Assembly (NCBI GenBank): GCA_964522195.1
Contig: CAZFSV010000003.1
Location: 29,575-93,574, forward strand
Origin: an uncultured Candidatus Saccharibacteria bacterium
GTDB lineage: Bacteria; Patescibacteriota; Minisyncoccia; Phycocordibacterales; UBA9973
Length of the DNA stretch: 64,000 nucleotides
Reading direction: 5' to 3'
The notes under the pieces: generated by a model
Told to the model about the DNA's origin: nothing
The model's input: only the letters and a program-made list of their open reading frames with translations
Databases searched by the model: none
Shown: positions 1 to 64,000 of the stretch, piece by piece
How positions within the stretch are numbered: position 1 is the first letter of the stretch
Layout: each line of letters opens with the position of its first letter
Translations under genes and position numbers: made by a program

Positions 1-1768
1 TGCTTATGGTGCTAAAGATATTTTACACGCTTATTCTTCTGGTCGTGGAGGTGTTGTTTGTCGTGGAGAAGCGGAAATAGTAGAACAAAAAGGAGGAATG
101 TATCAAATAATAATTACTTCTATTCCTTATAGAGTGAATAAAGCAAATTTAATCACAAGTATTGCTGAATTAGTTCAAGAGAAAAAGTTAGATGGTATCA
201 AAGGTCTTCGTGATGAATCAACAAAAGATATACGTATAGTTATAGATTTAAAATCTGGAGCTTATCCTGAAAAAGTTTTAAATTATATTTATAAAAATAC
301 TCAGTTAGAATCAAATTTTAATTTCAATATGCTTGCTTTGGTTGACGGAGTACCTCAAACATTGTCTTTGCATTCTATACTAGATAATTTTATTTCTCAT
401 AGAAAAGAAGTAGTTATTCGTCGTAGTCAATATGATTTACGAAAAGCCGAGGAAAGAGAACATATACTTTTAGGTCTTAAAAAAGCTTTAGATAAAATCG
501 ATAGAGTTATTACCATTATTCGTTCCTCTAAAGATAGTGCGACGGCAAAGGTAAATTTAATTAAAGAGTTTAAATTTTCAGACTTGCAAGCTACTGCAAT
601 TTTAGAAATGAAATTAGCAAAACTTGCAGGACTTGAAAGAAAAGCAATTGAAGATGAGTTGAAAGTAAAACAAGATTTTATTGCAGAAATGAAAGATTTA
701 CTTGCAAGCCCTAAGAAAATTTTGAAAGTTATTTCAACTGAATTAAAAGAGATTACTGATAAGTATAGGGATGAAAGAAGAACAAAAGTAGTAAAAGGTG
801 GAGTAAAAGAAATTAATGAGGAAGATTTAATTCCAGAAGAAGAAACTGTGTTGGTTTATACCTCTGGAGGATATGTTAAAAGAACAGACCCAAAAGAATA
901 TCATTCTCAAAAAAGAGGTGGTGTAGGGGTTATTGATCTTGAAACTAAAGAAGAAGATTTTGTAACTTTGCTTATAAATGGATCAACTCATGATGACTTA
1001 CTCTTTTTTACTAATTTAGGTAAAGCATATAGTATCAAAATGTATGATATTCCTGTAGGACGTAGAGCAACTAAAGGTAAATCTATTATGAATTTCTTAG
1101 CTCTCTCTTCTGAAGAGAAAGTAACATCTATTTTACCTACACCAAAAGCAAATGACAAAGACTCTTCTTTGATGCTTGTGACTCAAAACGGTACAGCAAA
1201 AAAGATGGCATCAGCAAGTTTTAAAGATGTCAGAAGGAGTGGTATTATTGCAATTAAGCTTGATAAAGATGATAGTCTAGTTTCTGCTTTTATTACTAAA
1301 AAAGGTGATAGTGTTATAGTTGCTACAGGCGAAGGTCAGTCTATTAGATTCAAAGAGTCAGATATCAGAGAAATGGGTAGAACAGCAGGAGGAGTAAGAG
1401 CTATTAAATTAGATAAAAAAGATGAAGTTATTAGCGTAGATGTTATTTTGAAAGAAATGGGAGATAAAGGATTTTTCTTAACGATGAGTGCAAATGGTTT
1501 AGGTAAAAAGACTTCACTTTCAGAATATAAAATTCAAAATAGAGGAGGATCTGGAATTAAAACAGCAAAAATAACTCCTAAAACTGGTAAATTAATTGTT
1601 GCAAAAGTAATAGGAGACGAACATGAAGAATTAATTGCTATGTCTAAAAAAGGACAAGTTATTCGTACAGCACTTAAAGATATTCCAGATCTTGGTCGCC
1701 AAACTCAAGGAGTTACAATTATGAGACTTAAAGGTGGAGACGGAATAGCATCACTTACTTGTTTTTAA
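1..1768 (+). CDS. gyrA: DNA gyrase subunit A, C-terminal part (5' end lies upstream of the window)
   Basis: The reading frame is open from base 2 (AYGAKDILHAYSSGRGGVVCRGEAEIVEQ...). There are six beta-pinwheel blades with repeated GG/KG motifs and a GyrA-box-like QKRGGVG. It ends at 1768 and is followed by a terminator hairpin. Confidence 0.8.
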   Translation, partial: AYGAKDILHAYSSGRGGVVCRGEAEIVEQKGGMYQIIITSIPYRVNKANLITSIAELVQEKKLDGIKGLRDESTKDIRIVIDLKSGAYPEKVLNYIYKNTQLESNFNFNMLALVDGVPQTLSLHSILDNFISHRKEVVIRRSQYDLRKAEEREHILLGLKKALDKIDRVITIIRSSKDSATAKVNLIKEFKFSDLQATAILEMKLAKLAGLERKAIEDELKVKQDFIAEMKDLLASPKKILKVISTELKEITDKYRDERRTKVVKGGVKEINEEDLIPEEETVLVYTSGGYVKRTDPKEYHSQKRGGVGVIDLETKEEDFVTLLINGSTHDDLLFFTNLGKAYSIKMYDIPVGRRATKGKSIMNFLALSSEEKVTSILPTPKANDKDSSLMLVTQNGTAKKMASASFKDVRRSGIIAIKLDKDDSLVSAFITKKGDSVIVATGEGQSIRFKESDIREMGRTAGGVRAIKLDKKDEVISVDVILKEMGDKGFFLTMSANGLGKKTSLSEYKIQNRGGSGIKTAKITPKTGKLIVAKVIGDEHEELIAMSKKGQVIRTALKDIPDLGRQTQGVTIMRLKGGDGIASLTCF

Positions 1769-1774
1769 AAAAAT

Positions 1775-1803
1775 AAACCGAAGAAATTCGGTTTATTTTT
1801 TTA
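1775..1803 (+). terminator. intrinsic terminator after gyrA
   Basis: aaaccgaa-gaaa-ttcggttt hairpin followed by a T-run. Confidence 0.6.
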
Positions 1804-1845
1804 AAAAACTTTATTTTTATTTTCTAAAAGTGTTATAATTATATT

Positions 1846-2379
1846 GTGTTTATAAAACCTGAAGAAATTTTAAAATATTTAGATTTACATAAAGATATGG
1901 TCTTAGTTGATTTAGGAGCTGGGACTGGATTTTATTCTATTTTAGCAGCAAAATTTTTACCTGAAGGTACAGTTTATGCTATTGATATAAATAATGATTT
2001 TCTAAAAACCATTAATCAGAAAGCTCGAGATTTACACTTAGATAATATTAGAACAGTGGTAGGGGATTTAGAGGAATCTTATGGTAGTAAATTAAACGAC
2101 AATATTGCTGATAAAATAATTATTTCAAATATGTTTTTTCATATTAAAAATAAAGAAATTTTTTTTAAAGAAATAAATCGTATTTTAAAAAAAGGAGGAC
2201 AGGTATTGTTTGTTGATTATCATCCTAACTCATTAATTTTCGGTAAATTACATAAAAATCTTTTGCCAAAAGAAGAAATAATGGATTTGTTTCAAAAAAA
2301 TCATTTTTCTTTTAATAAAGAAATTTTTGCAGGAGAGCATCATTATGCTATTATTTTTAATAAGGATTTTAAAATATGA
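1846..2379 (+). CDS. class I SAM-dependent methyltransferase
   Basis: VLVDLGAGTGFYS glycine-rich SAM-binding motif. It uses a GTG start just after a TGTTATAAT extended -10 (possibly leaderless). Its stop overlaps the start of the next gene. Confidence 0.6.
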   Translation: MFIKPEEILKYLDLHKDMVLVDLGAGTGFYSILAAKFLPEGTVYAIDINNDFLKTINQKARDLHLDNIRTVVGDLEESYGSKLNDNIADKIIISNMFFHIKNKEIFFKEINRILKKGGQVLFVDYHPNSLIFGKLHKNLLPKEEIMDLFQKNHFSFNKEIFAGEHHYAIIFNKDFKI

Positions 2380-3665
2380 AAAATTTTCAATTAGTTTTAG
2401 TTATAATTTTTATTTTTGGTGGAATTTTAGGAATTTTAGTTTTTGCTGGTTTTATAAATTTAGATGATACTGCTGTAAATAAACAATTTTCTGGAACTGT
2501 TAAGGTTTGGGGTAGTATTCCTGGTTCAGTTATGGCACCTTTAATTGAAGATCTTAATAAAAATAAAACTTATAATATTAATTACTATTTTATAAACCCT
2601 AATACTTTTAATGAAGAATTACTTGAAGCTATTGCTTTGGGTCAAGGTCCAGATTTATTTTTAGTTTCTAATGATTCTATTTATGAACATATTAATAAAA
2701 TTTCAGTAATACCTTATACTAATTATCCTTTAGTAAACTTTAAAAATAATTTCGTGCAAGCAAGTGATGTTTTTTTAGTTAATGAAGGTGCGCTCGCTCT
2801 ACCTTTAGTTGTTGACCCATTAGTTCTTTACTATAATAGAAGTATTTTAGACTCAAATGGTACAGTTTTTCCACCTTATTTTTGGGAAGATTTAGAGGAT
2901 TATTCAGAAAAATTTACTAAAAAAGATGAAGCAGGACAAATAGAAAGGAGTGCTTTTGCTTTAGGTGTTTTCGATAACATCAATCACTCAAAAGATATTT
3001 TGTCGGCTATGTTTCTACAAACAGGTAATCCTATAATTCAAAAAGCAAAATACCTGTTTGAAAGTGTTTTGATTGCTAATTTAGATAACCAGAATAACAC
3101 AGCTCAAGCACTAGATTTTTATACAAGCTTTTCTAATCCTTTGAAGGATAATTATTCTTGGAATAAATCTTTTCCGAATTCGCTCGATATGTTTAGTAAA
3201 GAAGATTTAGTTTTTTATTTTGGTTTAGCAAGTGATTTTAAAATTTTAATAAATAAAAATCCAAATCAAAATTTTCAAATAGCAGAATTACCTCAATATA
3301 AAAACACTCAAAAAGCAACCTATGCTAAAGTTTTAGGGGTAGCTATGTCTAATTTCAGTAAGAATCAAGGGGCTGCATTTGATGCTATGTATTCTATGTC
3401 TGAGTCTAGCTTTGTAGGTCAAATTAGTAAAATAGAGAATTTGCCACCTGCCCGTAGAGATTTATTAAATCAAGGTTCTGCGAATTCGTATTTACCAGTA
3501 TTTTATTCTTCGGCTTTGTTCGCTAAAAGTTGGCTAGATCCTTCTTTTAGAGATACAAATATTGTTTTTAGGGCTATGGTTGATCAGGTTTTATCTAATG
3601 AAAGAGATGCAATTGAATCAATTACTGCAGCAAATAATCGTATTAATATTTTATTTAGAAATTAA
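2376..3665 (+). CDS. membrane-anchored extracellular solute-binding-protein-like protein (SBP family 1-like)
   Basis: An N-terminal TM/signal anchor is followed by a periplasmic-binding-protein-like pattern (VKVWGS...PDLFLV...YYNRSIL...TWEDL). No ABC permease or ATPase lies adjacent. Confidence 0.35.
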   Translation: MKNFQLVLVIIFIFGGILGILVFAGFINLDDTAVNKQFSGTVKVWGSIPGSVMAPLIEDLNKNKTYNINYYFINPNTFNEELLEAIALGQGPDLFLVSNDSIYEHINKISVIPYTNYPLVNFKNNFVQASDVFLVNEGALALPLVVDPLVLYYNRSILDSNGTVFPPYFWEDLEDYSEKFTKKDEAGQIERSAFALGVFDNINHSKDILSAMFLQTGNPIIQKAKYLFESVLIANLDNQNNTAQALDFYTSFSNPLKDNYSWNKSFPNSLDMFSKEDLVFYFGLASDFKILINKNPNQNFQIAELPQYKNTQKATYAKVLGVAMSNFSKNQGAAFDAMYSMSESSFVGQISKIENLPPARRDLLNQGSANSYLPVFYSSALFAKSWLDPSFRDTNIVFRAMVDQVLSNERDAIESITAANNRINILFRN

Positions 3666-3668
3666 ATT

Positions 3669-4028
3669 ATGAAATTTATAACAACTTTTTTATTCATCTT
3701 TATTTTACCAATTACTAGTTTTGGAGCTGGTTTAGTATCTTGTGATGGGGTTACAGTAAAATGTGACTATGATGCTTTTATTGAATTAGTTAATAATGTT
3801 ATAAAATTTATCATGGTTAATCTAGCCTTACCTTTAGCTGCTATTGCTTTTGCTTATGCAGGATTTTTATTTTTAACTTCAGCTGAAAATCCAGGTCAAA
3901 GAACTCAAGCTAAAAGTATATTTACAAATGTACTTATTGGTCTTTTGTTAATTGGAACCGCTTTCCTTTTAGTAAAATTAGTCTTAGAGATTTTAAAATA
4001 CAAAAACGCTGGATCTCTTGGTTTTTAG
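3669..4028 (+). CDS. small secreted two-TM protein, VirB2/TrbC-pilin-like topology (subfamily A)
   Basis: Signal peptide, then two hydrophobic helices separated by ENPGQRTQAK. The motif Y.GF.F.T...NP.....AK....VIG is shared with the next gene. Confidence 0.45.
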   Translation: MKFITTFLFIFILPITSFGAGLVSCDGVTVKCDYDAFIELVNNVIKFIMVNLALPLAAIAFAYAGFLFLTSAENPGQRTQAKSIFTNVLIGLLLIGTAFLLVKLVLEILKYKNAGSLGF

Positions 4029-4052
4029 AATTAAAATAGTTATAATTTATAT

Positions 4053-4427
4053 ATGAAAAATTTATTTATTAAAAATTTGCAAAAATATTTCTTGATTTTT
4101 ACTTTCTTGCTTTTACCTTTAGTTTCTTTAGCTGATGGTACTCAGCCAAGTGGAGGAACCACAACCCTAAAAAATCCTTTAGAATATGAAACCATAAATG
4201 AATTTCTTAAAGCCATAGTTGAAGGTGTACTTAAATTAGGTATTCCTATTATTGTGCTTGCTATTATTTATTCTGGATTTTTATTTGTGACTGCTTTAGG
4301 TAATCCAACTAAATTAGAGAAAGCAAAAGAAGCCTTTCTTTATACAGTTATAGGCGCAGCTATTCTTCTGGGGTCTTGGGGCCTTGCTCAATTAATATCA
4401 GAAACAATTATTCAAATTAGTAAATAA
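4053..4427 (+). CDS. small secreted two-TM protein, VirB2/TrbC-pilin-like (subfamily A paralog)
   Basis: Same topology and motif as 3669..4028 (IYSGFLFVTALGNPTKLEKAKEAFLYTVIG). Confidence 0.45.
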   Translation: MKNLFIKNLQKYFLIFTFLLLPLVSLADGTQPSGGTTTLKNPLEYETINEFLKAIVEGVLKLGIPIIVLAIIYSGFLFVTALGNPTKLEKAKEAFLYTVIGAAILLGSWGLAQLISETIIQISK

Positions 4428-4442
4428 TTATATATAAAAAAT

Positions 4443-4901
4443 ATGAAAAACCTTAAATACAAATTTATAAATCTAGCTTTTATTCTTTTGTTTAGTGTTA
4501 TGCCTTTGATGTCTTTCGCTCAATTAGGTACTGATCTAGGGGCTGATGATAATGTTGATTATTATAATGGTAATACCTCACCTTCCTCATCTTCTTCTAG
4601 TAATTTGAGTTGCTCTGTTGGTCAAGAACCTACAATAGCTAGTATTTTTGATTATATGCTTTGTATTATAAACCGATCTATAATTCCTTTAATATTCGGC
4701 TTAGCTACTTTATTATTCATTTGGGGTGTAGTTAAATTTGTATTAAATACAGATAATGAAAGTGAAAGAGAAAAAGGTAAGGAATTCATGATTTGGGGAA
4801 TTATAGCTCTTACAGTCATGATAACTGTTTGGGGAATTGTAAATTTGCTTGGTAGTAGTTTTGGCTTAGATACAAAATATATACCATCCGTAAAACCTTA
4901 A
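4443..4901 (+). CDS. small secreted two-TM protein, VirB2/TrbC-pilin-like (subfamily B)
   Basis: Signal peptide, a variable Ser-rich N-region and a conserved C-terminal module IIPLIFG...WGVVKF..N.DNESEREKGKEFMIWGIIALTVMITVWGIVN. Bases 4758..4840 are identical to 5158..5240. Confidence 0.45.
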   Translation: MKNLKYKFINLAFILLFSVMPLMSFAQLGTDLGADDNVDYYNGNTSPSSSSSSNLSCSVGQEPTIASIFDYMLCIINRSIIPLIFGLATLLFIWGVVKFVLNTDNESEREKGKEFMIWGIIALTVMITVWGIVNLLGSSFGLDTKYIPSVKP

Positions 4902-4905
4902 TTGT

Positions 4906-5301
4906 ATGAAAAATTTTAAATATAAATTTTTAAATGTTTTATTTATAGCCTTACTTTTGTTTACTGATAATATTGCTTTTGCTCAAAATTCTAATAACTC
5001 TTGTTCTGTTTCTAAAGCAGGAGCAAAAACAACTTTTAAGAGTTTATTAGAATATTTTACTTGTATTATTAATTCCTCTATTATTCCTTTTTTATTTGCT
5101 ATTGCTATTATTGCTTTTCTGTGGGGTGTAGTCCAGTTTTTCTTAAATGGAGAGAACGAAAGTGAAAGAGAAAAAGGTAAGGAATTCATGATTTGGGGAA
5201 TTATAGCTCTTACAGTCATGATAACTGTTTGGGGAATTGTGGCTATTGTGGGAGGAAGTTTTGGCTTTGAGGTTGATGTTATTCCACAGGTGGGTCTATA
5301 A
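4906..5301 (+). CDS. small secreted two-TM protein, VirB2/TrbC-pilin-like (subfamily B paralog)
   Basis: Shares an 83-nt perfect identity with the previous gene across the C-terminal TM module. Confidence 0.45.
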   Translation: MKNFKYKFLNVLFIALLLFTDNIAFAQNSNNSCSVSKAGAKTTFKSLLEYFTCIINSSIIPFLFAIAIIAFLWGVVQFFLNGENESEREKGKEFMIWGIIALTVMITVWGIVAIVGGSFGFEVDVIPQVGL

Positions 5302-5442
5302 ATTGCTTTATTTTAAATAACCCTATGATATAATTTAATTAACCTAGTATTTAGGAAATAGAAAAGGTCGATATTCAAAAATAAATAAAATTAAAAATTA
5401 TCAGTTAATTTCTTTAAAAAGAAATAAATTTAAATAAAAAAT

Positions 5443-5880
5443 ATGAAGAAAAAATTAATTAGTTTAGGTTTAGTAACAAGTTTAGTTTTAATGTTTGCAA
5501 TGTTTGCTTTACCAGTTGCTACTACTTTTGCGCAAGCACAACAAAATGTTGAAGGAGATTGTGCTTCTATAAATGAAGCTAACCCTTTGCAAGTTTTCTT
5601 GTGTAGAATTGCATTGCTTCTAAACTCAGCAATACCTGTTATGATTACTCTTGCTGTAGTTTACTTTATTTGGGGTGTTATTACTTATGTTATTGCTGAA
5701 GAAGAAGAAGCTAAAACAAAAGGTAGAGATAAAATGATTTGGGGTATTATAGGACTTGCTGTTATCGTTTCTGTTTGGGGTCTTGTGAATTTCTTGAAAG
5801 GTTTCGTTGGAATCGGAGATTCTAATGTTGTTAATATTCCTTGTATTCCAGGTCCAGGTATTACTTGTCCACAACAATAA
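5443..5880 (+). CDS. small secreted two-TM protein, subfamily B paralog
   Basis: Signal peptide plus the ...KGRDKMIWGIIGLAVIVSVWGLVNFL module. Confidence 0.4.
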   Translation: MKKKLISLGLVTSLVLMFAMFALPVATTFAQAQQNVEGDCASINEANPLQVFLCRIALLLNSAIPVMITLAVVYFIWGVITYVIAEEEEAKTKGRDKMIWGIIGLAVIVSVWGLVNFLKGFVGIGDSNVVNIPCIPGPGITCPQQ

Positions 5881-5887
5881 ACTTAAA

Positions 5888-6220
5888 ATGTATTTACTTT
5901 TATTTTTATTACCAAATATTGCCCTAGCTTCATTTGATTCATTTTTAAATAATGTAAATAATTTAATAGTGAATCCATTGATAAATTTCTTGTTTGCAGT
6001 TGCTTTAGTTTTTTTCCTTTATGGATTGTTTAACTTTATAGCAAATGGAGATAATGAAAGTATTCGCACTGAAGGTAAAAGTCATATGCTATACGGAATT
6101 ATTGGTATGGTTATTATGATGGGGGTTTGGGGAATTACAAATTTACTTATCAATACTTTAGAAATTGAAGGTATTGATCCGGAAAAAGGTGAAGTAAATT
6201 TAGAGGATTTTCCAGAATAA
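5888..6220 (+). CDS. small secreted two-TM protein, subfamily B paralog
   Basis: ATG at 5888 (MYLLLFLLPNIALASF...). The track's 5807 start overlaps the previous gene in another frame. It carries the ...NESIRTEGKSHMLYGIIGMVIMMGVWGITNLL module. Confidence 0.4.
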   Translation: MYLLLFLLPNIALASFDSFLNNVNNLIVNPLINFLFAVALVFFLYGLFNFIANGDNESIRTEGKSHMLYGIIGMVIMMGVWGITNLLINTLEIEGIDPEKGEVNLEDFPE

Positions 6221-6226
6221 AAATAA

Positions 6227-6262
6227 ACTAAAAACTCTCTTTTCAGAGAGTTTTTAGTTTGT
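6227..6262 (+). terminator. intrinsic terminator after the pilin-like array
   Basis: aaaaactctct-tttc-agagagttttt hairpin plus a T-run. Confidence 0.55.
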
Positions 6263-6281
6263 GGATTTTAATATAAAAATA

Positions 6282-6318
6282 AAAAAAGGTTTCGCTTAAG
6301 CGAAACCTTTTTGGGTTT
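6282..6318. terminator. bidirectional terminator hairpin
   Basis: aaaaaaggtttcgc-ttaa-gcgaaacctttttgg. It serves the + array and the convergent minus-strand operon. Confidence 0.55.
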
Positions 6319-6929
6319 TAATAATAAACAATTTCCACCGCTGTTGTGTTATCGTTTATTTTTTCAAAAATGTACTTATTTGTACCAAATTTTTTAGGGT
6401 AGTAATTATCTACCCCGGGGCAATCTTCCTTTGGTTGTTCTCCGGGAGCTGTATATAATACACAGCCACCTTTTGGATAAAATTTGAATGGTGGAGTAAG
6501 GTCTTTTTCAATAATCTTACTATTACCAAAATACAAATACTCACTCCGAGGTCTTTGTGAAATATTTTGATTATTAGTTTTTGTTGTGTCATTTTTCAAA
6601 GAATTTTTAATATCATTTCCTTTGAAATAGATTATTAAAAAAAAGAAACAACTAAGATATAAAGCCCAAGCATAGTCCCATTTCCAAATGTATTGGAACA
6701 GAGAAAGAATTACCATAAAAATCAACACAAACCATAATTCCCACATTTTCTCTGGTCCAATTATGTAATACAGCAAACCAAACCAAAATGTGTTCCACAT
6801 CATGGCCGAAAAAAGCATTTGGATATCGTATTTTTTTACTCCACCTGTATTTAAATTTTGATTTTTTAAAAAAGCAAAATAAATAATTACAAGTAGTACA
6901 AGAATACTTATTCCTAAAAAAATTTCCAT
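6318..6929 (-). CDS. hypothetical polytopic membrane protein
   Basis: Several TM helices followed by a Cys-containing soluble tail. It sits downstream of the SPFH gene, so it could be an NfeD-like partner. Confidence 0.3.
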   Translation of the reverse strand: MEIFLGISILVLLVIIYFAFLKNQNLNTGGVKKYDIQMLFSAMMWNTFWFGLLYYIIGPEKMWELWFVLIFMVILSLFQYIWKWDYAWALYLSCFFFLIIYFKGNDIKNSLKNDTTKTNNQNISQRPRSEYLYFGNSKIIEKDLTPPFKFYPKGGCVLYTAPGEQPKEDCPGVDNYYPKKFGTNKYIFEKINDNTTAVEIVYY

Positions 6930-6955
6930 TTTTTTTGTTTTTAAAAGTTAAAGAA

Positions 6956-7876
6956 TTAGATACCAATATTGGTATTTGTGTTTCCTAAAACCAAAGTCCC
7001 TTGATGTTTTTCAATTCCCTGACTTTGTTTTAAACTCATAACAGCTGCCAAAATCTCTTTTGGATTTGCTCCTGTTTTTTGTAATCTATCAATCAAAGAA
7101 TCTATTTCAGCCACCGCTTGCTTACTTCTGTAGTTAGCATCCGCATCCGCATCAATTCTACGAGCTTCTGCGCGTAAATCCGCTATGGCTTTTGCATTAG
7201 CTGCCTCCAGTAAAGCGTTATCAGCACTATATTCACTGATATTAAAAGCAGTTGCAATTGCTCCCGTGTTTAATTTCAAAATTTCATTAAGTTTACTTAA
7301 GTCTCCTGAAATAGGGTCATTAAGTAAATTTTTGAAAAAATTAGATCCTTCACCTTTGTCTTCATTAATAAATTCAGTTAAATTGTCAATGTTTTTAACC
7401 AAATCATTAACCTTTGAGGAAATTATAGTTATTAAAGCCCTGTAATTACCTTTTAAGTTAAAAACAAATATTTTAGGTTCTTCAAATTTTAAAATCACGT
7501 TTACTAAAAGACTAATTTTTGTTCTGTCTTTTAGCTCTACGTCGCTCATTAAGATCGGCAGTGTTACAATCTTGCGAAGAGTGCCTGTTTCAAAGTTTTC
7601 TTCGTGAGAAATCCAGGTCTTTGGATCTTCTGGTTTTCTGTCCGGATTTAGCTTATATTTGTTTATCACAAAATTATGAACTTTGTGAATAAACCTAAAG
7701 CCAACCCAATAATACCCAAAAATATGGAAATGTTTATTAGGGTCGTCACCATCTATTGTTTTTACCCAGGTTTCTCCTTGAACTATAAACTTATAGTTGC
7801 CGGATTCAACTGTAGTGAAATTGTAGGACATGATTGCAAGAATTAAAATCCAAATACAAATAATTGTTAGTGTCAT
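6956..7876 (-). CDS. SPFH/band-7 (stomatin/prohibitin-like) domain membrane protein
   Basis: N-terminal TM. The core VELKDRTKISLLVNVILKFEEPKIFVFNLKGNYRALITIISSKVNDL fits the SPFH pattern V.TKD..V.VD.VV.YRV.DP. A C-terminal coiled coil (AIADLRAEARRIDADA) is present. Confidence 0.5.
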   Translation of the reverse strand: MTLTIICIWILILAIMSYNFTTVESGNYKFIVQGETWVKTIDGDDPNKHFHIFGYYWVGFRFIHKVHNFVINKYKLNPDRKPEDPKTWISHEENFETGTLRKIVTLPILMSDVELKDRTKISLLVNVILKFEEPKIFVFNLKGNYRALITIISSKVNDLVKNIDNLTEFINEDKGEGSNFFKNLLNDPISGDLSKLNEILKLNTGAIATAFNISEYSADNALLEAANAKAIADLRAEARRIDADADANYRSKQAVAEIDSLIDRLQKTGANPKEILAAVMSLKQSQGIEKHQGTLVLGNTNTNIGI

Positions 7877-8018
7877 TTTTTAAAATTTTAAAAAGTTAAT
7901 AAATAGTTTTTGGAAGAATAGAATAGGGAATTATTCCGCCGAAAACTATTTATTAACTTAAAAATCTCTTTGTCAAAGTACTATTTTCTTTGTATATAAT
8001 ATCATAAAATAACAAAAA

Positions 8019-8048
8019 AGTCAATCTTTTTGATTGACTTTTTTGTGT
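8019..8048. terminator. terminator for the minus-strand gene 8066..8905
   Basis: aaaaaagtcaatc-ttttt-gattgactttttt, a perfect 13-bp palindrome flanked by A/T runs. Confidence 0.6.
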
Positions 8049-8065
8049 TTAATTATAATTATTTA

Positions 8066-8905
8066 TTAAGCGTGTTTTAGAGGTTGATTGATTTCTCTTT
8101 CTGTTACCCAGAGTTTTCTGAAAAGTAATACTCCTAAGAATACAAGAACGAAAAGCATTAACCATCCAAGGAAACTATCAGGCATAAAACCTTTCACACT
8201 ACTTGATACACTTGCTGTTAATTTTGTATTTGAATCATTATCATTTGTAGTCGCAGATGCTAAACAATTAGTATTTTCTGCTACAGCTACTTTTTTAGGT
8301 TCTTCTTTTTTAACGACTGTTTTTGCTGGTGTTTTCTTTGCTACTGTTGTGTTAGCTGTTTTTGTAGTACTTGCTTTTGTTGTTGTAGCACTTTTTACTG
8401 TTCCTGTTTTTCCTTCAAGTAAAGTTATGATTTTAGGATTTGAGAACACTCCACCTTCAGTACTCGGATTAACAACTGTCACAATATATTTTCCTGGTGT
8501 TTTAGTATCTCCACTATCAAGACGCATTTTTAATTGATTTGCACTTACAAAAGTAGTAGGGCGGTCTTGACTGTTAAAGCGTGCAATTGAGTCTGGTTTG
8601 AAACCTGTACCATAGATTGTAATAGTTTTTATATCATCCCCAGTGTAAGCTTCTTCTGGATTTATTGAATATATGGTAGGTACTTTGTTTTTGTCTAAAA
8701 CATTAGGATTAAAGTTTGAATTGTTATTTGTATTATTGCCTGTTGTGTTTATAGTACTAGTTCCATTACATGGTCCGTCACAATAAGTATAAGCTCCTAG
8801 TGTTAGATAAGCTTCAGCTGCAGTAGGAGAAAGAAAAGCTGAAAATACAAGGAAACCAAAAGCTAAAAATCCAAATATTAAATTGTTTGTATTTTTATTA
8901 TTCAT
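8066..8905 (-). CDS. surface-anchored protein with an IPT/TIG-like Ig domain
   Basis: Signal peptide, an IPT/TIG-like segment (PTIYSINPEEAYTGDDIKTITIYGTGFKPDSIARFN...YIVTVVNP), a Thr/Lys-rich linker and a C-terminal TM anchor. Confidence 0.45.
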   Translation of the reverse strand: MNNKNTNNLIFGFLAFGFLVFSAFLSPTAAEAYLTLGAYTYCDGPCNGTSTINTTGNNTNNNSNFNPNVLDKNKVPTIYSINPEEAYTGDDIKTITIYGTGFKPDSIARFNSQDRPTTFVSANQLKMRLDSGDTKTPGKYIVTVVNPSTEGGVFSNPKIITLLEGKTGTVKSATTTKASTTKTANTTVAKKTPAKTVVKKEEPKKVAVAENTNCLASATTNDNDSNTKLTASVSSSVKGFMPDSFLGWLMLFVLVFLGVLLFRKLWVTEREINQPLKHA

Positions 8906-8986
8906 ACCTATAGTATAGCATATTTAAATATATTTGTCAAGTCTTTGTTTTTTCTTATTTTTTATGTATAATTTCTTTATCCTTTT

Positions 8987-9068
8987 GCCTGAGTGGCGGA
9001 ATTGGTATACGCGCACGACTTAAAATCGTGTCTCGCAAGGGATGTGGGTTCGACCCCCACCTCAGGCA
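8987..9068 (+). tRNA. tRNA-Leu (anticodon TAA)
   Basis: Acceptor GCCTGAG/CTCAGGC, anticodon loop CTTAAAA, long variable arm, T-loop TTCGACC. Confidence 0.85.
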
Positions 9069-9167
9069 CAAAATATTAAATATTTTTAGGTATGCGCCCA
9101 TAGCTGTTTTGGTAGGTCGTTAGATAAATAGTAAAATAAAAGTTTAATTTAAAAATAAATATAATAT

Positions 9168-9240
9168 GCGCCCATAGCTCAGCTGGTAGAGCAGATCCCT
9201 CTTAAGGATAAGGTCCAAGGTTCGATCCCTTGTGGGCGCA
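9168..9240 (+). tRNA. tRNA-Lys (anticodon CTT)
   Basis: Acceptor GCGCCCA/TGGGCGC, D-arm TAGCTCAGCTGGTAGAGC, anticodon loop CTCTTAA, T-arm CAAGGTTCGATCCCTTG. Confidence 0.8.
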
Positions 9241-9345
9241 CAAAGCATGTTATGCTTTGTGCGAATAGCAGGCACGATTGATGCCGAGACGGGGTAGCGA
9301 GATTTTTCAGCAGAAAAATACTTGTGACTACAAAGTAATTATATA
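9241..9345 (+). repeat. tRNA-adjacent mini-element, copy 1 (after tRNA-Lys)
   Basis: A hairpin overlaps the tRNA 3' end (cgcacaaagcat-gtt-atgctttgtgcg). It is followed by atagcaggca...gccgagacggggtagcgagatttttcagcagaaaaatacttgtgac, which is about 80% identical to 9556..9605. Confidence 0.4.
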
Positions 9346-9363
9346 TGTTAGTATATAAATTTT

Positions 9364-9445
9364 GGGTAAGTGGCGGAATTGGTATACGCGCTGGTCTTAG
9401 GAACCAGTGCCGCAAGGCTTGAGGGTTCGAGTCCCTCCTTACCCA
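9364..9445 (+). tRNA. tRNA-Leu (anticodon TAG)
   Basis: Acceptor GGGTAAG/CTTACCC, anticodon stem CTGGT/ACCAG with loop CTTAGGA, long variable arm. Confidence 0.85.
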
Positions 9446-9449
9446 CAAA

Positions 9450-9627
9450 AATTCACAAAAGACAGCTAAATGCTGTCTTTTGTGTTATTTTTTTGTGTGG
9501 TAAAGGAGAGGCGAGAAAGACGGAGGCGGTATACAAGAGGAGCACAGCGAGTGCTTGTGGCCGAGTCGGGGTCGCGAAAATTTTCTTTAGAAAATTATTT
9601 GTGACCGAGTCCCTCCTTACCCACAAA
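9450..9627 (+). repeat. tRNA-adjacent mini-element, copy 2, ending in a 22-nt exact direct repeat of the tRNA-Leu(TAG) 3' end
   Basis: cgagtccctccttacccacaaa occurs at 9428..9449 (inside the tRNA) and again at 9606..9627. The internal motif gccgagtcggggtcgcgaaaattttctttagaaaattatttgtgac is shared with copies 1 and 3. Terminator hairpins lie on both sides. Confidence 0.55.
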
Positions 9628-9669
9628 TTTTAAAAAACAGTGATTTTTATCACTGTTTTTTAAATAATG

Positions 9670-9741
9670 AGGCCTGGGGCGGAATCGAACCGCCGTGTGG
9701 AGATTTTGCAGATCTCTGCCTTACCACTTGGCGACCAGGCC
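9670..9741 (-). tRNA. tRNA-Cys (anticodon GCA)
   Basis: Reverse complement GGCCTGGTCGCCAAGTGGTAAGGCAGAGATCTGCAAAATCTCCACACGGCGGTTCGATTCCGCCCCAGGCCT. Confidence 0.8.
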
Positions 9742-9753
9742 GTACTAATAATA

Positions 9754-10077
9754 TTACTTTTCTCTAAGTAATTCGTCAATTTTTTGCCTATTTTTTTCTC
9801 CTTTATCTATTTCTATGTCTATAAAAGGTATGACTTTTGTTTCCATATATTTTTTTAAATATTCACGAATTTCTCCTCTTTTTCTTTTTGCAAAATCTAA
9901 TGCAGGTTTTTCTTTGGATTCTGGTAGTACTGTTATTAAAATAGTACCTTTTTTTAAATCAGGAGAAACAGAAGCTGAAGTAACAGTAATCAAAGAAGTA
10001 TTATTATTTTCTTTCATTAAAAATTCTGCTACATGTTTTTTTATTAATTGGCTAACTTTTTCTTGTCTATCTGTCAT
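9754..10077 (-). CDS. rbfA: ribosome-binding factor A
   Basis: About 107 aa and directly downstream of infB on the same strand, with an RbfA-like sequence. Confidence 0.7.
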   Translation of the reverse strand: MTDRQEKVSQLIKKHVAEFLMKENNNTSLITVTSASVSPDLKKGTILITVLPESKEKPALDFAKRKRGEIREYLKKYMETKVIPFIDIEIDKGEKNRQKIDELLREK

Positions 10078-10081
10078 ATTT

Positions 10082-11587
10082 TTATTTTTGAATTACTGAA
10101 AATGATTCTATAATATCTCCAGCTACTATTTCTAATTTTGATTCTAGCATCATTCCGAATTCTGATCCTTCTTCTACTGTGCTTGTTTTATTTTTTGCTT
10201 TCTCTAGATTTACTAGTTTTCCACGACCAATTTCATTATCTCGACGCATTATGCGAACTGTACCTAAAGAAATATTTCCTTCTACTACTTTACCACCTAA
10301 AACTTGGCGTTCTTTAGTTCGACTAAAGGCTTTTAATATTTTTGCTTTACCTGTAACTTCTGTTGTTTCAACCCTAGGTCTTCTTTTTTCTATTTCTTCT
10401 GTTAGCCATTCAGTCATTTTGTAAATGATATCAAAAGTTTGAGTAGTTATATTTGTTCGGTCTGCAAAATTCCTAGCATTATTTTCTATTTTAACATTAA
10501 AACCTAAAACAATAGTTTCTTCCGTTGCAGTTTTTATATCGTTCTCTCCAATATTCCCTTCACCTTTTGAAATAATCTTGAAATAAGCTCCTTCATTTTC
10601 AATTTTTAAGATTTCTTTTTCTAAAGCTTCGAGTGTGCCTGAAGTGTCGGCTTTTATGATTATAGGAATTATTTTTTTATTAACATTATTTAAATCTCCA
10701 TTATCTATTTGCTTAGAATTAGGATTGTTTAAATTTTCAGTTTTAAATTTTAAAGCTTCATCTTTTTTATCAAAGCTAAAAAATTTCTCTCCAACCTTAG
10801 GCATTTTATCAAAACCAATTAAGCGAATAGGGGACGAGAAAGAAGCCTCGTTTATTGCTTTACCTTTAAAATCTTCTAAAATCCTAACAGGACAAGCGCT
10901 ATCACCTGAAACAACCCACATACCTTTTTCTAAACTACCATTTTTTATAACTAAACTTGCTTCTATTCCTCTTCTTTGGTCTAAGTTTGCTTCAATTATA
11001 AAACCTTCTGCTTTTTGATCTAGGTCTCCTGTGAAATTCTCCATTTCAGAAACTAAGTTTATTAGATTTAATAATTCTTCGATGTTTTTACCAGTTTTTG
11101 CAGAAATTTCTACAAAAGGAATATTGCCACCATAGTTTTCTAAGTAAATACCATTTTCTGCTAACTCTAATTTTACTCTTTCAGGATTTGCTTCTGGTTT
11201 ATCTATTTTGTTAATAGCTACAATTACAGGTATTTTACTCTCTTCAATTGTTTTCCAAGCTTCCAATGTTTGCATTTTTACACCATCTTCAGCTGAAACT
11301 ATTAATATTGCAATATCTGCAGTATTAGCACCTCTTTCGCGCATTTTAGAAAAAGCTGCATGACCTGGTGTGTCTAGAAAAGTTATTTTTTTATCTTTAT
11401 TGTTTTCATCTTTTGCTAAAACTTCATAGCCGGAAATATGTTGAGTTATTCCTCCAGCTTCAGTATCTACAACATTACTTTTCCTAATATAATCCAAAAG
11501 AGTAGATTTACCATGATCTACGTGTCCCATTATAACAACTACAGGTGGACGAATTACTATAGAATTTTCTTTTTTATTTTTTTGCAT
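10082..11587 (-). CDS. infB: translation initiation factor IF-2 (short form)
   Basis: G-domain motifs GHVDHGKS, DTPGH, NKID and the IF-2 C-terminal domains. Its 501 aa lack the long N-terminal extension. Confidence 0.85.
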   Translation of the reverse strand: MQKNKKENSIVIRPPVVVIMGHVDHGKSTLLDYIRKSNVVDTEAGGITQHISGYEVLAKDENNKDKKITFLDTPGHAAFSKMRERGANTADIAILIVSAEDGVKMQTLEAWKTIEESKIPVIVAINKIDKPEANPERVKLELAENGIYLENYGGNIPFVEISAKTGKNIEELLNLINLVSEMENFTGDLDQKAEGFIIEANLDQRRGIEASLVIKNGSLEKGMWVVSGDSACPVRILEDFKGKAINEASFSSPIRLIGFDKMPKVGEKFFSFDKKDEALKFKTENLNNPNSKQIDNGDLNNVNKKIIPIIIKADTSGTLEALEKEILKIENEGAYFKIISKGEGNIGENDIKTATEETIVLGFNVKIENNARNFADRTNITTQTFDIIYKMTEWLTEEIEKRRPRVETTEVTGKAKILKAFSRTKERQVLGGKVVEGNISLGTVRIMRRDNEIGRGKLVNLEKAKNKTSTVEEGSEFGMMLESKLEIVAGDIIESFSVIQK

Positions 11588-12045
11588 TAATTTACTTTTG
11601 ATTTATTTATTACTTCTTGCTCTTCTTCTGATAATTCATACACAGATTTTCCTTTTTTTATTGGTTTTGCAAAAACACTCATTCTTTCACGAGCATAAAG
11701 ACTAGATATTACAACTCCGTCACCTTCTTCGTTTTGCATTCCAATAGCAAAACTTTGAGTTCCTCCTTGGTCTTTAAAAGGATTAAATCTGATTGTTTCA
11801 AGTCCTCTTATGCTTTTCTTTAATTTTTTATTAATTAATTCAAGTTCAGAAAGAATTTCATTTTTTGCTTGTTTTAATTTTAGGACTTCTTCTTCTAATA
11901 TATTTATATTGTCTTCTAAACTACGAGCTTTTTTACCTAAGAAAAATATCTTTAATCTTTTTTCTGTTCTAATCATCCAAAACCAGTTTATTAGTAAAAC
12001 TATAAGTATAAAGACAGAAAAAATAATTTGTAATTTAGTATCCAT
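11587..12045 (-). CDS. hypothetical membrane/coiled-coil protein (DUF4446-like)
   Basis: N-terminal TM, a coiled coil and an RFNPF motif. It overlaps the infB start. Confidence 0.35.
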   Translation of the reverse strand: MDTKLQIIFSVFILIVLLINWFWMIRTEKRLKIFFLGKKARSLEDNINILEEEVLKLKQAKNEILSELELINKKLKKSIRGLETIRFNPFKDQGGTQSFAIGMQNEEGDGVVISSLYARERMSVFAKPIKKGKSVYELSEEEQEVINKSKVN

Positions 12046-12137
12046 ATTATTTTAATATATAACAACTTTGGAAAATTAACAAGGTTTGTGTTATATTTAC
12101 TTAATTTAGTTTTGAGATTATAGTATTTAATATTGTT

Positions 12138-13355
12138 ATGAATAATAAAAAAAATAACCCAAAAAGAATAGTTTATTTAGATAATGCTTCAGCGACAAAG
12201 CTAGATAAAAATGTTTTAAATAAAATATTTTCTGTATTTAAAAAAGATTATGTAAATCCTAGCGCTTTATATGATTTAGGACTGGATTTAAATATTCAAA
12301 TTAAAGAAATTAAAAAACATATTTTAAATTTGTTTAAAAGTGAAATAGGGGAAATTATTTTTACAAGCGGAGCTACTGAGTCTAACAATTTAGCAATTTT
12401 AGGTTTTTTGAATGCTTTACCAAAAAAGAAAAATTTTTTACCTCATATTATTATTTCTAATATAGAACATTCATCAATTTTAGAGCTTTGTAAGAAATTA
12501 GAAAATGATAAAAAAATAGAACTAACTTTATTGCCAGTAGAAGAAAATGGAATTTTAAATTCTAATCTTTTAAGAAAAAATTTAAAAGAAAATACTGTTT
12601 TAGTTTCTGTGATGTATGTTAATAATGAAATAGGCACAATTCAACCTTTAAAAGAAATTACAAAAGAAATTAGACATTACAGGAAACATAATGAAACAAT
12701 TTTTCCAATTCTTCATAGTGATATAACTCAAGCTTTAAATTATTTAGAAATAAATTTTGGAACCTTGGGTATAGATATGGCTTCTTTTAATAGCGCTAAA
12801 ATTTATGGACCAAAAGGAATAGGGATTTTGTATAAAAGAAAAAATTTAAAATTAAACCCTATAATAATAGGAGGCAATCAAGAGAGTGGTTTAAGAGCCG
12901 GAACAGAGAATTTCCCTTTAATAATTGGTTTATATGAATCAGTGCTTGCAACTTTAAAAATTAGAGACAAAGAAGTAAAAAGACTTGTTCCTTTACAGAA
13001 ATATTTTATACAAAAATTAAAAAAAGTTTTTGAAAAATATAAAATTAAATTTACTCTAAATGGAGATTTAGAAAAAAGAATTCCAAATAATATAAATATT
13101 ACTATTTCAAATATTCCTAGTGATCTTATTTTAATAGAATTAGCTAATTATGGAATTTATATTTCAGAGAAAAGTGCTTGCAAATCCGGTGAAAAGAAAA
13201 ATTCTTATGTTATTGAAGCTTTAAATAAAGACACCAATTCTACGTTTAATAGTTTGCGTTTTTCTTTAGGTAGAGAGACAACAAAAGAGGATTTAAATTA
13301 TGTTATATCTATTTTAGATAAAGTTTTAAAAAAGCTTCATAAATGGTATAATTAG
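12138..13355 (+). CDS. cysteine desulfurase / class V aminotransferase
   Basis: N-terminus IVYLDNASATK, PLP fold and a conserved SACKSG region. Confidence 0.7.
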   Translation: MNNKKNNPKRIVYLDNASATKLDKNVLNKIFSVFKKDYVNPSALYDLGLDLNIQIKEIKKHILNLFKSEIGEIIFTSGATESNNLAILGFLNALPKKKNFLPHIIISNIEHSSILELCKKLENDKKIELTLLPVEENGILNSNLLRKNLKENTVLVSVMYVNNEIGTIQPLKEITKEIRHYRKHNETIFPILHSDITQALNYLEINFGTLGIDMASFNSAKIYGPKGIGILYKRKNLKLNPIIIGGNQESGLRAGTENFPLIIGLYESVLATLKIRDKEVKRLVPLQKYFIQKLKKVFEKYKIKFTLNGDLEKRIPNNINITISNIPSDLILIELANYGIYISEKSACKSGEKKNSYVIEALNKDTNSTFNSLRFSLGRETTKEDLNYVISILDKVLKKLHKWYN

Positions 13356-13358
13356 CTT

Positions 13359-13775
13359 ATGCATAATCAAGATGGAATAATTAAAGTATTACACCCGCAT
13401 TGGTTTTATTATTTAGATTTGTATGTATTTTGTATTATTGCTTTAGCTGTAGGTATTGTTTTTGTTTGGCAATTTATAATTTTTTCTATTCTGTTATTTA
13501 TTGGAATTGAAATTTTTCGTAGAGCTCATAAATATTATTTACTTGAAACCGGAGTTTCTAGAGAATATAAATTATTTTCTACTTCTAGAAAATATGCAGA
13601 ATATTATAAAATTCAAAATATAGAAGTTCACCAGACTTTTTTGCAAAATATTTTAGGAGTAGGAACAATAAGGTTTGATACTCCAGGTTCTGATCTATAT
13701 GAAATACATTTTGACGCTGTTTCAAACCCTTATGAGATTGAAAAGAAGGTTCGTAGTTTTTTGAGTCGAGGATAG
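13359..13775 (+). CDS. membrane protein with a bacterial PH-like (YdbS/DUF304-type) domain
   Basis: Two N-terminal TM helices followed by ...GVGTIRFDTPGSDLYEIHFDAVSNP. Confidence 0.4.
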   Translation: MHNQDGIIKVLHPHWFYYLDLYVFCIIALAVGIVFVWQFIIFSILLFIGIEIFRRAHKYYLLETGVSREYKLFSTSRKYAEYYKIQNIEVHQTFLQNILGVGTIRFDTPGSDLYEIHFDAVSNPYEIEKKVRSFLSRG

Positions 13776-13810
13776 TTTTTAAAAATTAATTTTTATGTTA
13801 TATAAAATAT

Positions 13811-14197
13811 ATGGACTTAAAAGATTTAAATAAAGGACAATTTATATTACTTATTATATTGCTTTGTTTTATAGTTTCTATTGCAACTAGTATTACTACT
13901 TATTCTCTTTTGTCTGAGGCTCCTGATACTGTGAAAAAACCTATTACTCAAGTTGTTCAGAAAACTGTTGAAAGAATTGTAGAGATAGAGAAAAATAATA
14001 CCCAATTATCAAAAGAAGAAGCAGAGTTATTAAAAGACTTGAAAGCTCTTAAGCCTCTTATTGATAAATTAGCCCAAGAACAAGATAATTCGAATTCAGA
14101 CACAACTACAGATCCAGATCCAGTAAATACAACAAATAAAAATACAGAAAACACTAATCCAGAAAATCCAAATACGACAGAAAATCCAAATCCTTAA
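13811..14197 (+). CDS. hypothetical membrane-anchored coiled-coil protein with an N/T/P-rich tail
   Basis: N-terminal TM, a coiled coil and a low-complexity NTENTNPENPNTTENPNP C-terminus. Confidence 0.3.
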   Translation: MDLKDLNKGQFILLIILLCFIVSIATSITTYSLLSEAPDTVKKPITQVVQKTVERIVEIEKNNTQLSKEEAELLKDLKALKPLIDKLAQEQDNSNSDTTTDPDPVNTTNKNTENTNPENPNTTENPNP

Positions 14198-14228
14198 ACT
14201 TTAACAACTTTTAATTTTATAACTTACT

Positions 14229-16919
14229 ATGCCACCATTAAATAAATTTACAACTAAAGCAAAAGAAGCAATTAAAAAGGCTCACGAACTCGCTATAGAG
14301 CGGGGTCAGAACCACGTTTCTTCAATGCATTTATTAGGAGCCTTATTGCTTCAAGAAGAAAGTATAGTTTATTCTATTTTAGATAGACTAGAAGTGGATA
14401 CAATTTTATTAACTGATTCTGTTTTAGAATATATAGAAAATCCTGAAAGCCGTAGTACTTTATCTCCTTCATATCAAATTTATTTAAATCCAGACTTAGC
14501 TCAAATAATTGAAAACTCTTTGAAAGTTACAGAATACACAAAAGATGAGTTTGTTTCTACGGAGCATTTATTTATTTCTATGCTTGAAGTAAATGGTGAA
14601 GCAAAAGATATGCTTTCAAAATTTAGAATAAACAAAGAAATGGTTTTGAAGGTGTTATTAGAATTAAGAGAAAATGATTCTGGTGGAGCATCTGAGCCAA
14701 AAAAGTTTAAATTAATTTTAAAGTATACTAGAAATTTAACTCGATTAGCGCGTGAAGATAAATTAGACCCTGTAATAGGTCGTGACAATGAAATAATTCG
14801 TTTAATGCAAATACTTTCTCGTCGTACAAAAAATAATCCTATTTTAATAGGCGAAGCAGGAACAGGCAAAACTGCTGTTGTGGAAGGGCTTGCCCTCCGG
14901 ATTGTAAAAGGCATGGTACCAGAATCTTTGAAAGACAAAGAATTAGTTTCTCTTGATTTAGGTTCTCTTATCGCTGGTACAAAATACAGAGGAGAATTTG
15001 AAGAAAGATTAAAAGGAATAATGAAAGAAATAGAAAAAACAGACGGAAAAATTATTCTTTTTATTGATGAAATACATACTATTGTTGGAGCTGGTGGAGG
15101 AGAAGGAACCTTGGACGCTTCTAATATGTTAAAACCAGCTTTAGCTCGCGGTGAATTGCGGGCTATTGGTGCTACAACAATAAAAGAATATCAAAAGTAT
15201 ATAGAAAAAGACCCAGCCTTGGCTCGTCGTTTTCAACCTATTTATGTTGAAGAACCAAATATTGAAGATGCTATCGCTATTTTGCGTGGACTTAAAGAAC
15301 GTTATGAATTATTTCACGGAGTTCGTATAACAGATGATTCAATTTTAGCTGCGGTGAATTTATCTTCAAGATATATTACAAATCGCTTCCTTCCAGATAA
15401 AGCTGTGGATTTGATAGACGAAGCTTCATCTTCGCTTAAAATTTCACTTGAAAATAAACCACCTATTTTAGAAGAAGCAAATAGAAAAATTATGCGTTTT
15501 GAAATAGAAAAAGAAGCTTTAAAAAAAGAACTTAATTTAACCGAAGACAAAGAAAAAAATAAAGAGATTAAAGATCGTATTAAGAATATTGATATGGAGA
15601 TAGCTAATTTGTTTGAAAAAACTAAAGAGCTTGAGCTTAAATGGCAAAACGAAAGAAGTATAGTTTTAGAAATTAGACAAATTAAAAAAGATTTGGAAGA
15701 TTCTCGCATAGAAGCAGAAAATGCAGAAATGAAATCCGATTTATCTTTAGCTGCAGAGATACGTTATGGTAGAATACCAAATTTGAAAAAAGAATTAGAT
15801 AGTAAATTAATTAAATTAAAGAAATTACAGAAAAATCGTAGAATCTTAAAAGAAGAAATTACTGAGGAAGATATCGCTGAAGTTGTTGCAAGGTGGACAG
15901 GAATACCTGTTTCTAAAATGCTTGAAGAAGAAAAAGAAAAATTAAGTAAAATAGAAGATCAATTAAAAAATAGAGTTATTGGTCAAAACGAAGCTATTTC
16001 TCGTGTTGGTGAGGTTATTCGTCGTTCTCGTGCAGGTATATCAGATCCTAATCGCCCAATAGGTTCTTTCATTTTCTTGGGTCCTACTGGAGTAGGTAAA
16101 ACTGAACTTACTAAAGCCTTAGGGGAATTTATGTTTAATGACGAGAAAGCTATTATTAGAGTTGATATGTCAGAATATATGGAGCGTCATAGTGTTTCTA
16201 AACTTGTAGGTTCTCCTCCAGGATATGTTGGTTATGATGAAGCTGGTCAATTAACCGAAGCTGTACGTCATCGCCCTTATTCTATAGTTTTATTTGATGA
16301 AATAGAAAAAGCTCACCCGGAAGTATTTAATATATTGCTTCAAGTTCTCGATGAAGGACGAATGACAGATGGTAAAGGTAGAGTAGTTAATTTTAAAAAT
16401 ACTATCATAATTATGACTTCTAATATTGGATCTCAACATATAGAAAAAATGGAATCTATTGGATTTTCTAATAATTCTGAAAAAGATGATTATATTCATA
16501 CTAAAGATAAAGTTATGGAATCATTAAAAGAACATTTCCGTCCAGAATTTTTAAATCGTATAGATGAAATTATTTTATTTGATATCTTGTCTAAAGAATC
16601 AATTAAAGAAATTGTAAACATTAGAATTAAAACTATCAAAGAAAGAATTTTAGCCAAAGGAATTAATTTAGAAATTGATGAAAAAGGTTTAGAGTATCTA
16701 GCAGAGGAGGGGTATAATCCACATTATGGAGCAAGACCATTAAACAGACTTATTCAAACTAAAATTTTAAATCCTGTAGCTGGATATATGATTTCAAATG
16801 AAGTAAAAAAAGGAGATAGTGTATTTATTACAACTGATAAAAATAAAAATTTATCTATTACTATAAAAAAGGGAAAAGTTAAAAGTAATTTAAAAATTAA
16901 AAGCAGACTAAAAGCTTAA
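14229..16919 (+). CDS. clpB: ATP-dependent chaperone ClpB
   Basis: An 896-aa protein with a Clp N domain, two AAA modules (GEAGTGKT; GPTGVGKT) and a long middle coiled coil. Confidence 0.9.
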
Positions 16920-16921
16920 AT

Positions 16922-16955
16922 TAAAAAATCCCTCACACAACATGAGGGATTTTTT
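16922..16955. terminator. bidirectional terminator (clpB / tRNA-Tyr)
   Basis: aaaaaatccctca-cacaaca-tgagggatttttt. Confidence 0.6.
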
Positions 16956-16960
16956 AATTG

Positions 16961-17044
16961 TGCGCCGGGAAGGATTCGAACCTTCGTAGGGCAAAGCCCG
17001 ACAGATTTACAGTCTGTTGTAATTGACCACTCTACCACCGACGC
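16961..17044 (-). tRNA. tRNA-Tyr (anticodon GTA)
   Basis: Reverse complement GCGTCGG...CAGACTGTAAATCTG...long variable arm...GGTTCGAATCC...CCGGCGCA. Confidence 0.8.
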
Positions 17045-17107
17045 ATTTACAATATATAAAATAACATATTTTTATTTTTTTTGCATCTTTTTAAAGACAT
17101 AGTTTTT

Positions 17108-17143
17108 TTGTTTGTGTTTTTTTAAAAATGTGTTATTGTGAAT
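17108..17143 (+). promoter_or_regulatory. promoter, repeated at 18011..18046
   Basis: ttgtttgtgtttttttaaaaatgtgttattgtgaat, with extended -10 TGTGnTATTgTgAAT. A near-identical 36-mer lies ahead of typA. Confidence 0.45.
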
Positions 17144-17180
17144 TTGAATATTTTTTCTTTCACAATTTAATTTTGAAATC

Positions 17181-17966
17181 ATGAATAGTGATATTAGTTT
17201 CCAAACATCTCAAGCTGCTTTGGCTTTTTATAAGCAAACAGCACAGGATAATGTTGATAAATTAAAAAACAATCCTTACCCTGGTAGAGGTATCGTTTTA
17301 GGTGTTAGTGAAGACGCTAAGTCAGTTTTCCAAATTTATTGGCTCATGGGTAGAAGTGAAAACTCTAAAAATAGAGTTATGAAATTTACTAATACCCCAG
17401 GTATAATTCAAACTGACTTTTTCAATCACAAAAAAGCAGGGGATCCTTCTCTTGTAATATACAATGCTATGCTAGAAGAGGTACATCTTATGCCTGAAGC
17501 TGTTCATTGTTTTGCTGTAAGTAATGGTAACCATACAAAAACTTTATTAAAAAAACACCCTATGGTAAAATTTTATTCCAATTGGTCCTATGAACCAGAT
17601 GAACCTAATTTTACCCCAAGAATCGGAGGTCTCACTGTGATTAGTCAAAACAAGTTATTAAAAAATTTTTTAACTATTATTTCAAAATCAAAAAATTCTT
17701 TTGAAAAAAAGTTTGATCTTTTTGAATTAAAAGATATTGCTGGTGGTGGATATTGTATTCATACTTATGCAGGAGAAGATGAGCCCTTACCTTCTTTTGA
17801 AGGCAAACCTTACCTTTTACCGTTATTAGGTGAATGTGAAGAAATTGTAAATTTTTATTGGGATTTATTAAATCCTGATTACCGTGTTTCGCTTGTGGTA
17901 AAAAAGATTTCAATTCAAGAACCTGCTAATGTAGAAGTTTTGATTAAAAATCAAAACCAAAATTAA
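17181..17966 (+). CDS. IMP cyclohydrolase-like protein (PurO family-like)
   Basis: YPGRGIVLGVSEDAKSVFQIYWLMGRSENSKNR resembles the PurO signature (GRI.AVG...YRVSSRSFPNR). This is a recalled similarity, not an alignment. Confidence 0.35.
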   Translation: MNSDISFQTSQAALAFYKQTAQDNVDKLKNNPYPGRGIVLGVSEDAKSVFQIYWLMGRSENSKNRVMKFTNTPGIIQTDFFNHKKAGDPSLVIYNAMLEEVHLMPEAVHCFAVSNGNHTKTLLKKHPMVKFYSNWSYEPDEPNFTPRIGGLTVISQNKLLKNFLTIISKSKNSFEKKFDLFELKDIAGGGYCIHTYAGEDEPLPSFEGKPYLLPLLGECEEIVNFYWDLLNPDYRVSLVVKKISIQEPANVEVLIKNQNQN

Positions 17967-18010
17967 ATTAATATTTTTTTAAAGCCCGTTTAACTTTGCT
18001 AAACGGGCTT

Positions 18011-18046
18011 TTGTTTGTGTTTTTTTAAAAATGTGCTATTATAAAT
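18011..18046 (+). promoter_or_regulatory. promoter repeat ahead of typA
   Basis: ttgtttgtgtttttttaaaaatgtgctattataaat. Confidence 0.45.
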
Positions 18047-18121
18047 ATGTTGAATTTTAAGCCTTTGGGCTTTTTTTCTTTAAAACAAACTTATTAAATT
18101 ATTAATTAGAAATATTATTTT

Positions 18122-19930
18122 ATGGATATTAGGAATATTGCAATTATCGCTCACGTAGACCACGGCAAAACAACTTTAACAGATGCTTTGATGAAGCAAA
18201 ATGGAGCACTTGTAGATGAAGGTGTTTCAATGGATTCTAATGATTTAGAAAAAGAAAGAGGTATTACTATTTACTCAAAAAATACTTCGATTACTTATAA
18301 AGGTACAAAAATAAATATAGTAGATACTCCAGGTCACGCTGACTTTGGTTCTGAAGTAGAACGCGTATTGCGTGCTATTGATTCTGTGTTGCTTTTAGTT
18401 GACGCTGTAGAAGGTCCTATGCCTCAAACTCGTTTTGTATTAAAAAAGTCTTTGGAACTTGGCCTTAAACCAATAGTTGTGATAAATAAAATAGACAAAC
18501 CAGCTTCTGATATTGCAAGAGTTCATGATGAAATTTTAGAATTATTTTTAGAATTAGGAGCGACGGACGAGCAAGCAGATTTTAAAACTATTTATGCTAT
18601 TGGTAGAGAAGGAAAAGCTTTTAAAAATATAGGCGATGATTCAAAAGACTTGTCTCCATTAATTGATTTGATTTTAGAAGAAGTTCCAGTTGCTTCAAAT
18701 AAAGAAGCGGGAGATTTACAAGCTCAAGTCTTTAATTTAGGTTATGATAATTTCTTGGGTAGAATGGCTATTGCTCGTATCTATGGTGGTACCATAAAAT
18801 CTAGTTCTCAAGTTGTAGTGAAAAATGAAAATGGTTCAAGAAACGGTAAAATCACTAAACTTTTTATTTTTGAAGGAATAAATAGAAAAGAAGTTAGTGA
18901 AGCTTCTGTTGGTGATATTGTTTTGCTTGCTGGTATTCCTGATATTTTTATTGGAGAAACTATTTGTGGAAATGAAAATGTAGAAGAAATGCCACATATT
19001 GCAATTGATGAACCAACACTATCTCTAAATTTCTTGGTTAATGATTCAACTTTTGCAGGACGCGAAGGTAAATTTGTAACTTCAAGACAAATTAAAGAAA
19101 GATTAGAAAAAGAATTAGAAATAAACGTTGGTCTTAAGGTAGATTTTTCTCCTAATCAAGAAAGTAATAATAGTGGACCTTCTTTCTTTAAAGTTTATGG
19201 TAGAGGAGAATTACATATTGCAGTTTTACTTGAAAATATGAGAAGAGAAGGTTTTGAAATGCAAGTTTCTCAACCTGAAGTTATTATTAAAACAGATGAG
19301 AGTGGAAACAAAACAGAACCTTATGAAGAATTAGTGATAGACGTTCCAACAGAGTTCTCAGGAGCTGTAATAGAAAAAATCGGAAAAAGAAAAGGTTTAA
19401 TGAAAGACATGCAAGAGAAAGAAAATGTTTCTCGTATTGTTTTTGAAATACCAACAAGAGGGCTTTTGGGCTATAGAGGTGAATTTATTATTGATACAAA
19501 AGGTGAGGGAATTATGTCTTCTCGTGTTATTGGCTTTAAAGATTATGCTGGTGAAATAAAGAAAAGAGAATATGGTTCTATGACTTCCATGATTTCTGGT
19601 AAAGCAGTTGCCTTTGCCCTTGCAAATTTACAAGAACGTGGTATACTATATATAGACCATGGAACAGAAGTGTATGAAGGAATGGTTATTGGTAATGTTC
19701 TTAAGGGTGAAGATATGTCTGTTAACCCTATAAAAGGAAAGCAGCTTACAAATATGAGAGCGTCTGGATCTGATGATGCAATTGTATTAAAACCTGCTTT
19801 TACTTTAAATATTGAAAGAGGACTTGAAGTTATGAGTCAAGATGAATACTTAGAAGTTACTCCTAAATCAGTTCGCTTGCGTAAAAAATATTTAACAGAA
19901 TTAGATAGAGTTCGTGCAAATAGAAAATAA
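18122..19930 (+). CDS. typA: translational GTPase TypA/BipA
   Basis: IAIIAHVDHGKTTLTDALM, EF-G-like domains and a length of 602 aa. Confidence 0.85.
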   Translation: MDIRNIAIIAHVDHGKTTLTDALMKQNGALVDEGVSMDSNDLEKERGITIYSKNTSITYKGTKINIVDTPGHADFGSEVERVLRAIDSVLLLVDAVEGPMPQTRFVLKKSLELGLKPIVVINKIDKPASDIARVHDEILELFLELGATDEQADFKTIYAIGREGKAFKNIGDDSKDLSPLIDLILEEVPVASNKEAGDLQAQVFNLGYDNFLGRMAIARIYGGTIKSSSQVVVKNENGSRNGKITKLFIFEGINRKEVSEASVGDIVLLAGIPDIFIGETICGNENVEEMPHIAIDEPTLSLNFLVNDSTFAGREGKFVTSRQIKERLEKELEINVGLKVDFSPNQESNNSGPSFFKVYGRGELHIAVLLENMRREGFEMQVSQPEVIIKTDESGNKTEPYEELVIDVPTEFSGAVIEKIGKRKGLMKDMQEKENVSRIVFEIPTRGLLGYRGEFIIDTKGEGIMSSRVIGFKDYAGEIKKREYGSMTSMISGKAVAFALANLQERGILYIDHGTEVYEGMVIGNVLKGEDMSVNPIKGKQLTNMRASGSDDAIVLKPAFTLNIERGLEVMSQDEYLEVTPKSVRLRKKYLTELDRVRANRK

Positions 19931-20006
19931 TAAACAAAACATTGACACAATTTAAAAACAAGGTTATACTAAAAAAAGTTAAAAATAAAAAATAATTTAA
20001 AAATTT

Positions 20007-21041
20007 ATGTCATCATCTATATCATTTAAACCTAAACAAGTTACAAAGAAAATAATCTCACATTTACCAGAAAGAGCTGTTGATGTGATTGTGAATAGAT
20101 TTGGACTTGATCCAAATGACTTGGAAAGAAAAACCTTAGAAGAAATTGGTAAAAAATATAATATTACTCGTGAAAGAGTTAGGCAAATTAAAGAAAATAG
20201 TATTTCTTTAATCAAAAAATCTCCTACTTTTAAAGCAGAGCAAGCCTTATTTGAAGAATTAAAAACTTTAATCCATTCTTTAGGTTCTGTTGTTTCTGAA
20301 CATGAATTTTTAAATTATATTTCTAAAGATAAAGCTACTCAAAATCACATACATTTTTATTTAGTTTTAGGTGATATGTTTAAGAAACATAAAGAAGACG
20401 ATCATTTTAAGGCTCGCTGGAGTGTGGATGATGAAATGACTGACAAGGTTCATGATTCTTTGAAAAAACTTTATGCTTCTTTGAAGGATGAAGATTTAGT
20501 TCCTGAAACAGAAATGATAAAGAAATTTTTTGAGCAAATGAAAGACGTTGCTGATAATTATAGAGATGAAGAAGTTGCAAAAAGATGGCTTGCTATATCA
20601 AAGAAGATTTCTAAAAATCCACTTGGTGATTGGGGTAAATCAGAATCTCAAAATGTAAGTACTAGAGGAGTTAAAGATTATGCATATTTAGTTATGCGTA
20701 AACATGGCTCACCTATGCATTTTAAAGAAGTAACTGATTCTATTTCAAAAACTTTTGGTAGAAAATCTCACTACGCTACAACTCACAATGAACTTATAAA
20801 AGACACTCGTTTCGTTTTAGTTGGACGTGGACTTTATGCTTTATCTGAATGGGGATATTCAAGAGGTATTGCTCGTGATGTTATAGCAGATATTCTAAAA
20901 AAAGAAGGTCCTTTATCTAAAGAAGATATTATTGAAAGAGTTATGAAAGAAAGATACTTTAAGAAAAATACAATTTTAGTTAATCTAGCAAATTCTAAAT
21001 ATTTTAAGAAAAACAAAAACGGACTTTATACTAATGCTTAA
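20007..21041 (+). CDS. sigma-70 region-4-like HTH plus C-terminal HARE-HTH domain protein
   Basis: The N-terminus LEEIGKKYNITRERVRQIKENS is a sigma r4-type HTH. The C-terminus MHFKEVTDSISKTFGRK...FVLVGRGLYALSEWGY resembles the RpoE-delta N-terminal HARE-HTH. Confidence 0.4.
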   Translation: MSSSISFKPKQVTKKIISHLPERAVDVIVNRFGLDPNDLERKTLEEIGKKYNITRERVRQIKENSISLIKKSPTFKAEQALFEELKTLIHSLGSVVSEHEFLNYISKDKATQNHIHFYLVLGDMFKKHKEDDHFKARWSVDDEMTDKVHDSLKKLYASLKDEDLVPETEMIKKFFEQMKDVADNYRDEEVAKRWLAISKKISKNPLGDWGKSESQNVSTRGVKDYAYLVMRKHGSPMHFKEVTDSISKTFGRKSHYATTHNELIKDTRFVLVGRGLYALSEWGYSRGIARDVIADILKKEGPLSKEDIIERVMKERYFKKNTILVNLANSKYFKKNKNGLYTNA

Positions 21042-21105
21042 GAAAAATCCCTCAAAAGAGGGATTTTTCTTTTACATTATTTATTTTTTATAATAAAATA
21101 TAAAT

Positions 21106-22524
21106 ATGCTTAATTATGCTTTAATTCTTGGATCGATTGTTTTAATATTTTTTTATCCAAAATTTTGGTTTTTGCCTTTTGTGTTTATTTTTTTTAATGC
21201 AACAATTATTGCTTGGCAAGGATTATCTCTGTTTTATTGGGTACCAACAATAGCTTCTTTTTTATTGGGATTCTTTTTCCCATTTTTTTGGTTATTTGCA
21301 GCAGTGTTAGTTTTTGGAAGATTAACTTGGTTTTTATGGCTTCATTATATTCAACAACATTTCATCGCCGGTATAGATTTTGTTTTGCTTGAAATAATTC
21401 CACCTCGTGAAGTAGAAAGAAATCCAAAAGCTATGGAACTTTTTTTTACGAACGCCCTTTATCACTGGAGCATTAAAGGTGGACGTGAAGAATATTGGCA
21501 AGGTGCTGTTTGGCTTTGGTTTTCACTTGAAATTGCTTCTATAGAAGGACAAGTGCATTTTTATATTCGCACTCCAACTAGAATAAGAGGACTTATAGAA
21601 ACTCAAATGTATGCTCAATATCCTCAAGCTCAAATTAAAGAAGTACCTGATTATACTTTAGCGATCGATGAAATTTCTCCTAAAAGTGATTGGCAACTTT
21701 GGGGTTGTGAATGGAATTTAGAAAAACATCATGCTTATCCTATTAAAACTTATGTTGATTATGGACTCGATAAAGACCCGGATGAAGAATTAAAAATAGA
21801 TCCACTTTCGTCTATTATTGAACTATTTGCAGCATTAAAAAAAGACGAACAAATGTGGCTTCAGATTTTAGTTAGACCATCTAAACTAGAATTTACTTCA
21901 CCCGGTTCTAGAGAAAAACATGACTGGGTACAAGAATCTCGCTTAGAGCTTGAAAGATTGCTTGAAAAATTTGCTCGAATGAATATTATTGAAGGTGATA
22001 CCGTTCAAAGAGTTCGTCCTCCTTATACTATGGAGAAGGAAGCAAAAGGTATCGGTGATAAAATACAAAAAATTGGTTTTGATGTTGGAATTAGAACTTG
22101 TTATGTTGCAAAGAAATCAGCTTGGGATTTAAACAATCGCCGTAATATTCGTTTGGTTTTTAGGCAATACTCAAATCCTCAATTAAATAGTTTAGTTCGT
22201 ACTAATAGTACACAGGCGGATGCTTATGGTGGTTTAATTACTGTGTTAAATAGTGAACAAGTTATGGTTTTATCAAACAGAATGCTAGGTGAGTACAGAG
22301 ATAGATCTTTCTTTCATGATCCAATGAAAAAACAACTTTTAACTGATTTGTCTTGGCCACTGTCACCTTTGCTTTTTATGTCTTTTAAACCTTCACCTGT
22401 TTATGTTTTGAATGTAGAAGAAATAGCTAGTCTTTGGCACTTTCCAGGTCAAATTCTTAAAATTCCTACTCTTGAAAGAGTTGAAAGTAAAGAAGCTTCA
22501 CCACCTACAAATTTACCTATATAG
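21106..22524 (+). CDS. hypothetical membrane protein (N-terminal multi-TM plus ~350-aa soluble domain)
   Basis: Hydrophobic N-terminal helices. No recognisable catalytic motif. Confidence 0.3.
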   Translation: MLNYALILGSIVLIFFYPKFWFLPFVFIFFNATIIAWQGLSLFYWVPTIASFLLGFFFPFFWLFAAVLVFGRLTWFLWLHYIQQHFIAGIDFVLLEIIPPREVERNPKAMELFFTNALYHWSIKGGREEYWQGAVWLWFSLEIASIEGQVHFYIRTPTRIRGLIETQMYAQYPQAQIKEVPDYTLAIDEISPKSDWQLWGCEWNLEKHHAYPIKTYVDYGLDKDPDEELKIDPLSSIIELFAALKKDEQMWLQILVRPSKLEFTSPGSREKHDWVQESRLELERLLEKFARMNIIEGDTVQRVRPPYTMEKEAKGIGDKIQKIGFDVGIRTCYVAKKSAWDLNNRRNIRLVFRQYSNPQLNSLVRTNSTQADAYGGLITVLNSEQVMVLSNRMLGEYRDRSFFHDPMKKQLLTDLSWPLSPLLFMSFKPSPVYVLNVEEIASLWHFPGQILKIPTLERVESKEASPPTNLPI

Positions 22525-22530
22525 CTTTAT

Positions 22531-23463
22531 ATGGAACAACAAAATTTTTCAATAGAAAATAATAAGTTTGAATTTAAAAAGAAATTTAATTTCTTAAAGT
22601 TTTTTTCTTTTATCTTTTTTATTGTTTTATTTATAATTGGTTTTTTGTTTATTTATAATATACAACCTCCAAAAAATTTTAATACAGAATTAATTTTCTC
22701 TATTGAGAAAGGAGACAGTGTCAGGAAAATATCAAAAAAATTAGAAGAAAATAATTTTATAAAATCCAGAATGCTTTTCGAAACCTTTGTGATTTTATTT
22801 GGTGGTGAGAAAAATATTAAAGTAGGAGATTATGTTTTTAAAGAAAAATTAAGCGTAATAAGATTAGCTCAAAATATTTCTTTAGGAATTAAAGGATTAA
22901 GTCCTATTAAAATTACAATACCTGAAGGATTTACAAATGAAGAGATTGCGTCTTTAATTTCAGAAAAATTAAAAAACTTTAATAAAAATAATTTTTTAAA
23001 TGAAGTTAGCAATAAACAAGGATATTTATTTCCAGATACATATTTTTTCTTAACTTCAGATGGTGAGAATGTTGTTATTGAGAGTTTAGAAAATAATTTT
23101 AAAAAAAGAACTAAAGATGTTTTTCTTAATCTAAGTGAAGAAAAGGTTAAAGAAATAATAGTTATGGCTTCAATAATAGAAGGAGAAGCAAATGGAGATA
23201 ATGATAGAGAAATTATTTCAGGAATTTTATGGAAAAGAATAAGTATTAATATGGCTTTGCAAGTAGACATAGCTCCTATTACTTATAAAGAGAGAGGTTT
23301 ACCTAATATTCCTATTAATAATCCAGGATTAAAAGCAATAAATGCCTCTTTAAAACCAAAAAGTTCACCTTATCTTTATTATATTCACGATAAAGAAGGG
23401 AATACTTATTATGGTAAAGATTTTAAGGAACACAGACAAAATATAGAAAAATATTTAAAATAG
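22531..23463 (+). CDS. mltG: endolytic murein transglycosylase MltG (YceG family)
   Basis: N-terminal TM, KVGDY, GYLFPDTYFF, IIVMASIIEGEA and a C-terminal GLPNIPINNPGLKAINASL...YLYY. Confidence 0.7.
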   Translation: MEQQNFSIENNKFEFKKKFNFLKFFSFIFFIVLFIIGFLFIYNIQPPKNFNTELIFSIEKGDSVRKISKKLEENNFIKSRMLFETFVILFGGEKNIKVGDYVFKEKLSVIRLAQNISLGIKGLSPIKITIPEGFTNEEIASLISEKLKNFNKNNFLNEVSNKQGYLFPDTYFFLTSDGENVVIESLENNFKKRTKDVFLNLSEEKVKEIIVMASIIEGEANGDNDREIISGILWKRISINMALQVDIAPITYKERGLPNIPINNPGLKAINASLKPKSSPYLYYIHDKEGNTYYGKDFKEHRQNIEKYLK

Positions 23464-24650
23464 TGTATAAATATAAGGTGAGTAAGAAAAATCAAAATTC
23501 CAATAAAACAGTCTTTGTGGGTATGTCTGGGGGTGTAGATAGTTCTTTGTCTGCTTATTTACTTAAAGAACAAGGATATAATGTGGTGGGAGTTTTTATC
23601 AAAACCTGGCATCCGGATTTTATAGAATGTAACGAAGAAGAAGAACGTAGGGACGCTATGAGAGTAGCAGCGTTCTTGGATATTCCTTTCCTGACTTTTG
23701 ATTTTGAAGATGTTTATAAAAAAGGTGTGGCAGATTATATGATAAATGAATATAAAGCTGGGAGAACTCCTAATCCGGATGTTATGTGTAATCGAGAGGT
23801 TAAATTTGGTGCGTTTTTAAATAAAGCTTTATCTATGGGAGCAGATTTTGTAGCAACTGGGCATTATGTAAATGTCCGACAAGAAAATAATTCTTTTTCT
23901 CAGGTCCTCGGGTCGTCTTCGCCTCAACCAGACCATTCCAAAAAGAACAATTCTCTTGTCGCTTTAAATTATTATTTTTTTGATTTGCTGAAATCTATTG
24001 ATCCGACAAAAGATCAAAGCTATTTCCTGTGGACTTTAAAACAAGAACAGTTAAAAAATATTTTATTTCCTATTGGTAATTTAACCAAGAAGCAAGTTAG
24101 AGTTTTAGCAAAAAAATACAAATTACCAGTTGCTTTTAAAAAAGATAGTCAAGGAATTTGTTTTTTAGGCATGGTTGATTTGAAAGATTTTCTTAAGCAC
24201 TACATAAAAGAAAAAAAAGGTAAAGTTTTAAATGAAAAAGGAGAAAAAATAGGAGAGCATGAAGGAGCTTTTTTCTATACCTTAGGAGAAAGAAAAGGAT
24301 TTAAAATTATAAAGAAAAATCCAAATGATAAACCTTATTATATTTTTGCAAAAGATATAGAAAAAAACATTTTACACGTCAGTCAAAACAAAGATTACTT
24401 AAAAGAAAATAAAAAAGATAATAATTTTCATATTTTGGAAAATTTAAATTTTATTAATGAAATTCCAAAAGAAAATAAAGAGTATACAGCTCAAGTGAGG
24501 TATCATGGAGAATTTTATAAATGTAAATTAGAATTTATAGATTCAAAAAAACTAAAAATTTATTTTGGAAAAGAGGTTTTAGTGGATTCAGGTCAATCTG
24601 TGGTTTTTTATGATAAAGATATTGTTTTGGGTGGAGGAATAGTGGTTTAG
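23463..24650 (+). CDS. mnmA: tRNA-specific 2-thiouridylase MnmA
   Basis: VFVGMSGGVDSS PP-loop and the Cys motifs of the MnmA family. Confidence 0.8.
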   Translation: MYKYKVSKKNQNSNKTVFVGMSGGVDSSLSAYLLKEQGYNVVGVFIKTWHPDFIECNEEEERRDAMRVAAFLDIPFLTFDFEDVYKKGVADYMINEYKAGRTPNPDVMCNREVKFGAFLNKALSMGADFVATGHYVNVRQENNSFSQVLGSSSPQPDHSKKNNSLVALNYYFFDLLKSIDPTKDQSYFLWTLKQEQLKNILFPIGNLTKKQVRVLAKKYKLPVAFKKDSQGICFLGMVDLKDFLKHYIKEKKGKVLNEKGEKIGEHEGAFFYTLGERKGFKIIKKNPNDKPYYIFAKDIEKNILHVSQNKDYLKENKKDNNFHILENLNFINEIPKENKEYTAQVRYHGEFYKCKLEFIDSKKLKIYFGKEVLVDSGQSVVFYDKDIVLGGGIVV

Positions 24651-24685
24651 TTTTATTTTTTTGTATTTTAAGCTACAATATTTAA

Positions 24686-25153
24686 ATGGAACAAATTTTT
24701 GTAGAAAATAGTGATATGTTTGTTAAATTATTACTAGCTGTATTTTTAGGGGCTTTAATTGGTCTTGAAAGAGTTTTGGTTCATAAAGAAGCAGGTATGA
24801 AAACTCATGCTTTAGTTGCTTTAGGTTCCGCTCTTTTTATTATAATTTCAGAAGCCATCGCTCTTAAATATTCAGGTCTAACTGATTTTGATGCTAGTCG
24901 TATTGCCTCACAAGTTGTTGTAGGTATTGGTTTTTTGGGGGCAGGTTCTATTATGCTTAAGGGCTCATATATTAGTGGATTAACTACCGCATCAGGACTT
25001 TGGGTTACTGCTGGGATTGGTATGGCTGTTGGATTTGGACTTTATACTCTTGCGATAAGTGCAAGTATTTTAGTTTTACTTGTTTTTGTTTTAATGAGTA
25101 TATTTGAACGCCCGATTAAAAAAATTATAGAAGAAAATAATAAAGAGAATTAA
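24686..25153 (+). CDS. MgtC/SapB family membrane protein
   Basis: LLLAVFLGALIGLERVLVHKEAGMKTHALVALGSALF. Confidence 0.7.
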   Translation: MEQIFVENSDMFVKLLLAVFLGALIGLERVLVHKEAGMKTHALVALGSALFIIISEAIALKYSGLTDFDASRIASQVVVGIGFLGAGSIMLKGSYISGLTTASGLWVTAGIGMAVGFGLYTLAISASILVLLVFVLMSIFERPIKKIIEENNKEN

Positions 25154-25154
25154 T

Positions 25155-26894
25155 ATGCAGTCAAATGAGATTAGGGAAAAATTTTTAAAGTTTTTTGAAA
25201 AAAGAGGACACTCAATAATTCCTTCGGCTTCGCTCGTACCTGAGAATGACCCTTCTGTACTTTTTAATACAGCTGGTATGCAACCTCTTGTACCTTACCT
25301 TTTAGGTCAAACTCACCCTATGGGAAAGAGAATTGCAAACGTTCAAAAATGTGTCCGAACAGGGGATTTAGAAGATATTGGAGATAATAGACATTTTTCA
25401 TTTTTTGAGATGCTTGGTAATTGGTCTTTAGGAGAATATTTTAAAGAAGAAGCTATCAAATGGTCTTATGAATTTTTAACTTCTAAAGAAGAAGGTTTAG
25501 GGCTTGATATAAATAGACTTTATTTTACTGTTTTTGAAGGTGATGAGAATGCTGCTTTTGATGAAGAATCAAAAAGGATTTGGATGGGTTTAGGAATACC
25601 TGAGAATCGTATTTATGCTTTACCTGCAGAAGATAATTGGTGGAGTCCGGGAGATAACGGTCCTTGTGGTCCTTGCTCGGAGATGTTTTATGACATGGAG
25701 GGGGACGTTGGAGATTTAAATCATTCAGAATTTTTAAAAGCAATAGAAGAAGAAAGAGTTATAGAAATTTGGAATGATGTTTTTATGGAATACGAGAAAA
25801 AAGATGGAAAAGTTATTGGTAAACTTTCTCAGAAAAATGTAGACACAGGTGCTGGGCTTGAGAGAATGACTGCAGTTATGCAAGGCAAAAAGACTGCTTA
25901 TGATACTGATATTTTTGAAGGAGCTATGCAAATTATTAAAGAAGGTTCTCAAAAATTTGATTTAAGATCCGCAAGAGTGATTGCTGATCATGTTAGAACT
26001 TCAGCTTTTTTAATTTCAGATCATGTTTTACCTGATAAAAAAAATCAAGGATATGTATTACGTAGATTAATCAGAAGAGCTGTTTTAAAAATGAAACAAA
26101 TTGAATCCCATAACGTTTTAAGTGCTAATTTAATTAAATATTTTATAGAGAAATATTCAAGTATTTACACAAATTTAAAAAACTTAAAAATTAAAGAAAT
26201 TTTTATTGAAGAAGAAGAAAGATTTTTAAATACTATAGAACAAGGATTGAAAGAGTTTGAAAAAGGAGTTGATCCTTTCATTTTAGCTACTACTTATGGT
26301 TTTCCAATAGAATTAACGCTGGAATTAGCTAGGGAAAAAGGGTTAGAAGTTAATTTAGAAGACTTTAAGAAGAAAATGGAAGAGCATCAAAAGCTTTCCG
26401 CTACTGCGTCCGCAGGTATGTTTAAAGGTGGACTTGCGAATCATAACGAGAAAACTATTCGCCTGCACACAGCGCACCATTTACTTTTAGCAGGGTTACA
26501 GCAAATTGTAGATAAGAATATTAAACAAAGAGGAAGTAATATCACTGAAGAGCGTTTGCGTATTGATTTCCTTTGTGATCACAAGCTTACCGATGAAGAA
26601 AAAAAGAAAGTAGAAGATTTTGTAAATGAGAAAATTAATCTTGGGCTCAATGTCGTCCGAAGAGAAATGCCTTTGAAAGAAGCAGAAGAGATAGGGGCTG
26701 AGATGGAATTCGGAGCGAAGTATCCTGAAGTTGTATCTCTTTATTTTATTGAAGACGAAAATGGTAATCCAGTTTCTAAAGAATTCTGTGGCGGACCGCA
26801 CGTACAAAATACAAAAGAAATAGGAAAATTCAAAATCCAAAAAGAAGAAGCCGTAGCTTCTGGTATCCGCCGTATTAAGGCAATCTTGGAATAA
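25155..26894 (+). CDS. alaS: alanine--tRNA ligase, short form lacking the C-Ala domain
   Basis: N-terminal catalytic core FNTAGMQP...QKCVRTGDLEDIG...FFEMLGNWS, an editing-domain HxxxH (HTAHHLL) and a CGGPHV end. It is only 579 aa. Confidence 0.8.
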   Translation: MQSNEIREKFLKFFEKRGHSIIPSASLVPENDPSVLFNTAGMQPLVPYLLGQTHPMGKRIANVQKCVRTGDLEDIGDNRHFSFFEMLGNWSLGEYFKEEAIKWSYEFLTSKEEGLGLDINRLYFTVFEGDENAAFDEESKRIWMGLGIPENRIYALPAEDNWWSPGDNGPCGPCSEMFYDMEGDVGDLNHSEFLKAIEEERVIEIWNDVFMEYEKKDGKVIGKLSQKNVDTGAGLERMTAVMQGKKTAYDTDIFEGAMQIIKEGSQKFDLRSARVIADHVRTSAFLISDHVLPDKKNQGYVLRRLIRRAVLKMKQIESHNVLSANLIKYFIEKYSSIYTNLKNLKIKEIFIEEEERFLNTIEQGLKEFEKGVDPFILATTYGFPIELTLELAREKGLEVNLEDFKKKMEEHQKLSATASAGMFKGGLANHNEKTIRLHTAHHLLLAGLQQIVDKNIKQRGSNITEERLRIDFLCDHKLTDEEKKKVEDFVNEKINLGLNVVRREMPLKEAEEIGAEMEFGAKYPEVVSLYFIEDENGNPVSKEFCGGPHVQNTKEIGKFKIQKEEAVASGIRRIKAILE

Positions 26895-26936
26895 AATTAA
26901 TTTTGAATAAAATTTTATACAGGTTATAATATTGGT

Positions 26937-28109
26937 ATGGGATTTTTTTCAAAAAAGAAAAAAGATGAGTTAGTTTTAGTTTTTGATATTGGATCTTCTT
27001 CTGTAGGAGCTTCTTTTTTTATGATGAGAGAAAATTCTTCTCCTGAAATAATTTACACCCATCGCGAGGCTATTGTTGTTATAGAAAATTTGGAGTTAGA
27101 TTCATTTTTAAATAATACTTTAAAAGCTTTAAGGATCGTGGTTGCAAAAATGTGTCTTGCTGGTATTGGAAAACCAGAAAAAATATTTTGTACTTTATCT
27201 TTACCTTGGTTTCATCCTGAAACAAGAATCATTAAATATTCCCAAGAAGAACCTTTTATTTTTAGTAATAAATTAGTAAATTCTTTGATTGAAAAAGAAG
27301 TAGAATCTTTAATAAAAACATACAATAAAGATGTAAACAATCAAACAGTTATACCTATCGAAATGAAAACTATGGGTATTTCTTTAAATGGTTATGAAAC
27401 CAAAGATCCTGAAAATAAAAAAGCTAAAGAATTAGAAATTTTCACTTTTTTTTCTTTAAGCGAAAAAGATTTTTTAGATAAAATAGAAGAAGAAATTCAA
27501 AAACATTTTCATTATAAAAGTATAAAATTTTCTTCTTTTTTAATAAATTCTTTTACTGTTGCTCGTGATATGTTTGTAAATTATGACAGATTTTTACTTG
27601 TAAATATAGGAGGAGAATTAACAGAATTATCTTTAGTTAAAAAAGAAAAAATTAAAGATAATTTGTCTTTTCCTATGGGTTGCAATTTTATGTTACGAAA
27701 CTTGGCTAAAAATTTAAATTTAGATATAAAGCAAGCCCACAACTATCTTTTAATGTATAAAGATAATCATCTTATAAATCAAGCTGATCCTAAGATAGAA
27801 GAAAATATTAATATTTTTAAAAATGAATGGTTGCAATCTTTTCAACAATCTTTAAATAATCTCTCTAATGATATATCATTACCATCAATAGTTTTTATTA
27901 CCGTAGATCAAGATCTGGCTTCATTTTTTTCTGAAATCATAAAAGGAGATCAGTTAAATCAATATTCTTTAACAGAAGATAAATTTAAAATTATATTTTT
28001 AAGTACAGAAGCTTTGCATGGTATTGTTACTTTTAAAAACAATGAAATTAAAAAAGATTCTTTGTTGATTATTGAGTCGATTTATATTAATCGTTTTTTA
28101 AATAAATAA
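26937..28109 (+). CDS. actin-like ATPase of the FtsA/PilM family
   Basis: LVLVFDIGSSSVGASFF (phosphate-1) and LLVNIGGELTELSLV (phosphate-2-like). Confidence 0.45.
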   Translation: MGFFSKKKKDELVLVFDIGSSSVGASFFMMRENSSPEIIYTHREAIVVIENLELDSFLNNTLKALRIVVAKMCLAGIGKPEKIFCTLSLPWFHPETRIIKYSQEEPFIFSNKLVNSLIEKEVESLIKTYNKDVNNQTVIPIEMKTMGISLNGYETKDPENKKAKELEIFTFFSLSEKDFLDKIEEEIQKHFHYKSIKFSSFLINSFTVARDMFVNYDRFLLVNIGGELTELSLVKKEKIKDNLSFPMGCNFMLRNLAKNLNLDIKQAHNYLLMYKDNHLINQADPKIEENINIFKNEWLQSFQQSLNNLSNDISLPSIVFITVDQDLASFFSEIIKGDQLNQYSLTEDKFKIIFLSTEALHGIVTFKNNEIKKDSLLIIESIYINRFLNK

Positions 28110-28119
28110 ATTTAAATAT

Positions 28120-29490
28120 ATGCATAAAAATATTTTTCAAGATATGGTAAAAACAAAAAACGAAAATAGAAAAACCGATCTTTCTAAAAACAATAAAATC
28201 AAAGAAGATATTTCTCCTGTTTTTATTAAAAAAACTAATCAAAATATAAAAATAAAAAAAGTTACTGAAACAAGCTTGCCTTTAAAAAATAAAGAAGAAA
28301 ATTTTTCTGAATATAATTATACAATAGAAGATTTTAATAAAGATAAAATAAATAAGAATAAAAACAATATTGGTATATGGTTTTTTGTATTTTTAAGCTT
28401 ATTTTTCTTATTTTTTACTCTTTCTTCATATTTAACAAAAGCTTCTATTGTAATAAATCCGAAAGTAATTGATTTAAATTTATCTGATTCTTTTAAAGCT
28501 AACAAAGATTTAGATATTTTAAATGAAAACTTGGCTTTTCAGTTAATGATTATTGAAGATTCTATTTCAAAAGAAATTATAAGTAGCGGGGAAGTTGATG
28601 CACAAGAAAAAGCAGTAGGCCGAGTAGTTATTTATAACGCTTTCAGCAATACTCCTCAATCTTTAAGTGCTGAAACTAGATTAGAAAATCCTGATAAAAA
28701 AATCTTTAAAATTAAAGAAAAAGTTTTAATCCCTGGTATGTCAGAAGATGGTATACCTGGTTCTATTGAAGTAGATATTATAGCGAATGAAGCAGGAGAA
28801 TCTTATAATATACCACCAACAGATTTTGAGCTTATTGGTTTTAAGGGTACTAGTAAATATAAAAAAATATATGCTAGATCTTTAGGAGCAACTACAGGTG
28901 GTTTTAAAGGTAAAAAAAGTGTAATAGATGAAGAATTAAGAAATAACACAGAAAAAGAAATAAAACTAGAACTGGAAAGTCTTTTGTTGAAAAAAGCATT
29001 AGAGCAAATTCCTCCTGGTTATGTATTGTTTAAGAATGCTTCTTTGTTTAAATTTTATCCAGAATTAAAGACTTATGAAGGTGATTCTAAAAAAGCCTTT
29101 TTAGAGGTAAATGGTAAATTGAGTGCATTTCTGTTTGAAGAGAAAAATTTGACTAAAAATATTTTAAAAACAAAATTGCCTAAAGAAAGTACTGATGACG
29201 TGTATATTCTTAATTTAAGAGATCTTAATTTTAGCTTAGAAAATCAAAACACCAATTTAGAGCAATTAGCAGAAATAACTTTTAAGTTAACAGGGAATTC
29301 TTTTGTTGTGTCTTTAATAGATGATAAAGAATTGTTAAATAAATTGCTAGGTCAGCCAAAAAAGAATTTTAATAATATTTTATTTAAATATGACAACATT
29401 AAAGATGCAGATTTAGTGATTAAACCATTTTGGCAAAACAAAATTCCAGAAGACAAAAATAAGGTTAAAATAGAAGTAAATTATCCTTAG
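28120..29490 (+). CDS. bitopic membrane protein with a large extracytoplasmic domain
   Basis: An ~85-aa basic N-terminus, a single TM (IGIWFFVFLSLFFLFFTL) and an ~350-aa external part. It is adjacent to the FtsA/PilM-like gene. Confidence 0.3.
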   Translation: MHKNIFQDMVKTKNENRKTDLSKNNKIKEDISPVFIKKTNQNIKIKKVTETSLPLKNKEENFSEYNYTIEDFNKDKINKNKNNIGIWFFVFLSLFFLFFTLSSYLTKASIVINPKVIDLNLSDSFKANKDLDILNENLAFQLMIIEDSISKEIISSGEVDAQEKAVGRVVIYNAFSNTPQSLSAETRLENPDKKIFKIKEKVLIPGMSEDGIPGSIEVDIIANEAGESYNIPPTDFELIGFKGTSKYKKIYARSLGATTGGFKGKKSVIDEELRNNTEKEIKLELESLLLKKALEQIPPGYVLFKNASLFKFYPELKTYEGDSKKAFLEVNGKLSAFLFEEKNLTKNILKTKLPKESTDDVYILNLRDLNFSLENQNTNLEQLAEITFKLTGNSFVVSLIDDKELLNKLLGQPKKNFNNILFKYDNIKDADLVIKPFWQNKIPEDKNKVKIEVNYP

Positions 29491-29545
29491 TTGTTAATTA
29501 GCATTTGACTGAATTTATTTAATTTGGTATGATGTTTTTGTATAA

Positions 29546-29767
29546 ATGAGTGATTTAAAAACAGATAAACCCTTAACAAAAATAGGTGTTATAATAGAAG
29601 CTTTACCTTCGACTTTATTCAAGGTTCGTTTTGAGACCGAGGAAGAAATTCTTGCGTATTTAGGTGGAAAAATGAGAATTAATAGAATTAAAGTTCTAAT
29701 AGGTGACAAGGTTGAAGTTTTATTAGATCCTTATGGTGGAAAAGGTAGAATTATTAAAAGATTATAA
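29546..29767 (+). CDS. infA: translation initiation factor IF-1
   Basis: A 73-aa S1-like OB fold: ...KMRINRIKVLIGDKVEVLLDPYGGKGRIIKRL. Confidence 0.85.
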   Translation: MSDLKTDKPLTKIGVIIEALPSTLFKVRFETEEEILAYLGGKMRINRIKVLIGDKVEVLLDPYGGKGRIIKRL

Positions 29768-29893
29768 TAAAGTTATAAACACTTGTAATTTTTTTTAAAT
29801 AGTGTATTATTGTTATATTATTTAATTATATAAAAATTACAAAAATAAGGTTATCCTTATTTGTTTTGTTTTGTAATATTAAAAGGTAAATTT

Positions 29894-30004
29894 ATGAAGA
29901 TTAGAGCATCAGTAAAAAAGATTTGTGATAAGTGTAAAACTGTAAAGCGCAAAAGACATTTGCACGTTATTTGTTCTAACCCAAAACATAAGCAAAAACA
30001 ATAA
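29894..30004 (+). CDS. rpmJ: 50S ribosomal protein L36 (absent from the ORF track because it is under 60 aa)
   Basis: [36 protein letters not shown], positioned between infA and rpsM as expected. Confidence 0.8.
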
Positions 30005-30009
30005 AAATT

Positions 30010-30390
30010 ATGAGAATTTTAGGAATTACAGTACCAAATGAAAAAAGATTAGAAATAGGTTTAACTTGCCTTTATGGTATAGGTATACCTAAAGCTCGCA
30101 AAATTCTAACTCAAGTTGGAGTAGATCATGGTAAAAAACCAGATCAATTAACCACAGAAGAAGAAAATAAAATTCGTACTATTATAGAAGGAATGACTAT
30201 AGAAGGAAATTTAAAAAGAGAAATAGCTTCTAATATTAAAAGATTAAAAGATATTAAAAGTTACAGAGGAACAAGACATATGAAAAGATTACCAGCTCGC
30301 GGACAAAGAACAAAAACCAATTCAAGAACAGTAAGAGGTAATGTGAGAAACACAATGTCATCAGGTAGAAGAAAAGAAAGTAAAACATAA
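30010..30390 (+). CDS. rpsM: 30S ribosomal protein S13
   Basis: MRILGITVPNEKRLEIGLT.LYGIG. Confidence 0.85.
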   Translation: MRILGITVPNEKRLEIGLTCLYGIGIPKARKILTQVGVDHGKKPDQLTTEEENKIRTIIEGMTIEGNLKREIASNIKRLKDIKSYRGTRHMKRLPARGQRTKTNSRTVRGNVRNTMSSGRRKESKT

Positions 30391-30423
30391 AAATTAGTTA
30401 TAAAGTTAAAGGTTATATATAAA

Positions 30424-30855
30424 ATGCCAAAATCAAAAACAACTGAAGAAACAAAGAAACAAGAAGGAGAGGTAAAAACTGCTTCTGGACCAAAAGCGTC
30501 TAAAAAGAAATTAGCTTCTGGTATTTTAAATGTTGAAGCAACTTTTAATAATACAAAAGTAGTATTTGCTGACAAAAACGGTAATACTGTTTTTTGGTCT
30601 TCATCTGGAAGTTTAGGTTTTAAAGGAGCTAAAAAAGGAACACCCTTTGCTGCTGGAAAAGTTGGTGATTTGATTGGAAACAAAGCAGCTAGTATCGGAG
30701 TAAAAGAAGTTGATGTTGTGATTAAGGGAGTTGGTTCGGGTCGCGAGCCAGCAGTTAGAGCTTTTATGGCTTATGGTATTGAAATAAATTCTGTTAAAGA
30801 TGCTACACCAGTACCTCATAATGGTCCAAAACCAAAGAAACCTAGAAGAGTATAA
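30424..30855 (+). CDS. rpsK: 30S ribosomal protein S11
   Basis: ...NTVFWSSSGSLGFKGAKKGTPFAA...VKGVGSGRE. Confidence 0.85.
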   Translation: MPKSKTTEETKKQEGEVKTASGPKASKKKLASGILNVEATFNNTKVVFADKNGNTVFWSSSGSLGFKGAKKGTPFAAGKVGDLIGNKAASIGVKEVDVVIKGVGSGREPAVRAFMAYGIEINSVKDATPVPHNGPKPKKPRRV

Positions 30856-30884
30856 AATAAGTTATAAAATAAAAGTTAAAAAAT

Positions 30885-31481
30885 ATGTTAACAAAACCAA
30901 AGTTTAAAATTTGCAGAAGATTAGGAGGAGGAGTTTATGATAAATGTCAAACTCCAAAATTTTCTAGTTCTTCATTTGGAACAAATTCAAAAAAACCAAA
31001 AGCTTTATCTGAATATGGATTACAACTTATTGAAAAACAAAAGATAAGATTCTCTTATGGTATTACTGAAAAACAATTATCTAATTATGTTAAAAAAGCT
31101 TCTAAAATAAAAGGAGCTGGAACTGCAGAAAAATTCTACGAACAATTAGAACTTCGCTTAGATAATGCTGTTTATAGAATGGGACTTGCAAGTAGTAGAA
31201 GAGCTGCAAGACAAATGGTTTCTCATGGTCATTTTGTTATCAATGGACATAAAGTTACAGTTCCTTCTTATGAATTAAAAACAAATGATGTTATTAAAGT
31301 TCGTGAGGGTTCAAAAACTAAAAAGATTTTTACAGTTTTAGAAGAAACATTAAAAGATTATATAGCACCTTCTTGGATCTCATATGACCAAAATAAAATG
31401 GAAGGCAAGGTTTTAGCTTTACCTAAAAATTCAGACAGCTTTATAGACCTTAATGCTGTGTTGGAATTCTATAGTCGTTAA
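30885..31481 (+). CDS. rpsD: 30S ribosomal protein S4
   Basis: N-terminal CRRLG... plus an S4 RNA-binding domain, 198 aa. Confidence 0.8.
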   Translation: MLTKPKFKICRRLGGGVYDKCQTPKFSSSSFGTNSKKPKALSEYGLQLIEKQKIRFSYGITEKQLSNYVKKASKIKGAGTAEKFYEQLELRLDNAVYRMGLASSRRAARQMVSHGHFVINGHKVTVPSYELKTNDVIKVREGSKTKKIFTVLEETLKDYIAPSWISYDQNKMEGKVLALPKNSDSFIDLNAVLEFYSR

Positions 31482-31520
31482 TTATTTTAATATTATTATT
31501 AATTAAATTTTTATATAATT

Positions 31521-32504
31521 ATGCCTGAGTACAAAATATTAATACCTTCAAAACCAAAAGCTGTTTTAGAAGAAGGTAATAAAGGGGTTTTTGAAATAGA
31601 TGGTTTGTATCCTGGATATGGACACACTTTAGGTAATTCTTTAAGAAGAATTATTCTTTCCTCTTTGCCAGGTGCTAGTATTACATCAATTAAAATTGAT
31701 GGAGTTAGTCATGAATTTCAAACTGTAGATGGTATTAAAGAAGATATTATAGTTTTAATATTGAATCTTAAAAAAATTCGTTTTAAGATTTTAACAGACG
31801 AAGAACAAGTTGTTAATATTTCTGTAAAAGGACCAAAAGAAGTTTACGCTTCTGATATTAAAACTTCCGGTCAAGTTGAAGTTTTAAATCCAGAGCTATA
31901 TATAGCAACTCTTACAGGTAAAATTGATTTAAATATTGAATTAAAAATTGAAAAAGGACTTGGTTTTATACCAAAAGAAATGTTACAAAAAGAAAAAGTA
32001 GAAATTGGTACAATTGCTGTTGATGCTATTTTTACTCCAATTCGTAGAGTTTCATATGAAGTTGAAAATATGCGTGTTGCTGATAAAACAAATCACAACA
32101 GACTACGTATTTCTATTGAGACAGATGGAACTTTGACTCCTCGTGAAGCATTAACTCAATCAATTATTACTATGATTGAACAATTAAAAGCTATTGTGGA
32201 TTTTAAAGAAGAAATGATTGAAACCAAAGTAGTTAAATCCAAATCTAAAGAAAAAGCAGAAGAAGAAAAATCAGAAAAAGATGAAGAAGAAAAAGACATG
32301 ACTGATGTTTTAAAAACAAGAATTGATAATTTAGATTTATCTACTCGCACTATGAATGCTTTAAACGGAGCAAATATTAGAACATTAGGAGGACTTGCTC
32401 GTAAAAAAAGAGAAGACTTATTAGAATTAGAAGGAATTGGCGAGAAAGGTATTACAGAAATTAAAAAAGTTTTAAGTGATTTTGGACTTAATTTAAAAGA
32501 TTAA
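31521..32504 (+). CDS. rpoA: DNA-directed RNA polymerase subunit alpha
   Basis: [23 protein letters not shown]-type N-terminus and a C-terminal domain ending LSTRTMNAL... Confidence 0.85.
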   Translation: [327 protein letters not shown]

Positions 32505-32531
32505 ATAAATTATTAGCCATAAAAAAAAGAT

Positions 32532-32885
32532 ATGAGACACCATAATAACAAAAGAAAATTTGGAAGAAAGAAAAATCAAAGAAATGCTTTAGTTCATTCT
32601 TTGGCTCTTAATTTAATAGTTCGTGGTAAAATTAAAACCACTTTAGCAAAAGCTTCAGAATTACGACCTTTTATTGAAAAATTAATTACTCATGCAAAAA
32701 CTGATACTTTAGCAAAAAGAAGATTAGTTATGGCAAAGATTGCAAACCGCAGACCAGAAACAAAGAAATTATTTGAAAAAATTGCACCTAATTATGTTGA
32801 CCGCAAGGGAGGTTATACAAGAATTTTAAAATTAGGTCAAAGAAAATCAGACGGAGCTGAAATGGCTTATATAGAATTTGTATAA
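32532..32885 (+). CDS. rplQ: 50S ribosomal protein L17
   Basis: MRHHNNKRKFGRKKNQRNAL... Confidence 0.8.
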   Translation: MRHHNNKRKFGRKKNQRNALVHSLALNLIVRGKIKTTLAKASELRPFIEKLITHAKTDTLAKRRLVMAKIANRRPETKKLFEKIAPNYVDRKGGYTRILKLGQRKSDGAEMAYIEFV

Positions 32886-32905
32886 TTATTATTTAAGATT
32901 TATTT

Positions 32906-33274
32906 ATGAAAAAAGAAGCAATAAAAAAAGAAATAAAAACAATTGACGCAAGCTCTAGAACTTTAGGTAGAGTAGCTAGTGAGGTAGCAAAAATTTTGAT
33001 GGGTAAAGATAAGGCTACTTTTGAAAGAAATAAATTTTCAGGATCACCTGTAAGTGTTTTGAATGCTTCTAAAATTAAAATTACCAACAAGAAGCTAGAG
33101 AATATGTATCACACAAGATATTCAGGATATCCAGGAGGACTTCGTGTTTTAACTGGAGATTTTACTAAAAGAACAAAGGGAATGAAAGAATTAGTAAAGT
33201 TATCAGTATATCAAATGCTTCCAGACAATAAGCTTAGAAGAGAAATGATGAAAAATTTACAAATAGAAGATTAA
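32906..33274 (+). CDS. rplM: 50S ribosomal protein L13
   Basis: IDASSRTLGRVASEVAKIL.GK. Confidence 0.8.
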   Translation: MKKEAIKKEIKTIDASSRTLGRVASEVAKILMGKDKATFERNKFSGSPVSVLNASKIKITNKKLENMYHTRYSGYPGGLRVLTGDFTKRTKGMKELVKLSVYQMLPDNKLRREMMKNLQIED

Positions 33275-33303
33275 AAAAGTTATAAAGTTAAAAGTTAAAA
33301 AGA

Positions 33304-33723
33304 ATGGAAAAAAAACAAACAACCGAAAAATATTTTGAGGGAATAGGTAGAAGAAAAACATCAACAGCAAGAGTGCGTGTTTTTGAAAGTTCAAAATCTT
33401 CTTTTGTGGTAAATGATATGCCAGCGAAAGAATATTTTAAAACAGATGAAGAAAGAACTATCGTTTCTGCTCCTATTGATGTTGTATCTGAAAAAGATAA
33501 AACTACTAAATTTCATATTGAAGTAAAAGTAAAAGGCGGTGGTACGCATTCTCAAGCTGAGGCTGTTCGTCATGGACTTTCTCGTGCATTTTTACTTGTT
33601 GATAAAGAAATGCGTGATGAACTTAAAGATTTAGGATTCTTAAAAAGAGATGGAAGAGCAAAAGAAAGAAGAAAATTCGGACTCAAAAAAGCTCGTAAAG
33701 CTCCACAATGGTCAAAACGTTAG
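33304..33723 (+). CDS. rpsI: 30S ribosomal protein S9
   Basis: GRRKTSTARV... with a C-terminal ...KAPQWSKR. Confidence 0.85.
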   Translation: MEKKQTTEKYFEGIGRRKTSTARVRVFESSKSSFVVNDMPAKEYFKTDEERTIVSAPIDVVSEKDKTTKFHIEVKVKGGGTHSQAEAVRHGLSRAFLLVDKEMRDELKDLGFLKRDGRAKERRKFGLKKARKAPQWSKR

Positions 33724-33781
33724 AACAAAAAGACTTCGCAAGAAGTCTTTTTTCTTTTAAGATTTGTGCTAAAATAGATGT

Positions 33782-34402
33782 ATGAGTGAAGAGAATAATA
33801 AACAAAATCAAGAAGAAAATATACTTGCCCGAAATACTTCGCCTAGCGATACAGACGGGGAAGAAACAGAAGATGTTGTAGAATTTGAATATAATGAAGA
33901 CGGGGAAGAAGACTTAAAGAAAACCCTTAAAAAGCTTAGATTAGACTTAAAACAAGCGAAAAAAGAAAAAGAAGAGTATCTCATTGGTTGGCAAAAAGAG
34001 AGAGCGGATTTTGCAAATTACAAGAAACAAGAAGAAGATAGAAAAACCATGTTTTCCGAATCTATGCGCGAAAGAATTCTTTCTCGTTTTTTGACTGTAA
34101 TGGATAGTTTTAATATGGCTTTTGCGAATAAGGAGGCTTGGGAAAAAGTTGATTTGAATTGGAGAAAAGGAGTTGAATATATTCATTCTCAAATGAATAA
34201 TGTTTTTGAAGAATATGGAGTTTTGGAGATAGGTAAAATAGGTGAAGCTTTTGATCCAAACATTCACGAATCTTTGGAGATGGTTACCACAGATAAAAAA
34301 GAATTAAATCACACAATATCAGAGGTTATTCAAAAAGGTTACAAATTAAGTGATAGAGTATTAAGACCTGCAAGGGTGAATGTTTTTGAATTTAAGGAAT
34401 AA
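33782..34402 (+). CDS. grpE: nucleotide exchange factor GrpE
   Basis: Coiled-coil N-terminus followed by the ...RVLRPARV C-terminal domain. Confidence 0.75.
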   Translation: MSEENNKQNQEENILARNTSPSDTDGEETEDVVEFEYNEDGEEDLKKTLKKLRLDLKQAKKEKEEYLIGWQKERADFANYKKQEEDRKTMFSESMRERILSRFLTVMDSFNMAFANKEAWEKVDLNWRKGVEYIHSQMNNVFEEYGVLEIGKIGEAFDPNIHESLEMVTTDKKELNHTISEVIQKGYKLSDRVLRPARVNVFEFKE

Positions 34403-34420
34403 GACCTGATTAATAAAAAT

Positions 34421-35608
34421 ATGGAACACCAATCCGAAAATAAGGTTTGCCAGAATTGTAAAAATGATTTCACTATAGAGCCTGATGATTTTTCCTTCTA
34501 TGAAAAGATAAAGGTTCCACTACCTACTTTTTGTCCGGAGTGTAGAATGATACGAAGATTTAATTTTAGAAATGAAGGTATGTTATTTAGAAGGCTGGAT
34601 TCTTCTTCTGAGCAAGAAAGTTTTTCAGGTTATCCTCCAGAAGCAAAAATAATTACATACGAAAATAGTTATTGGTTTTCGGATAAATGGAATTCCGATA
34701 ATAATTTCTTAGATTATGATTGGAATGAAAATTTTTTTAATCAATTTAAAAAATTATTAGAAATTTCTCCAATACCTATAAAGAGTGTTTATAATTTAAT
34801 TAATTCTGATTATTGTAATGAGGCTAGTGAATTAAAAAATTGTTACCTTTGTTTTAATGTAGATTTTCTAGAAAATTCAGCATATGTCAGAAAAACCACA
34901 CACTCAAAAGATGTTTTTGATGTATATGAATGTGCTGAGTGTGAATTATCTTATAGTAGTGTAATTTTAGATAAATGTTACAACACTTTTTTTTCTTATA
35001 ATTGTAGCAACTCTTTCGATGTTTGGTTTTCTAAGAATTTAAAAAATTGTTCTAATTGTTTTGCTTGCGTAAACTTGATAGGCAAGTCTTATTGTATTTT
35101 TAATAAGCAATATTCTAAAAAAGAATATTTTAAGTATATTGAAAATTTAAATTTAAACTCTTATAAAAATTTTCAAAAGACATTCGAAGAAGCTAATATT
35201 TTTCATCTTAAGTTTCCAAATAAATATTTTAATGGGTATCGTAATTTGAATTCTTCAGGAGATAAAATTTATGATACAAAAAATGTAAAGTTTTCTTACT
35301 CTGTAAGAAATGGAGAAAATTTAAAATACTGTCAAGACATACAACCAAGCGCTGCAAATTCCTATGATTATACTATTTGGGGTCATGGTGAAAATATATA
35401 TGAATCCATAGTTTGCGGGCTTGGAGTTTTTAATTTAAAATTTTGTTTTAATTGTTGGGAAAATGCAAAAGACCTTGAATATTGTTCTTATTGTTTGAAT
35501 AGTTCTAATTGTTTTGGTTGTGTGGGTTTAAGAAATAAGCAATACTGTATTTTTAATAAACAGTATTCTAAAGAAAATGGTCGAAAAAATAAAAAAACAC
35601 ATGTATGA
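34421..35608 (+). pseudogene. Cys-rich multi-zinc-ribbon protein, N-terminal 395-aa piece of a gene split by a frameshift
   Basis: MEHQSENKVCQNCKNDFTIEPDDFSFYEKIKVPLPTFCPECR is paralogous to the N-terminus of 37860..39569. The frame breaks at the aaaaaataaaaaaa tract (~35585..35600). Confidence 0.5.
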
Positions 35609-36110
35609 TATGCCTTATTTAGATAAAAAAGGTAGATTGTATAAATATGGAGAATTCTTTCCTTTTGAAATATCTCCATTGTCTTATAATCAAAGTATGG
35701 TTCAAGATTATTTTCCTCTAGAAAAAGAAGAAATTTTATACAAGGGTTATCTTTATTCACCCATAAATAGAAAAGAATTTAAAATAACTAAAAAATGCAT
35801 AGATTTAGAAGATGATATTAGTTTAGTTGATGATTCTATTTTAAAAGAAGTTTTGGGTTGTAAAAATTGTAGTAAAGCTTTTAAGTTGATAGAAAAAGAA
35901 TTTTTGTTTTATAAAAGATTTAATTTACCAATTCCTAGAAATTGTAATTTTTGCAGAATAGAAAAATTAATTAAATCTGTAAATCCACCAAGATTTTATA
36001 ACCGTAAATGTATGAAAGAAGGATGCAATAATGAATTTGAGACTAGTTATTCTCCAGAGAGACCGGAAATAGTGTATTGTGAAAAATGTTATCAGAGTGA
36101 GGTGTATTAG
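35577..36110 (+). pseudogene. C-terminal 177-aa piece of the same split Cys-rich gene
   Basis: MVEKIKKHMYDMPYLDKKGRLYKYGEFFPFEIS aligns with ...EDMTNNPYIDSKGRIYKYGEFFPVEFS of the 569-aa paralog. 395+177 aa is about 569 aa. Confidence 0.5.
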
Positions 36111-36124
36111 TATATAATTAAAAC

Positions 36125-36721
36125 ATGATAGATCAAATTATTTTAAATGATAAAGTTAGAGATTTTGATGGAAGTATTTTGCCTTGTCTTATTAACTATG
36201 AAGAAAAAAGTGGAGGTTCTCATTATTCTGTAACCTTGGTTGCTAATCTTTTTAAGCAGGGTTTTAAAATATTATTTTTTACAGCTTATCCTATGGCAAA
36301 AGAAAATTTCATCGAACAAGTAGGTCTCAATGAAGATAAGATTGCCTTTGTTTTAAATCAACAAGATTTGTCAGCTAACTCAAATAAGCAATGCCTAATA
36401 TTAGAAAGTGGCAATCAGGAATTACTAGATTTTACTCTAAATAATTTGCCAGATATTAAAGAAAGAATAATCCTAATTAAAAATATTGAAAAATTTGAAG
36501 ATCAGATAATTTCTCAAGTTTTAGGTTTTGATAAAATAATTCTCTCTGGTCATTTAGATGAATGTAGTTTAAAAGAAAGTATAATTCAAAAAGAGTACAA
36601 AAATATAGTTTTGTTCAACAATCCAAAGATTAAATTGAGTGTTACAGCTCCAGATCTAGAAAAATATAATGCGTATTTTTGGACAAAAGAAGAAGAGGGA
36701 ATCACTAAAATAATAAAATAA
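36125..36721 (+). CDS. hypothetical protein
   Basis: A 198-aa ORF with no recognisable motif. Confidence 0.3.
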   Translation: MIDQIILNDKVRDFDGSILPCLINYEEKSGGSHYSVTLVANLFKQGFKILFFTAYPMAKENFIEQVGLNEDKIAFVLNQQDLSANSNKQCLILESGNQELLDFTLNNLPDIKERIILIKNIEKFEDQIISQVLGFDKIILSGHLDECSLKESIIQKEYKNIVLFNNPKIKLSVTAPDLEKYNAYFWTKEEEGITKIIK

Positions 36722-36737
36722 GTATAGTTGTCTACTA

Positions 36738-36765
36738 TTGACTTTTGGCTATATTGTGATATAAT
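36738..36765 (+). promoter_or_regulatory. near-consensus sigma-70 promoter (TTGACT-N16-TATAAT), duplicated at 55080..55107
   Basis: ttgacttttggctatattgtgatataat against ttgactttttgttatattatgatataat. Confidence 0.5.
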
Positions 36766-36812
36766 ACTCAGTGAATGAAGTAGTAGTTTGCTATTTCACA
36801 AAAAAATATAAA

Positions 36813-37067
36813 ATGGATAGATTTGGTAATTTTTTGGTTAATTTCTTTTTCGGTTCTTGGGAAAGAACCAGAGGTACATTAATTTTTGTTGGTATTATAG
36901 TATTAATTTTTTGGATACTAAATAACCAAGGAATTATCGTTAATTTTTTTAACGAAATTCTGGCATTTCTATACAATGTCCTCATGCCATTTGGTTTATG
37001 GGTGGCATTAATATATTTTGGATTTTCTTTAATCCTTAAATCTTTTAAAGGTGGAAAGAAAAAATAA
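36813..37067 (+). CDS. small membrane protein (paralog of 55130..55426; C-terminal ...LILKSF)
   Basis: ATG at 36813 (MDRFGNFLVNFFFG...) and two TM helices. The track's 36771 GTG start would lie inside the promoter. Confidence 0.35.
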   Translation: MDRFGNFLVNFFFGSWERTRGTLIFVGIIVLIFWILNNQGIIVNFFNEILAFLYNVLMPFGLWVALIYFGFSLILKSFKGGKKK

Positions 37068-37120
37068 AAAATATAAAAACAACTTTTATCTTATGAGAGA
37101 GTTGTTTTTTTTATTATAAA

Positions 37121-37813
37121 TTAGTTTATTGCTTTATAAGTAGCTACTATAGCCGCGGTCTCGGCCCTTAATGTATTTTCTCCTAATGATTCTATTTTGT
37201 AACCATTTTCGAGAGCTATGTGATTTTCTTTTTCAGTGAATCCTCCTTCAGGACCTACGAATATACTAATATTTTTTGAATTTGTATTCTTAGTATAATT
37301 TTTGTTTTTAGTAAAATCAAAAAATATCTTCTCTTCATTTTTCTTGCCGTCTTGTATTGCGTCAGTAAATTTTAAAGTAGGATATAGAGTAGGTAAAATA
37401 GTACGGCCGGATTGTTCACTCGCTTCACGGATGATTTTATTTAATCTCTCAACGTTGAGTCCAGTTTTAACTGTACGTTCGGTGATTATCGGTATGATTT
37501 CATTGACCCCGATTTCAACAACTTTCTGTATAGCTAATTCAAAATTTTCTTTTTTAAGAATTGCTAGGTATAGACTTACTTTTTTATATTTATTTTCCTT
37601 TCTTGTTTTTTCTACAATTTTAGTGGAGATATGAGTTTTTTTCATTTCTGTTATTTCTACTTTAGCTTCTGTACCTTTGCCGTCACAAAGTATCAGAAAG
37701 TCTCCGACGTCTAGCCTTAAAACACCCTTTATTTGCTTGATATTTTCAGGATTTGTGATTTCTGTATTTTCACCAGTTAAATCAAATTCCCCGATAAATC
37801 TATGTAGCTTCAT
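37121..37813 (-). CDS. rsmE: 16S rRNA (uracil1498-N3)-methyltransferase RsmE
   Basis: MKLHRF...PEGGFTEKE...LGENTLRAETAAI. Confidence 0.7.
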   Translation of the reverse strand: MKLHRFIGEFDLTGENTEITNPENIKQIKGVLRLDVGDFLILCDGKGTEAKVEITEMKKTHISTKIVEKTRKENKYKKVSLYLAILKKENFELAIQKVVEIGVNEIIPIITERTVKTGLNVERLNKIIREASEQSGRTILPTLYPTLKFTDAIQDGKKNEEKIFFDFTKNKNYTKNTNSKNISIFVGPEGGFTEKENHIALENGYKIESLGENTLRAETAAIVATYKAIN

Positions 37814-37859
37814 ATCTTTATATGATATACTTTAATTATTAAAATTCAAAATATATTAT

Positions 37860-39569
37860 ATGGAACACACACCCGAAACCAAGAATTGTCAGAATTGTAA
37901 AAATGATTTCACTGTAGAGAGTGAAGATTTTTCTTTTTACGAAAAGATGCAAGTCCCGGCACCAACTTGGTGTTCATTGTGTCGCTTTACAAGACGCATT
38001 GCATTTATTAATGCTTGGACTATGTATTTTAGAAAATGTGATCTCTGTGGAGAGAAAACAATGTCCATGTACCACCCTGATTCTAAATTAAAACTTTATT
38101 GTCAGCCTTGTTGGTGGAGTGACAAATGGGACGGGACTGAATACGCTATGGATTATGATCCTAGTCGTAATTTTTTGGAACAAGTTTTTGAATTAAAACA
38201 AAATACTCCTTTTTGTGCCCTAGAAACTACATATTTAAATTTAAAAAATTCTGAGTATACAAACGCTATATCATTTGCTAAAAATTGCTATTTAGTTTTC
38301 TGGGCGGATTATTGCGAGAATGTTTTTTATTCCTCTCTTTTAAACACGGTTAAAGATAGTTTAGATTTATTGAGAGTATTTAAATCTGAATTATCCTATG
38401 AGTCTGTTGGTGTTGGTAAATCTAGTAAAGTATTTTTTTCTGATACTTGTGATGATTGTGTTGACGTTTGGTTTTCTAGAAATTGTTATGGATGTATGAA
38501 TGTGGTTGGTTGTGTAAATCTAAGAGGCAAAAGTTATATGATTTTTAATCAACAATATTCTAAAGAAGAATATTTTGAAAAATTAAAAGAATTTAAGCTT
38601 GATACCAGAGAAGGAATTAAAAAGCTTTGGCAAGAATCACAAGACTTTTGGCAAAAGCATCCATATAGAGAATATACAGGCAACCCTCAGAACCTAAATG
38701 TATCTGGTGATTATATTTTTGAATCAAAAAATGCTAAAGATTGTTATATTTCTATGGGTGTTGAAGATTCTAAATATGTTCAATTTGCAACTGTACTAAA
38801 AACTACAAATTGTATGGATTACTCTGGTTGGGGCAATAATGCGTCCATGATGTATGAGTGTGCTTCTATGGGAGAAGATGTTTCAAATTCAAAGTTCTCT
38901 TTTTACAGTTTCCCTGATGTTCTAGGTTTAGAATATTCTATGCATTGTATTTCTGGGAAAAATAATTTTGGGTGTGTGAATTTAAAAAGAAAAAAATACG
39001 CTATTTTAAATAAAGAATATTCCAAAGAAGAATACGAGATTTTGCGGGCAAAAATTATTGAAGATATGACTAATAATCCTTATATAGATAGCAAAGGTAG
39101 AATTTATAAATATGGTGAATTTTTCCCTGTGGAATTTTCTTCTTTCCCGTATAATGATTCAAATGCATCTCGCTTTACTCCTAAAACCAAAGAAGAGGCT
39201 ATTTCTGAAGGGTATAATTGGATAGATAAACCGATAAATAATTATACAGTTACGATAAAGGGGCTTGATCTACCTCAGACTATAGAAGAAGTAGATGAAG
39301 AGATATTAAAAGAAGTGGTAGGGTGTACTAATTGTAATAACGGGTTTAGATTTACTGGAGGGGAGTTGAATTTATACAAAAAGTTGAATTTACCGTTGTC
39401 GGAGAATTGCCCTAAATGCAGAGAAGAGAGAAGATTTAATTCTATCAATAAACCGTATAGTTTTGAATCCAATTGTATGAAATGCAACAAAGAGATTACT
39501 ACTATGCATAATCCAAAAGACAATAAAATAATTTACTGTGTGTCCTGCTATCAGCAAGAGATATTATAA
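37860..39569 (+). CDS. Cys-rich multi-zinc-ribbon repeat protein (intact 569-aa paralog)
   Basis: CxxC pairs at both ends sit inside the conserved F.FYEK..VP.P..C..CR and L.LYKKLNLP....C..CR modules. Internal repeats have the form ...C..C.DVWFS.NC.GC.NVVGCVNLRGKSYMIFNQQYSKEEYF. Confidence 0.55.
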   Translation: MEHTPETKNCQNCKNDFTVESEDFSFYEKMQVPAPTWCSLCRFTRRIAFINAWTMYFRKCDLCGEKTMSMYHPDSKLKLYCQPCWWSDKWDGTEYAMDYDPSRNFLEQVFELKQNTPFCALETTYLNLKNSEYTNAISFAKNCYLVFWADYCENVFYSSLLNTVKDSLDLLRVFKSELSYESVGVGKSSKVFFSDTCDDCVDVWFSRNCYGCMNVVGCVNLRGKSYMIFNQQYSKEEYFEKLKEFKLDTREGIKKLWQESQDFWQKHPYREYTGNPQNLNVSGDYIFESKNAKDCYISMGVEDSKYVQFATVLKTTNCMDYSGWGNNASMMYECASMGEDVSNSKFSFYSFPDVLGLEYSMHCISGKNNFGCVNLKRKKYAILNKEYSKEEYEILRAKIIEDMTNNPYIDSKGRIYKYGEFFPVEFSSFPYNDSNASRFTPKTKEEAISEGYNWIDKPINNYTVTIKGLDLPQTIEEVDEEILKEVVGCTNCNNGFRFTGGELNLYKKLNLPLSENCPKCREERRFNSINKPYSFESNCMKCNKEITTMHNPKDNKIIYCVSCYQQEIL

Positions 39570-39592
39570 TTTTGTGCTAAAATATATAAATA

Positions 39593-41047
39593 ATGGCGAA
39601 ACCAAATCGAGTTCAAATAATTAAATACGGTCCACCACCACCAGAGCTTCCAGTTTATGGCAAGGTAAAACCTGAAGAGGTTTCTTTTATTGGGCGGACT
39701 AATTACGTCGCTTCTCTCGAAGAGAAGAAATTTATTTTCGGTTTCAAGAGAGTCGACCGTCGTCGTCACTTGTATATTATAGGTAAGTCTGGAGTAGGTA
39801 AGACTAAACTTCTCGAACTTTTCTTGCGCCAAGATATCACTTATGGTCACGGACTTTGTCTTATCGATCCTCATGGAGACGTGATAGATTCTATGCTCGA
39901 TTATATTCCAAAAGAACGTATTGAAGACGTTTGTATTATCGATCCGTCTGACGTGAATTTCCCAGCCTCTTTCAATCCTCTAGCGAACGTCGACCCTATG
40001 TTTAAATTTCAATTGACTCAAGGTTTGATTGAAGTTTTTCAAAAGCAATTCGGTGCTAACTGGACTCCTCGTCTCGAGCACGTTTTTCGTTTTACATGTC
40101 TGGCACTACTGGACTATCCGTATGCGACCATGCGCGGAATGATATCTATGCTTACTGATAGAAATTATCGTCAGAAAGTAGTGGAATATATTCAAGACGA
40201 TATGGTCAAAAGATTCTTCGCTATTGAATTCGCGGACTGGTCTGAGAAATTCGATACTGATGCTATTATCCCGCTCGTGAATAAACTCGGTCAATTCTTG
40301 TCTGACCCTTTGCTCCGCAATATCTTCGGTCAGAAAGAAAATAAAATAGATATTAGTACTTTGATGAATGAGCAGAAAATTATTTTGATAAATCTTTCTA
40401 AAGGTAAAATCGGTGAAGAGAATTCTTCTTTCTTTGGATCTATGTTTTTGACCAAGATTAAACAAGCTGGTATGGAACGCGCGCATATCTTAGAGAAAGA
40501 TCGTAAAGATTTTTATATTTATGTCGACGAGTTCCAAAACGTCGTGACTCAAACTTTCGAAAATATTCTATCGGAGGCTCGTAAATATGGATTGAACTTA
40601 ACCATGGCTCACCAATACGTCGGGCAGATTCAACCGAAAATCTATCAATCCATTCTCGGTAACGTTGGATCAATTATTTCTTTCCGTGTGGGAGGAGAAG
40701 ACGCGACTCGTTTGAAACCAGAATTCGACCCGCTTTTCGGAGTCAAAGATATGATCAACCTTGCTGTGGGAGAATTTTATATCAAGATGACTATCGACGG
40801 GGAGAGTTATGACCCTTTCTCAGCAGAGACTCTACGAGTATTACCTCCGACTCATACCTCCTACAGAGAAGAAATCATGGCAGCTTCACGTCGCAAATAT
40901 GCTATCTCAAAAGGTGACGCTCAGAGATTGATCCAAGAAGAGGAGTCTACTATAATTCGTAGTGCTGAAGAAAAAGCTGCGATAAAAGGTGCCGGCAGAA
41001 CAGAAGAAGGAGATAGAAAAGAAACGGAATCTGAACCTATGATATAA
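39593..41047 (+). CDS. TraD/VirD4 (type IV coupling protein)-like AAA ATPase, no TM segments
   Basis: Walker A IIGKSGVGKT, LCLIDPHGD...CIIDPSD..FNPL, Walker B IYVDEFQNV and LTMAHQ. Confidence 0.5.
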   Translation: MAKPNRVQIIKYGPPPPELPVYGKVKPEEVSFIGRTNYVASLEEKKFIFGFKRVDRRRHLYIIGKSGVGKTKLLELFLRQDITYGHGLCLIDPHGDVIDSMLDYIPKERIEDVCIIDPSDVNFPASFNPLANVDPMFKFQLTQGLIEVFQKQFGANWTPRLEHVFRFTCLALLDYPYATMRGMISMLTDRNYRQKVVEYIQDDMVKRFFAIEFADWSEKFDTDAIIPLVNKLGQFLSDPLLRNIFGQKENKIDISTLMNEQKIILINLSKGKIGEENSSFFGSMFLTKIKQAGMERAHILEKDRKDFYIYVDEFQNVVTQTFENILSEARKYGLNLTMAHQYVGQIQPKIYQSILGNVGSIISFRVGGEDATRLKPEFDPLFGVKDMINLAVGEFYIKMTIDGESYDPFSAETLRVLPPTHTSYREEIMAASRRKYAISKGDAQRLIQEEESTIIRSAEEKAAIKGAGRTEEGDRKETESEPMI

Positions 41048-41120
41048 AACATAGAACATATTTTTTGCGGTCGCAAAAAATATGTTGATTTTTGATTGGA
41101 GCTTTGGTAAAATATGGTTC

Positions 41121-41984
41121 ATGAGTAAAGATTACTATCAAACATTAGGAGTAAATAAAAATGCCTCAAAAGACGAAATCAAAAAGGCTTTTTATAAGTT
41201 GGCTCATAAATATCATCCTGACAAAAAAGAAGGAGATGAAAAGAAATTCAAAGAGGTAAATGAAGCTTATCAAACCCTTTCAGATGATCAAAAACGAGCT
41301 CAGTATGATCGTTTTGGCTCAAATTATCAAAATATGGGTGGATCAGGTTACGGACAACAAGGTGGCGGTTTTGGAGGTTTTGAAGGTTTCGATTTCTCTC
41401 AAGGGTTCGGTCAAAATGGCGGAATGGAATTTGACTTGAATGATATCTTTTCTGATTTCTTTGGTGGAGGTGGAGGTAGGGCTCAAGCTCGTCGTGGACG
41501 AGATTTACAAACTGAAATAAATATTACTTTCTCAGAAGCTATACTAGGAGTAAATAAAAAAATTAGTATTACAAAAAATAGTGAATGTGATGCTTGTAAC
41601 GGTAAAGGAGCTAAAAAGGGAACTAAGATGGAAACCTGTAAAACTTGCGCGGGAAAAGGTAAAATTCAAGAAATGAAAAGAACTATCTTTGGTAATATTG
41701 CAAATACTCGTATTTGTGATACTTGCCAAGGAGCAGGAGAGATACCAAAAGAGGTTTGTGATACTTGCCACGGCAAGGGAATTATTAAGAAGACAGAAGA
41801 AATAAATATACCTATTCCGCAAGGGGTCTTAAGTGGTCAGAATTTGCGTATGTCTGGAGCTGGAGAAGCTGTATTTAGAGGAACGAAAGGGGATTTATAT
41901 ATAAAAGTAAATATTAAAATACCTAGCAAAATATCATCCAAAGCTCGTGAACTATTAGAAAAACTAAAAGAAGAAGGAATATAG
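41121..41984 (+). CDS. dnaJ: chaperone DnaJ
   Basis: The J-domain [11 protein letters not shown]...HPDK, a G/F-rich region and a CxxCxGxG zinc finger ([32 protein letters not shown]). Confidence 0.85.
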
Positions 41985-41989
41985 GAATG

Positions 41990-42020
41990 AAAAAGCAAGG
42001 TTATAAAACCCTTGCTTTTT
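41990..42020 (+). terminator. terminator after dnaJ
   Basis: aaaaagcaagg-ttataaaac-ccttgcttttt. Confidence 0.55.
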
Positions 42021-42111
42021 ATCTTAATATATGTTATAGTATTTTTGATATGTTCCTTGAGAATTTTCTTTTTCAAGAACAAAAAAATTAATTAAATAAA
42101 AATATTAAATC

Positions 42112-42513
42112 ATGAATTGGTTAGTAATTTTTAAAAATTTCTTTATTTTTTTAGCTGTGGTCATATGGTCTTGTTATGCATTACTTTACAATGAAATACC
42201 AAATGGTAAATTTGTATTTATAGTTTATGCAATAACAGGTTTGGCATTCTTTTTAACAAAAGAAAATCAAATAAAAGTATCGCTGCTTATGTTGCTTGTA
42301 CTTTCTCCTGTTGTGGAAATTTTTTGGTTATTCTTTGAGTATAGTTTAACTATTAATGAATATGTAATCGATAAAAATGCCAATTTTAATTTTGCAGGGA
42401 TTGGAAGTATTATACTTTTTTGTGTAGGTATACCAATATTTTTAGTTCTTTTTGACGAAATGGTTTTAAAAAAAATTAATGAATTAAAAGCCAAAAAAGA
42501 ACAAAAATTTTAA
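42112..42513 (+). CDS. hypothetical membrane protein
   Basis: Three to four TM helices. Confidence 0.3.
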   Translation: MNWLVIFKNFFIFLAVVIWSCYALLYNEIPNGKFVFIVYAITGLAFFLTKENQIKVSLLMLLVLSPVVEIFWLFFEYSLTINEYVIDKNANFNFAGIGSIILFCVGIPIFLVLFDEMVLKKINELKAKKEQKF

Positions 42514-42805
42514 TTAATTTTTAAATTTTTTTTAAAATGAATAATATTAATTTTAATGAAATATTCACTAAAAGCTTAATCGCTTTAGTGAGTACAGGTG
42601 TTGGAGTACTTGGACTTCAAATATATCAATCCACAAAAATTGATATAGCATACCTTGCTTTTGAAATAATTTTAATTTTTTTTGTTTTTATTCTAATAAT
42701 TTTTAAATGGGAATAAGAACAAATTAATAAAGAAAACTTTAATCTTGTCTTGTTTAACTTCAAAAAACAAAAATCGGGCGATTTATCTACCCGATTTTTT
42801 TATTT

Positions 42806-43705
42806 TTATTTCAACCTATTTTTAAACTTTTTAGTAATTATTGAATAGATTAGTTGAGCGGAAGAGTATTCTGTAATTACCGTTTCTTTTTGTGGACTTA
42901 CTTCGACTATATCGGCTCCAATTAATTCAAATTTTGAGATTGCTTTATCTAGTAGTTCCATACCGTAGTCCCAAGTTAATCCTCCTGGTACAGGAGTTCC
43001 AGTGCCAGGCATGACAGAGGGATCAAATCCGTCCACGTCGATAGTGATATATAAATATTTAGTTTTGATAGATTTTATAATTTCTTCTATCTTTGGTAAT
43101 TTTTTTGGAAAACCTGATTCAAACATTTGAATATTTTTATTTTGATTTACGTATGTGTATTCGTCACTTGAGAAACTTCTCGCTCCGACGTTTAAAATAT
43201 TGTATCCAAGTTCATGAGCTCGACGCATTATGGTCGAATGAGCCAGATGGGTAGGATTGGTACTATAATCTGAATCGTCGTTGCGTAAATCCAAATGAGC
43301 GTCTATTTGTAGAATAGTCACATCTTTTGGATTATATTTTTGACTTAAAGTTTTATATAGTCCAAGTGGTACAGAATGTTCTCCACCTAAAATAAAAACA
43401 AATTTATCAGCATTTACTAATTTGTCTGTAGATTTATGAATTTTTTGATAAACTGCTTCTGGTTTTAGGGTGTTTAGATTACCTAGATCTGTGTGTGAAG
43501 TTTTAACATAATCAATAATTTCTTTTTGGTATTCACGATCAAAGAACTCTATTTGAGTTGCTAGATTTTTAATTACACTCTTTGGGCCGTTGACTGTACC
43601 TTTGTGACTTGAGGCTGTTTTGTCATAAGGAGCAGAAACTAATACCACATCCGCATTTTCCCATTTTTTTTCATTAATTATTGATTTGATTTTTTGTTTT
43701 GACAT
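42806..43705 (-). CDS. arginase/agmatinase-family ureohydrolase
   Basis: GGEHSV, DAHLD and DVDGFDPSVMPGTGTP, which are the Mn-binding motifs. Confidence 0.7.
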   Translation of the reverse strand: MSKQKIKSIINEKKWENADVVLVSAPYDKTASSHKGTVNGPKSVIKNLATQIEFFDREYQKEIIDYVKTSHTDLGNLNTLKPEAVYQKIHKSTDKLVNADKFVFILGGEHSVPLGLYKTLSQKYNPKDVTILQIDAHLDLRNDDSDYSTNPTHLAHSTIMRRAHELGYNILNVGARSFSSDEYTYVNQNKNIQMFESGFPKKLPKIEEIIKSIKTKYLYITIDVDGFDPSVMPGTGTPVPGGLTWDYGMELLDKAISKFELIGADIVEVSPQKETVITEYSSAQLIYSIITKKFKNRLK

Positions 43706-43926
43706 TAATAAATTTTAGCATTTTATGATTTATATGAAAAGTGATATAATGCCCATGTGAATATAAATTTATTATATGCAATCAGAATTAATAAATATTA
43801 TTTAAACTAAAAGTTTTTTATAAGATTTTTAGTGGTATTTTGGATTCTTGAAATAGAAATTACTGATAATAAATAGTAAGTTTAATAATTTTAAATACAT
43901 TAAAAACATAATTTTAAAAGTAAAAA

Positions 43927-44901
43927 ATGATGAATAAAAAATTAAAATTAGGAGTTATTTTTGGAGGCAAATCAGCAGAGCATGAAGTTTCTATAAATTC
44001 AGCTAAAAACATAATTAATTCTTTAGACAAAGAAAAATACGAAGTTATACCTGTAAAAATAGGTAAAGACGGTAAGATTCCTTTTAATAAACTAATTAAA
44101 TTGGATGTAGCTTTTCCTATCATTCATGGACCTTTTGGAGAAGATGGATCTTTGCAGGGGGTTTTTAAGATTTTAAATATTCCTTTTGTGGGTCCTTCGG
44201 TTTTAGGTAGTGCAGTAGGTATGGATAAAGATGTTATGAAGAGACTACTTAATGAAGCGGGTATAAAAAACGCTAAAGGTATAGTTTTAAAATATAATGA
44301 AAAATTAACTTTTGAAAAAGCTAAGGCTGTTTTAGGATTACCTATGTTTGTAAAACCTGCTAATTTAGGTTCTTCTGTAGGAGTATCTAAAGTAGAAAAT
44401 AAAAAAGATTTTATTGAAGCTATAAAAGAAGCTTTTAAATATGATATTAAAATAATAATAGAAGAAGCTATTATAGGTCGCGAGCTTGAATGTTCTGTTT
44501 TAGGAAATGAAAAACCAATTGCGTCCCCAATAGGCGAAGTTATAATGAATACAAGTTCGTTCTATTCTTATGATGCAAAATACATAGAGTCTGAAGGAGC
44601 TATCACTGAAATCCCAGCGAAAAATTTATCGAAATCAGATATCAAAAAATTACAAGATACTGCAATTGCCGTTTTTCAAACTTTATGCTGTGAAGGTTTA
44701 TCGAGGGTTGATATGTTTTTAACTAAAAAAGGAGAGATATATGTAAATGAAATAAATACTTTGCCAGGTTTTACTGATATCAGTATGTATCCTAAGCTTT
44801 TTGCACTAAAAGGAATAAATCAAAGTATTCTGATTGATAAATTAATATTACTTGCAATAGAGAGATTTGAAAGAGACTCTAAATTAATTACTAGTATCTA
44901 A
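43927..44901 (+). CDS. ddl: D-alanine--D-alanine ligase
   Basis: LGVIFGGKSAEHEVS plus an ATP-grasp domain. Confidence 0.8.
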   Translation: MMNKKLKLGVIFGGKSAEHEVSINSAKNIINSLDKEKYEVIPVKIGKDGKIPFNKLIKLDVAFPIIHGPFGEDGSLQGVFKILNIPFVGPSVLGSAVGMDKDVMKRLLNEAGIKNAKGIVLKYNEKLTFEKAKAVLGLPMFVKPANLGSSVGVSKVENKKDFIEAIKEAFKYDIKIIIEEAIIGRELECSVLGNEKPIASPIGEVIMNTSSFYSYDAKYIESEGAITEIPAKNLSKSDIKKLQDTAIAVFQTLCCEGLSRVDMFLTKKGEIYVNEINTLPGFTDISMYPKLFALKGINQSILIDKLILLAIERFERDSKLITSI

Positions 44902-44902
44902 A

Positions 44903-46036
44903 ATGACAAAAAAACCTTCATCTTATATAGAAATTTCAGGTCAAAATTTGATTTACAACTTGACTCAATTTAGAAAACTTATAAAAAAAGAAACAGAATT
45001 AGCTTTTGCTATTAAAGGTAATGCTTATGGACACGGTCAAAATGAAATTGCTAAAATTGCCGAAAAATACGTGGATTATTTTTTTGTAAATAGCTTACTT
45101 GAACTTGAGCTTCTACGAAAAGTTAGTAAGAAAAAAACTTTTCTTTTTGGTTTCGTGCAAAACTCTGATTTGAAAAAAGCTATTAAATTAAAGGCTATTT
45201 TAGCAATCTTTAGTAAAGATCAATTATTAGAGTTGATTAAAATTACAAATAAAACAAAAGAAATAATTGAAATCCATATACCTGTGGATGCATTACTTGG
45301 ACGAGAAGGTTTTTTAATGGAAGAATTTAAAGAAATTTTAGATATTTTAAAAAATTCAAAATATATTAAACTTGCTGGTATTTATGGACATTTTGCAAAC
45401 ATAGAAGATGTGAATAATTTTACTTATGCAAAAAAGCAAATAAATGAATATAAGAAGTTTTTAAAAATTTTAGAAAAATCTGATTTTAAAAACATTAAAA
45501 CTCATATTTCGGCAACTTCTGGAGTTTTAGTTTATGAAAAAAATTTAGGTTTAAATAATATTGTAAGAGTTGGAATAGGAGCTTATGGTCTTTGGCCCTC
45601 AGCACATATTAAATATATATACAAAAATAAATTAGAATTAAAACCTGTTTTAAGTTTTAAAACAAAATTAGCACAAATTAAAATTTTGGATGAGGGAAAA
45701 ACTATAGGTTATGGACTTACATATATGACCATAGAAAAAACTAAAATCGGAATAATTCCTTTAGGTTATGCTGATGGTATAGACAGGAGACTCTCTAATA
45801 TTGGTGAAGTTTTAATTAATGGAGAACGGTGCAGTATTTTAGGTAGAGTTTCTATGAATATGATCGTAGTTAATTTAAATAATTTAAAAGAAGTAGAGGT
45901 AGGGGATGAAGTAGTAATGATTGGCAAGCAAGGGAAAAATGAAATATCAGCTGAAGATATTGCTTTTAAAATAGGTTCTATAAATTACGAAGTAGTAACT
46001 AGATTGAGTTCTGTTTTGCCTAGAGTGATAAAATAA
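44903..46036 (+). CDS. alr: alanine racemase
   Basis: AFAIKGNAYGHG PLP-Lys motif, a TIM barrel and a C-terminal domain. Confidence 0.8.
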   Translation: MTKKPSSYIEISGQNLIYNLTQFRKLIKKETELAFAIKGNAYGHGQNEIAKIAEKYVDYFFVNSLLELELLRKVSKKKTFLFGFVQNSDLKKAIKLKAILAIFSKDQLLELIKITNKTKEIIEIHIPVDALLGREGFLMEEFKEILDILKNSKYIKLAGIYGHFANIEDVNNFTYAKKQINEYKKFLKILEKSDFKNIKTHISATSGVLVYEKNLGLNNIVRVGIGAYGLWPSAHIKYIYKNKLELKPVLSFKTKLAQIKILDEGKTIGYGLTYMTIEKTKIGIIPLGYADGIDRRLSNIGEVLINGERCSILGRVSMNMIVVNLNNLKEVEVGDEVVMIGKQGKNEISAEDIAFKIGSINYEVVTRLSSVLPRVIK

Positions 46037-46112
46037 ATATTTTTACTATTGATTTTTTGTTTAAAATGTGTTTTAATTTATTTGAATAAAAATATTTTTT
46101 AAAAATTTAAAT

Positions 46113-46784
46113 TTGAAAGTTATGAGAAATTTATTTTTTTTATTGTTCTTAGTAATTCCTTTTTCAGTTTTTTCACAATATGATGAGAAAGAAAAAGAAG
46201 AAGAAAAAACTGAAAAGCAAACCACAAAATTCACCTGTGATGACTTACTCAAAGAGCATTTGGCTTCCTGCGAGCGTTGCGCTACTGGGGACAAATGTTA
46301 CACTCGGCGAGATATTATTGACTTTTGTTCTGGTAAAAAAGAGCAAGAGTTAATAGTGGTTGATCCTGGCTCGGATAATTGTGGATGTCCTACTTATGGT
46401 TTTCATTATCCTCAAGTAAGTCCTTGGTTTAATGAATATTATACACCTTACAACACAGGATTTTATTATACGGGACCTACTTTTGGTTATGGTTCTGGTT
46501 TAAATCTTTCTGTAGGAGTTAGGGGAGGATATTTTGTTGGAGGAGCTTATCCGAATTTAGGGTCTTATTATGGTAGAGCCTATTATAATTCTTACGGAGG
46601 ATATTACGGCCGAGGGTCTTATTATGGTAGAGGCTATTATAATTATCAAGGAGGATATTACGGTAGAGGTAACTACTACGGTCAAGGTGGTTTCCATGGT
46701 AATGGAAATTATTATAATCACGGAGGAGGAAGTAGTAGAGGGAGCTATTATGGCTCTAGAAAAACGACACAACGGGGTCGTTAA
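46113..46784 (+). CDS. secreted Cys-containing protein with a Gly/Tyr/Arg-rich low-complexity tail
   Basis: Signal peptide, an eight-Cys N-domain and the repeats GGYYGRGSYYGRGYYNYQGGYYGRGNYYGQGG. Confidence 0.4.
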   Translation: MKVMRNLFFLLFLVIPFSVFSQYDEKEKEEEKTEKQTTKFTCDDLLKEHLASCERCATGDKCYTRRDIIDFCSGKKEQELIVVDPGSDNCGCPTYGFHYPQVSPWFNEYYTPYNTGFYYTGPTFGYGSGLNLSVGVRGGYFVGGAYPNLGSYYGRAYYNSYGGYYGRGSYYGRGYYNYQGGYYGRGNYYGQGGFHGNGNYYNHGGGSSRGSYYGSRKTTQRGR

Positions 46785-46880
46785 AAAAAATAAAACAAAA
46801 AAGGAATACCCCTACTTATCATTTTTGGTAAGTAGGGATTTTTATTTGCTTTTTTAGGTTTTTTATACTATTATGTAGAA

Positions 46881-47036
46881 ATGTCACAAGATAGACTTAT
46901 AAAAATACAAAACAAGGATACAAAAGAGATTTATTATACAAGAAAGAACAAGAAAACTGTTACCAAGAAACTTGAACTTAAAAAGTATAGTAGAAAGCTT
47001 AGAAAACATGTTGTTTTTAAAGAAATCAAGAAATAA
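46881..47036 (+). CDS. rpmG: 50S ribosomal protein L33, Cys-less (non-zinc) form (absent from the ORF track because it is under 60 aa)
   Basis: MSQDRLIKIQNKDTKEIYYTRKNKKTVTKKLELKKYSRKLRKHVVFKEIKK matches the L33 pattern ...LELKKY.P..RKH...KE.K. Confidence 0.55.
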   Translation: MSQDRLIKIQNKDTKEIYYTRKNKKTVTKKLELKKYSRKLRKHVVFKEIKK

Positions 47037-47174
47037 TTTCTCTTTTAAAATTTATTTGTTATAATAACTAAACGATAAGGTAAAACTTATCGTTTAGTTC
47101 TTTTTAGGGTATTTATATCCTATTGAAAACATTATTATTCGTATGTTTTCACCCTAGCGCAAGCTAGGGTTTTA

Positions 47175-47245
47175 GGGCGATTAGTTTAGTGGTAGAACAA
47201 CGGTCTCCAAAACCGTTGGCGGGAGTTCGATTCTCTCATCGCCCG
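47175..47245 (+). tRNA. tRNA-Trp (anticodon CCA)
   Basis: Acceptor GGGCGAT/ATCGCCC, anticodon stem ACGGT/ACCGT with loop CTCCAAA, T-arm GGGAGTTCGATTCTCTC. A terminator hairpin follows at 47252..47279. Confidence 0.8.
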
Positions 47246-47280
47246 CAAAAAAAGAACAGCGAAAGCTGTTTTTTTTGTTG

Positions 47281-47428
47281 GGCGATAGCAGGCAAACTAC
47301 TTTGCCTGTGTGAGGAATCGAAAGGCGGAACTATATTTTTTGAGCACAAAAAATAAGTGAGCCAGGGTTGTGAAAATTTTCAAGCGACGGCGAGAAAATT
47401 ATTCCTGACCGGTCTCTCATCGCCCGCA
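47281..47428 (+). repeat. tRNA-adjacent mini-element, copy 3, ending in a 16-nt exact direct repeat of the tRNA-Trp 3' end
   Basis: It starts gggcgatagcaggca (the tRNA 5' end plus the atagcaggca motif). It contains gaaaattttc...gcgacggcgagaaaattattcctgacc. tctctcatcgcccgca occurs at 47232..47247 and again at 47413..47428. Confidence 0.55.
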
Positions 47429-47566
47429 TTTGACAAAATAGCTAAAATATGTTAATCTACTTCAAGTAGTAGAGTTCTTTAATATTTTGTTTTGTGTATT
47501 GCTTTTTGGACGTCATTTATTGATTTCTAGGGAGCAATATGCAATAACAATTAAAATAATTTTTAA
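47429..47566 (+). promoter_or_regulatory. cassette promoter (TTGACA-N17-TAATCT) plus conserved structured leader, copy a
   Basis: About 85–90% identical to 48422..48549 through the start codon. It contains the hairpin ctact-tgaaa-tagtag and a 9–11-bp stem that pairs tattgctttttgg with ctagggagcaa over the SD-like AGGGAG. Confidence 0.5.
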
Positions 47567-48277
47567 ATGAAATTTAAAAAAGAAAATGATGGTACACATA
47601 TTTATGTGGAAAGTAATGAAGGTGAATTTGAAGTTTTACGTGCCATAGTACAGGCTTCATTTGATTCCTCTGTTCCTGTAGGAATGGGTTTACTAAACTT
47701 TAATAAGGGCGACAAGTTAAGCAGAAATGATGCAGAAAAATTTATTAACAAAACTGATTGGGATAGACCAGGGGCAAGTTTGGTTAATATGGATTACGTT
47801 GGCGGACGTCAGTGTAAAACATATATCAGTCGCGTTGATAAAAATCACTTCAGAATAGCAACTAATTCTTTTGAAAGAGATAGAGGCAATATTGAATTGA
47901 TGCTTGATTTGGTAAACCCAATCATTGAAAAAGACCGCAAGCCTGGTGAAAAAGTTAACCTGACTTCAACTTTTGTTGGTGAAAGTTTAGACAAAAAACT
48001 TACAGAATATGGTTACCAAAGATTACAAAATGAAGATGACTGGTCATTCAGAAAAAGAATTTTCCCTGATCTCTTTATTAAATGCCCTGGTGATCAAAGA
48101 TCTTTGGAATTTTTGTATGGCAAACCATTATCTGATTGGAATGAAATTGAAAGCATGCTTTCTCTAACAGTTTTAATGGAATCAAATGTTGATTATGCTC
48201 AATTGAAAAAGTTTGCAGATGATTTTGGTGGTGATCCATTAAAAATGTGGCCTATTGATCAAAGTATAGCTGTTTAA
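47567..48277 (+). CDS. hypothetical protein (cassette 1 cargo)
   Basis: A 236-aa soluble protein with no recognised motif. Confidence 0.4.
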   Translation: MKFKKENDGTHIYVESNEGEFEVLRAIVQASFDSSVPVGMGLLNFNKGDKLSRNDAEKFINKTDWDRPGASLVNMDYVGGRQCKTYISRVDKNHFRIATNSFERDRGNIELMLDLVNPIIEKDRKPGEKVNLTSTFVGESLDKKLTEYGYQRLQNEDDWSFRKRIFPDLFIKCPGDQRSLEFLYGKPLSDWNEIESMLSLTVLMESNVDYAQLKKFADDFGGDPLKMWPIDQSIAV

Positions 48278-48393
48278 TTTTTTTTCTTAAAAAATCACAA
48301 ATAAAAGGTAATTTATTTTATAAGTTGCCTTTTTTATTTTAGTTAATTTAAATATTATTGATACTAATTCTGATTAGCTCATGATTCTTCAAT

Positions 48394-48549
48394 AGTTCTG
48401 AAATCCAAACATCAAGTCCGCAGTTGACAAAATACTAAAATATGTTATTCTACTTGAAATAGTAGGGTTCTTTGATATTTTGTTTTGTATATTGCTCTCT
48501 GGGTGTCATTTTGGTTTCTAGGGAGCGATATGCAAATCATAATTTAAAT
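48394..48549 (+). repeat. cassette boundary: degenerate tRNA-Trp 3' end-like site, then promoter and leader, copy b
   Basis: agttctgaaatccaaacatcaagtccgc is followed by TTGACA at 48424. The leader shows compensatory changes in its stem (ctctc/ttttt both pair with gggag). Confidence 0.5.
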
Positions 48550-49005
48550 AATTTTAAAATGAAATTAAAAATTTCAGTAGAACAAGTAACAAATGGAAGA
48601 GAGTATAAGGGAATCATTGAAGGTTTGGGTGAAGACTTAAATTACAAATTAAAATTTGGTGTTCCTATAGACCAATTGGATAATCAAAAAGTACCTGAAA
48701 GTAAGGAAGAAGCAAGTATTTTTGCAAAAAAACTATTTAATTTTACTGTAAAAAAAGGAGAAGATTCTCTTGAAATGTCAGATGAACTATTTGCTTTTAT
48801 GGTTCAAACAGCAGGTCATCTTACGCTCACTTTTTACAGCGATGAACAAGCCCAAAGTTATAATAATGGCTCAGGTGTTTTATCAGAAGCTCTTAATAGT
48901 AAAGAAAACAGTTTAATGGGAGCTTTTGGTGCCAGTGTCTCGATTGGAATGTCTCGTTCAATCGATTTACCAAAAGAAAAATTACCTACTATTTTACAAA
49001 ATTAA
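48550..49005 (+). CDS. hypothetical protein (cassette 2 cargo)
   Basis: ATG at 48550 (MKLKISVEQ...) aligns with the start of cassette 1. The track's 48472 start lies inside the conserved leader. Confidence 0.4.
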   Translation, partial: NFKMKLKISVEQVTNGREYKGIIEGLGEDLNYKLKFGVPIDQLDNQKVPESKEEASIFAKKLFNFTVKKGEDSLEMSDELFAFMVQTAGHLTLTFYSDEQAQSYNNGSGVLSEALNSKENSLMGAFGASVSIGMSRSIDLPKEKLPTILQN

Positions 49006-49117
49006 AAAAAATTTAAATTTTATTTCATAAAAAATAAAAGAGTAACTTAACTAAGTTGCTCTTTTTTATTTTTTATACTATTAATATCCCGTTTTATTAA
49101 ATTAGAATTTCTCAAAA

Positions 49118-49266
49118 GTTCTGAAATCCACTCATCAAGCCCGCATTTGACAAAATACTAAAATATGTTATTTTATTTTAAATAGTAGGGTTCTTTGATA
49201 TTGGATTTAGTTGGGTTTTCAGAGGAGATTTGGTCTTTTCTGATAACCTAATTAAATAATTAAAAA
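49118..49266 (+). repeat. cassette boundary plus promoter, copy c (leader diverges after ~49205)
   Basis: agttctgaaatccactcatcaagcccgca-tttgacaaaatactaaaatatg. The segment ctcatcaagcccgca resembles the tRNA-Trp 3' end ctcatcgcccgca. Confidence 0.5.
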
Positions 49267-49521
49267 ATGAAAAAAGAAAATTTATGTTGCTTAGTAGTGT
49301 TCGGTAATTTTGTTGCCTTAAATAGAAAAAAATTAGATGAAATTCCTGAAAATGAAAAACCTGAAATTGATTTAGAAAAAGGCTTGTGGAAAGACGAAAA
49401 ATGGGTTTGGCGTAAAATTGGAGAAGAAACTGGTAGTGGTTTAATCCGCTTTATCTTTGATCACACTAACTATGCTCATTCAGGACGAGCCCTCGGAATA
49501 GTCGCAGATTTCAATAGATAA
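49267..49521 (+). CDS. hypothetical small protein (cassette 3 cargo)
   Basis: 84 aa: MKKENLCCLVVFGNF... Confidence 0.35.
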   Translation: MKKENLCCLVVFGNFVALNRKKLDEIPENEKPEIDLEKGLWKDEKWVWRKIGEETGSGLIRFIFDHTNYAHSGRALGIVADFNR

Positions 49522-49687
49522 GACGAAAAGATTGCCTGCTAGGAGTTAATGTCAAAATACAATCTACTAAATTATCTTAAGGAATAGTCATTCGTGATTG
49601 TTCCTTTTTTATTTTATTTTTTTTAAAATGAATAATACTTAATTTAATCAAAGAGCTACTAACTAATAGTTCGGAAATCCAAACATC

Positions 49688-49715
49688 AAGTCCGCTCGTG
49701 AACTTTGTGAATGTT
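49688..49715 (+). repeat. fourth degenerate tRNA-Trp-end-like site (no TTGACA module follows)
   Basis: agttcggaaatccaaacatcaagtccgc. Confidence 0.4.
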
Positions 49716-50019
49716 GTGAACTTGATTGTTTTCTCTATGAGAATTATTCTGTTAAATAACTTGCTTTTTTATAAAAATATGGTATAAACTATTTGATATT
49801 GTACTTAAAAATTTTTTAAAAATTAGACTCATGAAAGCCTGTTTAATATTTTCTAGAGATGGAAAAACTGCATTTATTAAATTTGAAAACGGATCAGAAT
49901 CGCTAGATTTTGAAAGTAAAGAAGAAGTAATTCATGGAATAAATCATTGCCAAGTACTTGGCAAAATTACCAAAAATGAGGCAAGGTAATTCTTAAAAGA
50001 AATTAGCTTAGCTGAGAAT

Positions 50020-50343
50020 ATGCCTAATCACAACAAAGTACTTTCTTTGTTTCCTTTGATAATTCTTTCCTTGCTTCTTAATTCAAGGATAGAACAAGAA
50101 CAAGAGAAAGAAGAAATTTTTGAACCTTATGTTGAGATTTGTGATTGTGGACATAAAACACCACACGCATACATTTATAATGGTAATAAAAAAGTTATTG
50201 GACCTAACTTTCAATTTAAATCTGAGGGATTTGATATTGTTGAAAATCTTTTTACATCAGGATATATTGATGAGGGAGATACCTCTCGATTAAATACTTT
50301 AATTGATTTGCTTAAATTGCCAGAGAGTCCAATTTTGAATTAA
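50020..50343 (+). CDS. hypothetical small protein (cassette 4 cargo)
   Basis: 107 aa with an N-terminal hydrophobic segment. A further 52-aa ORF lies upstream at about 49831..49989. Confidence 0.3.
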   Translation: MPNHNKVLSLFPLIILSLLLNSRIEQEQEKEEIFEPYVEICDCGHKTPHAYIYNGNKKVIGPNFQFKSEGFDIVENLFTSGYIDEGDTSRLNTLIDLLKLPESPILN

Positions 50344-50496
50344 GTTTATTTGAATTTTAGAAAACTTAGACAAAAACCAATTGATTGAATGATTAATTGG
50401 TTTTTTATTTTATCAATTTATTTTAAGATAGAGGCAATTCCTTAGTTTTTTTATTTTAAATTAGAATTGTTTACTGTATTATGATATATTTTTAAT

Positions 50497-50940
50497 ATGA
50501 AAAATAATAAAAAAATATATTTTTTGGTTTTTGCTTTATTAATATTTGGTGGATTTTACTGGTTTTTAAATCCTGTGAATTGTTATGGTGATAAATGTGA
50601 AGTTCAAAATAACAATACAAAATCTTTTACTGAGTTCCCAGAAATGAATCCCGTAGAGCTTGAAGAAAAATTAAAAAATGAAGAAATTTATCTTTTAGAT
50701 ATTAGGGAAGAAGTAGAATGGAATGCTGGTCGTATAGCTAATGCAAATTTTTTACCTTTAGGGATGATAAATATTGAAAACACTAAAGACATACCAAAAG
50801 ATAAACCTGTTTATGTATATTGTCGTACTGGTAATAGAGCAAAAGAAGGTACAGAAAAATTACGCTCCCTTGGTTTTGATGCATATAATATTGGTGGGAT
50901 AGTCCAATATACTGAAAGAGGTGGAAAATTAGTTAAATAA
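50497..50940 (+). CDS. rhodanese-like sulfurtransferase, membrane/secreted
   Basis: N-terminal TM and the CRTGNRA active-site loop. Confidence 0.65.
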   Translation: MKNNKKIYFLVFALLIFGGFYWFLNPVNCYGDKCEVQNNNTKSFTEFPEMNPVELEEKLKNEEIYLLDIREEVEWNAGRIANANFLPLGMINIENTKDIPKDKPVYVYCRTGNRAKEGTEKLRSLGFDAYNIGGIVQYTERGGKLVK

Positions 50941-50992
50941 AAACTTAAAAAGTATTTACTTTCTTTTTTAGAAAATTTATAATTTATTTAAT

Positions 50993-53900
50993 ATGACTTC
51001 AAAATTTCACATGAAATTTTGGTTAGTGTTTATTGTCGTTTTTACGATATTGCTATTACCTCGTTTTATTTTTGCTAAGACTTTTATTAAAGATGATATT
51101 TCTGTTGATACAACTTGGACTAAAGCAAATAGTCCTTATATATTAGAGCGTTCTATTGTTGTTTTCGAAGAAGCTACTTTAAATATAGAACCCGGGGTAG
51201 AAATTAAATTTCCGTATTTTTCGCCTGGGAATAGTATTTATTTTTTTGGTAAATTGATAGCAATAGGTTCAGAAGAAGAACCTATTTATTTTACTTCAAA
51301 TTCTGATGATGCTTTAAGTAATACAGATGATGAAGAATATTGTGATGAAGAATATGATGAAGAAGGAAATTTAATTTCTAAAACAAATTGTGAATATTTT
51401 GATTTTAATGAACCTTTTGTGGGTGATTGGGGTGGTCTTTATTTTATAGATAGTGAAAATAATATTTTAGAAAATATTAATATAAATTACGCAAATGTAG
51501 GTTTGACTTTTCAAAACTCAGAAGCAAGCTTAAAACATTTTTTAATAATAAATAGCCAAGAAGGAATTTTAGCATTTAATAATAGTTCTATTGATATTTT
51601 AGATGCTCAATTACTTGATTTAGAACAAAATGCTTTAATTTTATATAATAATACTTTAATTAATTTTAGTAATTTAATCATTGAAAATGTTATAAATAAT
51701 CCTATTAATGTTTACAATGAATCCTCTCTTTCAGGTAATTATTTAGAATTTAATGGTTCTTCTTTGAGTGGATATACTGAAGCAATTATTTTATTTAATG
51801 GTTCAAATTTAGTTTTAAATAGTGCTAAATTTAACGATTGCCCTTTAAATAGTTGTATCACTTTCTTTGATAGTGAATATTTTTTAGGTGAAACCTCTTT
51901 ATTAGAAATAAATGATACCTTATTTGCTGAAGGTAGGGGTAGTGGGCTGCTTACTTTTTCAGGGAAACCAACAAATTTAAAAATAACTAATTCGGCTTTT
52001 TTAGATTTTGATTTGTTTGCAATAGAGTCTTATCGTGATATTTCAACTATAGATGCAAGGAATAATTATTTTGGAGACATGTCTGGGCCTTATCATAGTA
52101 CACAAAATTCAGAAGGAAAAGGTGAGGCTATTTATGGTAATAATATTTTATTTTATCCTTGGCTTTTTAATAATCCTTTTGAGTTATGTATAGAGGATTG
52201 TGCTTCAAATGTTTTATTTATTCCTGGGATGCAAGGTTCTCGTTTGTATGCAGATTTGGGAAGTGGAGAAAAAGAGCTTTGGCTCTCTAGGAAAGATTCT
52301 TATCATGAAGCTTTATTTTTAGACGAAGAAGGTAAAAGTATTAATGAAGTTTATACTAAAAATGACATTAGAAATAATGGAGATAAAAAAGAAACAGGTA
52401 TAATTGACGAAGCAATTTTAGGAATAAATATTTATAAATCTTTAGGAATTCAATTAAAAAATCTTAAAACTGATAAAATAATTAATGATTATTCTTTCAT
52501 TCCCTATGATTGGAGGCTTGCCTTAGATGATATTTTAAATAATGGTAAAGTTTTTGGTAATAAAAATCAGAATTTATCTTATCTTGAAAATTCTACTTTG
52601 GAAGAAAGTTTTATTTATAAAGAATTATCAAAATTAGCTAAAAGTTCTAAATCAGGCAAGGTTTCTATTGTATCTCATTCAAATGGAGGATTAGTTACTA
52701 AAGCTTTAATTCAAAAATTAAAAGATAACAATGATCCTTTGTATGAAAAAATTGATGAGATTTTTTTTGTAGCAGTGCCTCAAATAGGCGCTCCGGAAGC
52801 AGTGCTTGCTTTGCTTTTTGGGACAGGAGTTGGTCCTTTTGATTCCATTATGGATCAAGATGTTTCGAGAGGGTTAGGAGAAAATATGCCGACTCTTTAT
52901 AACCTTTTACCTAGGGAAAGTTATTTTAATTTAATTAATAATAAAGATTCTAAAAAAGCAATTATTAATTTTTCAACTAAAACAAAATTTGAAAATGAAA
53001 AACTTAAAAATACTATAGAAAAATATGGTAATAACATAGATTCTTTTTCTGAGCTTGAAGATTATTTAAAAGGTGGTGACTATAGAGAAAAACCAGCAAT
53101 TAATGATACTAAAAATGCAAATATCGCAAATATTTATTTATATAATAATGCAATTAATCTTTATGAAATGCTTGATAATTGGCAAGCAAATCCTACGACT
53201 AAAGTTTACCAAGTAGGAGGTTTGGGTATGGAAACTATCTTAGGGCTTGATTATAAAGAAGTTAAAAAACTTTTAGGTAAAAAAGAAATATCTCCTAAAG
53301 CAAGAAAAACTATTTATGGAGACGGAACTGTGCCTTTAGTGAGTGCTACTTTTATGAATGAAAGTCAAAATATAGAGCAATGGTATGTTGATTTAGATAA
53401 AGCAAATAAAGATAATGTGATTCCAAAAGATCATGCTTTTATTTTGGAAATACCTAATTTATTGGATTTTATAAAAAATAAATTAAAAGGTGAAAAAACT
53501 TTTTTAGATCCAGAAAATATAATTTTTAGAAATAGAACTACACTAGCATCACACCCAAAGAAGTTAATCTATACTTTGCATTCACCTTTGTATTTAGGAG
53601 TTTTTGATAAAGATGGTAATTTCTCAGGTAAAGACGAACAAGGTAATATTATAAATGAAATTTTAGGAGCAGAATATTCTATAATCGGTGAAGTTCAGAG
53701 TTTATCTATACCGATAGAATTAGCTCATACTTTAGTTTTGAATGGATTTGATGATGGTTATTTCTCTTTAGAATTAGATGAATTTTCAAATGATAATTAT
53801 TCTGGTAATCAAATATTTGATGGTATAAAAAATACAAAAAATACTAAAGCAAAATTAGTTTTTGAAAATGAGAATAGTTTAGATAATTTAAAATTATTAG

Positions 53901-54373
53901 TTGATTTAGAAGGGGATGGAGAATTTGAATTAGAATATTTACCTTACAAAGAAGAAGTGATAATTCCGATACCTGAAATTATAAATAATCCTGGAGTGGT
54001 TTTGATTAATGCAAACAATAATACTAGAAATATAGTACCAGCAGTTTTGGGAGAAAGTATTGAAATTAATGAACAAAATAAGAAGGTAATTACAAATAAT
54101 GAAGAAAATTTACACATTGAAAAAGATAATACTTTAATAATAAATAATCAAAATTTGAATTCAACTCAATATAAAAACCTTGATGTTGAAGGTGATTTTA
54201 ATAAAAAAAATGAGGCTAAAACTTTAGATAAAGATATCAAAGAAGAAATAATTATTGACGATAAAATTCCACAAGATCAAAAAAGACAAGAAGGTAATTA
54301 TAGATATTTAATTATTTTCTTAGTTTTAATAACATTATTAATTAGCTTTAAATATCTTTTTAAGATAAAATAA
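50993..54373 (+). CDS. giant surface-anchored protein: beta-helix-like N-region plus an LCAT/PGAP1-like alpha/beta-hydrolase (lipase/acyltransferase) domain
   Basis: Signal/TM at the N-terminus and N-rich parallel-repeat-like segments. It carries the nucleophile elbow IVSHSNGG and a YGDGTVPLVSA motif, which I recall as LCAT-family, plus a C-terminal TM anchor YRYLIIFLVLITLLISF. Confidence 0.5.
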   Translation: MTSKFHMKFWLVFIVVFTILLLPRFIFAKTFIKDDISVDTTWTKANSPYILERSIVVFEEATLNIEPGVEIKFPYFSPGNSIYFFGKLIAIGSEEEPIYFTSNSDDALSNTDDEEYCDEEYDEEGNLISKTNCEYFDFNEPFVGDWGGLYFIDSENNILENININYANVGLTFQNSEASLKHFLIINSQEGILAFNNSSIDILDAQLLDLEQNALILYNNTLINFSNLIIENVINNPINVYNESSLSGNYLEFNGSSLSGYTEAIILFNGSNLVLNSAKFNDCPLNSCITFFDSEYFLGETSLLEINDTLFAEGRGSGLLTFSGKPTNLKITNSAFLDFDLFAIESYRDISTIDARNNYFGDMSGPYHSTQNSEGKGEAIYGNNILFYPWLFNNPFELCIEDCASNVLFIPGMQGSRLYADLGSGEKELWLSRKDSYHEALFLDEEGKSINEVYTKNDIRNNGDKKETGIIDEAILGINIYKSLGIQLKNLKTDKIINDYSFIPYDWRLALDDILNNGKVFGNKNQNLSYLENSTLEESFIYKELSKLAKSSKSGKVSIVSHSNGGLVTKALIQKLKDNNDPLYEKIDEIFFVAVPQIGAPEAVLALLFGTGVGPFDSIMDQDVSRGLGENMPTLYNLLPRESYFNLINNKDSKKAIINFSTKTKFENEKLKNTIEKYGNNIDSFSELEDYLKGGDYREKPAINDTKNANIANIYLYNNAINLYEMLDNWQANPTTKVYQVGGLGMETILGLDYKEVKKLLGKKEISPKARKTIYGDGTVPLVSATFMNESQNIEQWYVDLDKANKDNVIPKDHAFILEIPNLLDFIKNKLKGEKTFLDPENIIFRNRTTLASHPKKLIYTLHSPLYLGVFDKDGNFSGKDEQGNIINEILGAEYSIIGEVQSLSIPIELAHTLVLNGFDDGYFSLELDEFSNDNYSGNQIFDGIKNTKNTKAKLVFENENSLDNLKLLVDLEGDGEFELEYLPYKEEVIIPIPEIINNPGVVLINANNNTRNIVPAVLGESIEINEQNKKVITNNEENLHIEKDNTLIINNQNLNSTQYKNLDVEGDFNKKNEAKTLDKDIKEEIIIDDKIPQDQKRQEGNYRYLIIFLVLITLLISFKYLFKIK

Positions 54374-54377
54374 TTAT

Positions 54378-54755
54378 ATGAATTGGTTAAAAAACAAAAA
54401 ACAACAAATTTACTTTTTTATTTTCAGTATTTTATTTTTTTTATTAATTAATTTTTTAGAGTTTGTAAATTTATATTCTATTTGGAGAAGTGTACACACA
54501 ACCTTTTTATTTGTATTTGGTGTTACTAGTATTTTTTCATTTATTTTTATTTTTACTAAAATTTCAAGATGGTTAATTTGGTTAAAAACTGTAACAATTT
54601 TTTCTATTTTAAGTTTTTTAATAATTATATTTTTACCGTCAAATGATGGAGATTTTTTTGTTTCTTCACAAATACTTTTGTCTTTTATTTTCGTAATTCT
54701 CTACTCCCTAATCTCGCTAGGTATTCTTATTTACGGGTTTTTTATAAAAAATTAA
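54378..54755 (+). CDS. hypothetical polytopic membrane protein
   Basis: Four TM helices in 125 aa. Confidence 0.3.
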   Translation: MNWLKNKKQQIYFFIFSILFFLLINFLEFVNLYSIWRSVHTTFLFVFGVTSIFSFIFIFTKISRWLIWLKTVTIFSILSFLIIIFLPSNDGDFFVSSQILLSFIFVILYSLISLGILIYGFFIKN

Positions 54756-54785
54756 AATTTCTAATATTTATGCTAAAATTCAGTA

Positions 54786-55073
54786 ATGATTCTCAAGCGA
54801 GATTTTAGTTTTAAGACGAAAGTTTGGATTTATCCCGGGGATGGAGGATGGCATTTTGTGACTTTAGATCAAAAATATAGCAATACTATTAGACAAGCTT
54901 TTCCTAGAGGTTTCGTCAAAATAGAAGTGAAAATAGGGAAGAGTATTTGGCGAACTTCTCTTTTTCCTCACAAACTATCAAAAGGTTATATACTTTGTAT
55001 TAATAAATCTATTCGTAAAAAAGAAAACATCTTTGCAGGGGATATAATAAATTTAAAGATTAAAATTCTTTAA
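54786..55073 (+). CDS. DUF1905-like small protein
   Basis: VWIYPGDGGWHFVTLDQ... Confidence 0.35.
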   Translation: MILKRDFSFKTKVWIYPGDGGWHFVTLDQKYSNTIRQAFPRGFVKIEVKIGKSIWRTSLFPHKLSKGYILCINKSIRKKENIFAGDIINLKIKIL

Positions 55074-55079
55074 TTTATA

Positions 55080-55107
55080 TTGACTTTTTGTTATATTATG
55101 ATATAAT
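55080..55107 (+). promoter_or_regulatory. near-consensus promoter, duplicate of 36738..36765
   Basis: ttgactttttgttatattatgatataat. Confidence 0.5.
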
Positions 55108-55129
55108 ACTTTTAAGTAAATTCTTTGAT

Positions 55130-55426
55130 ATGGCAAAAAATAAAAAATCCTCAGGAGCTAATCCTGCAGTTGATTTATTGGTTTGGGCATTCCGCTTCTC
55201 CTTTGCTTGGGCTGAGAGATTTGTGATAAAATTTTTCCAAGCAATAAAATTCTTTTTTAGGAATGTCCCAGTTTGGAATACTCAGTTTGATAATTGGACT
55301 CAAGTTCAATTCAATCAAACTGTACATACGGCTATAAAGATAGCCGTAATTACAATAATTTTACTGATTTTTTGGTTACCTATCTCAATAATTTTTCTTG
55401 GATATTTAATCTTAAAATCTTTTTAA
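55130..55426 (+). CDS. small membrane protein (paralog of 36813..37067)
   Basis: MAKNKKSSG... with a C-terminal TM ending LILKSF. Confidence 0.3.
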   Translation: MAKNKKSSGANPAVDLLVWAFRFSFAWAERFVIKFFQAIKFFFRNVPVWNTQFDNWTQVQFNQTVHTAIKIAVITIILLIFWLPISIIFLGYLILKSF

Positions 55427-55482
55427 GCTTAGGGGAAACCCTAAGCTTTTTATTTTATTTGAAATTGTTGTATATTATTTCT

Positions 55483-55773
55483 ATGACTTTTTATGAATTT
55501 TCTAGAAATTTAAATAATGATACTAATGAGCCGGAATTGGTGATAGATTTACACGGTTATACCACTTTTGAAGCAGAAGAATTTTTAAGTGAAATTCTAG
55601 ATTCTAATCAATATTTCTTTTTAAGGATAATAGTAGGTAAAGGCAAGAATAGTGAGAACGGAGCTGTCTTGCGGGATTTTGTAAAAAATTATTTAAAACA
55701 AAGAAGAATAAACTACAGTTATGCAAGTCCTAGAAATGGAGGTGAAGGTGCTTTGGATGTGTTTTTAAAATAA
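55483..55773 (+). CDS. Smr-domain protein
   Basis: ELVIDLHGYTTFEAEEFL...LRIIVGKGKNSENGAVLRDFVKNYL. Confidence 0.55.
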   Translation: MTFYEFSRNLNNDTNEPELVIDLHGYTTFEAEEFLSEILDSNQYFFLRIIVGKGKNSENGAVLRDFVKNYLKQRRINYSYASPRNGGEGALDVFLK

Positions 55774-55804
55774 TATGTTATAATTTATTTACAATTAAAT
55801 ATTG

Positions 55805-56002
55805 TATCAAGAGTGAGGATATTCTTTATTTAAAGAAAAGAGAATTGGCTCTAACCTCCAGCAACCCTGAAAGTAGTAAAGCGAAATCGATGGGTGCTAA
55901 ATCCAACCATTCGCCAAAGAGGCGAAAGGAAAGATATGTTTGTATTTAGTCTATGCAAAAATTCTTTCCTTCATTATTAATAATGTAGGAATTTTTTATT
56001 TT
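55805..56002 (+). promoter_or_regulatory. candidate SAM-I (S-box)-like riboswitch with terminator hairpin ahead of metK
   Basis: TATCAAGAGTGAGG...GGCTC...CCAGCAACCC...GGGTGCTAAATCC matches the SAM-I core (AUCAAGAG.GG / GCAACC / GGUGCUAAAUCC). A hairpin ttccttca/gtaggaa plus a U-tract at 55964..56002 abuts the metK ATG. Confidence 0.45.
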
Positions 56003-57010
56003 ATGGTTAAAAATATTAAAAATGGTGTGCGGACTGCTGAATTTGTAAGTCCTATGCATCCAGATAAAATTTGTGATTTTATTGCAGATTCTTTGTTAGA
56101 TAAATATCTAGCGCTTGATCCTAAAAGTCGAGTGGCTATAGAAGTCATGGGTGGGCATAATTTAATTACAATTAATGGAGAAGTAAGTTCTCAAAATTCA
56201 TTTAACATAGAAAATGAAGTATTAACTATTTTAAATAGACTTAATATTGATACTTTAGATTTTAAAATAATTTATAATATAGATATTCAAAGTCCTCAAA
56301 TTGCTCGCAGCGTAGATATTGGTGGAGCAGGAGATCAAGGTATAATGCTCGGCTATGCTACAAATCAAACAGAAAACTTTATGCCTTTAGAATATGAACT
56401 TGCGAGAGATTTATGTAAAAGTATTTTTGAAATTTATCCCTACGATGGTAAAACTCAAGTGACGGTAGACGGAAATAAAGTTCTGGTAGTTTTAGCTAGT
56501 TTCCAAAATTCTAAAAATGAAAATTTATTAAAATTAGTTAAAGAAAAGATAGAAATTTGGTCTCAAAATGGCTTAGATATTACAAATGTTAAATACTTGG
56601 TAAATCCAAGCGGAGAGTGGGATTTAGGCAATTTTGACGCTGATACAGGGCTTTCTGGGCGTAAACTTATAATAGATAATTATGGCCCTGAGGTTAGGAT
56701 TGGAGGAGGTTCTTTTTCTGGTAAAGATTATACAAAAGTAGATCGGAGTGGAGCATACATATCTCGTAAGATTGCCCTTGATTTACTCAAAAAATATTCT
56801 GCAGAAGAAGTAATAGTAAAAATAGCATATGCTATAGGTATAAAAGACCCAGTTATGAAAATAGCAATTATAGATGGCAAGGAAACAGAAATTGAAGATT
56901 ATGATTTGAGTCCAAAAGGTATTTACGAAAAATTAGAATTAAATAAAATAAAATTTTCTGAAACTGCAAATTGGGGACATTTTGGTAGAAATTTTTCTTG
57001 GGATAAATAA
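56003..57010 (+). CDS. metK: S-adenosylmethionine synthetase (short bacterial type)
   Basis: TAEFVSPMHPDKICDFIADSLLD and GGGSFSGKDYTKVDRSGAY. Confidence 0.8.
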   Translation: MVKNIKNGVRTAEFVSPMHPDKICDFIADSLLDKYLALDPKSRVAIEVMGGHNLITINGEVSSQNSFNIENEVLTILNRLNIDTLDFKIIYNIDIQSPQIARSVDIGGAGDQGIMLGYATNQTENFMPLEYELARDLCKSIFEIYPYDGKTQVTVDGNKVLVVLASFQNSKNENLLKLVKEKIEIWSQNGLDITNVKYLVNPSGEWDLGNFDADTGLSGRKLIIDNYGPEVRIGGGSFSGKDYTKVDRSGAYISRKIALDLLKKYSAEEVIVKIAYAIGIKDPVMKIAIIDGKETEIEDYDLSPKGIYEKLELNKIKFSETANWGHFGRNFSWDK

Positions 57011-57013
57011 AAT

Positions 57014-58630
57014 TTGAAAATAAGTTATAATAGGTTAATGACTCAAGAAGAAGCCTTGAATATTTTAAAGACTGGAGCTAATGTGTTTTTAACTGGAGAA
57101 CCAGGATCAGGGAAAACTTTTACTATAAATAAATATATAGCTTATTTAAAAGAGCGTGAAATTGATGTTGCTATTACAGCTTCAACAGGTATTGCTGCTA
57201 CTCATATAGGGGGCGTTACTATTCATTCTTGGAGTGGGATTGGTATTAAGGAAAACTTAGATAAATATGATTTAGATAAATTATCTACTACGGAATATTT
57301 AGTAAAAAGAATTTCAAAAACTAAAGTTTTGATTATAGATGAAATATCGATGCTTCATGCTAAAACTTTAAATATGGTAGATAGAGTTTGTAGACTTATT
57401 AGAAGTAGCGATGAAGCTTTTGGTGGACTGCAAGTGGTCTTTGTTGGAGATTTCTTTCAATTACCTCCAATTAATAAAAAGATAAAAGAAGAGAAAGAAA
57501 TTCAATTATTTGAAGAAGAAAAAAAAGGGGATTTTGCTTATGATTCTTTTGCTTGGGTGAAAGCAAGCCCGATTGTTTGTTATATCAAGGAACAACACAG
57601 ACAAGACTCTGAAGAATTTTTAGATTTATTACTCGCTATTCGTAGCGGGAATTTAGAAAGAGAGCATGTAGAATATTTAAAATCTCGAACTATTAGCAGA
57701 GAAAAATTTCCTCCAAATATTACAAAACTTTTTTCTCATAATTTTGATGTAGATAGAGTTAATTCTCAAATGCTTTCAAAAATATCTGGAGAAGAGAAAG
57801 TATTTAATATGATATCTTCAGGTAATGCGAATATTGTAAATAATTTGAAAAAAGGTTGTCTTTCTCCCGAGGTTTTGATTTTGAAAAAAGGAGCTGTTGT
57901 AATGTGCACCAAAAACAATCCTAAAGAAAAATATGTAAATGGAACTTTAGGTGAAGTTATTGATTTTGATTCTTTCTCTTATGAACCAATTATCAAGACT
58001 AAAGATGGAAGAGAAATAAAAATAAGTCCACTTGATTGGAGTATAGAAGAAAATGGAAAAATAAAAGGTAAAGTAAGTCAGATACCACTTAGGCTTGCTT
58101 GGGCTATAACCGTTCATAAAAGTCAAGGTATGAGTATGGATAGTGCTATTATGGATTTATCTTCTGTTTTTGAATACGGGCAAGGTTATGTAGCTCTTTC
58201 TCGGGTGCGTAGTATCGAAGGCCTATATCTTTTAGGGTTTAATGATATGTCTCTTTTAGTTCATCCAGAAATTTTGGAGCAAGATAAAATTTTTTTAGAT
58301 TTTTCAGATAAAGCAAGAAAACTTTTCGGTGAAATGGAAAAAGAAGAATTAGAAAAAATGCACAAGAATTTTATTGTAGCTTCTGATGGAAAATGGAAAG
58401 ATAAGAAAGAAAAAAATAAAGAAGAAAATACAGAATTAGAAATTTCTAAATTAGAAAAAATTAGGCAAAAGCATACCAATGCTTATAAAAAATGGACTCC
58501 CGAAGAAGAAGAGGATTTAATCAAAAGTTTCAATCAAGGTAAAAAGATAAAAGATATTGCTAAAGATAGTGGTAGGCAAGTAGGAGGTATAAAATCAAGA
58601 TTAATTAAGCTCGGTTTAATAGAAGAATAA
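57014..58630 (+). CDS. PIF1/RecD-family DNA helicase with a C-terminal HTH
   Basis: Walker A GEPGSGKTF, Walker B LIIDEISML and a C-terminal KDIAKDSGRQVGGIKSRLIKLGL. Confidence 0.6.
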   Translation: MKISYNRLMTQEEALNILKTGANVFLTGEPGSGKTFTINKYIAYLKEREIDVAITASTGIAATHIGGVTIHSWSGIGIKENLDKYDLDKLSTTEYLVKRISKTKVLIIDEISMLHAKTLNMVDRVCRLIRSSDEAFGGLQVVFVGDFFQLPPINKKIKEEKEIQLFEEEKKGDFAYDSFAWVKASPIVCYIKEQHRQDSEEFLDLLLAIRSGNLEREHVEYLKSRTISREKFPPNITKLFSHNFDVDRVNSQMLSKISGEEKVFNMISSGNANIVNNLKKGCLSPEVLILKKGAVVMCTKNNPKEKYVNGTLGEVIDFDSFSYEPIIKTKDGREIKISPLDWSIEENGKIKGKVSQIPLRLAWAITVHKSQGMSMDSAIMDLSSVFEYGQGYVALSRVRSIEGLYLLGFNDMSLLVHPEILEQDKIFLDFSDKARKLFGEMEKEELEKMHKNFIVASDGKWKDKKEKNKEENTELEISKLEKIRQKHTNAYKKWTPEEEEDLIKSFNQGKKIKDIAKDSGRQVGGIKSRLIKLGLIEE

Positions 58631-58679
58631 ATTGATTTTAAGAGCTTGACATATTTTTTAAATATGCTATACTCTATTT

Positions 58680-58895
58680 AGATTTGTAAAAAATATAAAG
58701 AAGAACGAAAAGCTAGGCGACAAGTAGCCTGCAATCCACACAAAGCCCCCTGAGTAGTTCTTCTTAAAAATATAGAGAAGGGTCAATATAGAGTACCCCC
58801 CATACGCACCCAAAAAGGCTCTTGAGGCCCTTCTCAAAAAATTAGATAACCAAAAACAGAGAATGTGGGTCCTTTTTTAAAAAGGGCCCTTTTTT
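58680..58895 (+). ncRNA. candidate small non-coding RNA (unknown family)
   Basis: A consensus promoter (TTGACA 58646..58651, 16-nt spacer, TATACT 58668..58673). It is followed by ~215 nt with no ORF and two closed stems (aagaagaac...gttcttctt; gagaaggg...cccttctc), then the strong terminator gggtcc-tttttaaaaa-gggccctttttt. Confidence 0.4.
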
Positions 58896-58949
58896 ATTCC
58901 TAAAAAAGTTATATAATAAAAGTATTATTATTATTAAAAATTAAATTTT

Positions 58950-59327
58950 ATGTTAAACGATTTTAAGCAATTTTTATTAAGAGGTAATGTTGTGGATCTT
59001 GCTGTGGGTGTTGTTATTGGTACTGCTTTTGGTAGTGTAGTTTCTTCACTCGTGGCTGATTTATTAACTCCTTTAATTTCAGCAATTGCAAAGTTGCCTG
59101 ATTTTAGTGGACTTAATTTTACTTTAAATGGTAGTACTTTTAAATATGGTAATTTTATAAATGTTTTAATTTCTTTTATTATGGTTGCAGGTGCTATATT
59201 CTTTTTTGTAGTAAAACCAATGAATATTTTAGTGAATAAAATGAAAAAAGAAAAACCAGCAGATGCTCCCAAAGGTCCTTCTGAAGTAGAGTTGTTGCAA
59301 GAAATTAGAGATTTGTTAAAAAAATAA
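58950..59327 (+). CDS. mscL: large-conductance mechanosensitive channel
   Basis: FKQFLLRGNVVDLAVGVVIGTAFG. Confidence 0.85.
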   Translation: MLNDFKQFLLRGNVVDLAVGVVIGTAFGSVVSSLVADLLTPLISAIAKLPDFSGLNFTLNGSTFKYGNFINVLISFIMVAGAIFFFVVKPMNILVNKMKKEKPADAPKGPSEVELLQEIRDLLKK

Positions 59328-59399
59328 TATTTTTAAAATAAAAGACCTCAAAGAAAATGAGGTTTTTTATTTTTAGTATTTATAGTAAACTTATAAAAT

Positions 59400-60059
59400 A
59401 TGAAGAATTATAAATATTTAACTTATATTACTGTTTTTTTTGTTTCGGTTTTAATGATATCTAATATTGTTTCTGTTAAAATTATTGATTTTGGACTTTT
59501 TACTTTTGATGCAGGGACTTTGCTTTTCCCATTATCTTATATTTTTGGAGATATTTTAACTGAAGTGTATGGTTATAAAAAAACTAAAGAAGTTATTTGG
59601 TTAGGTTTCTTTATGGCTTTCTTTATGTCTTTAGTCTTTATTTTAGTAGCTTATTTGCCACCAGCTTCTGATTGGACTTTGAATGAAGATTATAAAAATA
59701 TTTTAGGCGCTGCTCCTAGGATTGTTTTTGCTTCTTTGATAGCTTATTTATTAGGGTCTTTTTCAAATTCTATAATTTTAGCTAAGATGAAAATTTGGAC
59801 TAATGGTCGTAAGCTTTGGGCAAGAACGATAGGATCAACTTTAGTAGGAGAATTAATAGATAGCACTTTATTTATTTTAATAGCATTTTTGGGTGTTTTA
59901 CCATCATCTCTTCTTTTGACTTTAATAATTTCAAATTATATTTTTAAAAGTTTAGTTGAGATATTATTTACTCCTTTGACTTATAAAGTAGTCAATTTTT
60001 TGAAAAAAGCTGAAGGAGAAGATTATTTTGATAAAGAAACTAAATTTAATATTTTATAA
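59400..60059 (+). CDS. queuosine-precursor transporter-like membrane protein (YhhQ/COG1738 family)
   Basis: LFPLSYIFGDILTEVYGY. Confidence 0.6.
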   Translation: MKNYKYLTYITVFFVSVLMISNIVSVKIIDFGLFTFDAGTLLFPLSYIFGDILTEVYGYKKTKEVIWLGFFMAFFMSLVFILVAYLPPASDWTLNEDYKNILGAAPRIVFASLIAYLLGSFSNSIILAKMKIWTNGRKLWARTIGSTLVGELIDSTLFILIAFLGVLPSSLLLTLIISNYIFKSLVEILFTPLTYKVVNFLKKAEGEDYFDKETKFNIL

Positions 60060-60061
60060 AA

Positions 60062-60652
60062 ATGTTAGAATTTTTTGATATTCCTTATATTATTACAACT
60101 TATGGCTATGCCGGTATTTTTATAATTGTATTTTTAGAATCAGGAATATTTTTTGCATTACCAGGAGATTCTTTGCTTTTTGTTGCAGGGCTTTTGACTA
60201 TTTCTGGAATTTTAAATATTTATCTTTTAATACCTCTAATTTTTATTTCTACTTTTTTTGGAGGAGTTGCTGGCTTTCATATTGGAAAACATTTGCACGG
60301 TTTAAGAAAATTTTATATTTTTAGAAAAATTTTAAAAGAAAAATATATTAATCAAACTCATGATTTTTTTGATAAATATGGAAAAATTGCTATTTTAATT
60401 TCTCGCTTTGTTCCTATTGTTAGGACTTTTGTCCCTATTATTGCTGGTATTGCAAAAATGGATTATTTAAAATTTTTAAAATATAATTTAATTTCTTCAA
60501 TGCTTTGGGCAACCATTGTGCCATTGGTTGGATATTCTTTAGGTTTAATTTTTCCAGAAATTAAAAATTATTTATCTTATTTAATTATCTTGGTTGTTTT
60601 GATTTCTATATTGCCAGCTATAATAGAATTTTTTAGACAAAAAAAGTCTTAA
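60062..60652 (+). CDS. DedA-family membrane protein
   Basis: FFALPGDSLLFVAGLL. Confidence 0.65.
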   Translation: MLEFFDIPYIITTYGYAGIFIIVFLESGIFFALPGDSLLFVAGLLTISGILNIYLLIPLIFISTFFGGVAGFHIGKHLHGLRKFYIFRKILKEKYINQTHDFFDKYGKIAILISRFVPIVRTFVPIIAGIAKMDYLKFLKYNLISSMLWATIVPLVGYSLGLIFPEIKNYLSYLIILVVLISILPAIIEFFRQKKS

Positions 60653-61496
60653 GAAATTTAATAATTTTATTTTTTTCTTGAGGCAAAAACCAATGTATTT
60701 CTTTGTCTTTTTTAAACCAAGTTAATTGTCTTTTGGCATATTGATTTGATTTTAGAATTACAGATTCTACCTTAGGATTATAATATTCAAAACCAAACTC
60801 TTTTAATTTTTGATCAGTAATTCCAATTTTCTTTAAATTTTCTATCTCAGTTAAAAGCCCATCCTTAAACATTTTTTTAACCCTTTTTGTGATTTTTTGA
60901 TTTATTTCTTCTTTAGGTAAATTAAGTCCGATTTTAATAAATTCATATTCACTTGGCGGTTTTACCGCCAAGTGAGGTACTTTTCCTAAAGCTTCTACTA
61001 TTTCTATAGCTCGAATTAATCTAACATTGTTTTTTGCATCAATACTTAAAGCTCTTTCTTTGTCTAAAGAAAGTAGTGTTTTATAATTTTCTTCCGGAGA
61101 ATTTTTACTTAGTTCTTCTCTTAATTTTAAATTCGCTGGTACAGCAGGTAAAATAAAATTCTTTACAACAGCATCAATATAAAATCCAGTTCCTCCGCAA
61201 ATGATAGGAGTTTTGCCTCGTTTTATGATCTCTTTTATCTTATTTAAAGCGTATTTTTGATACATAACTACGCTATAAGTTTTTTTAGGACTTACTAGAT
61301 CTAGGCCGTGATGGGGAATACCTTCCATTTCTTTTGTTGTAATTTTACCTGTACCGATATCAAGGTATTTATAAACCTGTCGTGAATCAGCTGAAATAAC
61401 CTCGCCTTTATAAAGTTTGGCAATTTTAACAGATAAAGAACTTTTCCCAACTCCGGTAGGTCCTAAAATTATTAAAACTTTATTTTTAGCTTTCAT
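60633..61496 (-). CDS. miaA: tRNA dimethylallyltransferase
   Basis: [16 protein letters not shown]...ISADSRQVYK. Confidence 0.8.
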   Translation of the reverse strand: MKAKNKVLIILGPTGVGKSSLSVKIAKLYKGEVISADSRQVYKYLDIGTGKITTKEMEGIPHHGLDLVSPKKTYSVVMYQKYALNKIKEIIKRGKTPIICGGTGFYIDAVVKNFILPAVPANLKLREELSKNSPEENYKTLLSLDKERALSIDAKNNVRLIRAIEIVEALGKVPHLAVKPPSEYEFIKIGLNLPKEEINQKITKRVKKMFKDGLLTEIENLKKIGITDQKLKEFGFEYYNPKVESVILKSNQYAKRQLTWFKKDKEIHWFLPQEKNKIIKFLKTFFV

Positions 61497-62824
61497 TAGT
61501 TTTTGATGATTTTTATGTCTGCACCAAGAGAGTTTAGTCTTTCTGCTATTTCTTCGTAACCACGATTTATCATATAAACATTACGAAGAATAGAAACCCC
61601 ATTTGCGCCAAGCATAGCTATCAAGATAACCACAGAAGGACGTAATGCAGGAGGGCAGACAACTTGAGCGGGTTTCAATTTTGTAGGTCCTTCTATATAA
61701 ACTCTATGTGGGTCGGCTAAAGTTACATTTCCCCCAAGGCGATTTAATTCTGCAAAATATATAGCACGGTTCTCATAAACCCAATCATGAATCATAGTTT
61801 TTCCTGTTGCCACAAGAGCAATAGGGGCAAAAAATGGTAAGTTATCCATATTTATTCCAGGGTATGGGTTTGCATGGATTTTGTCTTCCAAGGCTTTTAA
61901 TTTAGAAGGAAAAATTTCTATATCTACTAAATTTGTCCTACCGTTATATGATTTATAAACTTTACCTAATTTAAATCGGAGTCCCATACGGCGTAATTTT
62001 TCAAGTTCTAAAGAAAGAAAATCAATAGGAGAGCGAAGTATTTTTATATTTGAATTTGTTACTATTCCAGCTGAAATAAACATCATAGATTCTATTGGAT
62101 CTTCACTGTTGGTGTATTCTATATCTTGGTTTATTTCCTTAACTCCGTGAACTATAAGTTTTGAACTTCCAATACCTTCTATTTTTACACCCAAGGACTC
62201 TAAAAAGAAACAAATTTCTTGTACCATATAATTTGCACTTGCAAAAGATATAGTAGTTTTTCCAGGTATTAGTGCTGAAGCGGTTAAAATATTTTCACAA
62301 GCAGTATCTCCAGCTTCATACATAACTATATTATTAGCTTTTAGTTTAGTGTTATTTATTTCATAACTATTATTTGTAGTTTTTATTTTAACACCTAGTT
62401 CGTTTAATGCATAAGTGTGAGCTGAGATTGTTCTTTTACCTAAATTACAACCTGAAGCGTGAGGTATAGAAAAATTTTTTAAATAATGGATTAAAGGACC
62501 TATTATCATTATAATAGAGCGTGTTTTGATTGCTGATTCTGTATTAATACTTTTTAAGTTAAAAATTTCTGGAGGAGTAATTATTAAAGAATTATTTTTA
62601 ATCCATTTTACAGAAACCCCAATACTTTCTAGAATTTCTATAACACGATAAACTTCTTCTATTCGTGCGATACCGTGCAAAGTCGTTTTACCACGATTAA
62701 GTAGGGAAGCACAAAGAAGCCCTACTGAGCCATTTTTGGAAAAATTAGTAGTAATAGAACCTGATAATTTCCTGCCTCCATTTACTTCAAAATCTATTGA
62801 GTTGTATTTTGTATTTTTTGACAT
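61496..62824 (-). CDS. murA: UDP-N-acetylglucosamine 1-carboxyvinyltransferase
   Basis: EPSP-synthase fold with the catalytic-Cys loop ASGCNLGKR. 442 aa. Confidence 0.75.
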   Translation of the reverse strand: MSKNTKYNSIDFEVNGGRKLSGSITTNFSKNGSVGLLCASLLNRGKTTLHGIARIEEVYRVIEILESIGVSVKWIKNNSLIITPPEIFNLKSINTESAIKTRSIIMIIGPLIHYLKNFSIPHASGCNLGKRTISAHTYALNELGVKIKTTNNSYEINNTKLKANNIVMYEAGDTACENILTASALIPGKTTISFASANYMVQEICFFLESLGVKIEGIGSSKLIVHGVKEINQDIEYTNSEDPIESMMFISAGIVTNSNIKILRSPIDFLSLELEKLRRMGLRFKLGKVYKSYNGRTNLVDIEIFPSKLKALEDKIHANPYPGINMDNLPFFAPIALVATGKTMIHDWVYENRAIYFAELNRLGGNVTLADPHRVYIEGPTKLKPAQVVCPPALRPSVVILIAMLGANGVSILRNVYMINRGYEEIAERLNSLGADIKIIKN

Positions 62825-63287
62825 ATTTAAAATAATTTTATCAGAAAAAGTCTTTTAAATCAAAGAGGCCCTGAACTTAAGTCCAGGGCCATTTTTATGT
62901 ATTTTACTTGTAAGTTCAGGCTTGGCCTGTTGCAAAAGTTAAAATACTTCTTTTTATTTAATTTGGGATGAGCAAATTATTTTTATAAAATTTTTTATAA
63001 AATTTCTCCTTTCAAAAATTAAGATTATTTTCATTAATAAACTTAAGCCATTTTTTAATTTATGAGAAATTTATTCTCCTTTTTTGGCTTGTAAATTAAG
63101 CTTTATCTTATTTTTTCCATTTAAAATGGTATAAAATAATAATATAAATAATAATCCACCTTCTCCCTGTAAAGAACTGTATATCTCTTATACTATAGCA
63201 TTTTTATAAAATAAAGTCAAGTGCTTAATTAAAATAAATAAATTCAATACAAAAAAGACTTAATTTAAATTAAGTCTTTTTTGTATG

Positions 63288-63369
63288 TGCCGGAGGAGAG
63301 AATCGAACTCTCACACCTTGCGATACACGATTTTGAGTCGTGCGCGTCTACCAATTCCGCCACTCCGGC
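63288..63369 (-). tRNA. tRNA-Leu (anticodon CAA)
   Basis: Reverse complement GCCGGAGTGGCGGAATTGGTAGACGCGCACGACTCAAAATCGTG...GAGAGTTCGATTCTCTCCTCCGGCA. Confidence 0.8.
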
Positions 63370-63535
63370 TATTTGCAAAATATACTTTGTATTTTGCATT
63401 TTGTAAACAAAACCATAGCCGGAGTGTCGGCCTCCTTAGGATGAAAATCAAAGCAGTTTGATTTTCATCCACTCCGGCTATTATTTTTCTTTTCCACATT
63501 TTAACTTTATCAGAAATTTATGCTAAAATCAATTT

Positions 63536-64000
63536 ATGTCTAACTTATATTCAAATTCAATTTTCTGGATCGATACAGATAAAATAAAACCAAACCCTTA
63601 TCAACCTCGTCGTGAATTCGATGAGGCTAAACTTTTAGAGCTTGCTGATTCCATCAAGCAATACGGAGTCTTACAACCTTTAACAGTTTCAAGAATAGAG
63701 AAAGAAAAAGAAGATGGAGGATTAGTAACAGAATATGAATTAATTGCAGGAGAGAGAAGATTGCGTGCTTCGATAATTGCCAAAGTAGCTCAAGTCCCAG
63801 TAATTATTAGAATGGGAGATAATTCTTTGATGAAGTTAGAGCTTGCTATTTTAGAGAATTTACAAAGAGAAGATTTGAATGCTGTTGATCGAGCAAGAGC
63901 ATTTTTTAGATTAGTAAATGAATTTAAATTTACTCATGCTGAAGTTGCAAAGAAAATGGGACGCAGTCGTGAATATGTTTCTAATTCTTTGCGAATTTTA
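63536..64000 (+). CDS. parB: ParB/Spo0J partition protein (N-terminal part; continues past the window)
   Basis: PNPYQPRREFDE...GVLQPL.V....YELIAGERRLRAS. Confidence 0.75.
   Translation, partial: MSNLYSNSIFWIDTDKIKPNPYQPRREFDEAKLLELADSIKQYGVLQPLTVSRIEKEKEDGGLVTEYELIAGERRLRASIIAKVAQVPVIIRMGDNSLMKLELAILENLQREDLNAVDRARAFFRLVNEFKFTHAEVAKKMGRSREYVSNSLRIL

Follow-up and report, generated by a model that had tools for sequence, protein, structure and literature searches.

Does a tandem array of six pilin-like genes in a Patescibacterium encode an interchangeable repertoire of surface subunits, or the parts of one structure? A large part of bacterial diversity belongs to the Patescibacteria, and we know of no Patescibacterium in which a pilus has ever been seen. 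The array, at 3669-6220 of the 64,000-nt stretch of DNA analysed here (the window), consists of six ORFs on the same strand:

3669..4028, + strand: g1, pilin-like type A1, 119 aa, with signal, short Cys-x6-Cys loop and two TM helices
4053..4427, + strand: g2, pilin-like type A2, 124 aa, nearest of the six to classical TrbC/VirB2
4443..4901, + strand: g3, pilin-like type c, copy 1, 152 aa
4906..5301, + strand: g4, pilin-like type c, copy 2, 131 aa, ending in an ...IPQV-type tail
5443..5880, + strand: g5, pilin-like type d, 145 aa, C-terminal tail with a Cys pair (IPCIPGPGITCPQQ)
5888..6220, + strand: g6, pilin-like type e, 110 aa counted from ATG 5888

Kyte-Doolittle scans of every array protein reveal an N-terminal hydrophobic segment and two TM-like helices with a short charged loop between them. 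This bears out the six same-strand genes with signal and two-helix topology described in an initial annotation, the leader of g6 being weak. By these heuristics the proteins share the leader, two hydrophobic helices and short polar loop of VirB2/TrbC pilins. Leader cleavage sites were assigned heuristically from hydropathy plus the -3/-1 rule, and the small-x-small motifs closing the leaders are, in the order g1-g6, SFG/A, SLA/D, SFA/Q, AFA/Q, TFA/Q and ALA/S. The weak point of the topology is the putative signal of g6, which is atypically short (14 aa) and has no basic n-region. With TTG 5807, where the mechanical ORF of g6 begins, the leader would be long and VirB2-like; this start was rejected because it produces a 74-nt overlap with g5 and is unconserved in orthologues. 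ATG 5888 is the likely start, since in the orthologues the gene begins a few nt at most from the preceding stop codon.

In an AF2 model of g4 the helices span residues 4-27, 44-80 and 85-118, with a pLDDT of 76-85 across the hairpin part (44-118). The mature N-terminus of g3 is of low complexity and Ser-rich, with a conserved Cys pair ahead of TM1 and an ...IPSV-type tail. Conserved Cys pairs are confined to the predicted outside segments, namely ahead of TM1 and in the d-type C-tail. The predicted topology places the N-terminus outside, the charged loop inside and the C-terminus outside. All six genes are complete, each with its own start codon and leader, and there are no promoterless cassettes. 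Rfam and tRNA scans of 3669-6220 gave no match.

The HMM searches against the TrbC/VirB2 and T4SS-pilin families that had been suggested for this locus gave a clear assignment. All six proteins exceed the gathering score of PF18895 (T4SS_pilin, 26.6 bits), with 33.6 (g1), 37.3 (g2), 40.0 (g3), 36.0 (g4), 39.0 (g5) and 34.8 bits (g6), the g6 score coming from the longer TTG-start ORF with the matched stretch inside the ATG-start protein. The gathering score of PF04956 (TrbC/VirB2, 27.9 bits) is exceeded only by g2 (35.0 bits); g1, g5, g6 and g4 score below threshold (18.4, 17.0, 13.0 and 10.3 bits) and g3 has no match. Most A2 orthologues carry a precomputed PF04956 match, and some orthologues of the array proteins bear the NCBI name 'pilin'. 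Quinonero-Coronel et al. 2025 (PMC12102498) define a Patescibacteria VirB2 array by at least two pilin genes in tandem or one gene apart, each matching PF04956 or PF18895 with an i-Evalue <0.001 and >50% profile coverage; here, six adjacent genes match with E = 4e-8 to 4e-10 and a coverage of 72-97%. The six proteins reach 22.2-29.4 bits with NF045849 (Mbov_0395 pilin-like), under the curated cut-off of 40, and are thus not members of that family.

Structural comparison added little. Foldseek with the g4 model against the PDB returned nothing at E <=0.001, helical hairpins being poorly discriminated; the best match had E = 2.3, and the A. pernix conjugation pilus (8dfu) appeared with E = 5.2. 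A PDB sequence-profile search returned nothing relevant. As both searches are uninformative for a helical hairpin, these results are no evidence against homology. No match was obtained by tblastn of g2 against 72,556 plasmids or of g4 against 50,697 phages. At BLAST sensitivity, the array family is thus not visibly shared with known mobile elements.

To place the array among its relatives we compared 80 Nomurabacteria-like species-level loci, 66 of them with complete arrays. Orthology resolves five paralog types: A1 (g1), A2 (g2), c (g3 and g4), d (g5) and e (g6), and for every type the orthologues outscore the paralogues of the same genome. The division into genes 1-2 and genes 3-6 made in the initial annotation was thus roughly right as a split, but it merged types that are distinct. 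The order gyrA-MTase-SBP-A1-A2-c-d-e is found in 66/66 complete arrays, with the types one-to-one orthologous. A survey of copy number across related genomes, likewise proposed for this locus, showed five genes in 55 and six in 11 of the 66 complete arrays. All 80 species loci are collinear with the markers of the window, and the neighbourhood from gyrA to IF-2 is collinear in the clade; every relative context retrieved is this same syntenic locus, and the retrieved family lists are saturated by close orthologues. Since one-to-one orthologues occur in fixed order in all 66 complete arrays, the pilin set is old and looks non-redundant. From these sequence comparisons, it looks more like the subunits of one assembly than a recently diversified repertoire.

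The strain-level variation that does exist is concentrated in the predicted exposed parts, in agreement with an early proposal of a constant anchor with a variable exposed part. Across homologues, between about 0 and 75 aa separate the signal peptide from the first conserved Cys. In a 98.4% strain, the g2 protein differs from that of the window by one leader substitution and by a replaced signal-peptide end and mature N-terminus. The A1 gene of the relatives is a strain-level hypervariable island with sharp bounds, and A1 exceeds 200 aa (up to 530 aa) in 20/66 relatives owing to a large N-terminal extension. Module fusions also occur among related arrays. Differences in gene content among strains L005, L006 and L007 coincide with 100-N scaffold gaps and were dropped as evidence of copy-number variation.

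Two genes of the array share a long identical stretch:

4758..4840, + strand: gene-conversion tract, g3 copy, encoding loop plus TM2 (ESEREKGKEFMIWGIIALTVMITVWGIV)
5158..5240, + strand: gene-conversion tract, g4 copy, 83/83 identical to 4758-4840

The identity, already pointed out in the initial annotation, is real and far beyond chance, as runs of >=83 nt occurred in 0/200,000 permutations. Beyond the tract, the in-register alignment has 61% identity over the 144 nt to its left and 52% over the 61 nt to its right. Third codon positions differ at 0/27 sites within the tract compared to 42/69 outside (hypergeometric P = 3.7e-9). The 98.6% strain L004, an independent assembly, has the same tract boundaries and 80/83 identity; a second independent assembly, L090, is identical to the window and breaks within the tract at window position 4787. 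The 83-nt identity is thus no assembly artefact. The C-terminal membrane module had been regarded as conserved; this holds exactly for g3 and g4, the only genes with ESEREKGKEFMIWGIIALTVMITVWGIV, while the versions in g5 and g6 have diverged (75% and 63% nt identity).

The extra type-c duplicate represented by g3 and g4 is common to the sister species L010, which has its own near-identical tract across the same codons with the same 3' boundary. Judged by the tails, g3 corresponds to c1 of L010 (IPSV type) and g4 to c2 (IPQV type). The gene conversion suspected from the start is thus strongly supported by the third-position statistics, by the boundaries in L004 and by the independent tract in L010. 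Homogenisation of loop plus TM2 independently in the window species and in L010, with the exposed tails staying paralog-specific, is strongly supported by these alignments. The conversion tract homogenises the conserved module and leaves the variable parts unshuffled. Long exact exchanges between array members were found in 3/80 loci (L011, L072 and L010) after exclusion of overlapping ORF calls, and the exchange in L011 is a 273-nt exact one of the N-terminal segment between the A1 and A2 genes.

These data bear directly on the possibility that the paralogues are interchangeable major subunits of one fibre, diversified by duplication and conversion and serving to evade recognition by host or phage or to match different hosts, a role already suggested for the Anaplasma and Bartonella virB2 arrays. 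Variability in the mature N-termini and C-tails falls where the Anaplasma VirB2 paralogues have their hypervariable regions (PMC3556328), strain-level changes cluster in exposed parts, the copy number is 5 or 6, and module fusions and the L011 exchange do occur. However, the five types remain one-to-one orthologous in fixed order in every complete array, each copy carries a start codon and leader of its own, the tract of the window leaves the variable parts untouched, and long exact exchanges are restricted to the three loci. Antigenic-variation cassettes of the pilE/pilS or msp2 kind comprise one expression site and promoterless or truncated donors, and conversion carries variable segments into the expressed copy, whereas here the genes are complete and the converted part is the conserved loop plus TM2. 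We therefore consider a variable repertoire unlikely, although it is the most serious competitor, and the freely diversifying set of interchangeable subunits first envisaged for this locus is not upheld. With its five fixed orthologous types, the set points to a heteromeric structure rather than to an antigenic repertoire.

The array is embedded in conserved surroundings, in which we noted the following features:

1831..1839, + strand: extended -10 promoter-like motif TGTTATAAT (motif match), 7 nt ahead of the methyltransferase start
1846..2379, + strand: SAM-dependent methyltransferase gene, its stop overlapping the SBP start by 4 nt
2376..3665, + strand: solute-binding protein SBP_bac_1, with an N-terminal hydrophobic segment as putative membrane anchor
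5326..5334, + strand: extended -10 promoter-like motif TGATATAAT, within the 141-nt g4-g5 spacer
5365..5370, + strand: AGGTCG leader motif, downstream of the internal promoter-like motif
6223..6312, no strand assigned: two terminator-like hairpins (6223-6262 and 6283-6312), between g6 and a convergent minus-strand gene

The motif at 1831..1839 lies just behind the gyrA terminator hairpin (1762-1807) and is likely the start of the upstream transcription unit. The methyltransferase gene is a conserved neighbour in every related locus and may be a functional member of the unit. The SBP gene ends 3 nt ahead of g1 and is located directly upstream of the array in 66/66 complete arrays. As no ABC permease or ATPase gene is recognisable near it, the SBP looks orphan. 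The spacer of the g4-g5 type is long (72-242 nt) in 66/66 related arrays, and TGnTAnAAT is present in 45/67 spacers compared to about 3 in shuffles. AGGTCG occurs in 36/45 of the promoter-bearing spacers of the relatives. From this motif conservation, genes 5-6 are predicted to have their own conserved promoter. The hairpins at 6223..6312 would mark the end of the transcription unit.

We then considered the connection to a T4SS, for which the search covered 64 kb of the window genome and ±10 kb in the relatives. No VirB4, VirB6 or VirB3 was seen in the 64-kb window, where the VirB4-size ORFs are all recognisable housekeeping genes (ORF translations; Pfam on ten neighbours), and no T4SS genes are annotated within ±10 kb of the array in relatives carrying gene annotation. 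A VirB2/TrbC pilin gene would be expected in or beside a T4SS gene cluster, with virB4 no more than about 20 genes away, and no such neighbour was seen at the window locus. The only related gene in the window encodes a T4CP-like ATPase at 39593-41047, 33 kb from the array. ATPases of this class are plentiful in the phylum and are not tied to virB4 there. In the literature, 2,474 virB4 genes are given for a set of 3,035 Patescibacteria genomes, and a pilin gene lies away from virB4 in 813/1,948 Patescibacteria assemblies having VirB4 and pilins (PMC12102498). In S. epibionticum (Saccharimonadia), VirB2-like arrays are located inside an essential T4SS cluster (PMC10633639).

A T4SS-independent role of the array, in which exapted hairpins act as small membrane subunits or anchors working with the orphan SBP, say in a platform for capture or uptake at the surface or to hold extracellular domains in place, would fit several of these observations: the invariable SBP adjacency, the missing ABC partners nearby, the ±10 kb regions of annotated relatives free of annotated T4SS genes, and the frequent fusion of A1 to large extracellular domains. 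Against it stand the homologous Saccharimonadia arrays in the essential T4SS cluster. Moreover, the SBP adjacency may be plain synteny instead of functional coupling, since gyrA to IF-2 is collinear across the clade and so are all sampled loci. To our knowledge, there is no precedent for SBPs working with two-TM hairpin proteins. We judge this explanation quite unlikely. A more specific exaptation, with the five hairpin subunits and the orphan anchored SBP forming a heteromeric surface conduit or capture device that takes up host metabolites, strikes us as a long shot. If true, the device could work with a distant T4SS or without one; d-e would supply its major subunits, expressed strongly and separately from the rest; A1, A2 and c would be linked to the SBP as minor subunits or adaptors, their exposed parts tuned to the host; and gene conversion would keep the duplicated subunits compatible at their packing interface.

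That the six are unrelated small membrane proteins (holins, bacteriocin or immunity proteins, lipoproteins) mimicking VirB2 topology is barely credible: the two-TM hairpin is a common architecture and the fold search was uninformative, but the HMM results largely refute this reading, as 6/6 pass the curated Pfam threshold, and in addition the cleavage sites have no lipobox Cys, there is no phage or plasmid context, with empty tblastn searches against both, and the surrounding genes are housekeeping genes conserved throughout the clade.

We thus favour as the probable explanation that the region is the pilin part of a T4SS-linked heteromeric envelope structure with non-interchangeable types, and that the tract reflects gene conversion. 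The array would belong to an operon on the chromosome of a Nomurabacteria-like (Paceibacteria) Patescibacterium, inherited vertically and laid out as promoter, methyltransferase, membrane-anchored SBP, g1-g4, internal promoter, g5-g6 and terminators. Its six products, predicted to be Sec-exported, are hairpin proteins of the VirB2/TrbC superfamily (Pfam T4SS_pilin) of five ancient types, A1, A2, c, d and e, with type c duplicated as g3 and g4. We infer that they serve as pilin-like subunits of the monoderm-type T4SS of Patescibacteria, whose ATPase and channel genes would lie elsewhere in the genome, and that they form one heteromeric envelope structure, possibly a short fibre (pilus) or conduit, or the membrane base thereof. 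The conserved hairpins would be packed together with the variable mature N-termini and C-tails facing outward. The 83-nt patch may keep the loop+TM2 packing module alike in both c copies, while selection would preserve the copy-specific exposed tails.

Several observations count against this assembly model. A1 proteins with 200-400 aa extracellular domains (20/66 species) are awkward for a tightly packed VirB2-type filament, and the short g6 leader, the lack of VirB4, VirB6 and VirB3 genes in the regions covered and the lack of a significant fold match weigh in the same direction. For modelling or imaging of a Patescibacteria T4SS surface structure the locus provides constraints: an array apart from virB4, predicted co-transcription with the SBP, two predicted transcription units, and conversion that homogenises the loop+TM2 module alone.

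How does the array compare with known systems? TrbC (RP4), VirB2 (Ti) and TraA (F) are likewise small proteins with a cleaved leader, a two-helix hairpin and a short polar loop. In contrast to the window array, they are encoded by a single pilin gene per system in the T4SS operon of a mobile element, undergo post-translational cyclisation or acetylation, and function in a diderm envelope; for the array, tblastn with g2 gave no match to any plasmid record. The Mbov_0395 family of Mycoplasma ICEs (NF045849) shares a monoderm host and reduced genome with the window, and alignments of the six array proteins cover most of the 80 positions of the model (E = 1e-5 to 5e-7), but the Mbov_0395 protein is encoded by a single gene on an ICE. 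The virB2 arrays of Anaplasma phagocytophilum, A. marginale and Bartonella also consist of tandem paralogues with a signal peptide and two hydrophobic helices, with variability ahead of the N-terminal Cys and near the C-terminus (PMC3556328). These hosts, however, belong to the diderm alphaproteobacteria and have a canonical VirB/D4 system, their virB2 genes adjoining virB4-2, and the copy number is 8-15 and strain-variable (PMC3556328), compared to the 5-6 nearly fixed genes of the window type, which are orthologous across species.

The closest counterparts are the VirB2-like pilin arrays of Patescibacteria, which according to PMC10633639, PMC12102498 and the review PMC12857230 comprise 2-11 genes in 383 assemblies, including the six-gene array of Southlakia epibionticum, the one species tested, where it is essential (Wang et al. 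2023 Cell, PMC10633639). They share with the window the phylum, the PF18895 and PF04956 families, the tandem arrangement of divergent but topologically alike pilins, the chromosomal location and the low identity within an array. They are reported to be most abundant in Microgenomatia and Saccharimonadia, whereas the window array is Nomurabacteria/Paceibacteria-like and lies outside a T4SS cluster, behind an SBP next to gyrA. In the passages of this literature that we read, we found no description of a fixed order of five types, an internal promoter, module fusions or recurrent conversion. As such arrays were described in 2023-2025, the locus is a new, well-resolved example rather than a new type of system; it opens no new category and offers a clean comparative handle.

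HMM searches place all six array proteins above the gathering score of the Pfam T4SS_pilin family (PF18895), in agreement with the type IV secretion pilin relationship proposed in the initial annotation. For TrbC/VirB2 (PF04956), the second family proposed, the assignment holds in part, as among the six proteins it is g2 that exceeds the gathering score. Matches to the NCBIfam Mycoplasma-ICE pilin-like model score under its cut-off. Using a profile of the g3-g6 subfamily we retrieved 11,646 cluster representatives at E ≤ 0.001 from 1.84 billion proteins searched, many of which carry two or three hairpin modules per chain (e.g. P0152 and P0170). The homologues belong to MAGs of Minisyncoccia, Paceibacterota and Nomurabacteria; some already bear the NCBI label 'pilin'. 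Plasmid and phage records hold no BLAST-level relative, and the PDB yielded no relative by sequence or fold search, hairpins being hard to discriminate by fold.

The six ORFs lie on one strand within 3669-6220 of an AT-rich window (G+C ~29%), which carries housekeeping genes of the reduced-genome type (gyrA, infB, clpB, typA, ribosomal proteins, alaS). The features are as follows.

1762-1807: terminator-like hairpin after gyrA
1831-1839: extended -10 motif
1846-2379: methyltransferase gene
2376-3665: SBP_bac_1 solute-binding protein (SBP) gene
3669-4028, plus strand: g1, paralog type A1
4053-4427, plus strand: g2, type A2
4443-4901, plus strand: g3, type c
4906-5301, plus strand: g4, type c
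5326-5334: promoter-like motif in the c-d spacer
5365-5370: AGGTCG in the same spacer
5443-5880, plus strand: g5, type d
5888-6220, plus strand: g6, type e
8987-9741: cluster of four tRNA genes (Leu-TAA, Lys-CTT, Leu-TAG, Cys-GCA), with the TIG-domain gene on one side and rbfA on the other

The methyltransferase gene shares 4 nt with the SBP gene, whose stop lies 3 nt before g1, and two hairpins are found 3' of g6. Spacers within the array are tiny (24, 15, 4 and 7 nt) with the exception of the 141-nt gap between g4 and g5. The mechanical ORF of g6 starts at TTG 5807, inside g5; ATG 5888 is the likely true start, since orthologues begin a few bases from the upstream stop. The local rise in G+C at 8987-9741 is explained by the tRNA cluster.

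In all six products an N-terminal hydrophobic segment with a small-x-small end is followed by a variable polar stretch and then by a hydrophobic helix pair around a short charged loop. The signal peptide claimed for each gene would correspond to this leader segment, with the caveat that the g6 leader comprises just 14 aa from ATG 5888. An AlphaFold2 model of g4 based on 24 homologues places helices at 4-27, 44-80 and 85-118, with a mean pLDDT of 66.9 overall and 76-85 across the hairpin. Conserved Cys pairs are confined to segments predicted outside the membrane, which fits an N-out, C-out topology. Among homologues the segment between leader and first conserved Cys ranges from ~0 to 75 residues.

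Every related locus retrieved has the gene order gyrA – SAM methyltransferase – SBP_bac_1 – pilins – convergent genes – TIG-domain protein – rbfA – infB, the convergent genes being hypothetical or Band-7-like. Beside the window array three convergent genes (6318-8905, minus strand), conserved across the clade, encode first a 203-aa membrane protein without Pfam match, and further a 306-aa protein with faint to clear Band_7 matches in orthologues and a 279-aa secreted protein with a near-C-terminal hydrophobic segment, its orthologues bearing a TIG domain. Complete arrays are present in 66 of the 80 species-level loci of the genome collection, 55 with five pilin genes and 11 with six. The five types are one-to-one orthologous, and orthologue bit scores always exceed those of within-genome paralogues; the array is therefore old and fixed, not a recent expansion. 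The array had been read as a possible variable surface repertoire, of which the variable outward ends are retained; interchangeable, recently diversified paralogs are at odds with the fixed orthology. Because an interchangeable repertoire fits these data less well, we regard it as unlikely.

Variation is found in module number and at the N-termini. About half of the species have two hairpin modules fused in the c-position gene, so that the third array gene encodes a d-like module and then the c module in a single chain (locus L001, 10001-10678; L003, 10001-10693); the window has two separate c genes instead, and three hairpin modules occur in some proteins of the wider family. Of the 66 species, 20 have an A1 of more than 200 aa, up to 530 aa, owing to N-terminal extracellular extensions. 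In L043 (7868-9460), L078 (8095-9588) and L006 (8318-9499) these extensions put 200-400 aa before the hairpin, made up of repetitive modules that seem rich in strands and of linkers rich in Thr and Ser. Between L005 and L006, two strains of another lineage, all 150 differences over 9.5 kb fall within 8108-9471 (1.36 kb), i.e. the A1 gene with the last SBP bases and the A2 start, while the preceding 8.1 kb are identical and the following 6.6 kb 99.9% identical. This stretch is a sharply bounded hypervariable island. L006 also carries a reverse transcriptase (RVT_1) and bAvd accessory gene pair (16504-19254) that looks like a diversity-generating retroelement. It lies just past the TIG-domain surface protein that follows the array, at the position occupied by rbfA-infB in other strains. 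In L093, a 98.4% relative, SNPs are scattered across the region; its g2 protein shows a single substitution in the leader, and the end of the signal peptide and the mature N-terminus are replaced, with the hairpin unchanged.

The last 288 nt of g3 and g4 align without gaps at 70% identity. The reported 83-nt identity is exact (4758-4840 and 5158-5240), with flanks at 61% (left) and 52% (right). Third codon positions differ at 0/27 sites in the tract and 42/69 outside it (P = 3.7e-9), and amino-acid constraint therefore does not explain the identity. That the tract is real and a product of gene conversion, as originally proposed, is shown by three independent lines. First, L004, a 98.6%-identical strain from a separate assembly, has the same tract boundaries (4757/4758 and 4840/4841); its two copies differ at three positions. 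Second, a window-identical Logan assembly stops at window 4787, within the tract, as expected for a repeat. Third, L010, the closest species found (~50% protein identity, same six-gene layout), has its own near-identical tract on the same codons of its c-type pair, with 63 nt exact and 93-100% identity in 7/7 10-codon windows spanning the segment. The 3' boundary, directly after WG[IL]V, is common to both species, and tract identity between them is only ~80%. In the sequence beyond the tract, the partner of g3 is L010-c1 (NLLG...IPSV tails) and that of g4 is L010-c2 (AI.GG...IPQV tails), so the c duplication is older than the split of the two species. Loop and TM2 have thus been homogenised separately in each species while the exposed tails remain specific to each copy.

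In L011 an exact 273-nt exchange between the A1 and A2 genes (8339-8611 and 9167-9439) spans the leader plus ~65 aa of N-terminal extension, and thus amounts to an exposed-domain exchange between two pilin types; L072 has an exact 71-nt exchange between c-module and d. Long exact exchanges between array members, found in these two loci besides the c pair, are not general.

The c-to-d spacer is long in 66/66 arrays (median 115 nt), the remaining junctions being tight. TGnTAnAAT occurs in 45/67 c-d spacers compared to ~3 in shuffles, with AGGTCG downstream in 36 of the 45 promoter-bearing spacers; the combination has no second occurrence in the 64-kb window. The layout suggests two transcription units with d-e separate, and d-e expression is possibly stronger than that of the rest of the array. 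The conserved leader after the putative, likewise conserved internal promoter (window 5326-5442 and ~45 related spacers) contains (A/T)AGGTCG(C/T) with ATTATTAG-like repeats on both sides, followed in some species by G+C-rich hairpins such as CCGCCAGAGGCGG. It has no Rfam match and may be a regulatory leader.

We consider it reasonably probable that the g1-g6 products are pilin-like subunits of the Patescibacteria T4SS that would function together in a single heteromeric envelope structure, their variable ends facing outward. We infer the T4SS link from homology and from the situation in other classes of the phylum. In neither the window nor the annotated ±10 kb of relatives did we see a T4SS ATPase or channel gene; the window does encode a T4CP-like ATPase (39593-41047), of a class abundant in the phylum and without tie to virB4. 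We also regard as unlikely a T4SS-independent module that would work with the orphan SBP; in the loci compared, the SBP adjacency is inseparable from plain synteny.

This soluble, TraD-like ATPase is directly preceded by a Cys-rich protein of 569 aa that matches a treble-clef zinc finger; a paralogue 2 kb further upstream is broken into two overlapping ORFs of 395 and 177 aa, perhaps through a frameshift (34421-36110, 37860-39569 and 39593-41047). Elsewhere the window encodes a 472-aa protein without Pfam match, which combines several TM segments at its N-terminal end with a large soluble domain (21106-22524), a protein of 223 aa whose N-terminal segment is hydrophobic and whose C-terminal half is extremely rich in Gly and Tyr (46113-46784), and a protein of 1,126 aa that has an LCAT/lipase-like domain, an N-terminal half resembling a parallel beta-helix, and hydrophobic segments at either end (50993-54373).

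Wang et al. 2023 (PMC10633639) reported that the T4SS cluster of Southlakia epibionticum includes a run of predicted pilin subunits that are essential, and a 2025 review (PMC12857230) treats six VirB2-like pilins of divergent sequence as a hallmark of such systems and a pilus as an 'intriguing possibility'. Quinonero-Coronel et al. 2025 (PMC12102498), who also searched with PF18895 and PF04956, report 441 arrays, each with 2-11 pilin genes, from 383 assemblies, a within-array identity of 25% on average and 54% at most, and a pilin near virB4 in only 1,135 of 1,948 assemblies holding VirB4 and pilins. The window array satisfies the published detection criteria for Patescibacteria arrays and its g3-g4 protein identity of 51% is inside the published range; it therefore belongs to an already described kind. 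The portions of the literature on these arrays available to us do not mention this clade's fixed operon of five types, linked to an SBP and distant from virB4, nor the putative internal promoter, the module fusions or the recurrent, boundary-conserved gene conversion. For the position of variability, before the N-terminal Cys and near the C-terminus, the virB2 arrays of Anaplasma are the nearest analogue (PMC3556328); unlike the window array, they show strong copy-number variation and adjoin virB4.

Follow-up and report, generated by a model that had tools for sequence, protein, structure and literature searches.

Three tRNA genes, for tRNA-Lys, tRNA-Leu(tag) and tRNA-Trp, are each followed by a short insert of related sequence in the 64-kb stretch of DNA analysed here (the window), and the question raised by this locus is what such inserts are and how they come to lie at the ends of tRNA genes. 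The sequence-only reading had described them as small, non-coding and non-autonomous, with the tRNA 3' end repeated directly on either side, and as either products of site-specific integration or conserved arm-site remnants. The descriptive part of this reading is upheld: the inserts are 100-180 nt in size and contain no ORF, and a covariance model scan of the 64 kb found exactly three copies, one at each of the three tRNA genes (9261-9329, 9515-9606 and 47320-47410). No promoters were found in a scan of the elements.

The portable unit is a core of 62-66 nt, which consists of a purine-rich junction (J) and two hairpins. Hairpin P2 comprises a stem of 3 bp, an internal loop of the form G-GA/GA (tandem G-A) and a variable tip; hairpin P3 is A/U-rich and comprises 16 bp, and it contains a single bulged A besides its conserved G-U pairs. 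The core is closed by a further stem, P1, and the whole forms a three-way junction. 'Closed' copies carry P1 as a hairpin of their own; in 'open' copies, to which all three copies in the window belong, P1 is formed by an antisense (X') and a sense (tail) copy of the neighbouring gene end. The order at a tRNA 3' end is the tRNA ending in X (from T-loop C56 through its 3' terminus), a spacer hairpin, X', the core, and X again, so that the insert is flanked by a direct repeat of the last 19-22 nt (approximately) of the tRNA and the gene remains unbroken. The parts of the three copies are as follows (coordinates in the window, strand, feature).

9168..9241, +, tRNA-Lys(ctt), host of copy 1
9237..9263, +, hairpin in which the tRNA-Lys 3' end and trailer (CGCACAAAGCAT) pair with the antisense arm X' (ATGCTTTGTGCG)
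9261..9329, +, core of copy 1, with J GCGA, P2, and P3 at 9292-9328 (52.8 bits)
9329..9335, +, tail of copy 1, TACAAAG, short and in sense orientation, copied from the tRNA end/trailer CACAAAG
9364..9446, +, tRNA-Leu(tag), host of copy 2
9428-9449, +, first repeat unit of copy 2, T-loop C56 to the tRNA-Leu 3' end plus CAAA
9454..9496, +, terminator-like hairpin of 13 bp with T run, separating tRNA-Leu from copy 2
9494..9514, +, antisense arm X' of copy 2 (TGTGTGGTAAAGGAGAGGCGA), complementary to both the tRNA-Leu 3' end and the tail
9514..9606, +, core of copy 2, with J GAAA, P2a GAC/GTC, a long P2b, and P3 at 9569-9605 (66.2 bits)
9606..9627, +, tail of copy 2, exact 22-nt direct repeat of 9428-9449 and 3' strand of P1
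47175..47246, +, tRNA-Trp, host of copy 3, with the first repeat unit at 47232-47247
47255..47279, +, hairpin ACAGC GAAA GCTGT with T run, 3' of tRNA-Trp
47280..47319, +, antisense arm X' of copy 3 in two pieces, GGGCGAT (47280-47286) and GTGAGGAATC (47310-47319)
47320..47410, +, core of copy 3, with J GAAA, P2a GGC/GCC, and P3 at 47365-47409 (42 bits)
47410..47428, +, tail of copy 3 (CGGTCTCTCATCGCCCGCA), the last 16 nt of which (47413-47428) are an exact repeat of 47232-47247

The exact duplicates of the tRNA end that had been reported for the Leu and Trp copies (22 nt and 16 nt, respectively) are real; no such long duplicate exists at the Lys copy, where merely the 7-nt tail TACAAAG resembles CACAAAG. 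This tail pairs with X' and closes P1. The terminator hairpin that had been attributed to each copy corresponds, at the Leu and Trp copies, to a terminator-like hairpin with a T run; the hairpin at tRNA-Lys (9237-9263) is complementary at 12/12 positions with a loop of 3 nt, and has no T run. The proposed right-end motif (GAAAATTTTC...GAAAATTATT..TGAC) was recovered as two exact pattern matches, compared to none in 100 shuffled sequences. The proposed left-end motif, atagcaggca, lies at non-homologous places in the Lys copy (in P2) and in the Trp copy (in an inserted hairpin) and is missing from the Leu copy; it is probably coincidental. The copies also differ in detail: the P2a stem of copy 1 is imperfect, and in copy 3 the arm X' is interrupted by the inserted hairpin, which has an ACTAC loop (47287-47309), and the tip of P3 is extended (CGACGG). 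Every insert also contains the tRNA 3' end in antisense orientation, which had been overlooked. This antisense arm is central to the anatomy of the element.

The fold of the core is borne out by covariation. In an alignment of 26 gapless cores, 99% of the cells are paired, and several pair types occur in P2a and P2b; among 91 model matches, 96% of the cells are paired and double-sided changes are found in 21 of the 23 pairs, and no shuffle equalled the observed values. Fold z-scores for single sequences range from -4.8 to -5.3. The P1 arms, i.e. the flanking inverted repeats, change from site to site with the target from which they are copied, and the interior is conserved. The mean pairing energy of X' is -19.7 kcal/mol with the real tRNA end and -13.1 kcal/mol with the tail (shuffled, -11.8 kcal/mol); X' thus prefers the real tRNA end, and therefore a P1 built with the tail is often weak. 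On its left side the repeat begins at T-loop C56 in every case, the length of the direct repeat varies from 7 to 27 or more nt across sites, and the insertion point is always directly 5' of a C. Most closed copies are preceded by GTG or TAG, which is in part native tRNA sequence. Tails are often truncated, and decayed tails and tandem arrays of elements occur.

A pattern scan of the GTDB representative genomes for the family yielded at least 120 loci, which is a lower bound, nearly all of them in metagenome-assembled genomes (MAGs) of Patescibacteria; the covariance model gave 130 matches in 100 loci. The element is a repeat family specific to Patescibacteria, mostly Paceibacteria, and no copies were found in the viral contigs, phages and plasmids searched. 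An assembly artefact, a concern raised with the initial description, is ruled out: the architecture occurs in more than 100 unrelated MAG contigs, and the Trp region has the same sequence in two independent assemblies (by exact-protein look-up, in which close-strain matches represent identical sequence only). Searches against Rfam 15 at gathering and permissive thresholds returned tRNAs only, and searches with local regions returned nothing relevant up to E 10. Literature searches returned no description of the element, the nearest returns being papers on group I introns in Patescibacteria tRNA genes and on TIGR-Tas systems. The structured-repeat family is apparently undescribed, as had been supposed.

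The placement of the copies demonstrates that the core is portable. One core subtype (36 members, at least 93% identity) is found at at least 15 tRNA isoacceptors, and also beside the 5' ends of tRNAs and at sites unrelated to tRNAs; its arms are specific for each site. All 95 of the 95 tRNA-adjacent copies point in the same direction as the tRNA, and only about 10% of tRNA flanks are occupied in an unbiased sample. Some copies are intergenic and far from any tRNA gene, and closed copies split partial tRNA copies (in the D-loop, at position 26/27, or in the T-loop), with an intact tRNA copy alongside. Furthermore, variant cores are inserted in frame into a cysteine desulfurase gene with the ORF intact (loci L172, L173, L177 and L202); these inserts are flanked by perfect inverted repeats of 18-26 bp and occur in either orientation, and the insertion site measures 33 to 62 aa, varying among relatives.

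The element is gained and lost at orthologous sites: a given tRNA site is empty in some relatives and occupied in others, with clean boundaries. In 80 loci that have the infB-linked tRNA cluster in common, the spacer from tRNA-Lys to tRNA-Leu(tag) is just 2-3 nt long in eight and contains the hairpin alone in many others; one or two family-1 cores are present in approximately 14 loci, and an unlike core of the same architecture in five. At the 3' end of tRNA-Leu(tag), the tRNA of an empty site (e.g. L133) directly joins the promoter ACTTGACATTTATTT, and occupied sites (L177, L156, L170 and L188) carry the insert and a repeat of 19-20 nt (C56 to CAC), followed by the promoter ACTTGACATTTATTT. 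The tRNA-Lys hairpin (of the 9237-9263 type) is also kept in loci L185 and L067, and in L150 it is present without the core. The tRNA-Lys hairpin and element are nearly identical between genomes whose IF-2 proteins are only about 64% identical, which suggests purifying selection or recent transfer.

The explanation that we favour, and hold with confidence and doubt in about equal measure, is a non-autonomous, mobile structured repeat whose arms are taken from its target. The element is most likely selfish rather than useful, and its core would spread without an enzyme of its own; the strand-specific fold would reflect the requirement of a single-stranded intermediate, most likely RNA or ssDNA, and installation would proceed via a short arm identical to the target. 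One possible route is that a small circle in the shape of a dumbbell, made up of X, hairpin, X' and core, recombines in the Campbell manner; an equivalent one is copy-choice or fold-back synthesis that starts from the terminator hairpin and switches into the core of a donor, either through the T-loop sequence, which is universal (TCGAA / CGA[AT]TCC), or through the CACAAA trailer, which is common. By either route, the tRNA end would be regenerated automatically. A bolder version appears unlikely, namely a self-retargeting mobile RNA or ssDNA, in which the three-way-junction core builds its closing stem from antisense and sense copies of the adjoining gene end as a template-directed insertion that is independent of proteins, or uses host enzymes only, and leaves the target undamaged; alternatively or in addition, the element would be a domesticated switch that gates the folding and maturation of the adjacent tRNA.

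Against the favoured explanation, a constraint at the RNA level is indicated by the co-orientation of all tRNA-adjacent copies, as against both orientations in the protein gene, and by the conserved G-U pairs; it would fit a functional cis-acting RNA as well. The near-identity of the Lys hairpin and element between genomes with divergent IF-2 and the often weak P1 also count against it. The main rival to a mobile repeat is a cis-acting RNA module on tRNA precursors, a switch or a processing device, which we consider improbable. Here, X' would have two alternative partners: bound to the real tRNA end, it would sequester the acceptor and the 3' strand of the T-arm, and bound to the decoy copy, it would close P1. 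A protein or ligand that stabilizes the core would release the tRNA for folding and for 3'/5' maturation; the two folds would be mutually exclusive since the nucleotides of the junction can pair with the tRNA as well. The strong covariation is typical of functional RNA, as are the G-U pairs, and the Lys hairpin and element are conserved in distant genomes. The three-strand logic (gene end, antisense, module, decoy) is mirrored at tRNA 5' ends and recurs with unrelated cores, and the full transcript of tRNA-Leu and element is predicted to fold as the alternative isomer. However, a terminator-like hairpin with T run lies ahead of two of the three copies, so that these would be transcribed by read-through only; occupancy is patchy at orthologous sites; copies lie in decaying tRNA fragments, in distant intergenic DNA and in either orientation in a protein gene; and the truncated tails leave P1 weak.

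Three further rivals were considered. A tRNA-targeting integrase acting in trans, with the elements as miniature integrative elements or deletion derivatives of islands and the repeat as regenerated att core, agrees with the clean direct repeats, which span the T-loop to the tRNA 3' end in the manner of classical tRNA att sites, with their constant left edge at C56 and with the existence of empty and occupied alleles; in six of the 120 loci listed, a gene for a large serine recombinase occurs at a distance of no more than 8 kb, one of them abutting the element at a tRNA-Asp (L002). Nevertheless, we judge it quite improbable, and site-specific integration into tRNA genes, as originally proposed, is unsupported: a single site-specific integrase cannot explain at least 15 tRNA 'att' sequences for one core subtype together with tRNA 5' ends, D- and T-loops, intergenic sites, a protein gene and repeats as short as CACAAAG. 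No integrase, transposase or reverse transcriptase was found among the approximately 50 ORFs of the window and no recurrent recombinase beside the elements among the 120 loci listed, and clustering of 1,234 neighbouring ORFs from these 120 loci gave no recurrent partner protein. Serine recombinases are not known to make identity blocks of 16-27 nt. The conserved part is a covarying fold and not a set of arm-type repeats for protein binding, which also speaks against arm-site remnants of decayed islands, and the antisense arm would have no role. A non-autonomous relative of IS200/IS605 or REP (PATE/REP-like) elements, i.e. folded ssDNA moved by an HUH (Y1) transposase or a RAYT whose gene lies elsewhere, is very doubtful. 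It would account for strand-specific hairpins that tolerate G-T pairs, for insertion directly 5' of C, for the size and copy number, and for GTG or TAG before most closed copies, which recall the REP GT[AG]G head and a short target tetranucleotide; on the other hand, IS200/IS605 insertion yields no target copies, direct or inverted, the antisense and sense arms are not accounted for, and a looser bias, following replication direction, would be expected in place of strict co-orientation. A phmmer search for an IS200-like TnpA gave no match in 5,286 ORFs from 1.47 Mb of sampled Patescibacteria DNA, which is a weak test given the query sequence used. The last of these rivals, a guide RNA for a TnpB, IscB, IS110 or TIGR-Tas-like nuclease or transposase, is highly improbable. 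RNA-guided TIGR-Tas systems are known in CPR bacteria (PMC12045711). A conserved scaffold followed by a variable tail of 16-22 nt that matches the 3' end of the tRNA gene, together with the internal antisense segment, resembles such a guide; against this, no effector gene lies beside any copy among the 120 loci listed, Rfam gave no match to omega-RNA or kin, there is no constant TAM 5' of the matched tRNA segment (GGTT versus GGCG), closed copies have no guide, and tails are often truncated.

As a mobile repeat, the element shares with Rickettsia palindromic elements (RPE) and with REP/BIME, Correia, ERIC and BOX elements the short length (60-150 nt), non-coding nature, multiple copies, stable stem-loops and presence or absence at orthologous sites, and with RPE, in behaviour only, the in-frame location in a protein gene and the location in or beside RNA genes. 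It differs from RPE/REP-type repeats in host phylum, with no sequence kinship seen, in its conserved interior between flanks copied from the target, in its strict link to and co-orientation with tRNA ends, and in a direct repeat by which the 3' end of the tRNA is regenerated. MITEs are likewise small, non-coding, multi-copy and polymorphic for insertion; this identity was rejected on the ends, since the P1 arms differ per site and there is no target-site duplication of fixed length, and the plan is reversed, with conservation in the interior and inverted repeats on the flanks that are copied from the target at each site. CIMEs (att-flanked and devoid of recombination genes) and tRNA-targeting integrative elements are similar in their insertion at tRNA 3' ends, direct repeat from T-loop to 3' end, restored tRNA and non-autonomous state, but they are kilobases in size, whereas the element described here measures about 100-160 nt and has dozens of tRNA targets, as well as 5' ends and non-tRNA sites, for one conserved core, and an internal antisense copy of the target. 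Integron attC sites and CTX-type elements (IMEX), which undergo recombination in the form of folded single strands, offer a mechanistic analogy only, in that a strand-specific fold would present a duplex copy of the target (here P1, X:X'); the element lacks attC R/L boxes and any dif-like sequence, and its targets are many tRNA ends. A short segment in direct-inverted-direct order with junctions at hairpins is a signature of fold-back/template-switch synthesis, and tandem inversion duplications and quasi-palindrome template switching have reportedly been studied by the Roth and Lovett laboratories in Salmonella and E. coli. The element has this arrangement, with junctions at hairpins; unlike tandem inversion duplications, its second junction is always with a conserved structured core, and it recurs over many sites and genomes rather than being a single rearrangement.

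Several other identities were rejected. A hammerhead ribozyme, with its CUGANGA, GAAA and UH core at a three-way junction, does not fit the junction strands (NNRA, G/A-G and 0 nt) or the G at what would be the H17 position, and there is no Rfam match (consensus inspected); the junction sequences are also unfit for hairpin and other ribozyme cores. A tRNA-like minihelix mimic was discarded since many P1 use only the last nucleotides and trailer (CACAAAG) and since the antisense character of the 5' arm extends into the T-loop part. Spliced introns (group I, archaeal-type) were rejected because of junctions without terminal G and of interrupted tRNA copies that are decaying with an intact copy alongside, and DGR-like mutagenesis because of differences between repeat copies that are not adenine-specific. 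One locus (L010) contains a true group I intron (PMC13011429); it is a separate feature.

The element accounts for duplicated tRNA ends and partial tRNA fragments, which confuse the annotation of tRNAs and islands in CPR MAGs; the covariance model is now usable for annotating the elements, and an in-frame insertion hotspot is flagged in a conserved enzyme, cysteine desulfurase. The genomes of Patescibacteria are tiny and streamlined, yet they contain many copies of a structured repeat at their tRNA genes. If selfish, the repeat would represent a new type of miniature mobile element, conserved inside and with its ends copied from the target, and the mechanistic question would be how direct and inverted copies of the target are made and the tRNA is spared; a functional repeat, in contrast, would act as an RNA device on tRNA maturation.

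ARAGORN and Rfam searches placed seven tRNAs in the window, and a covariance model of the element found exactly three copies in its 64 kb, beside three of these genes.

tRNA genes (ARAGORN, Rfam) and element cores (covariance model) in the window
9168-9241, + strand: tRNA-Lys(ctt)
9261-9329: core of copy 1 (Lys)
9364-9446, + strand: tRNA-Leu(tag)
9515-9606: core of copy 2 (Leu)
47175-47246, + strand: tRNA-Trp
47320-47410: core of copy 3 (Trp)

The sequence-only reading had announced three like copies. All three were recovered by the model, and the exact duplicates of the tRNA-Leu(tag) end (22 nt; 9428-9449 = 9606-9627) and of the tRNA-Trp end (16 nt; 47232-47247 = 47413-47428) were confirmed, but the Lys copy ends in a tail of merely 7 nt (TACAAAG), like the tRNA end plus trailer. 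The right-end motif also stood (2 exact pattern matches versus 0 in 100 shuffles). The left-end motif 'atagcaggca', thought to be common to all, is found in the Lys and Trp copies at places that are not homologous, probably by chance, and the hairpin ahead of the Lys copy lacks the T run of the terminator claimed for every copy. An assembly artefact was excluded because two independent public assemblies agree at every base of the Trp region and the architecture was found again in >100 unrelated contigs.

The constant core was defined by alignment of 131 pattern matches. It begins with a 4-nt junction NNRA (GAAA, GCGA, GGAA, others), followed by the 3-bp stem P2a (G-N-C/G-N'-C), an internal loop (G-GA/GA), and the variable hairpin P2b, frequently with a C(GACG)G closure; one or two purines then lead to P3. 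This A/U-rich hairpin of 16 bp (GGUCGCGARAWUUUUC-loop-GAAAAWUAYUNNUGACC) has a single bulged A, and two of its G-U pairs are conserved. The fold is backed by covariation: in 26 gapless cores 99% of cells pair, with at least three pair types each in P2a and P2b, and in 91 model matches from many loci, aligned by a fit to the model that favours the structure, 96% of cells are paired and both sides change in 21 of the 23 pairs, values approached by no shuffle and no slid register. Single-sequence folds gave z-scores of -4.8 and -5.3.

A third stem, P1, closes the core and is open in all three window copies: its 5' strand (X') is antisense to the upstream tRNA 3' end (X), and its 3' strand is the tail that had been noticed as a direct repeat. 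This gives the order tRNA ... X, spacer hairpin, X', core, X. Junction nucleotides extend the complementarity to the real tRNA, GAA with the T-loop TTC, and GCG, GGA or CCG with the last acceptor bases. The pairing energy of X' averages -19.7 kcal/mol with the real tRNA end versus -13.1 with the tail and -11.8 when shuffled; in the predicted fold of the whole tRNA-Leu and element transcript, X would pair with X' and the tRNA 5' strand with the tail. The direct-inverted-direct arrangement is general; relative to the intact tRNA, the module lies in the distal gap, at either gene end. Several copies carry a 14-nt module (CGAAAGTGTACTCA) between the core end and the tRNA-derived tail (loci L012, L020, L062, L080, L092 and L100 from other genomes), and some tails of this set run straight into a new X'-GAAAG core start, giving tandem arrays.

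A pattern scan of one genome per species found at least 120 loci; nearly all of the matches listed are Patescibacteria MAGs (Paceibacterota, Nomurabacteria, Zambryskibacteria and others, some labelled Saccharibacteria), and one short 'Polaromonas' contig among them is probably contamination. The element was absent from the 2.9 million viral contigs and from the phage and plasmid records searched. The covariance model found 130 copies in 100 loci: 73 follow a same-strand tRNA that ends at most 160 nt away (fifteen isotypes), 22 precede the start of a same-strand tRNA, 35 are without a nearby tRNA, and none has an opposite-strand tRNA alone. One single-linkage cluster (>=93% identity) unites 36 cores, which are found beside 15 or more isoacceptors as well as at tRNA 5' ends and non-tRNA sites, and the arms of each match its own neighbour; a portable core is combined with local arms. 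Locus L059 (1400-3100 and 6700-6900) holds seven diverged closed copies, in which P1 is the element's own hairpin, within 8 kb. These copies lie away from tRNAs, bordering rpsT and other genes, and have covarying P3 bases (CCCAG.../...CUGGG). L059 and L043 also have a distinct palindromic repeat, GACGACACAAAATATAGTCG, in common.

Orthologous sites, anchored on IF-2, are polymorphic for the element. Among 80 metagenome loci with the common cluster tRNA-Cys, Leu(taa), Lys(ctt), Leu(tag), the Lys-to-Leu(tag) spacer measures 2-3 nt in eight and is a simple hairpin in many others; it contains one or two cores of the family described here (family 1) in about 14, and in five a different core with the same architecture ('family 2': X'-GAAAGG-AU-rich hairpin-CACCUGGCUAUGUAAUAGCC-X, with X a 19-21 nt repeat of the tRNA 3' end). 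Family 2 cores lie in this spacer or at the Leu(tag) 3' end in L125, L156, L170, L188 and L197-L199. Empty tRNA-Leu(tag) 3' sites lead from the tRNA directly into the promoter (ACTTGACATTTATTT...); at occupied sites the insert and a 19-20 nt repeat (T-loop C56 to CAC) intervene, and the promoter continues as in empty sites. The comparison of empty and occupied sites proposed from the sequence alone was thereby borne out in related genomes, at both spacer and 3' end.

Closed copies also interrupt partial tRNA copies, in the D-loop, at position 26/27 or in the T-loop; the broken tRNA copy is decaying, and an intact tRNA adjoins. Variant cores lie in frame within the cysteine desulfurase gene, ~1 kb upstream of infB, bracketed by perfect 18-26 bp inverted repeats. 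Across L123-L202, cores are recognisable in L172 and L202 (antisense), L177 (sense) and L173, with apparent partial remnants elsewhere (e.g. L149). The MYANNE-to-HTDA distance ranges from 33 to 62 residues among these relatives, and the site is therefore a hotspot of insertion and decay; the window gene (12138-13355) is in the short state (34 residues).

Part of the tRNA-Lys 5' end is repeated, without a core, 74 nt ahead of the genuine gene (9091-9115 versus 9165-9189; 15 exact nt, TATGCGCCCATAGCT; 25 nt with 84% identity), and this copy may be what is left of a 5'-type insertion. The direct-inverted-direct logic recurs without a family-1 core at 63418-63478 (-), upstream of tRNA-Leu(caa) (63287-63369).

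Features upstream of tRNA-Leu(caa)
63469-63478, - strand: copy of the tRNA 5' end, GCCGGAGTGG
63441-63468, - strand: hairpin with AACUGCUU loop
63418-63426, - strand: antisense copy of the tRNA 5' end, CACTCCGGC, then the tRNA

CUGC-tetraloop hairpins, apparently a second portable module, are present in 24 of 72 spacers from other loci. tRNA-Tyr and tRNA-Leu(caa) are followed by terminators (16920-16960 and 63245-63287) in the form of perfect 17-19 bp palindromes (A-tract, hairpin, T-tract) that start right where the tRNA ends; this genome seems to have many such long, perfect palindromes at the ends of its genes. In locus L010 (6368-6693), tRNA-Asn carries a ~270-nt insertion in its anticodon loop, consistent with a group I intron at position 35/36, as described for Patescibacteria tRNA genes (PMC13011429). 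Downstream (6820-6871), its 3' end is repeated (CCTACCCCCGGAGC) after a different motif, GGTATACTGCCCCTGTAAGGGGAGATAA, also present in L033.

The ~50 window ORFs are housekeeping genes, and clustering of 1234 ORFs from the 120 loci listed yielded no partner protein; the window ORFs included no integrase, and none recurred beside these loci. Large serine recombinase genes (Resolvase + Recombinase + Zn_ribbon_recom) lie at most 8 kb from an element in six of the 120 loci listed (L002, 4580-6347; L036, L075, L108, L112, L117); the L002 gene ends 29 nt from an element at a tRNA-Asp whose 3' half is atypical. A 224-aa HTH protein occurs in nine loci, in four of them ~500 nt or less from tRNA and element. 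Four tandem T4SS/TrbC-type pilin-like genes and a TrwB/VirD4-like coupling protein (window 4053-5880 and 39593-41047) stand out in this Patescibacteria window of otherwise housekeeping genes and 29% G+C.

We give about even odds to the element being a structured repeat that is selfish and non-autonomous. Its behaviour is like that of Rickettsia palindromic elements (RPEs), REPs and MITEs; unusually, its conserved part is internal and its flanking inverted repeats are copies of the target. The integrated 3'-end form would result if a small circle shaped like a dumbbell (X, hairpin, X', core) underwent a Campbell-type crossover with a tRNA end. Fold-back synthesis at the terminator hairpin, with a switch to a donor core and back via the universal T-loop sequence or the shared CACAAA trailer, could give the identical form; either route would spare the tRNA and produce the direct-inverted-direct pattern.

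The main rival, a cis-acting RNA device in which X' sequesters the tRNA end or a decoy copy captures X' as the core folds, appears improbable, with perhaps one chance in a handful. Strict co-orientation with tRNAs (though the protein-gene copies make inversion between the arms clearly possible), conserved G-U pairs, the mirrored logic at tRNA 5' ends and a Lys hairpin and element near-identical between genomes with IF-2 only ~64% identical speak for it; terminator-like hairpins ahead of two of the three window copies, patchy occupancy, copies in pseudogene fragments and within a coding sequence, and often truncated tails speak against. The sequence-only reading's site-specific integration is unlikely: it accounts for the clean repeat, but not for the many targets, the antisense arm or the lack of an integrase among the window ORFs. 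Slightly less likely still is a PATE/REP mobilised by an HUH transposase; a crude search of 1.47 Mb found no IS200-type TnpA. A guide RNA is highly improbable.

Literature searches found no description of the element; related recent work included the group I introns cited, one apparently visible in L010, and a TIGR-Tas paper (PMC12045711). No Rfam family matches it. The element shows neither the conserved TIRs and fixed TSD of a MITE nor the integrase and single att of an att remnant, and fails the defining tests of known ribozymes and guide RNAs; its behaviour is that of RPE-like repeats. We therefore rate it as a small structured bacterial repeat with an unusual target-copying anatomy, of real interest for the mobile-element, RNA-structure and CPR genome-annotation fields.

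Follow-up and report, generated by a model that had tools for sequence, protein, structure and literature searches.

What is the function of a gene cluster in which two cysteine-rich (Cys-rich) paralogs of ~565 aa accompany a VirD4/TraD-like ATPase devoid of a membrane anchor, and has this cluster taken the place of dnaK? The question was raised by an earlier note on a 64,000-nucleotide stretch of DNA, referred to here as the window. All of the ORFs described in that note were present, including the frame-broken paralog, and their coordinates bear out the position of the cluster between grpE and dnaJ (Table 1). When the 64-kb window was searched by tblastn with E. coli DnaK as query, no match was obtained, in agreement with the note.

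Table 1. Coordinates of features at the grpE–dnaJ locus, numbered from the first nucleotide of the window.
Feature	Position	Strand	Evidence or remark
Extended -10-like 12-mer TTGTGCTAAAAT	33764..33775	+	Exact match; 7 nt before grpE start codon
grpE, 206 aa, left border of locus	33782..34402	+	Pfam GrpE 2.2e-37
Cys-rich paralog B, N-terminal ORF, 395 aa (zinc site 1 and beta-solenoid core)	34421..35608	+	
Frame break in paralog B, single	35575..35586	+	tblastn with copy A
Cys-rich paralog B, C-terminal ORF, 177 aa (zinc sites 3 and 4)	35577..36110	+	
orf198, hypothetical protein	36125..36721	+	87% identity to L088:4118-4717
orf98, small predicted membrane protein	36771..37067	+	Hydrophobic segments aa 32-60, 62-92
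rsmE (16S rRNA U1498 methyltransferase)	37121..37813	-	Pfam Methyltrans_RNA 8e-42
Cys-rich paralog A, 569 aa, intact, four zinc sites	37860..39569	+	
Paralog A, N-terminal zinc-ribbon pair (sites 1, 2)	37887..38111	+	
Paralog A, central beta-solenoid, aa ~171-382	38370..39005	+	
Paralog A, C-terminal zinc-ribbon pair (sites 3, 4)	39324..39548	+	
Second exact copy of TTGTGCTAAAAT	39572..39583	+	10 nt before ATPase1 start codon
ATPase1, 484 aa, soluble T4CP/HerA-clade P-loop ATPase	39593..41047	+	Pfam, NCBIfam, Foldseek
Perfect 14-bp inverted repeat, terminator-like or attenuator-like	41055..41086		Fills ATPase1-dnaJ spacer
dnaJ, short form, right border	41121..41984	+	287 aa from conserved MSKDYY start

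A terminator-like hairpin (33727-33752) lies between rpsI and grpE, and the 12-mer TTGTGCTAAAAT has just two exact matches in the window. The corresponding TGNTAWAAT class was found upstream of 8/17 grpE genes in relatives, and upstream of 35/81 ATPase1 genes versus 5/117 Cys-rich genes; because ATPase1, ATPase2 (a paralogous ATPase of related loci), grpE and dnaJ often have a promoter-like element of their own, the module is not necessarily co-transcribed, a point against the working model set out below. The product of orf198 matched no family in Pfam, NCBIfam or PADLOC. That the gene is real follows from its conservation in L088, a close relative, in which the homolog comes after ATPase2. 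For orf98, no relatives were found among 80 loci; it encodes a small predicted membrane protein and is unique to this genome, and the inverted repeat of the ATPase1-dnaJ spacer, not conserved in 78 other loci, is likewise specific to it. Translation of dnaJ from the first ATG (41082) would give 300 aa; the protein matched Pfam DnaJ, DnaJ_CXXCXGXG and part of DnaJ_C and is without C-terminal domain II, the loss appearing as a clean in-frame gap in alignment with the L008 and L087 proteins.

The locus was compared with 80 related Paceibacteria loci, taken at the species level, of which 44 were well flanked. ATPase1 was followed directly by dnaJ in 78/80 loci, and rsmE recurred as an opposite-strand gene within the module, directly upstream of ATPase1 in 28/80. 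Among the 44 loci with full flanks, 40 carried ATPase2, 43 dnaJ and 39 Cys-rich gene(s), at least one of them within 10 kb of ATPase1, so that the proposed linkage of the two families holds. The further suggestion that the module sits in dnaK's place did not survive the comparison: dnaK is also present, upstream of the module, in 35/44 loci, and the module is therefore no replacement for it. The median intergenic distance was 5 nt between ATPase2 and the Cys-rich gene that follows it, 42 nt between a Cys-rich gene and ATPase1, and 39 nt between ATPase1 and dnaJ; the Cys-rich gene often ended 20-160 nt upstream of ATPase1. The Cys-rich array varied from 0 to 6 copies, with up to 6-7 paralogs per locus, and paralogs were swapped between close genomes. 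In the more distant genome L006 (ATPase1 76% identical), dnaJ was not adjacent and three Cys-rich paralogs lay 1.8 kb downstream. Orthologs of paralog A (type A) were found in several genomes (L003-L005) at an unrelated locus, between a pseudouridine synthase gene and rplS; the linkage thus holds for the Cys-rich family and not for each paralog, and this observation was counted against the working model set out below.

From these gene orders, the ancestral arrangement is grpE–dnaK–ATPase2–(Cys-rich × 0–6)–rsmE(−)–ATPase1–dnaJ. The comparison shows the region to be a reduced copy of an undescribed chromosomal module conserved across Paceibacteria (CPR/Patescibacteria), in which two paralogous soluble ATPases, predicted to be of ring type, bracket a variable tandem array of genes for predicted cytoplasmic Cys-rich proteins of ~570 aa, the whole lying between dnaK and dnaJ. 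The locus of this genome has lost dnaK and ATPase2, and its dnaJ has lost C-terminal domain II. Two observations were counted for this reduction: homology to L088 resumes at 36114, at what are the last 4 nt of ATPase2, and of four among the closest ATPase2 homologs, those with a checked origin, none came from this organism's samples.

ATPase1 carries every motif that had been quoted for it (IDPHGD, aa 91-96; IIDPSD, 115-120; FNPL, 127-130; AHQ, 339-341), together with Walker A GKSGVGKT (aa 64-71; 39782-39805) and Walker B YVDEF (aa 310-314; 40520-40534). It was also correctly described as anchorless: no TM-like hydrophobic score was obtained, and a Kyte-Doolittle value of 1.6 was reached by no 19-residue window of ATPase1 or of any of five ATPase2 proteins. 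In Pfam, ATPase1 matched PF10412 (TrwB_AAD_bind; 30.1 bits, cut-off 20.5), PF02534 (T4SS-DNA_transf; 25.8 bits, cut-off 20.1), PF12696 (TraG-D_C; 25.8 bits, cut-off 22) and, marginally, PF01935 (DUF87; 24.7 bits, cut-off 23.2); in NCBIfam it matched TraD models and the VirD4-like CD1115 model NF045973 (1.7e-12 over aa 53-372). In the ATPase1 model, which is of low confidence (pLDDT 59), residues 135-259, situated between the two Walker motifs and spanned by the PF10412 alignment, are helical. Foldseek returned HerA, TrwB, Cagbeta and DotL at ~1e-6. Plasmid relatives, 26-30% identical to the ATPases, lie within monoderm conjugation clusters. Together, the Pfam and NCBIfam profiles, the Foldseek matches and the plasmid relatives indicate that the ancestors of both ATPases were coupling proteins of monoderm conjugation systems.

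With type IV coupling proteins (T4CPs; TrwB, VirD4, TraD, PcfC) the ATPases share a P-loop domain bearing RHxxIxGxxGxGKT, DPHGD and AHQ, and ATPase1, to judge from the model of pLDDT 59, may also have the helical insertion that separates Walker A from Walker B in T4CPs. Unlike T4CPs, ATPase1 and ATPase2 lack a TM anchor and are not accompanied by VirB4, a relaxase or any other T4SS gene; they form a fixed chromosomal paralog pair beside dnaK/dnaJ and Cys-rich genes, and ATPase2 has gained a zinc ribbon as well as a terminal peptide on a tether. When VirB4-like and replication-relaxation proteins from the plasmid relatives were used as tblastn queries, no match was found in the window or in ~85 loci; across Patescibacteria, 148 of 5,713 T4CP homologs lie near virB4 (PMC12102498). 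A likeness to HerA translocases (HerA-NurA, and HerA-Sir2 and HerA-DUF4297 in defence) was also evident, HerA being the best single Foldseek match (4D2I, 6.5e-7) and DUF87 scoring just above its cut-off. The T4CP profiles outscored DUF87 on ATPase1, however; the conservation and fixed position of the ATPase are housekeeping-like, unlike those of HerA defence systems, and no Sir2, DUF4297 or nuclease partner was seen among the recurrent neighbours identified, which were DnaK, DnaJ, RsmE, a PaaX-like regulator and the Cys-rich family. Two further recurrent downstream genes encode products of ~195 aa (no Pfam match) and ~459 aa.

ATPase1 is 83-100% identical between species, and in the same genome pairs its mean pairwise identity was 88.1%, against 84.3% for DnaK and 76.0% for DnaJ, which suggests a protein of housekeeping grade. 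It is 100% identical to the ATPase1 of L007, the corresponding values being 91% for rsmE, 86% for DnaJ and 84% for arginase. ATPase2 is longer (~660-826 aa, against ~490 aa for ATPase1) because its ATPase domain is followed by a CxxC-x17-CxxC zinc ribbon and then by a disordered tether that leads to an invariant EVPEDVLRKILE end; this ribbon was present in 54/55 ATPase2 proteins and occurs twice per Cys-rich protein.

The intact Cys-rich copy A contains 29 Cys. After deletion of one A, copy B encodes 562 aa that are 43% identical to copy A over the full length (blastp 2e-143), a paralogy far beyond chance. The module F.FYEK..VP.P..C..CR was found, as reported, at both ends of both copies; CxxC pairs, previously put at more than ten, number exactly 10 in the intact copy. 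Eight of these make up four predicted terminal zinc sites: site 1 (C10, C13, C38, C41; zf_Tbcl-like), site 2 (C60, C63, C81, C84; CxxC-x17-CxxC, aa 60-84), site 3 (C489, C492, C517, C520) and site 4 (C539, C542, C560, C563; CxxC-x17-CxxC, aa 539-563). The interior cysteines form a partly conserved ladder. The N-terminal ribbon-pair cysteines of copy A, and those of site 4, are invariant in 40 orthologs; family-wide, conservation was 99-100% at site 1, ~50% at site 2 and 90-100% at sites 3 and 4. Paralog B, like about half of the family, is without site 2, and its C-terminal ORF carries a conserved PY.D..GR.Y.YGEFFP segment.

That the Cys-rich protein falls outside described families was supported by profile searches of Pfam and NCBIfam, which gave just sub-threshold treble-clef matches at the C-terminus of copy A (zf_Tbcl_2 PF23477, 25.2 bits, cut-off 27; TIGR04272, 23.9 bits, cut-off 36); many homologs pass curated zinc-ribbon cut-offs, as does ATPase2 (47.6 bits). 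The family comprises >3,500 clusters at 50% identity and has no curated model in Pfam or NCBIfam; no plasmid, phage or PADLOC relatives were found, nor was a signal peptide or TM segment. Identity within the type A subfamily is 56-78%, and in degree of conservation the paralog subfamilies match ribosomal protein S9 and DnaJ. A radical-SAM or ferredoxin-like Fe-S enzyme, the alternative named beforehand, found no support, as neither Radical_SAM nor Fer4 nor ferredoxin models matched in Pfam or NCBIfam at E <= 0.1. The family consensus has a C209-x2-C212-x2-C215-x2-C218 run within the solenoid repeat, where C215 is Val in the window copy. Small zinc proteins of the TIGR04272/PF23477 type have exactly the same C-x2-C-x17-C-x2-C spacing in addition to the weak profile matches, and two Methanosarcina mazei proteins of the CxxC-x17-CxxC type, A00184 and A01980, bind zinc by ICP-MS (PMC12704099). 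Those proteins are free-standing and of ~40-60 aa, whereas here the ribbon is one of four in 569 aa and is also fused to an ATPase, in ATPase2.

The central solenoid of copy A shows a 12-residue strand spacing with a Cys ladder and consists of two halves, each ending in GCVNL..K.Y.I.N..YSKEEY followed by a helix. The best match of this narrow fold was the beetle (Tenebrio molitor) antifreeze protein 1EZG; CsgA (8C50) and ice-binding proteins are the other nearest known narrow beta-solenoids. A hexapeptide left-handed beta-helix, as in acyltransferases and gamma-carbonic anhydrases, was rejected: there was no Pfam Hexapep match and no Foldseek match at E <= 0.001 (TM-scores ~0.1), and the strand spacing is 12 residues, not 18. 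The architecture is thus a treble-clef ribbon plus CxxC-x17-CxxC ribbon, a narrow Cys-ladder beta-solenoid, and the same ribbon pair again.

The division of paralog B into two ORFs by a single frame break was confirmed (Table 1). The break had been assigned to the interior of a poly-A tract; it does adjoin an A-rich stretch, but homology places it at the 5' edge of that stretch (GAAAATGGTCGAAAAAATAAAAAAACA) and not in the A6/A7 runs at 35585-35600. In tblastn, aa 1-390 of copy A aligned up to 35575, and aa 398-568 from 35586. The frame is restored by -1 nt or +2 nt, and the C-terminal ORF has an ATG start exactly at the break. The broken sequence is base-for-base identical in the independently assembled runs SRR13355621 and SRR13355622, and hence no one-off assembly slip; L001 and L002 likewise share it without a difference. 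An explanation by sequencing artefact, or by a frameshift site that is phase-variable or programmed, would fit the neighbouring A4, A6 and A7 runs, the openness of both halves (395 and 177 codons, where shuffled sequence gave at most 106) and their retention of all 12 ligand cysteines of sites 1, 3 and 4. We nevertheless consider it improbable: three assemblies from two read sets agree, making a sequencing slip unlikely; the A run at the break is short (A4) and split members of the family elsewhere, for example that of L026, are interrupted at different positions, which leaves phase variation unsupported; and the shift needed, read from the sequence, is +1/-2, unlike the usual -1 heptamer type. 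Of the pseudogene, slip and phase variation offered by the earlier note, the first fares best. The frameshift is genuine and of recent origin, it does not mark a conserved recoding site, and paralog B is best read as a young pseudogene or as one gene now divided between two ORFs.

As to the function of the module, our best guess is that an ATP-driven motor works with zinc-ribbon proteins, as its adaptors or clients, in connection with Hsp70. The ATPases would have been exapted from conjugation into a housekeeping role, as may be suggested by the missing TM segment, the lack of a VirB4 or relaxase homolog nearby and the rarity of T4CP homologs near virB4, and would act as ATP-driven hexameric motors. 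The Cys-rich proteins would be their dedicated adaptors or clients, recognized via the ribbon type common to ATPase2 and the Cys-rich proteins and a similar acidic helix, and the role would be protein handling with the Hsp70 system (unfolding, hand-over or assembly), not conjugative DNA transfer. A precedent is Ruc, a chaperone with a zinc ribbon from which clients pass to DnaKJE (PMC7448276). Ruc of M. tuberculosis and Hsp33 similarly combine four-cysteine zinc sites with a genomic or functional tie to DnaK, DnaJ and GrpE; Ruc, however, is small, with one ribbon and a disordered tail, and sequence similarity to the Cys-rich family was not detected. The link to Hsp70 is read solely from gene order, and L006 shows an ATPase-Cys cluster standing away from dnaJ. 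Moreover, the present locus keeps ATPase1 and Cys-rich genes without dnaK and ATPase2; unless the latter two are encoded at another site in the genome, it is questionable that the four are obligate partners. Taken as a whole, a reduced Paceibacteria module of exapted motors and Cys-rich adaptors or clients, handling proteins with Hsp70, is the explanation that we tentatively favour, as plausible though short of probable.

A lesser and rather doubtful possibility is that the ATPases are DNA or RNA translocases (serving, for example, uptake, segregation or repair) in naturally competent, reduced bacteria, with the ribbon proteins as nucleic-acid-binding adaptors and the dnaK-dnaJ position as a historical relic. 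The closest solved folds, HerA, TrwB, Cagbeta and DotL, are DNA translocases, as are most characterised members of the HerA/FtsK/T4CP clade; Pfam names the matched ATPase1 region 'coupling protein DNA-binding domain', NCBIfam gave a weak match to CedD, an ATPase that translocates DNA, binding of nucleic acids is common among zinc ribbons, and L006 retains the ATPase-Cys linkage without dnaJ. Yet no recurrent nuclease, helicase, recombinase or relaxase was identified among the neighbours in 80 neighbourhoods, 6-7 ribbon-protein paralogs per locus would be unusual for a DNA-processing factor, and adjacency to dnaJ in 78/80 loci is hard to dismiss. We give little weight to the view that the ATPases are still coupling proteins, recruiting Cys-rich effectors or surface proteins to a T4SS-like machine encoded elsewhere while DnaK/DnaJ keep these substrates export-competent. 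T4CP descent accords with it, as do the swapped multi-paralog arrays, the resemblance of the Cys-ladder solenoid to secreted disulfide-rich beta-helices (1EZG) and, as listed in its favour, the absence of a signal peptide or TM segment; TraD and DotL have adaptor-binding tails, which the tethered invariant C-terminal peptide of ATPase2 recalls. The ATPases are, however, anchorless and not near virB4, the 56-78% conservation of type A is unlike diversifying selection, and four-cysteine zinc ribbons are typical of cytoplasmic proteins. Also counted against it, a t4cp homolog of Ca. S. epibionticum was reported as non-essential and T4SS genes as essential (PMC12102498).

Equally unlikely, in our judgement, is that the two families are independent, the Cys-rich proteins being redox-switched zinc holdases (Ruc/Hsp33 type) or metal buffers and the clustering with unrelated ATPases a case of frozen synteny in reduced genomes. 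The Ruc precedent, the type A orthologs away from ATPases, the 5/44 loci that have ATPases without a nearby Cys-rich gene and the ATPases' own promoter-like elements would agree with this; set against them are the ribbon that ATPase2 shares with the Cys-rich proteins, the gap of typically 5 nt that follows ATPase2 and the linkage kept by L006 after loss of the dnaJ context. By our own arithmetic, were ~3 copies placed at random on an 813-kb contig, <10% of genomes would have one of them within 10 kb of ATPase1; the observed figure is 89%. PADLOC matches to mad8 (5e-13), HerA and DndH models, together with variable copy number of the partner genes, raise the idea of a mobile element or anti-phage defence island built on a HerA- or DndH-like ATPase with variable partners. 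This we regard as very remote, given an ATPase1 more conserved than DnaK and fixed in chromosomal position in 78/80 species, Cys-rich proteins without PADLOC, plasmid or phage relatives, and identified neighbours that include no recurrent integrase or transposase.

Returning to the favoured protein-handling explanation, its broadest form would be that Paceibacteria, and perhaps the wider CPR, possess an unrecognised housekeeping machine, in which a pair of soluble ring ATPases exapted from conjugative coupling proteins, a dedicated and expandable family of ribbon/solenoid adaptors and DnaK/DnaJ remodel, unfold or deliver proteins; in that generality we think it more improbable than probable by some way. 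If true, it would constitute a new class of Hsp70-linked, ATP-driven protein-handling system, one that possibly stands in for machinery missing from these reduced genomes.

In the window, whose GC content is about 29%, a ribosomal-protein/rpoA block ending in rpsI precedes grpE, and the genes described here follow (see table). The earlier note had reported two Cys-rich paralogs, one of them frameshifted, together with a coupling-protein-like ATPase devoid of a membrane anchor. This description held: removal of a single A turns copy B into one 562-aa reading frame, whose product shares 43% identity with the intact copy A from end to end (2e-143); every motif quoted for ATPase1, when its position was read in the protein, was present; and no TM-like segment was detected in ATPase1. 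The reported absence of dnaK from the window was borne out by tblastn with E. coli DnaK, which gave no match. The gene behind copy B, orf198, was considered as a remnant of ATPase2, the larger ATPase paralog of relatives, or of DnaK, and was rejected as either, having no similarity to them and a full-length, 87%-identical homolog (orf199) that directly follows ATPase2 in the related locus L088. No family match was found for orf198, nor any homolog in the other 80 loci; it is thus an extra module gene restricted to this lineage.

Features of the window and of related Paceibacteria loci (L-numbers); coordinates without a prefix are window positions
Feature	Coordinates	Remark
tRNA cluster: Leu-TAA, Lys-CTT, Leu-TAG (+), Cys-GCA (-)	8987-9741	
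tRNA-Tyr	16960	
TTGTGCTAAAAT, two identical copies	33764-33775; 39572-39583	7-10 nt before the grpE and ATPase1 start codons
grpE	33782-34402	after rpsI
Cys-rich copy B, two ORFs	34421-35608 (395 aa); 35577-36110 (177 aa)	downstream of grpE
orf198	36125-36721	after copy B
Small membrane ORF		between orf198 and rsmE
rsmE		opposite strand; upstream of copy A
Cys-rich copy A, intact, 569 aa	37860-39569	
Acidic amphipathic stretch EVDEEILKEVVG	39288-39323	just before ribbon 3
ATPase1, 484 aa	39593-41047	
Perfect 14-bp inverted repeat	41055-41086	fills the ATPase1-dnaJ spacer
dnaJ, short form	41121-41984	after ATPase1
tRNA-Trp	47175	
tRNA-Leu-CAA	63287	
ATPase2 with EVPEDVLRKILE end	L007:2504-4858; L008:4692-7109; 53 other loci	outside the window
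dnaJ with in-frame gap	L007:10714-11613	
Cys-rich gene between rsmE and ATPase1	L087:4811-6514; L088:5640-7349	
dnaK in two ORFs (317 + 331 aa)	L011:4736-6768	
rplS as two overlapping 92-aa ORFs	L004:9670-10213	ENA assembly
PaaX-like regulator	L008:1927-2547 (-); 33 other loci	between grpE and dnaK, opposite strand

The arrangement recurs in related genomes. dnaJ lies directly 3' of ATPase1 in 78 of 80 loci, and among the 44 loci with at least 8 kb of upstream and 3 kb of downstream flank, one to six Cys-rich genes are present in 39, which upholds the linkage of Cys-rich and ATPase genes; a second ATPase paralog is found in 40, dnaK in 35 and dnaJ in 43. All module genes except rsmE are on the same strand, and they are closely spaced: the median gap is 5 nt between ATPase2 and the Cys-rich gene behind it, 42 nt between a Cys-rich gene and a following ATPase1, and 39 nt between ATPase1 and dnaJ. 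Four neighbourhoods of distant orthologs of copy A (type A) at first looked unlinked to an ATPase; these genes have a pseudouridine synthase gene on one side and rplS on the other, and a second paralog often adjoins them; in one genome an ATPase1 ortholog (76% identity) lies 1.8 kb upstream of three tandem Cys-rich paralogs. Together these data show a conserved, chromosomal, housekeeping-grade module, in which a pair of soluble ATPases of T4CP descent and an expandable family of zinc-ribbon/solenoid proteins are placed between dnaK and dnaJ. The window and all compared loci lack any homolog of VirB4 or of a relaxase. In agreement, a 2025 survey counted 5,713 VirD4-type genes in 2,918 patescibacterial genomes, about two per genome and only 148 near virB4, and stated that exaptation "cannot be ruled out", with no mention of dnaK or dnaJ (PMC12102498); its two genes per genome match the ATPase1/ATPase2 pair. 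Many module-bearing genomes (L007, L011-L015, L027 and others) carry the database label "uncultured Candidatus Saccharibacteria", and one is filed under "Burkholderiales"; since their gene content and closest relatives are those of Paceibacteria/Nomurabacteria, these labels are likely wrong or the contigs mis-binned.

ATPase1 scored above the Pfam cut-offs for TrwB_AAD_bind, T4SS-DNA_transf and TraG-D_C, and marginally for DUF87, and matched TraD and VirD4-like models of NCBIfam; no solved structure was matched by sequence. A low-confidence AF2 model (shallow alignment, pLDDT 59) resembles HerA, TrwB, Cagbeta and DotL at about 1e-6, which places the predicted fold in the HerA/T4CP branch, the model being too poor to separate HerA from T4CP. 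The nearest relatives outside the CPR are plasmid-borne: a lone soluble 395-aa Sulfitobacter protein (35% identity), and larger proteins of Embleya and of Bacillus methanolicus pBM69 (26-30%), the latter two inside genuine clusters for monoderm conjugation, which also encode PrgI, a VirB4-like ATPase, a replication-relaxation protein and a cell-wall hydrolase. Across 80 species-level genomes ATPase1 is 83-100% identical; over the same genome pairs its mean identity is 88.1%, versus 84.3% for DnaK and 76.0% for DnaJ, and it exceeds that of DnaK in 118 of 150 pairs.

The Cys-rich protein, which the earlier note could assign to no described family, indeed falls outside curated ones. Its only Pfam/NCBIfam matches are sub-threshold and C-terminal (zf_Tbcl_2 and a CxxC-x17-CxxC domain), and Pfam, NCBIfam, PADLOC, PDB sequence and PDB profile searches returned only sub-threshold ribbon matches and LIM-like noise. 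Homologs are nonetheless abundant: more than 5,100 that share sequence words (560-600 aa, 56-78% identity), the named ones all from Paceibacterota, Nomurabacteria or Patescibacteria, and, in an exhaustive search, 3,521 family clusters at 50% identity, 1,243 of them with E <= 1e-30. In 40 orthologs the invariant cysteines form four terminal sites (10/13/38/41, 60/63/81/84, 489/492/517/520 and 539/542/560/563), and the interior ladder is conserved in part. Sites 1, 3 and 4 are near-universal; site 2 is complete in only 55 of 117 full-length paralogs from 62 loci, and its absence from copy B is therefore a subfamily trait rather than decay. CxxC-x17-CxxC domains of small Methanosarcina proteins bind zinc experimentally (PMC12704099). 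No TM or signal-like segment occurs in the family. Its local expansion is extreme in L065, where the 20 kb that surround ATPase1 contain about seven copies (some of them incomplete where the locus ends), and in L027 and L023, with five and four copies.

ATPase2 (660-826 aa) has intact Walker motifs, and its ATPase domain shares 43-45% identity with ATPase1. Of 55 sequences, 54 have behind this domain a CxxC-x17-CxxC ribbon (PF23477, 47.6 bits), of the type that occurs twice in each Cys-rich protein. The protein then continues into a low-complexity tether of hypervariable sequence, at the end of which stands a near-invariant peptide, EVPEDVLRKILE. Such a layout is reminiscent of the tails by which TraD and DotL bind adaptors. 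The terminal peptide is similar to the acidic amphipathic stretch EVDEEILKEVVG of the Cys-rich protein, and the likeness, which we treat as a lead, may reflect a shared docking motif.

The window represents a natural reduction experiment, in which ATPase1 and the Cys-rich genes persist and dnaK and ATPase2 are gone from the locus. The closest relatives retain the full gene set: L008 reads grpE, a PaaX-like regulator (-), dnaK, ATPase2, a Cys-rich gene, rsmE (-), ATPase1 and dnaJ (374 aa); L087 reads dnaK, ATPase2, rsmE (-), a Cys-rich gene, ATPase1 (99% identical) and dnaJ (368 aa); and L088 reads dnaK, ATPase2, orf199, rsmE (-), a Cys-rich gene and ATPase1. In the window, copy B directly follows grpE, as in L011, and homology to L088 resumes at 36114, in the last four bases of ATPase2, so that dnaK and ATPase2 are lacking. 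The origin of four of the closest ATPase2 homologs in a 5.8-billion-protein database was checked, and none came from this organism's samples, which is suggestive of true loss. L040 has eroded to grpE, rsmE (-), ATPase1 and dnaJ. The window dnaJ has been shortened cleanly and in frame by about 82 aa, which correspond exactly to C-terminal domain II, with the junction between repeated GDLYIKV / GDILIQL-NIK motifs; the gap in L007 is identical, short forms also occur in L009, L011 and L040 (285 aa; by length, outside the alignment), and lengths of 360-374 aa are found in L008, L087 and most other relatives. Several genomes of this short-dnaJ sub-lineage also have dnaK split or missing from the locus; the split dnaK of L011 is either a pseudogene or the product of faulty assembly. 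In L087 and L088, the Cys-rich gene that lies between rsmE and ATPase1 shares only 52% identity with copy A, against 72-88% for rsmE and 99-100% for ATPase1 in the same comparison, and a copy A ortholog (78%) lies on the opposite side of ATPase1 in L011; paralogs have evidently been swapped or replaced at this position.

The frame break in copy B, which the earlier note had placed within a poly-A tract, is real, but homology locates it at 35575-35586, just 5' of the A6/A7 runs named there. Independent Logan assemblies of SRR13355621 and SRR13355622 match the window base for base over 33782-41984, break included. Restoring the frame takes a +1/-2 shift at a short A4 run, as read from the sequence. 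The two halves are open over 395 and 177 codons, against a maximum of 106 in shuffled sequence of this DNA (26% GC), sites 1, 3 and 4 have kept all of their twelve ligand cysteines, and the second ORF begins with an ATG exactly at the break; either the lesion is thus recent, or copy B remains functional, for instance in the form of two polypeptides. A programmed frameshift or conserved recoding was rejected, as other split members break at different positions, that of L026 yielding 114 + 478 aa. In L004 the break in rplS is probably a frameshift error, which cautions that not every split gene in these MAGs is genuine.

A CIRCE heat-shock operator was sought and was absent, and no Shine-Dalgarno sequences were found for genes of this region. 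In relatives, 43% of ATPase1, 38% of ATPase2, 47% of grpE and 29% of dnaJ genes, but only 4% of Cys-rich genes, are closely preceded by an extended -10-like element, TGNTAWAAT; dnaK, rsmE and rpsI genes never have it. Its closeness to start codons, together with the lack of Shine-Dalgarno sequences, suggests very short leaders, and its distribution argues that the ATPases and co-chaperones have separate, strong promoters, whereas transcription would mostly reach the Cys-rich genes by read-through from upstream; the pattern fits co-regulation and independent control alike. The 12-mer TTGTGCTAAAAT, with exactly two exact copies in the 64-kb window, is weakly supported as a specific regulon mark and looks like a generic strong extended -10 element. 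The inverted repeat behind ATPase1, AACATATTTTTTGC-GGTC-GCAAAAAATATGTT, looks like a terminator on both strands; as a conserved operator it was rejected, since at this position perfect inverted repeats of at least 8 bp occur in only 5 of the 78 other loci scanned, none resembling it. The PaaX-like winged-helix protein (PaaX_M, 1.4e-21), missing from the window, could be a local regulator of the chaperone genes, given that no CIRCE was found.

What might such a module do? We tentatively favour a reading in which the ATPases would have been exapted as an ATP-driven motor, with the Cys-rich proteins as its adaptors or clients and a role tied to Hsp70-dependent protein handling. This reading is preferred for its near-universal dnaJ/dnaK context, for the ribbon and peptide modules that the proteins share, and for the precedent of Ruc, a zinc-ribbon protein that feeds DnaKJE (PMC7448276). 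Its main rival, somewhat unlikely, is a nucleic-acid motor with the Cys-rich proteins as zinc-ribbon nucleic-acid binders, such activity being that of most members of this ATPase clade.

Improbable, and to a similar degree, are two further readings: that the ATPases are still coupling proteins and the Cys-rich proteins their secreted substrates, and that the genes have independent functions in frozen synteny. A defence or mobile element is very unlikely; plasmid and phage searches returned no relatives of the Cys-rich family.

Every domain type involved has been described before, and it is also published that patescibacterial T4CP homologs are orphans. Literature searches found no description of the module, of the Cys-rich family or its architecture, of the ATPase1/ATPase2 pairing, its extreme conservation or its dnaK-dnaJ position, or of the ATPase2 tail peptide. 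Much of bacterial diversity belongs to the CPR/Patescibacteria, and the function of much of their conserved gene content is obscure. The orphan VirD4-like genes here receive a concrete setting in Paceibacteria, as a fixed paralog pair that brackets Cys-rich arrays, and the role of orphan coupling ATPases becomes testable, with the Cys-rich proteins, DnaJ and DnaK as candidate partners and the candidate docking peptide EVPEDVLRKILE and the shared ribbon domain as further handles.
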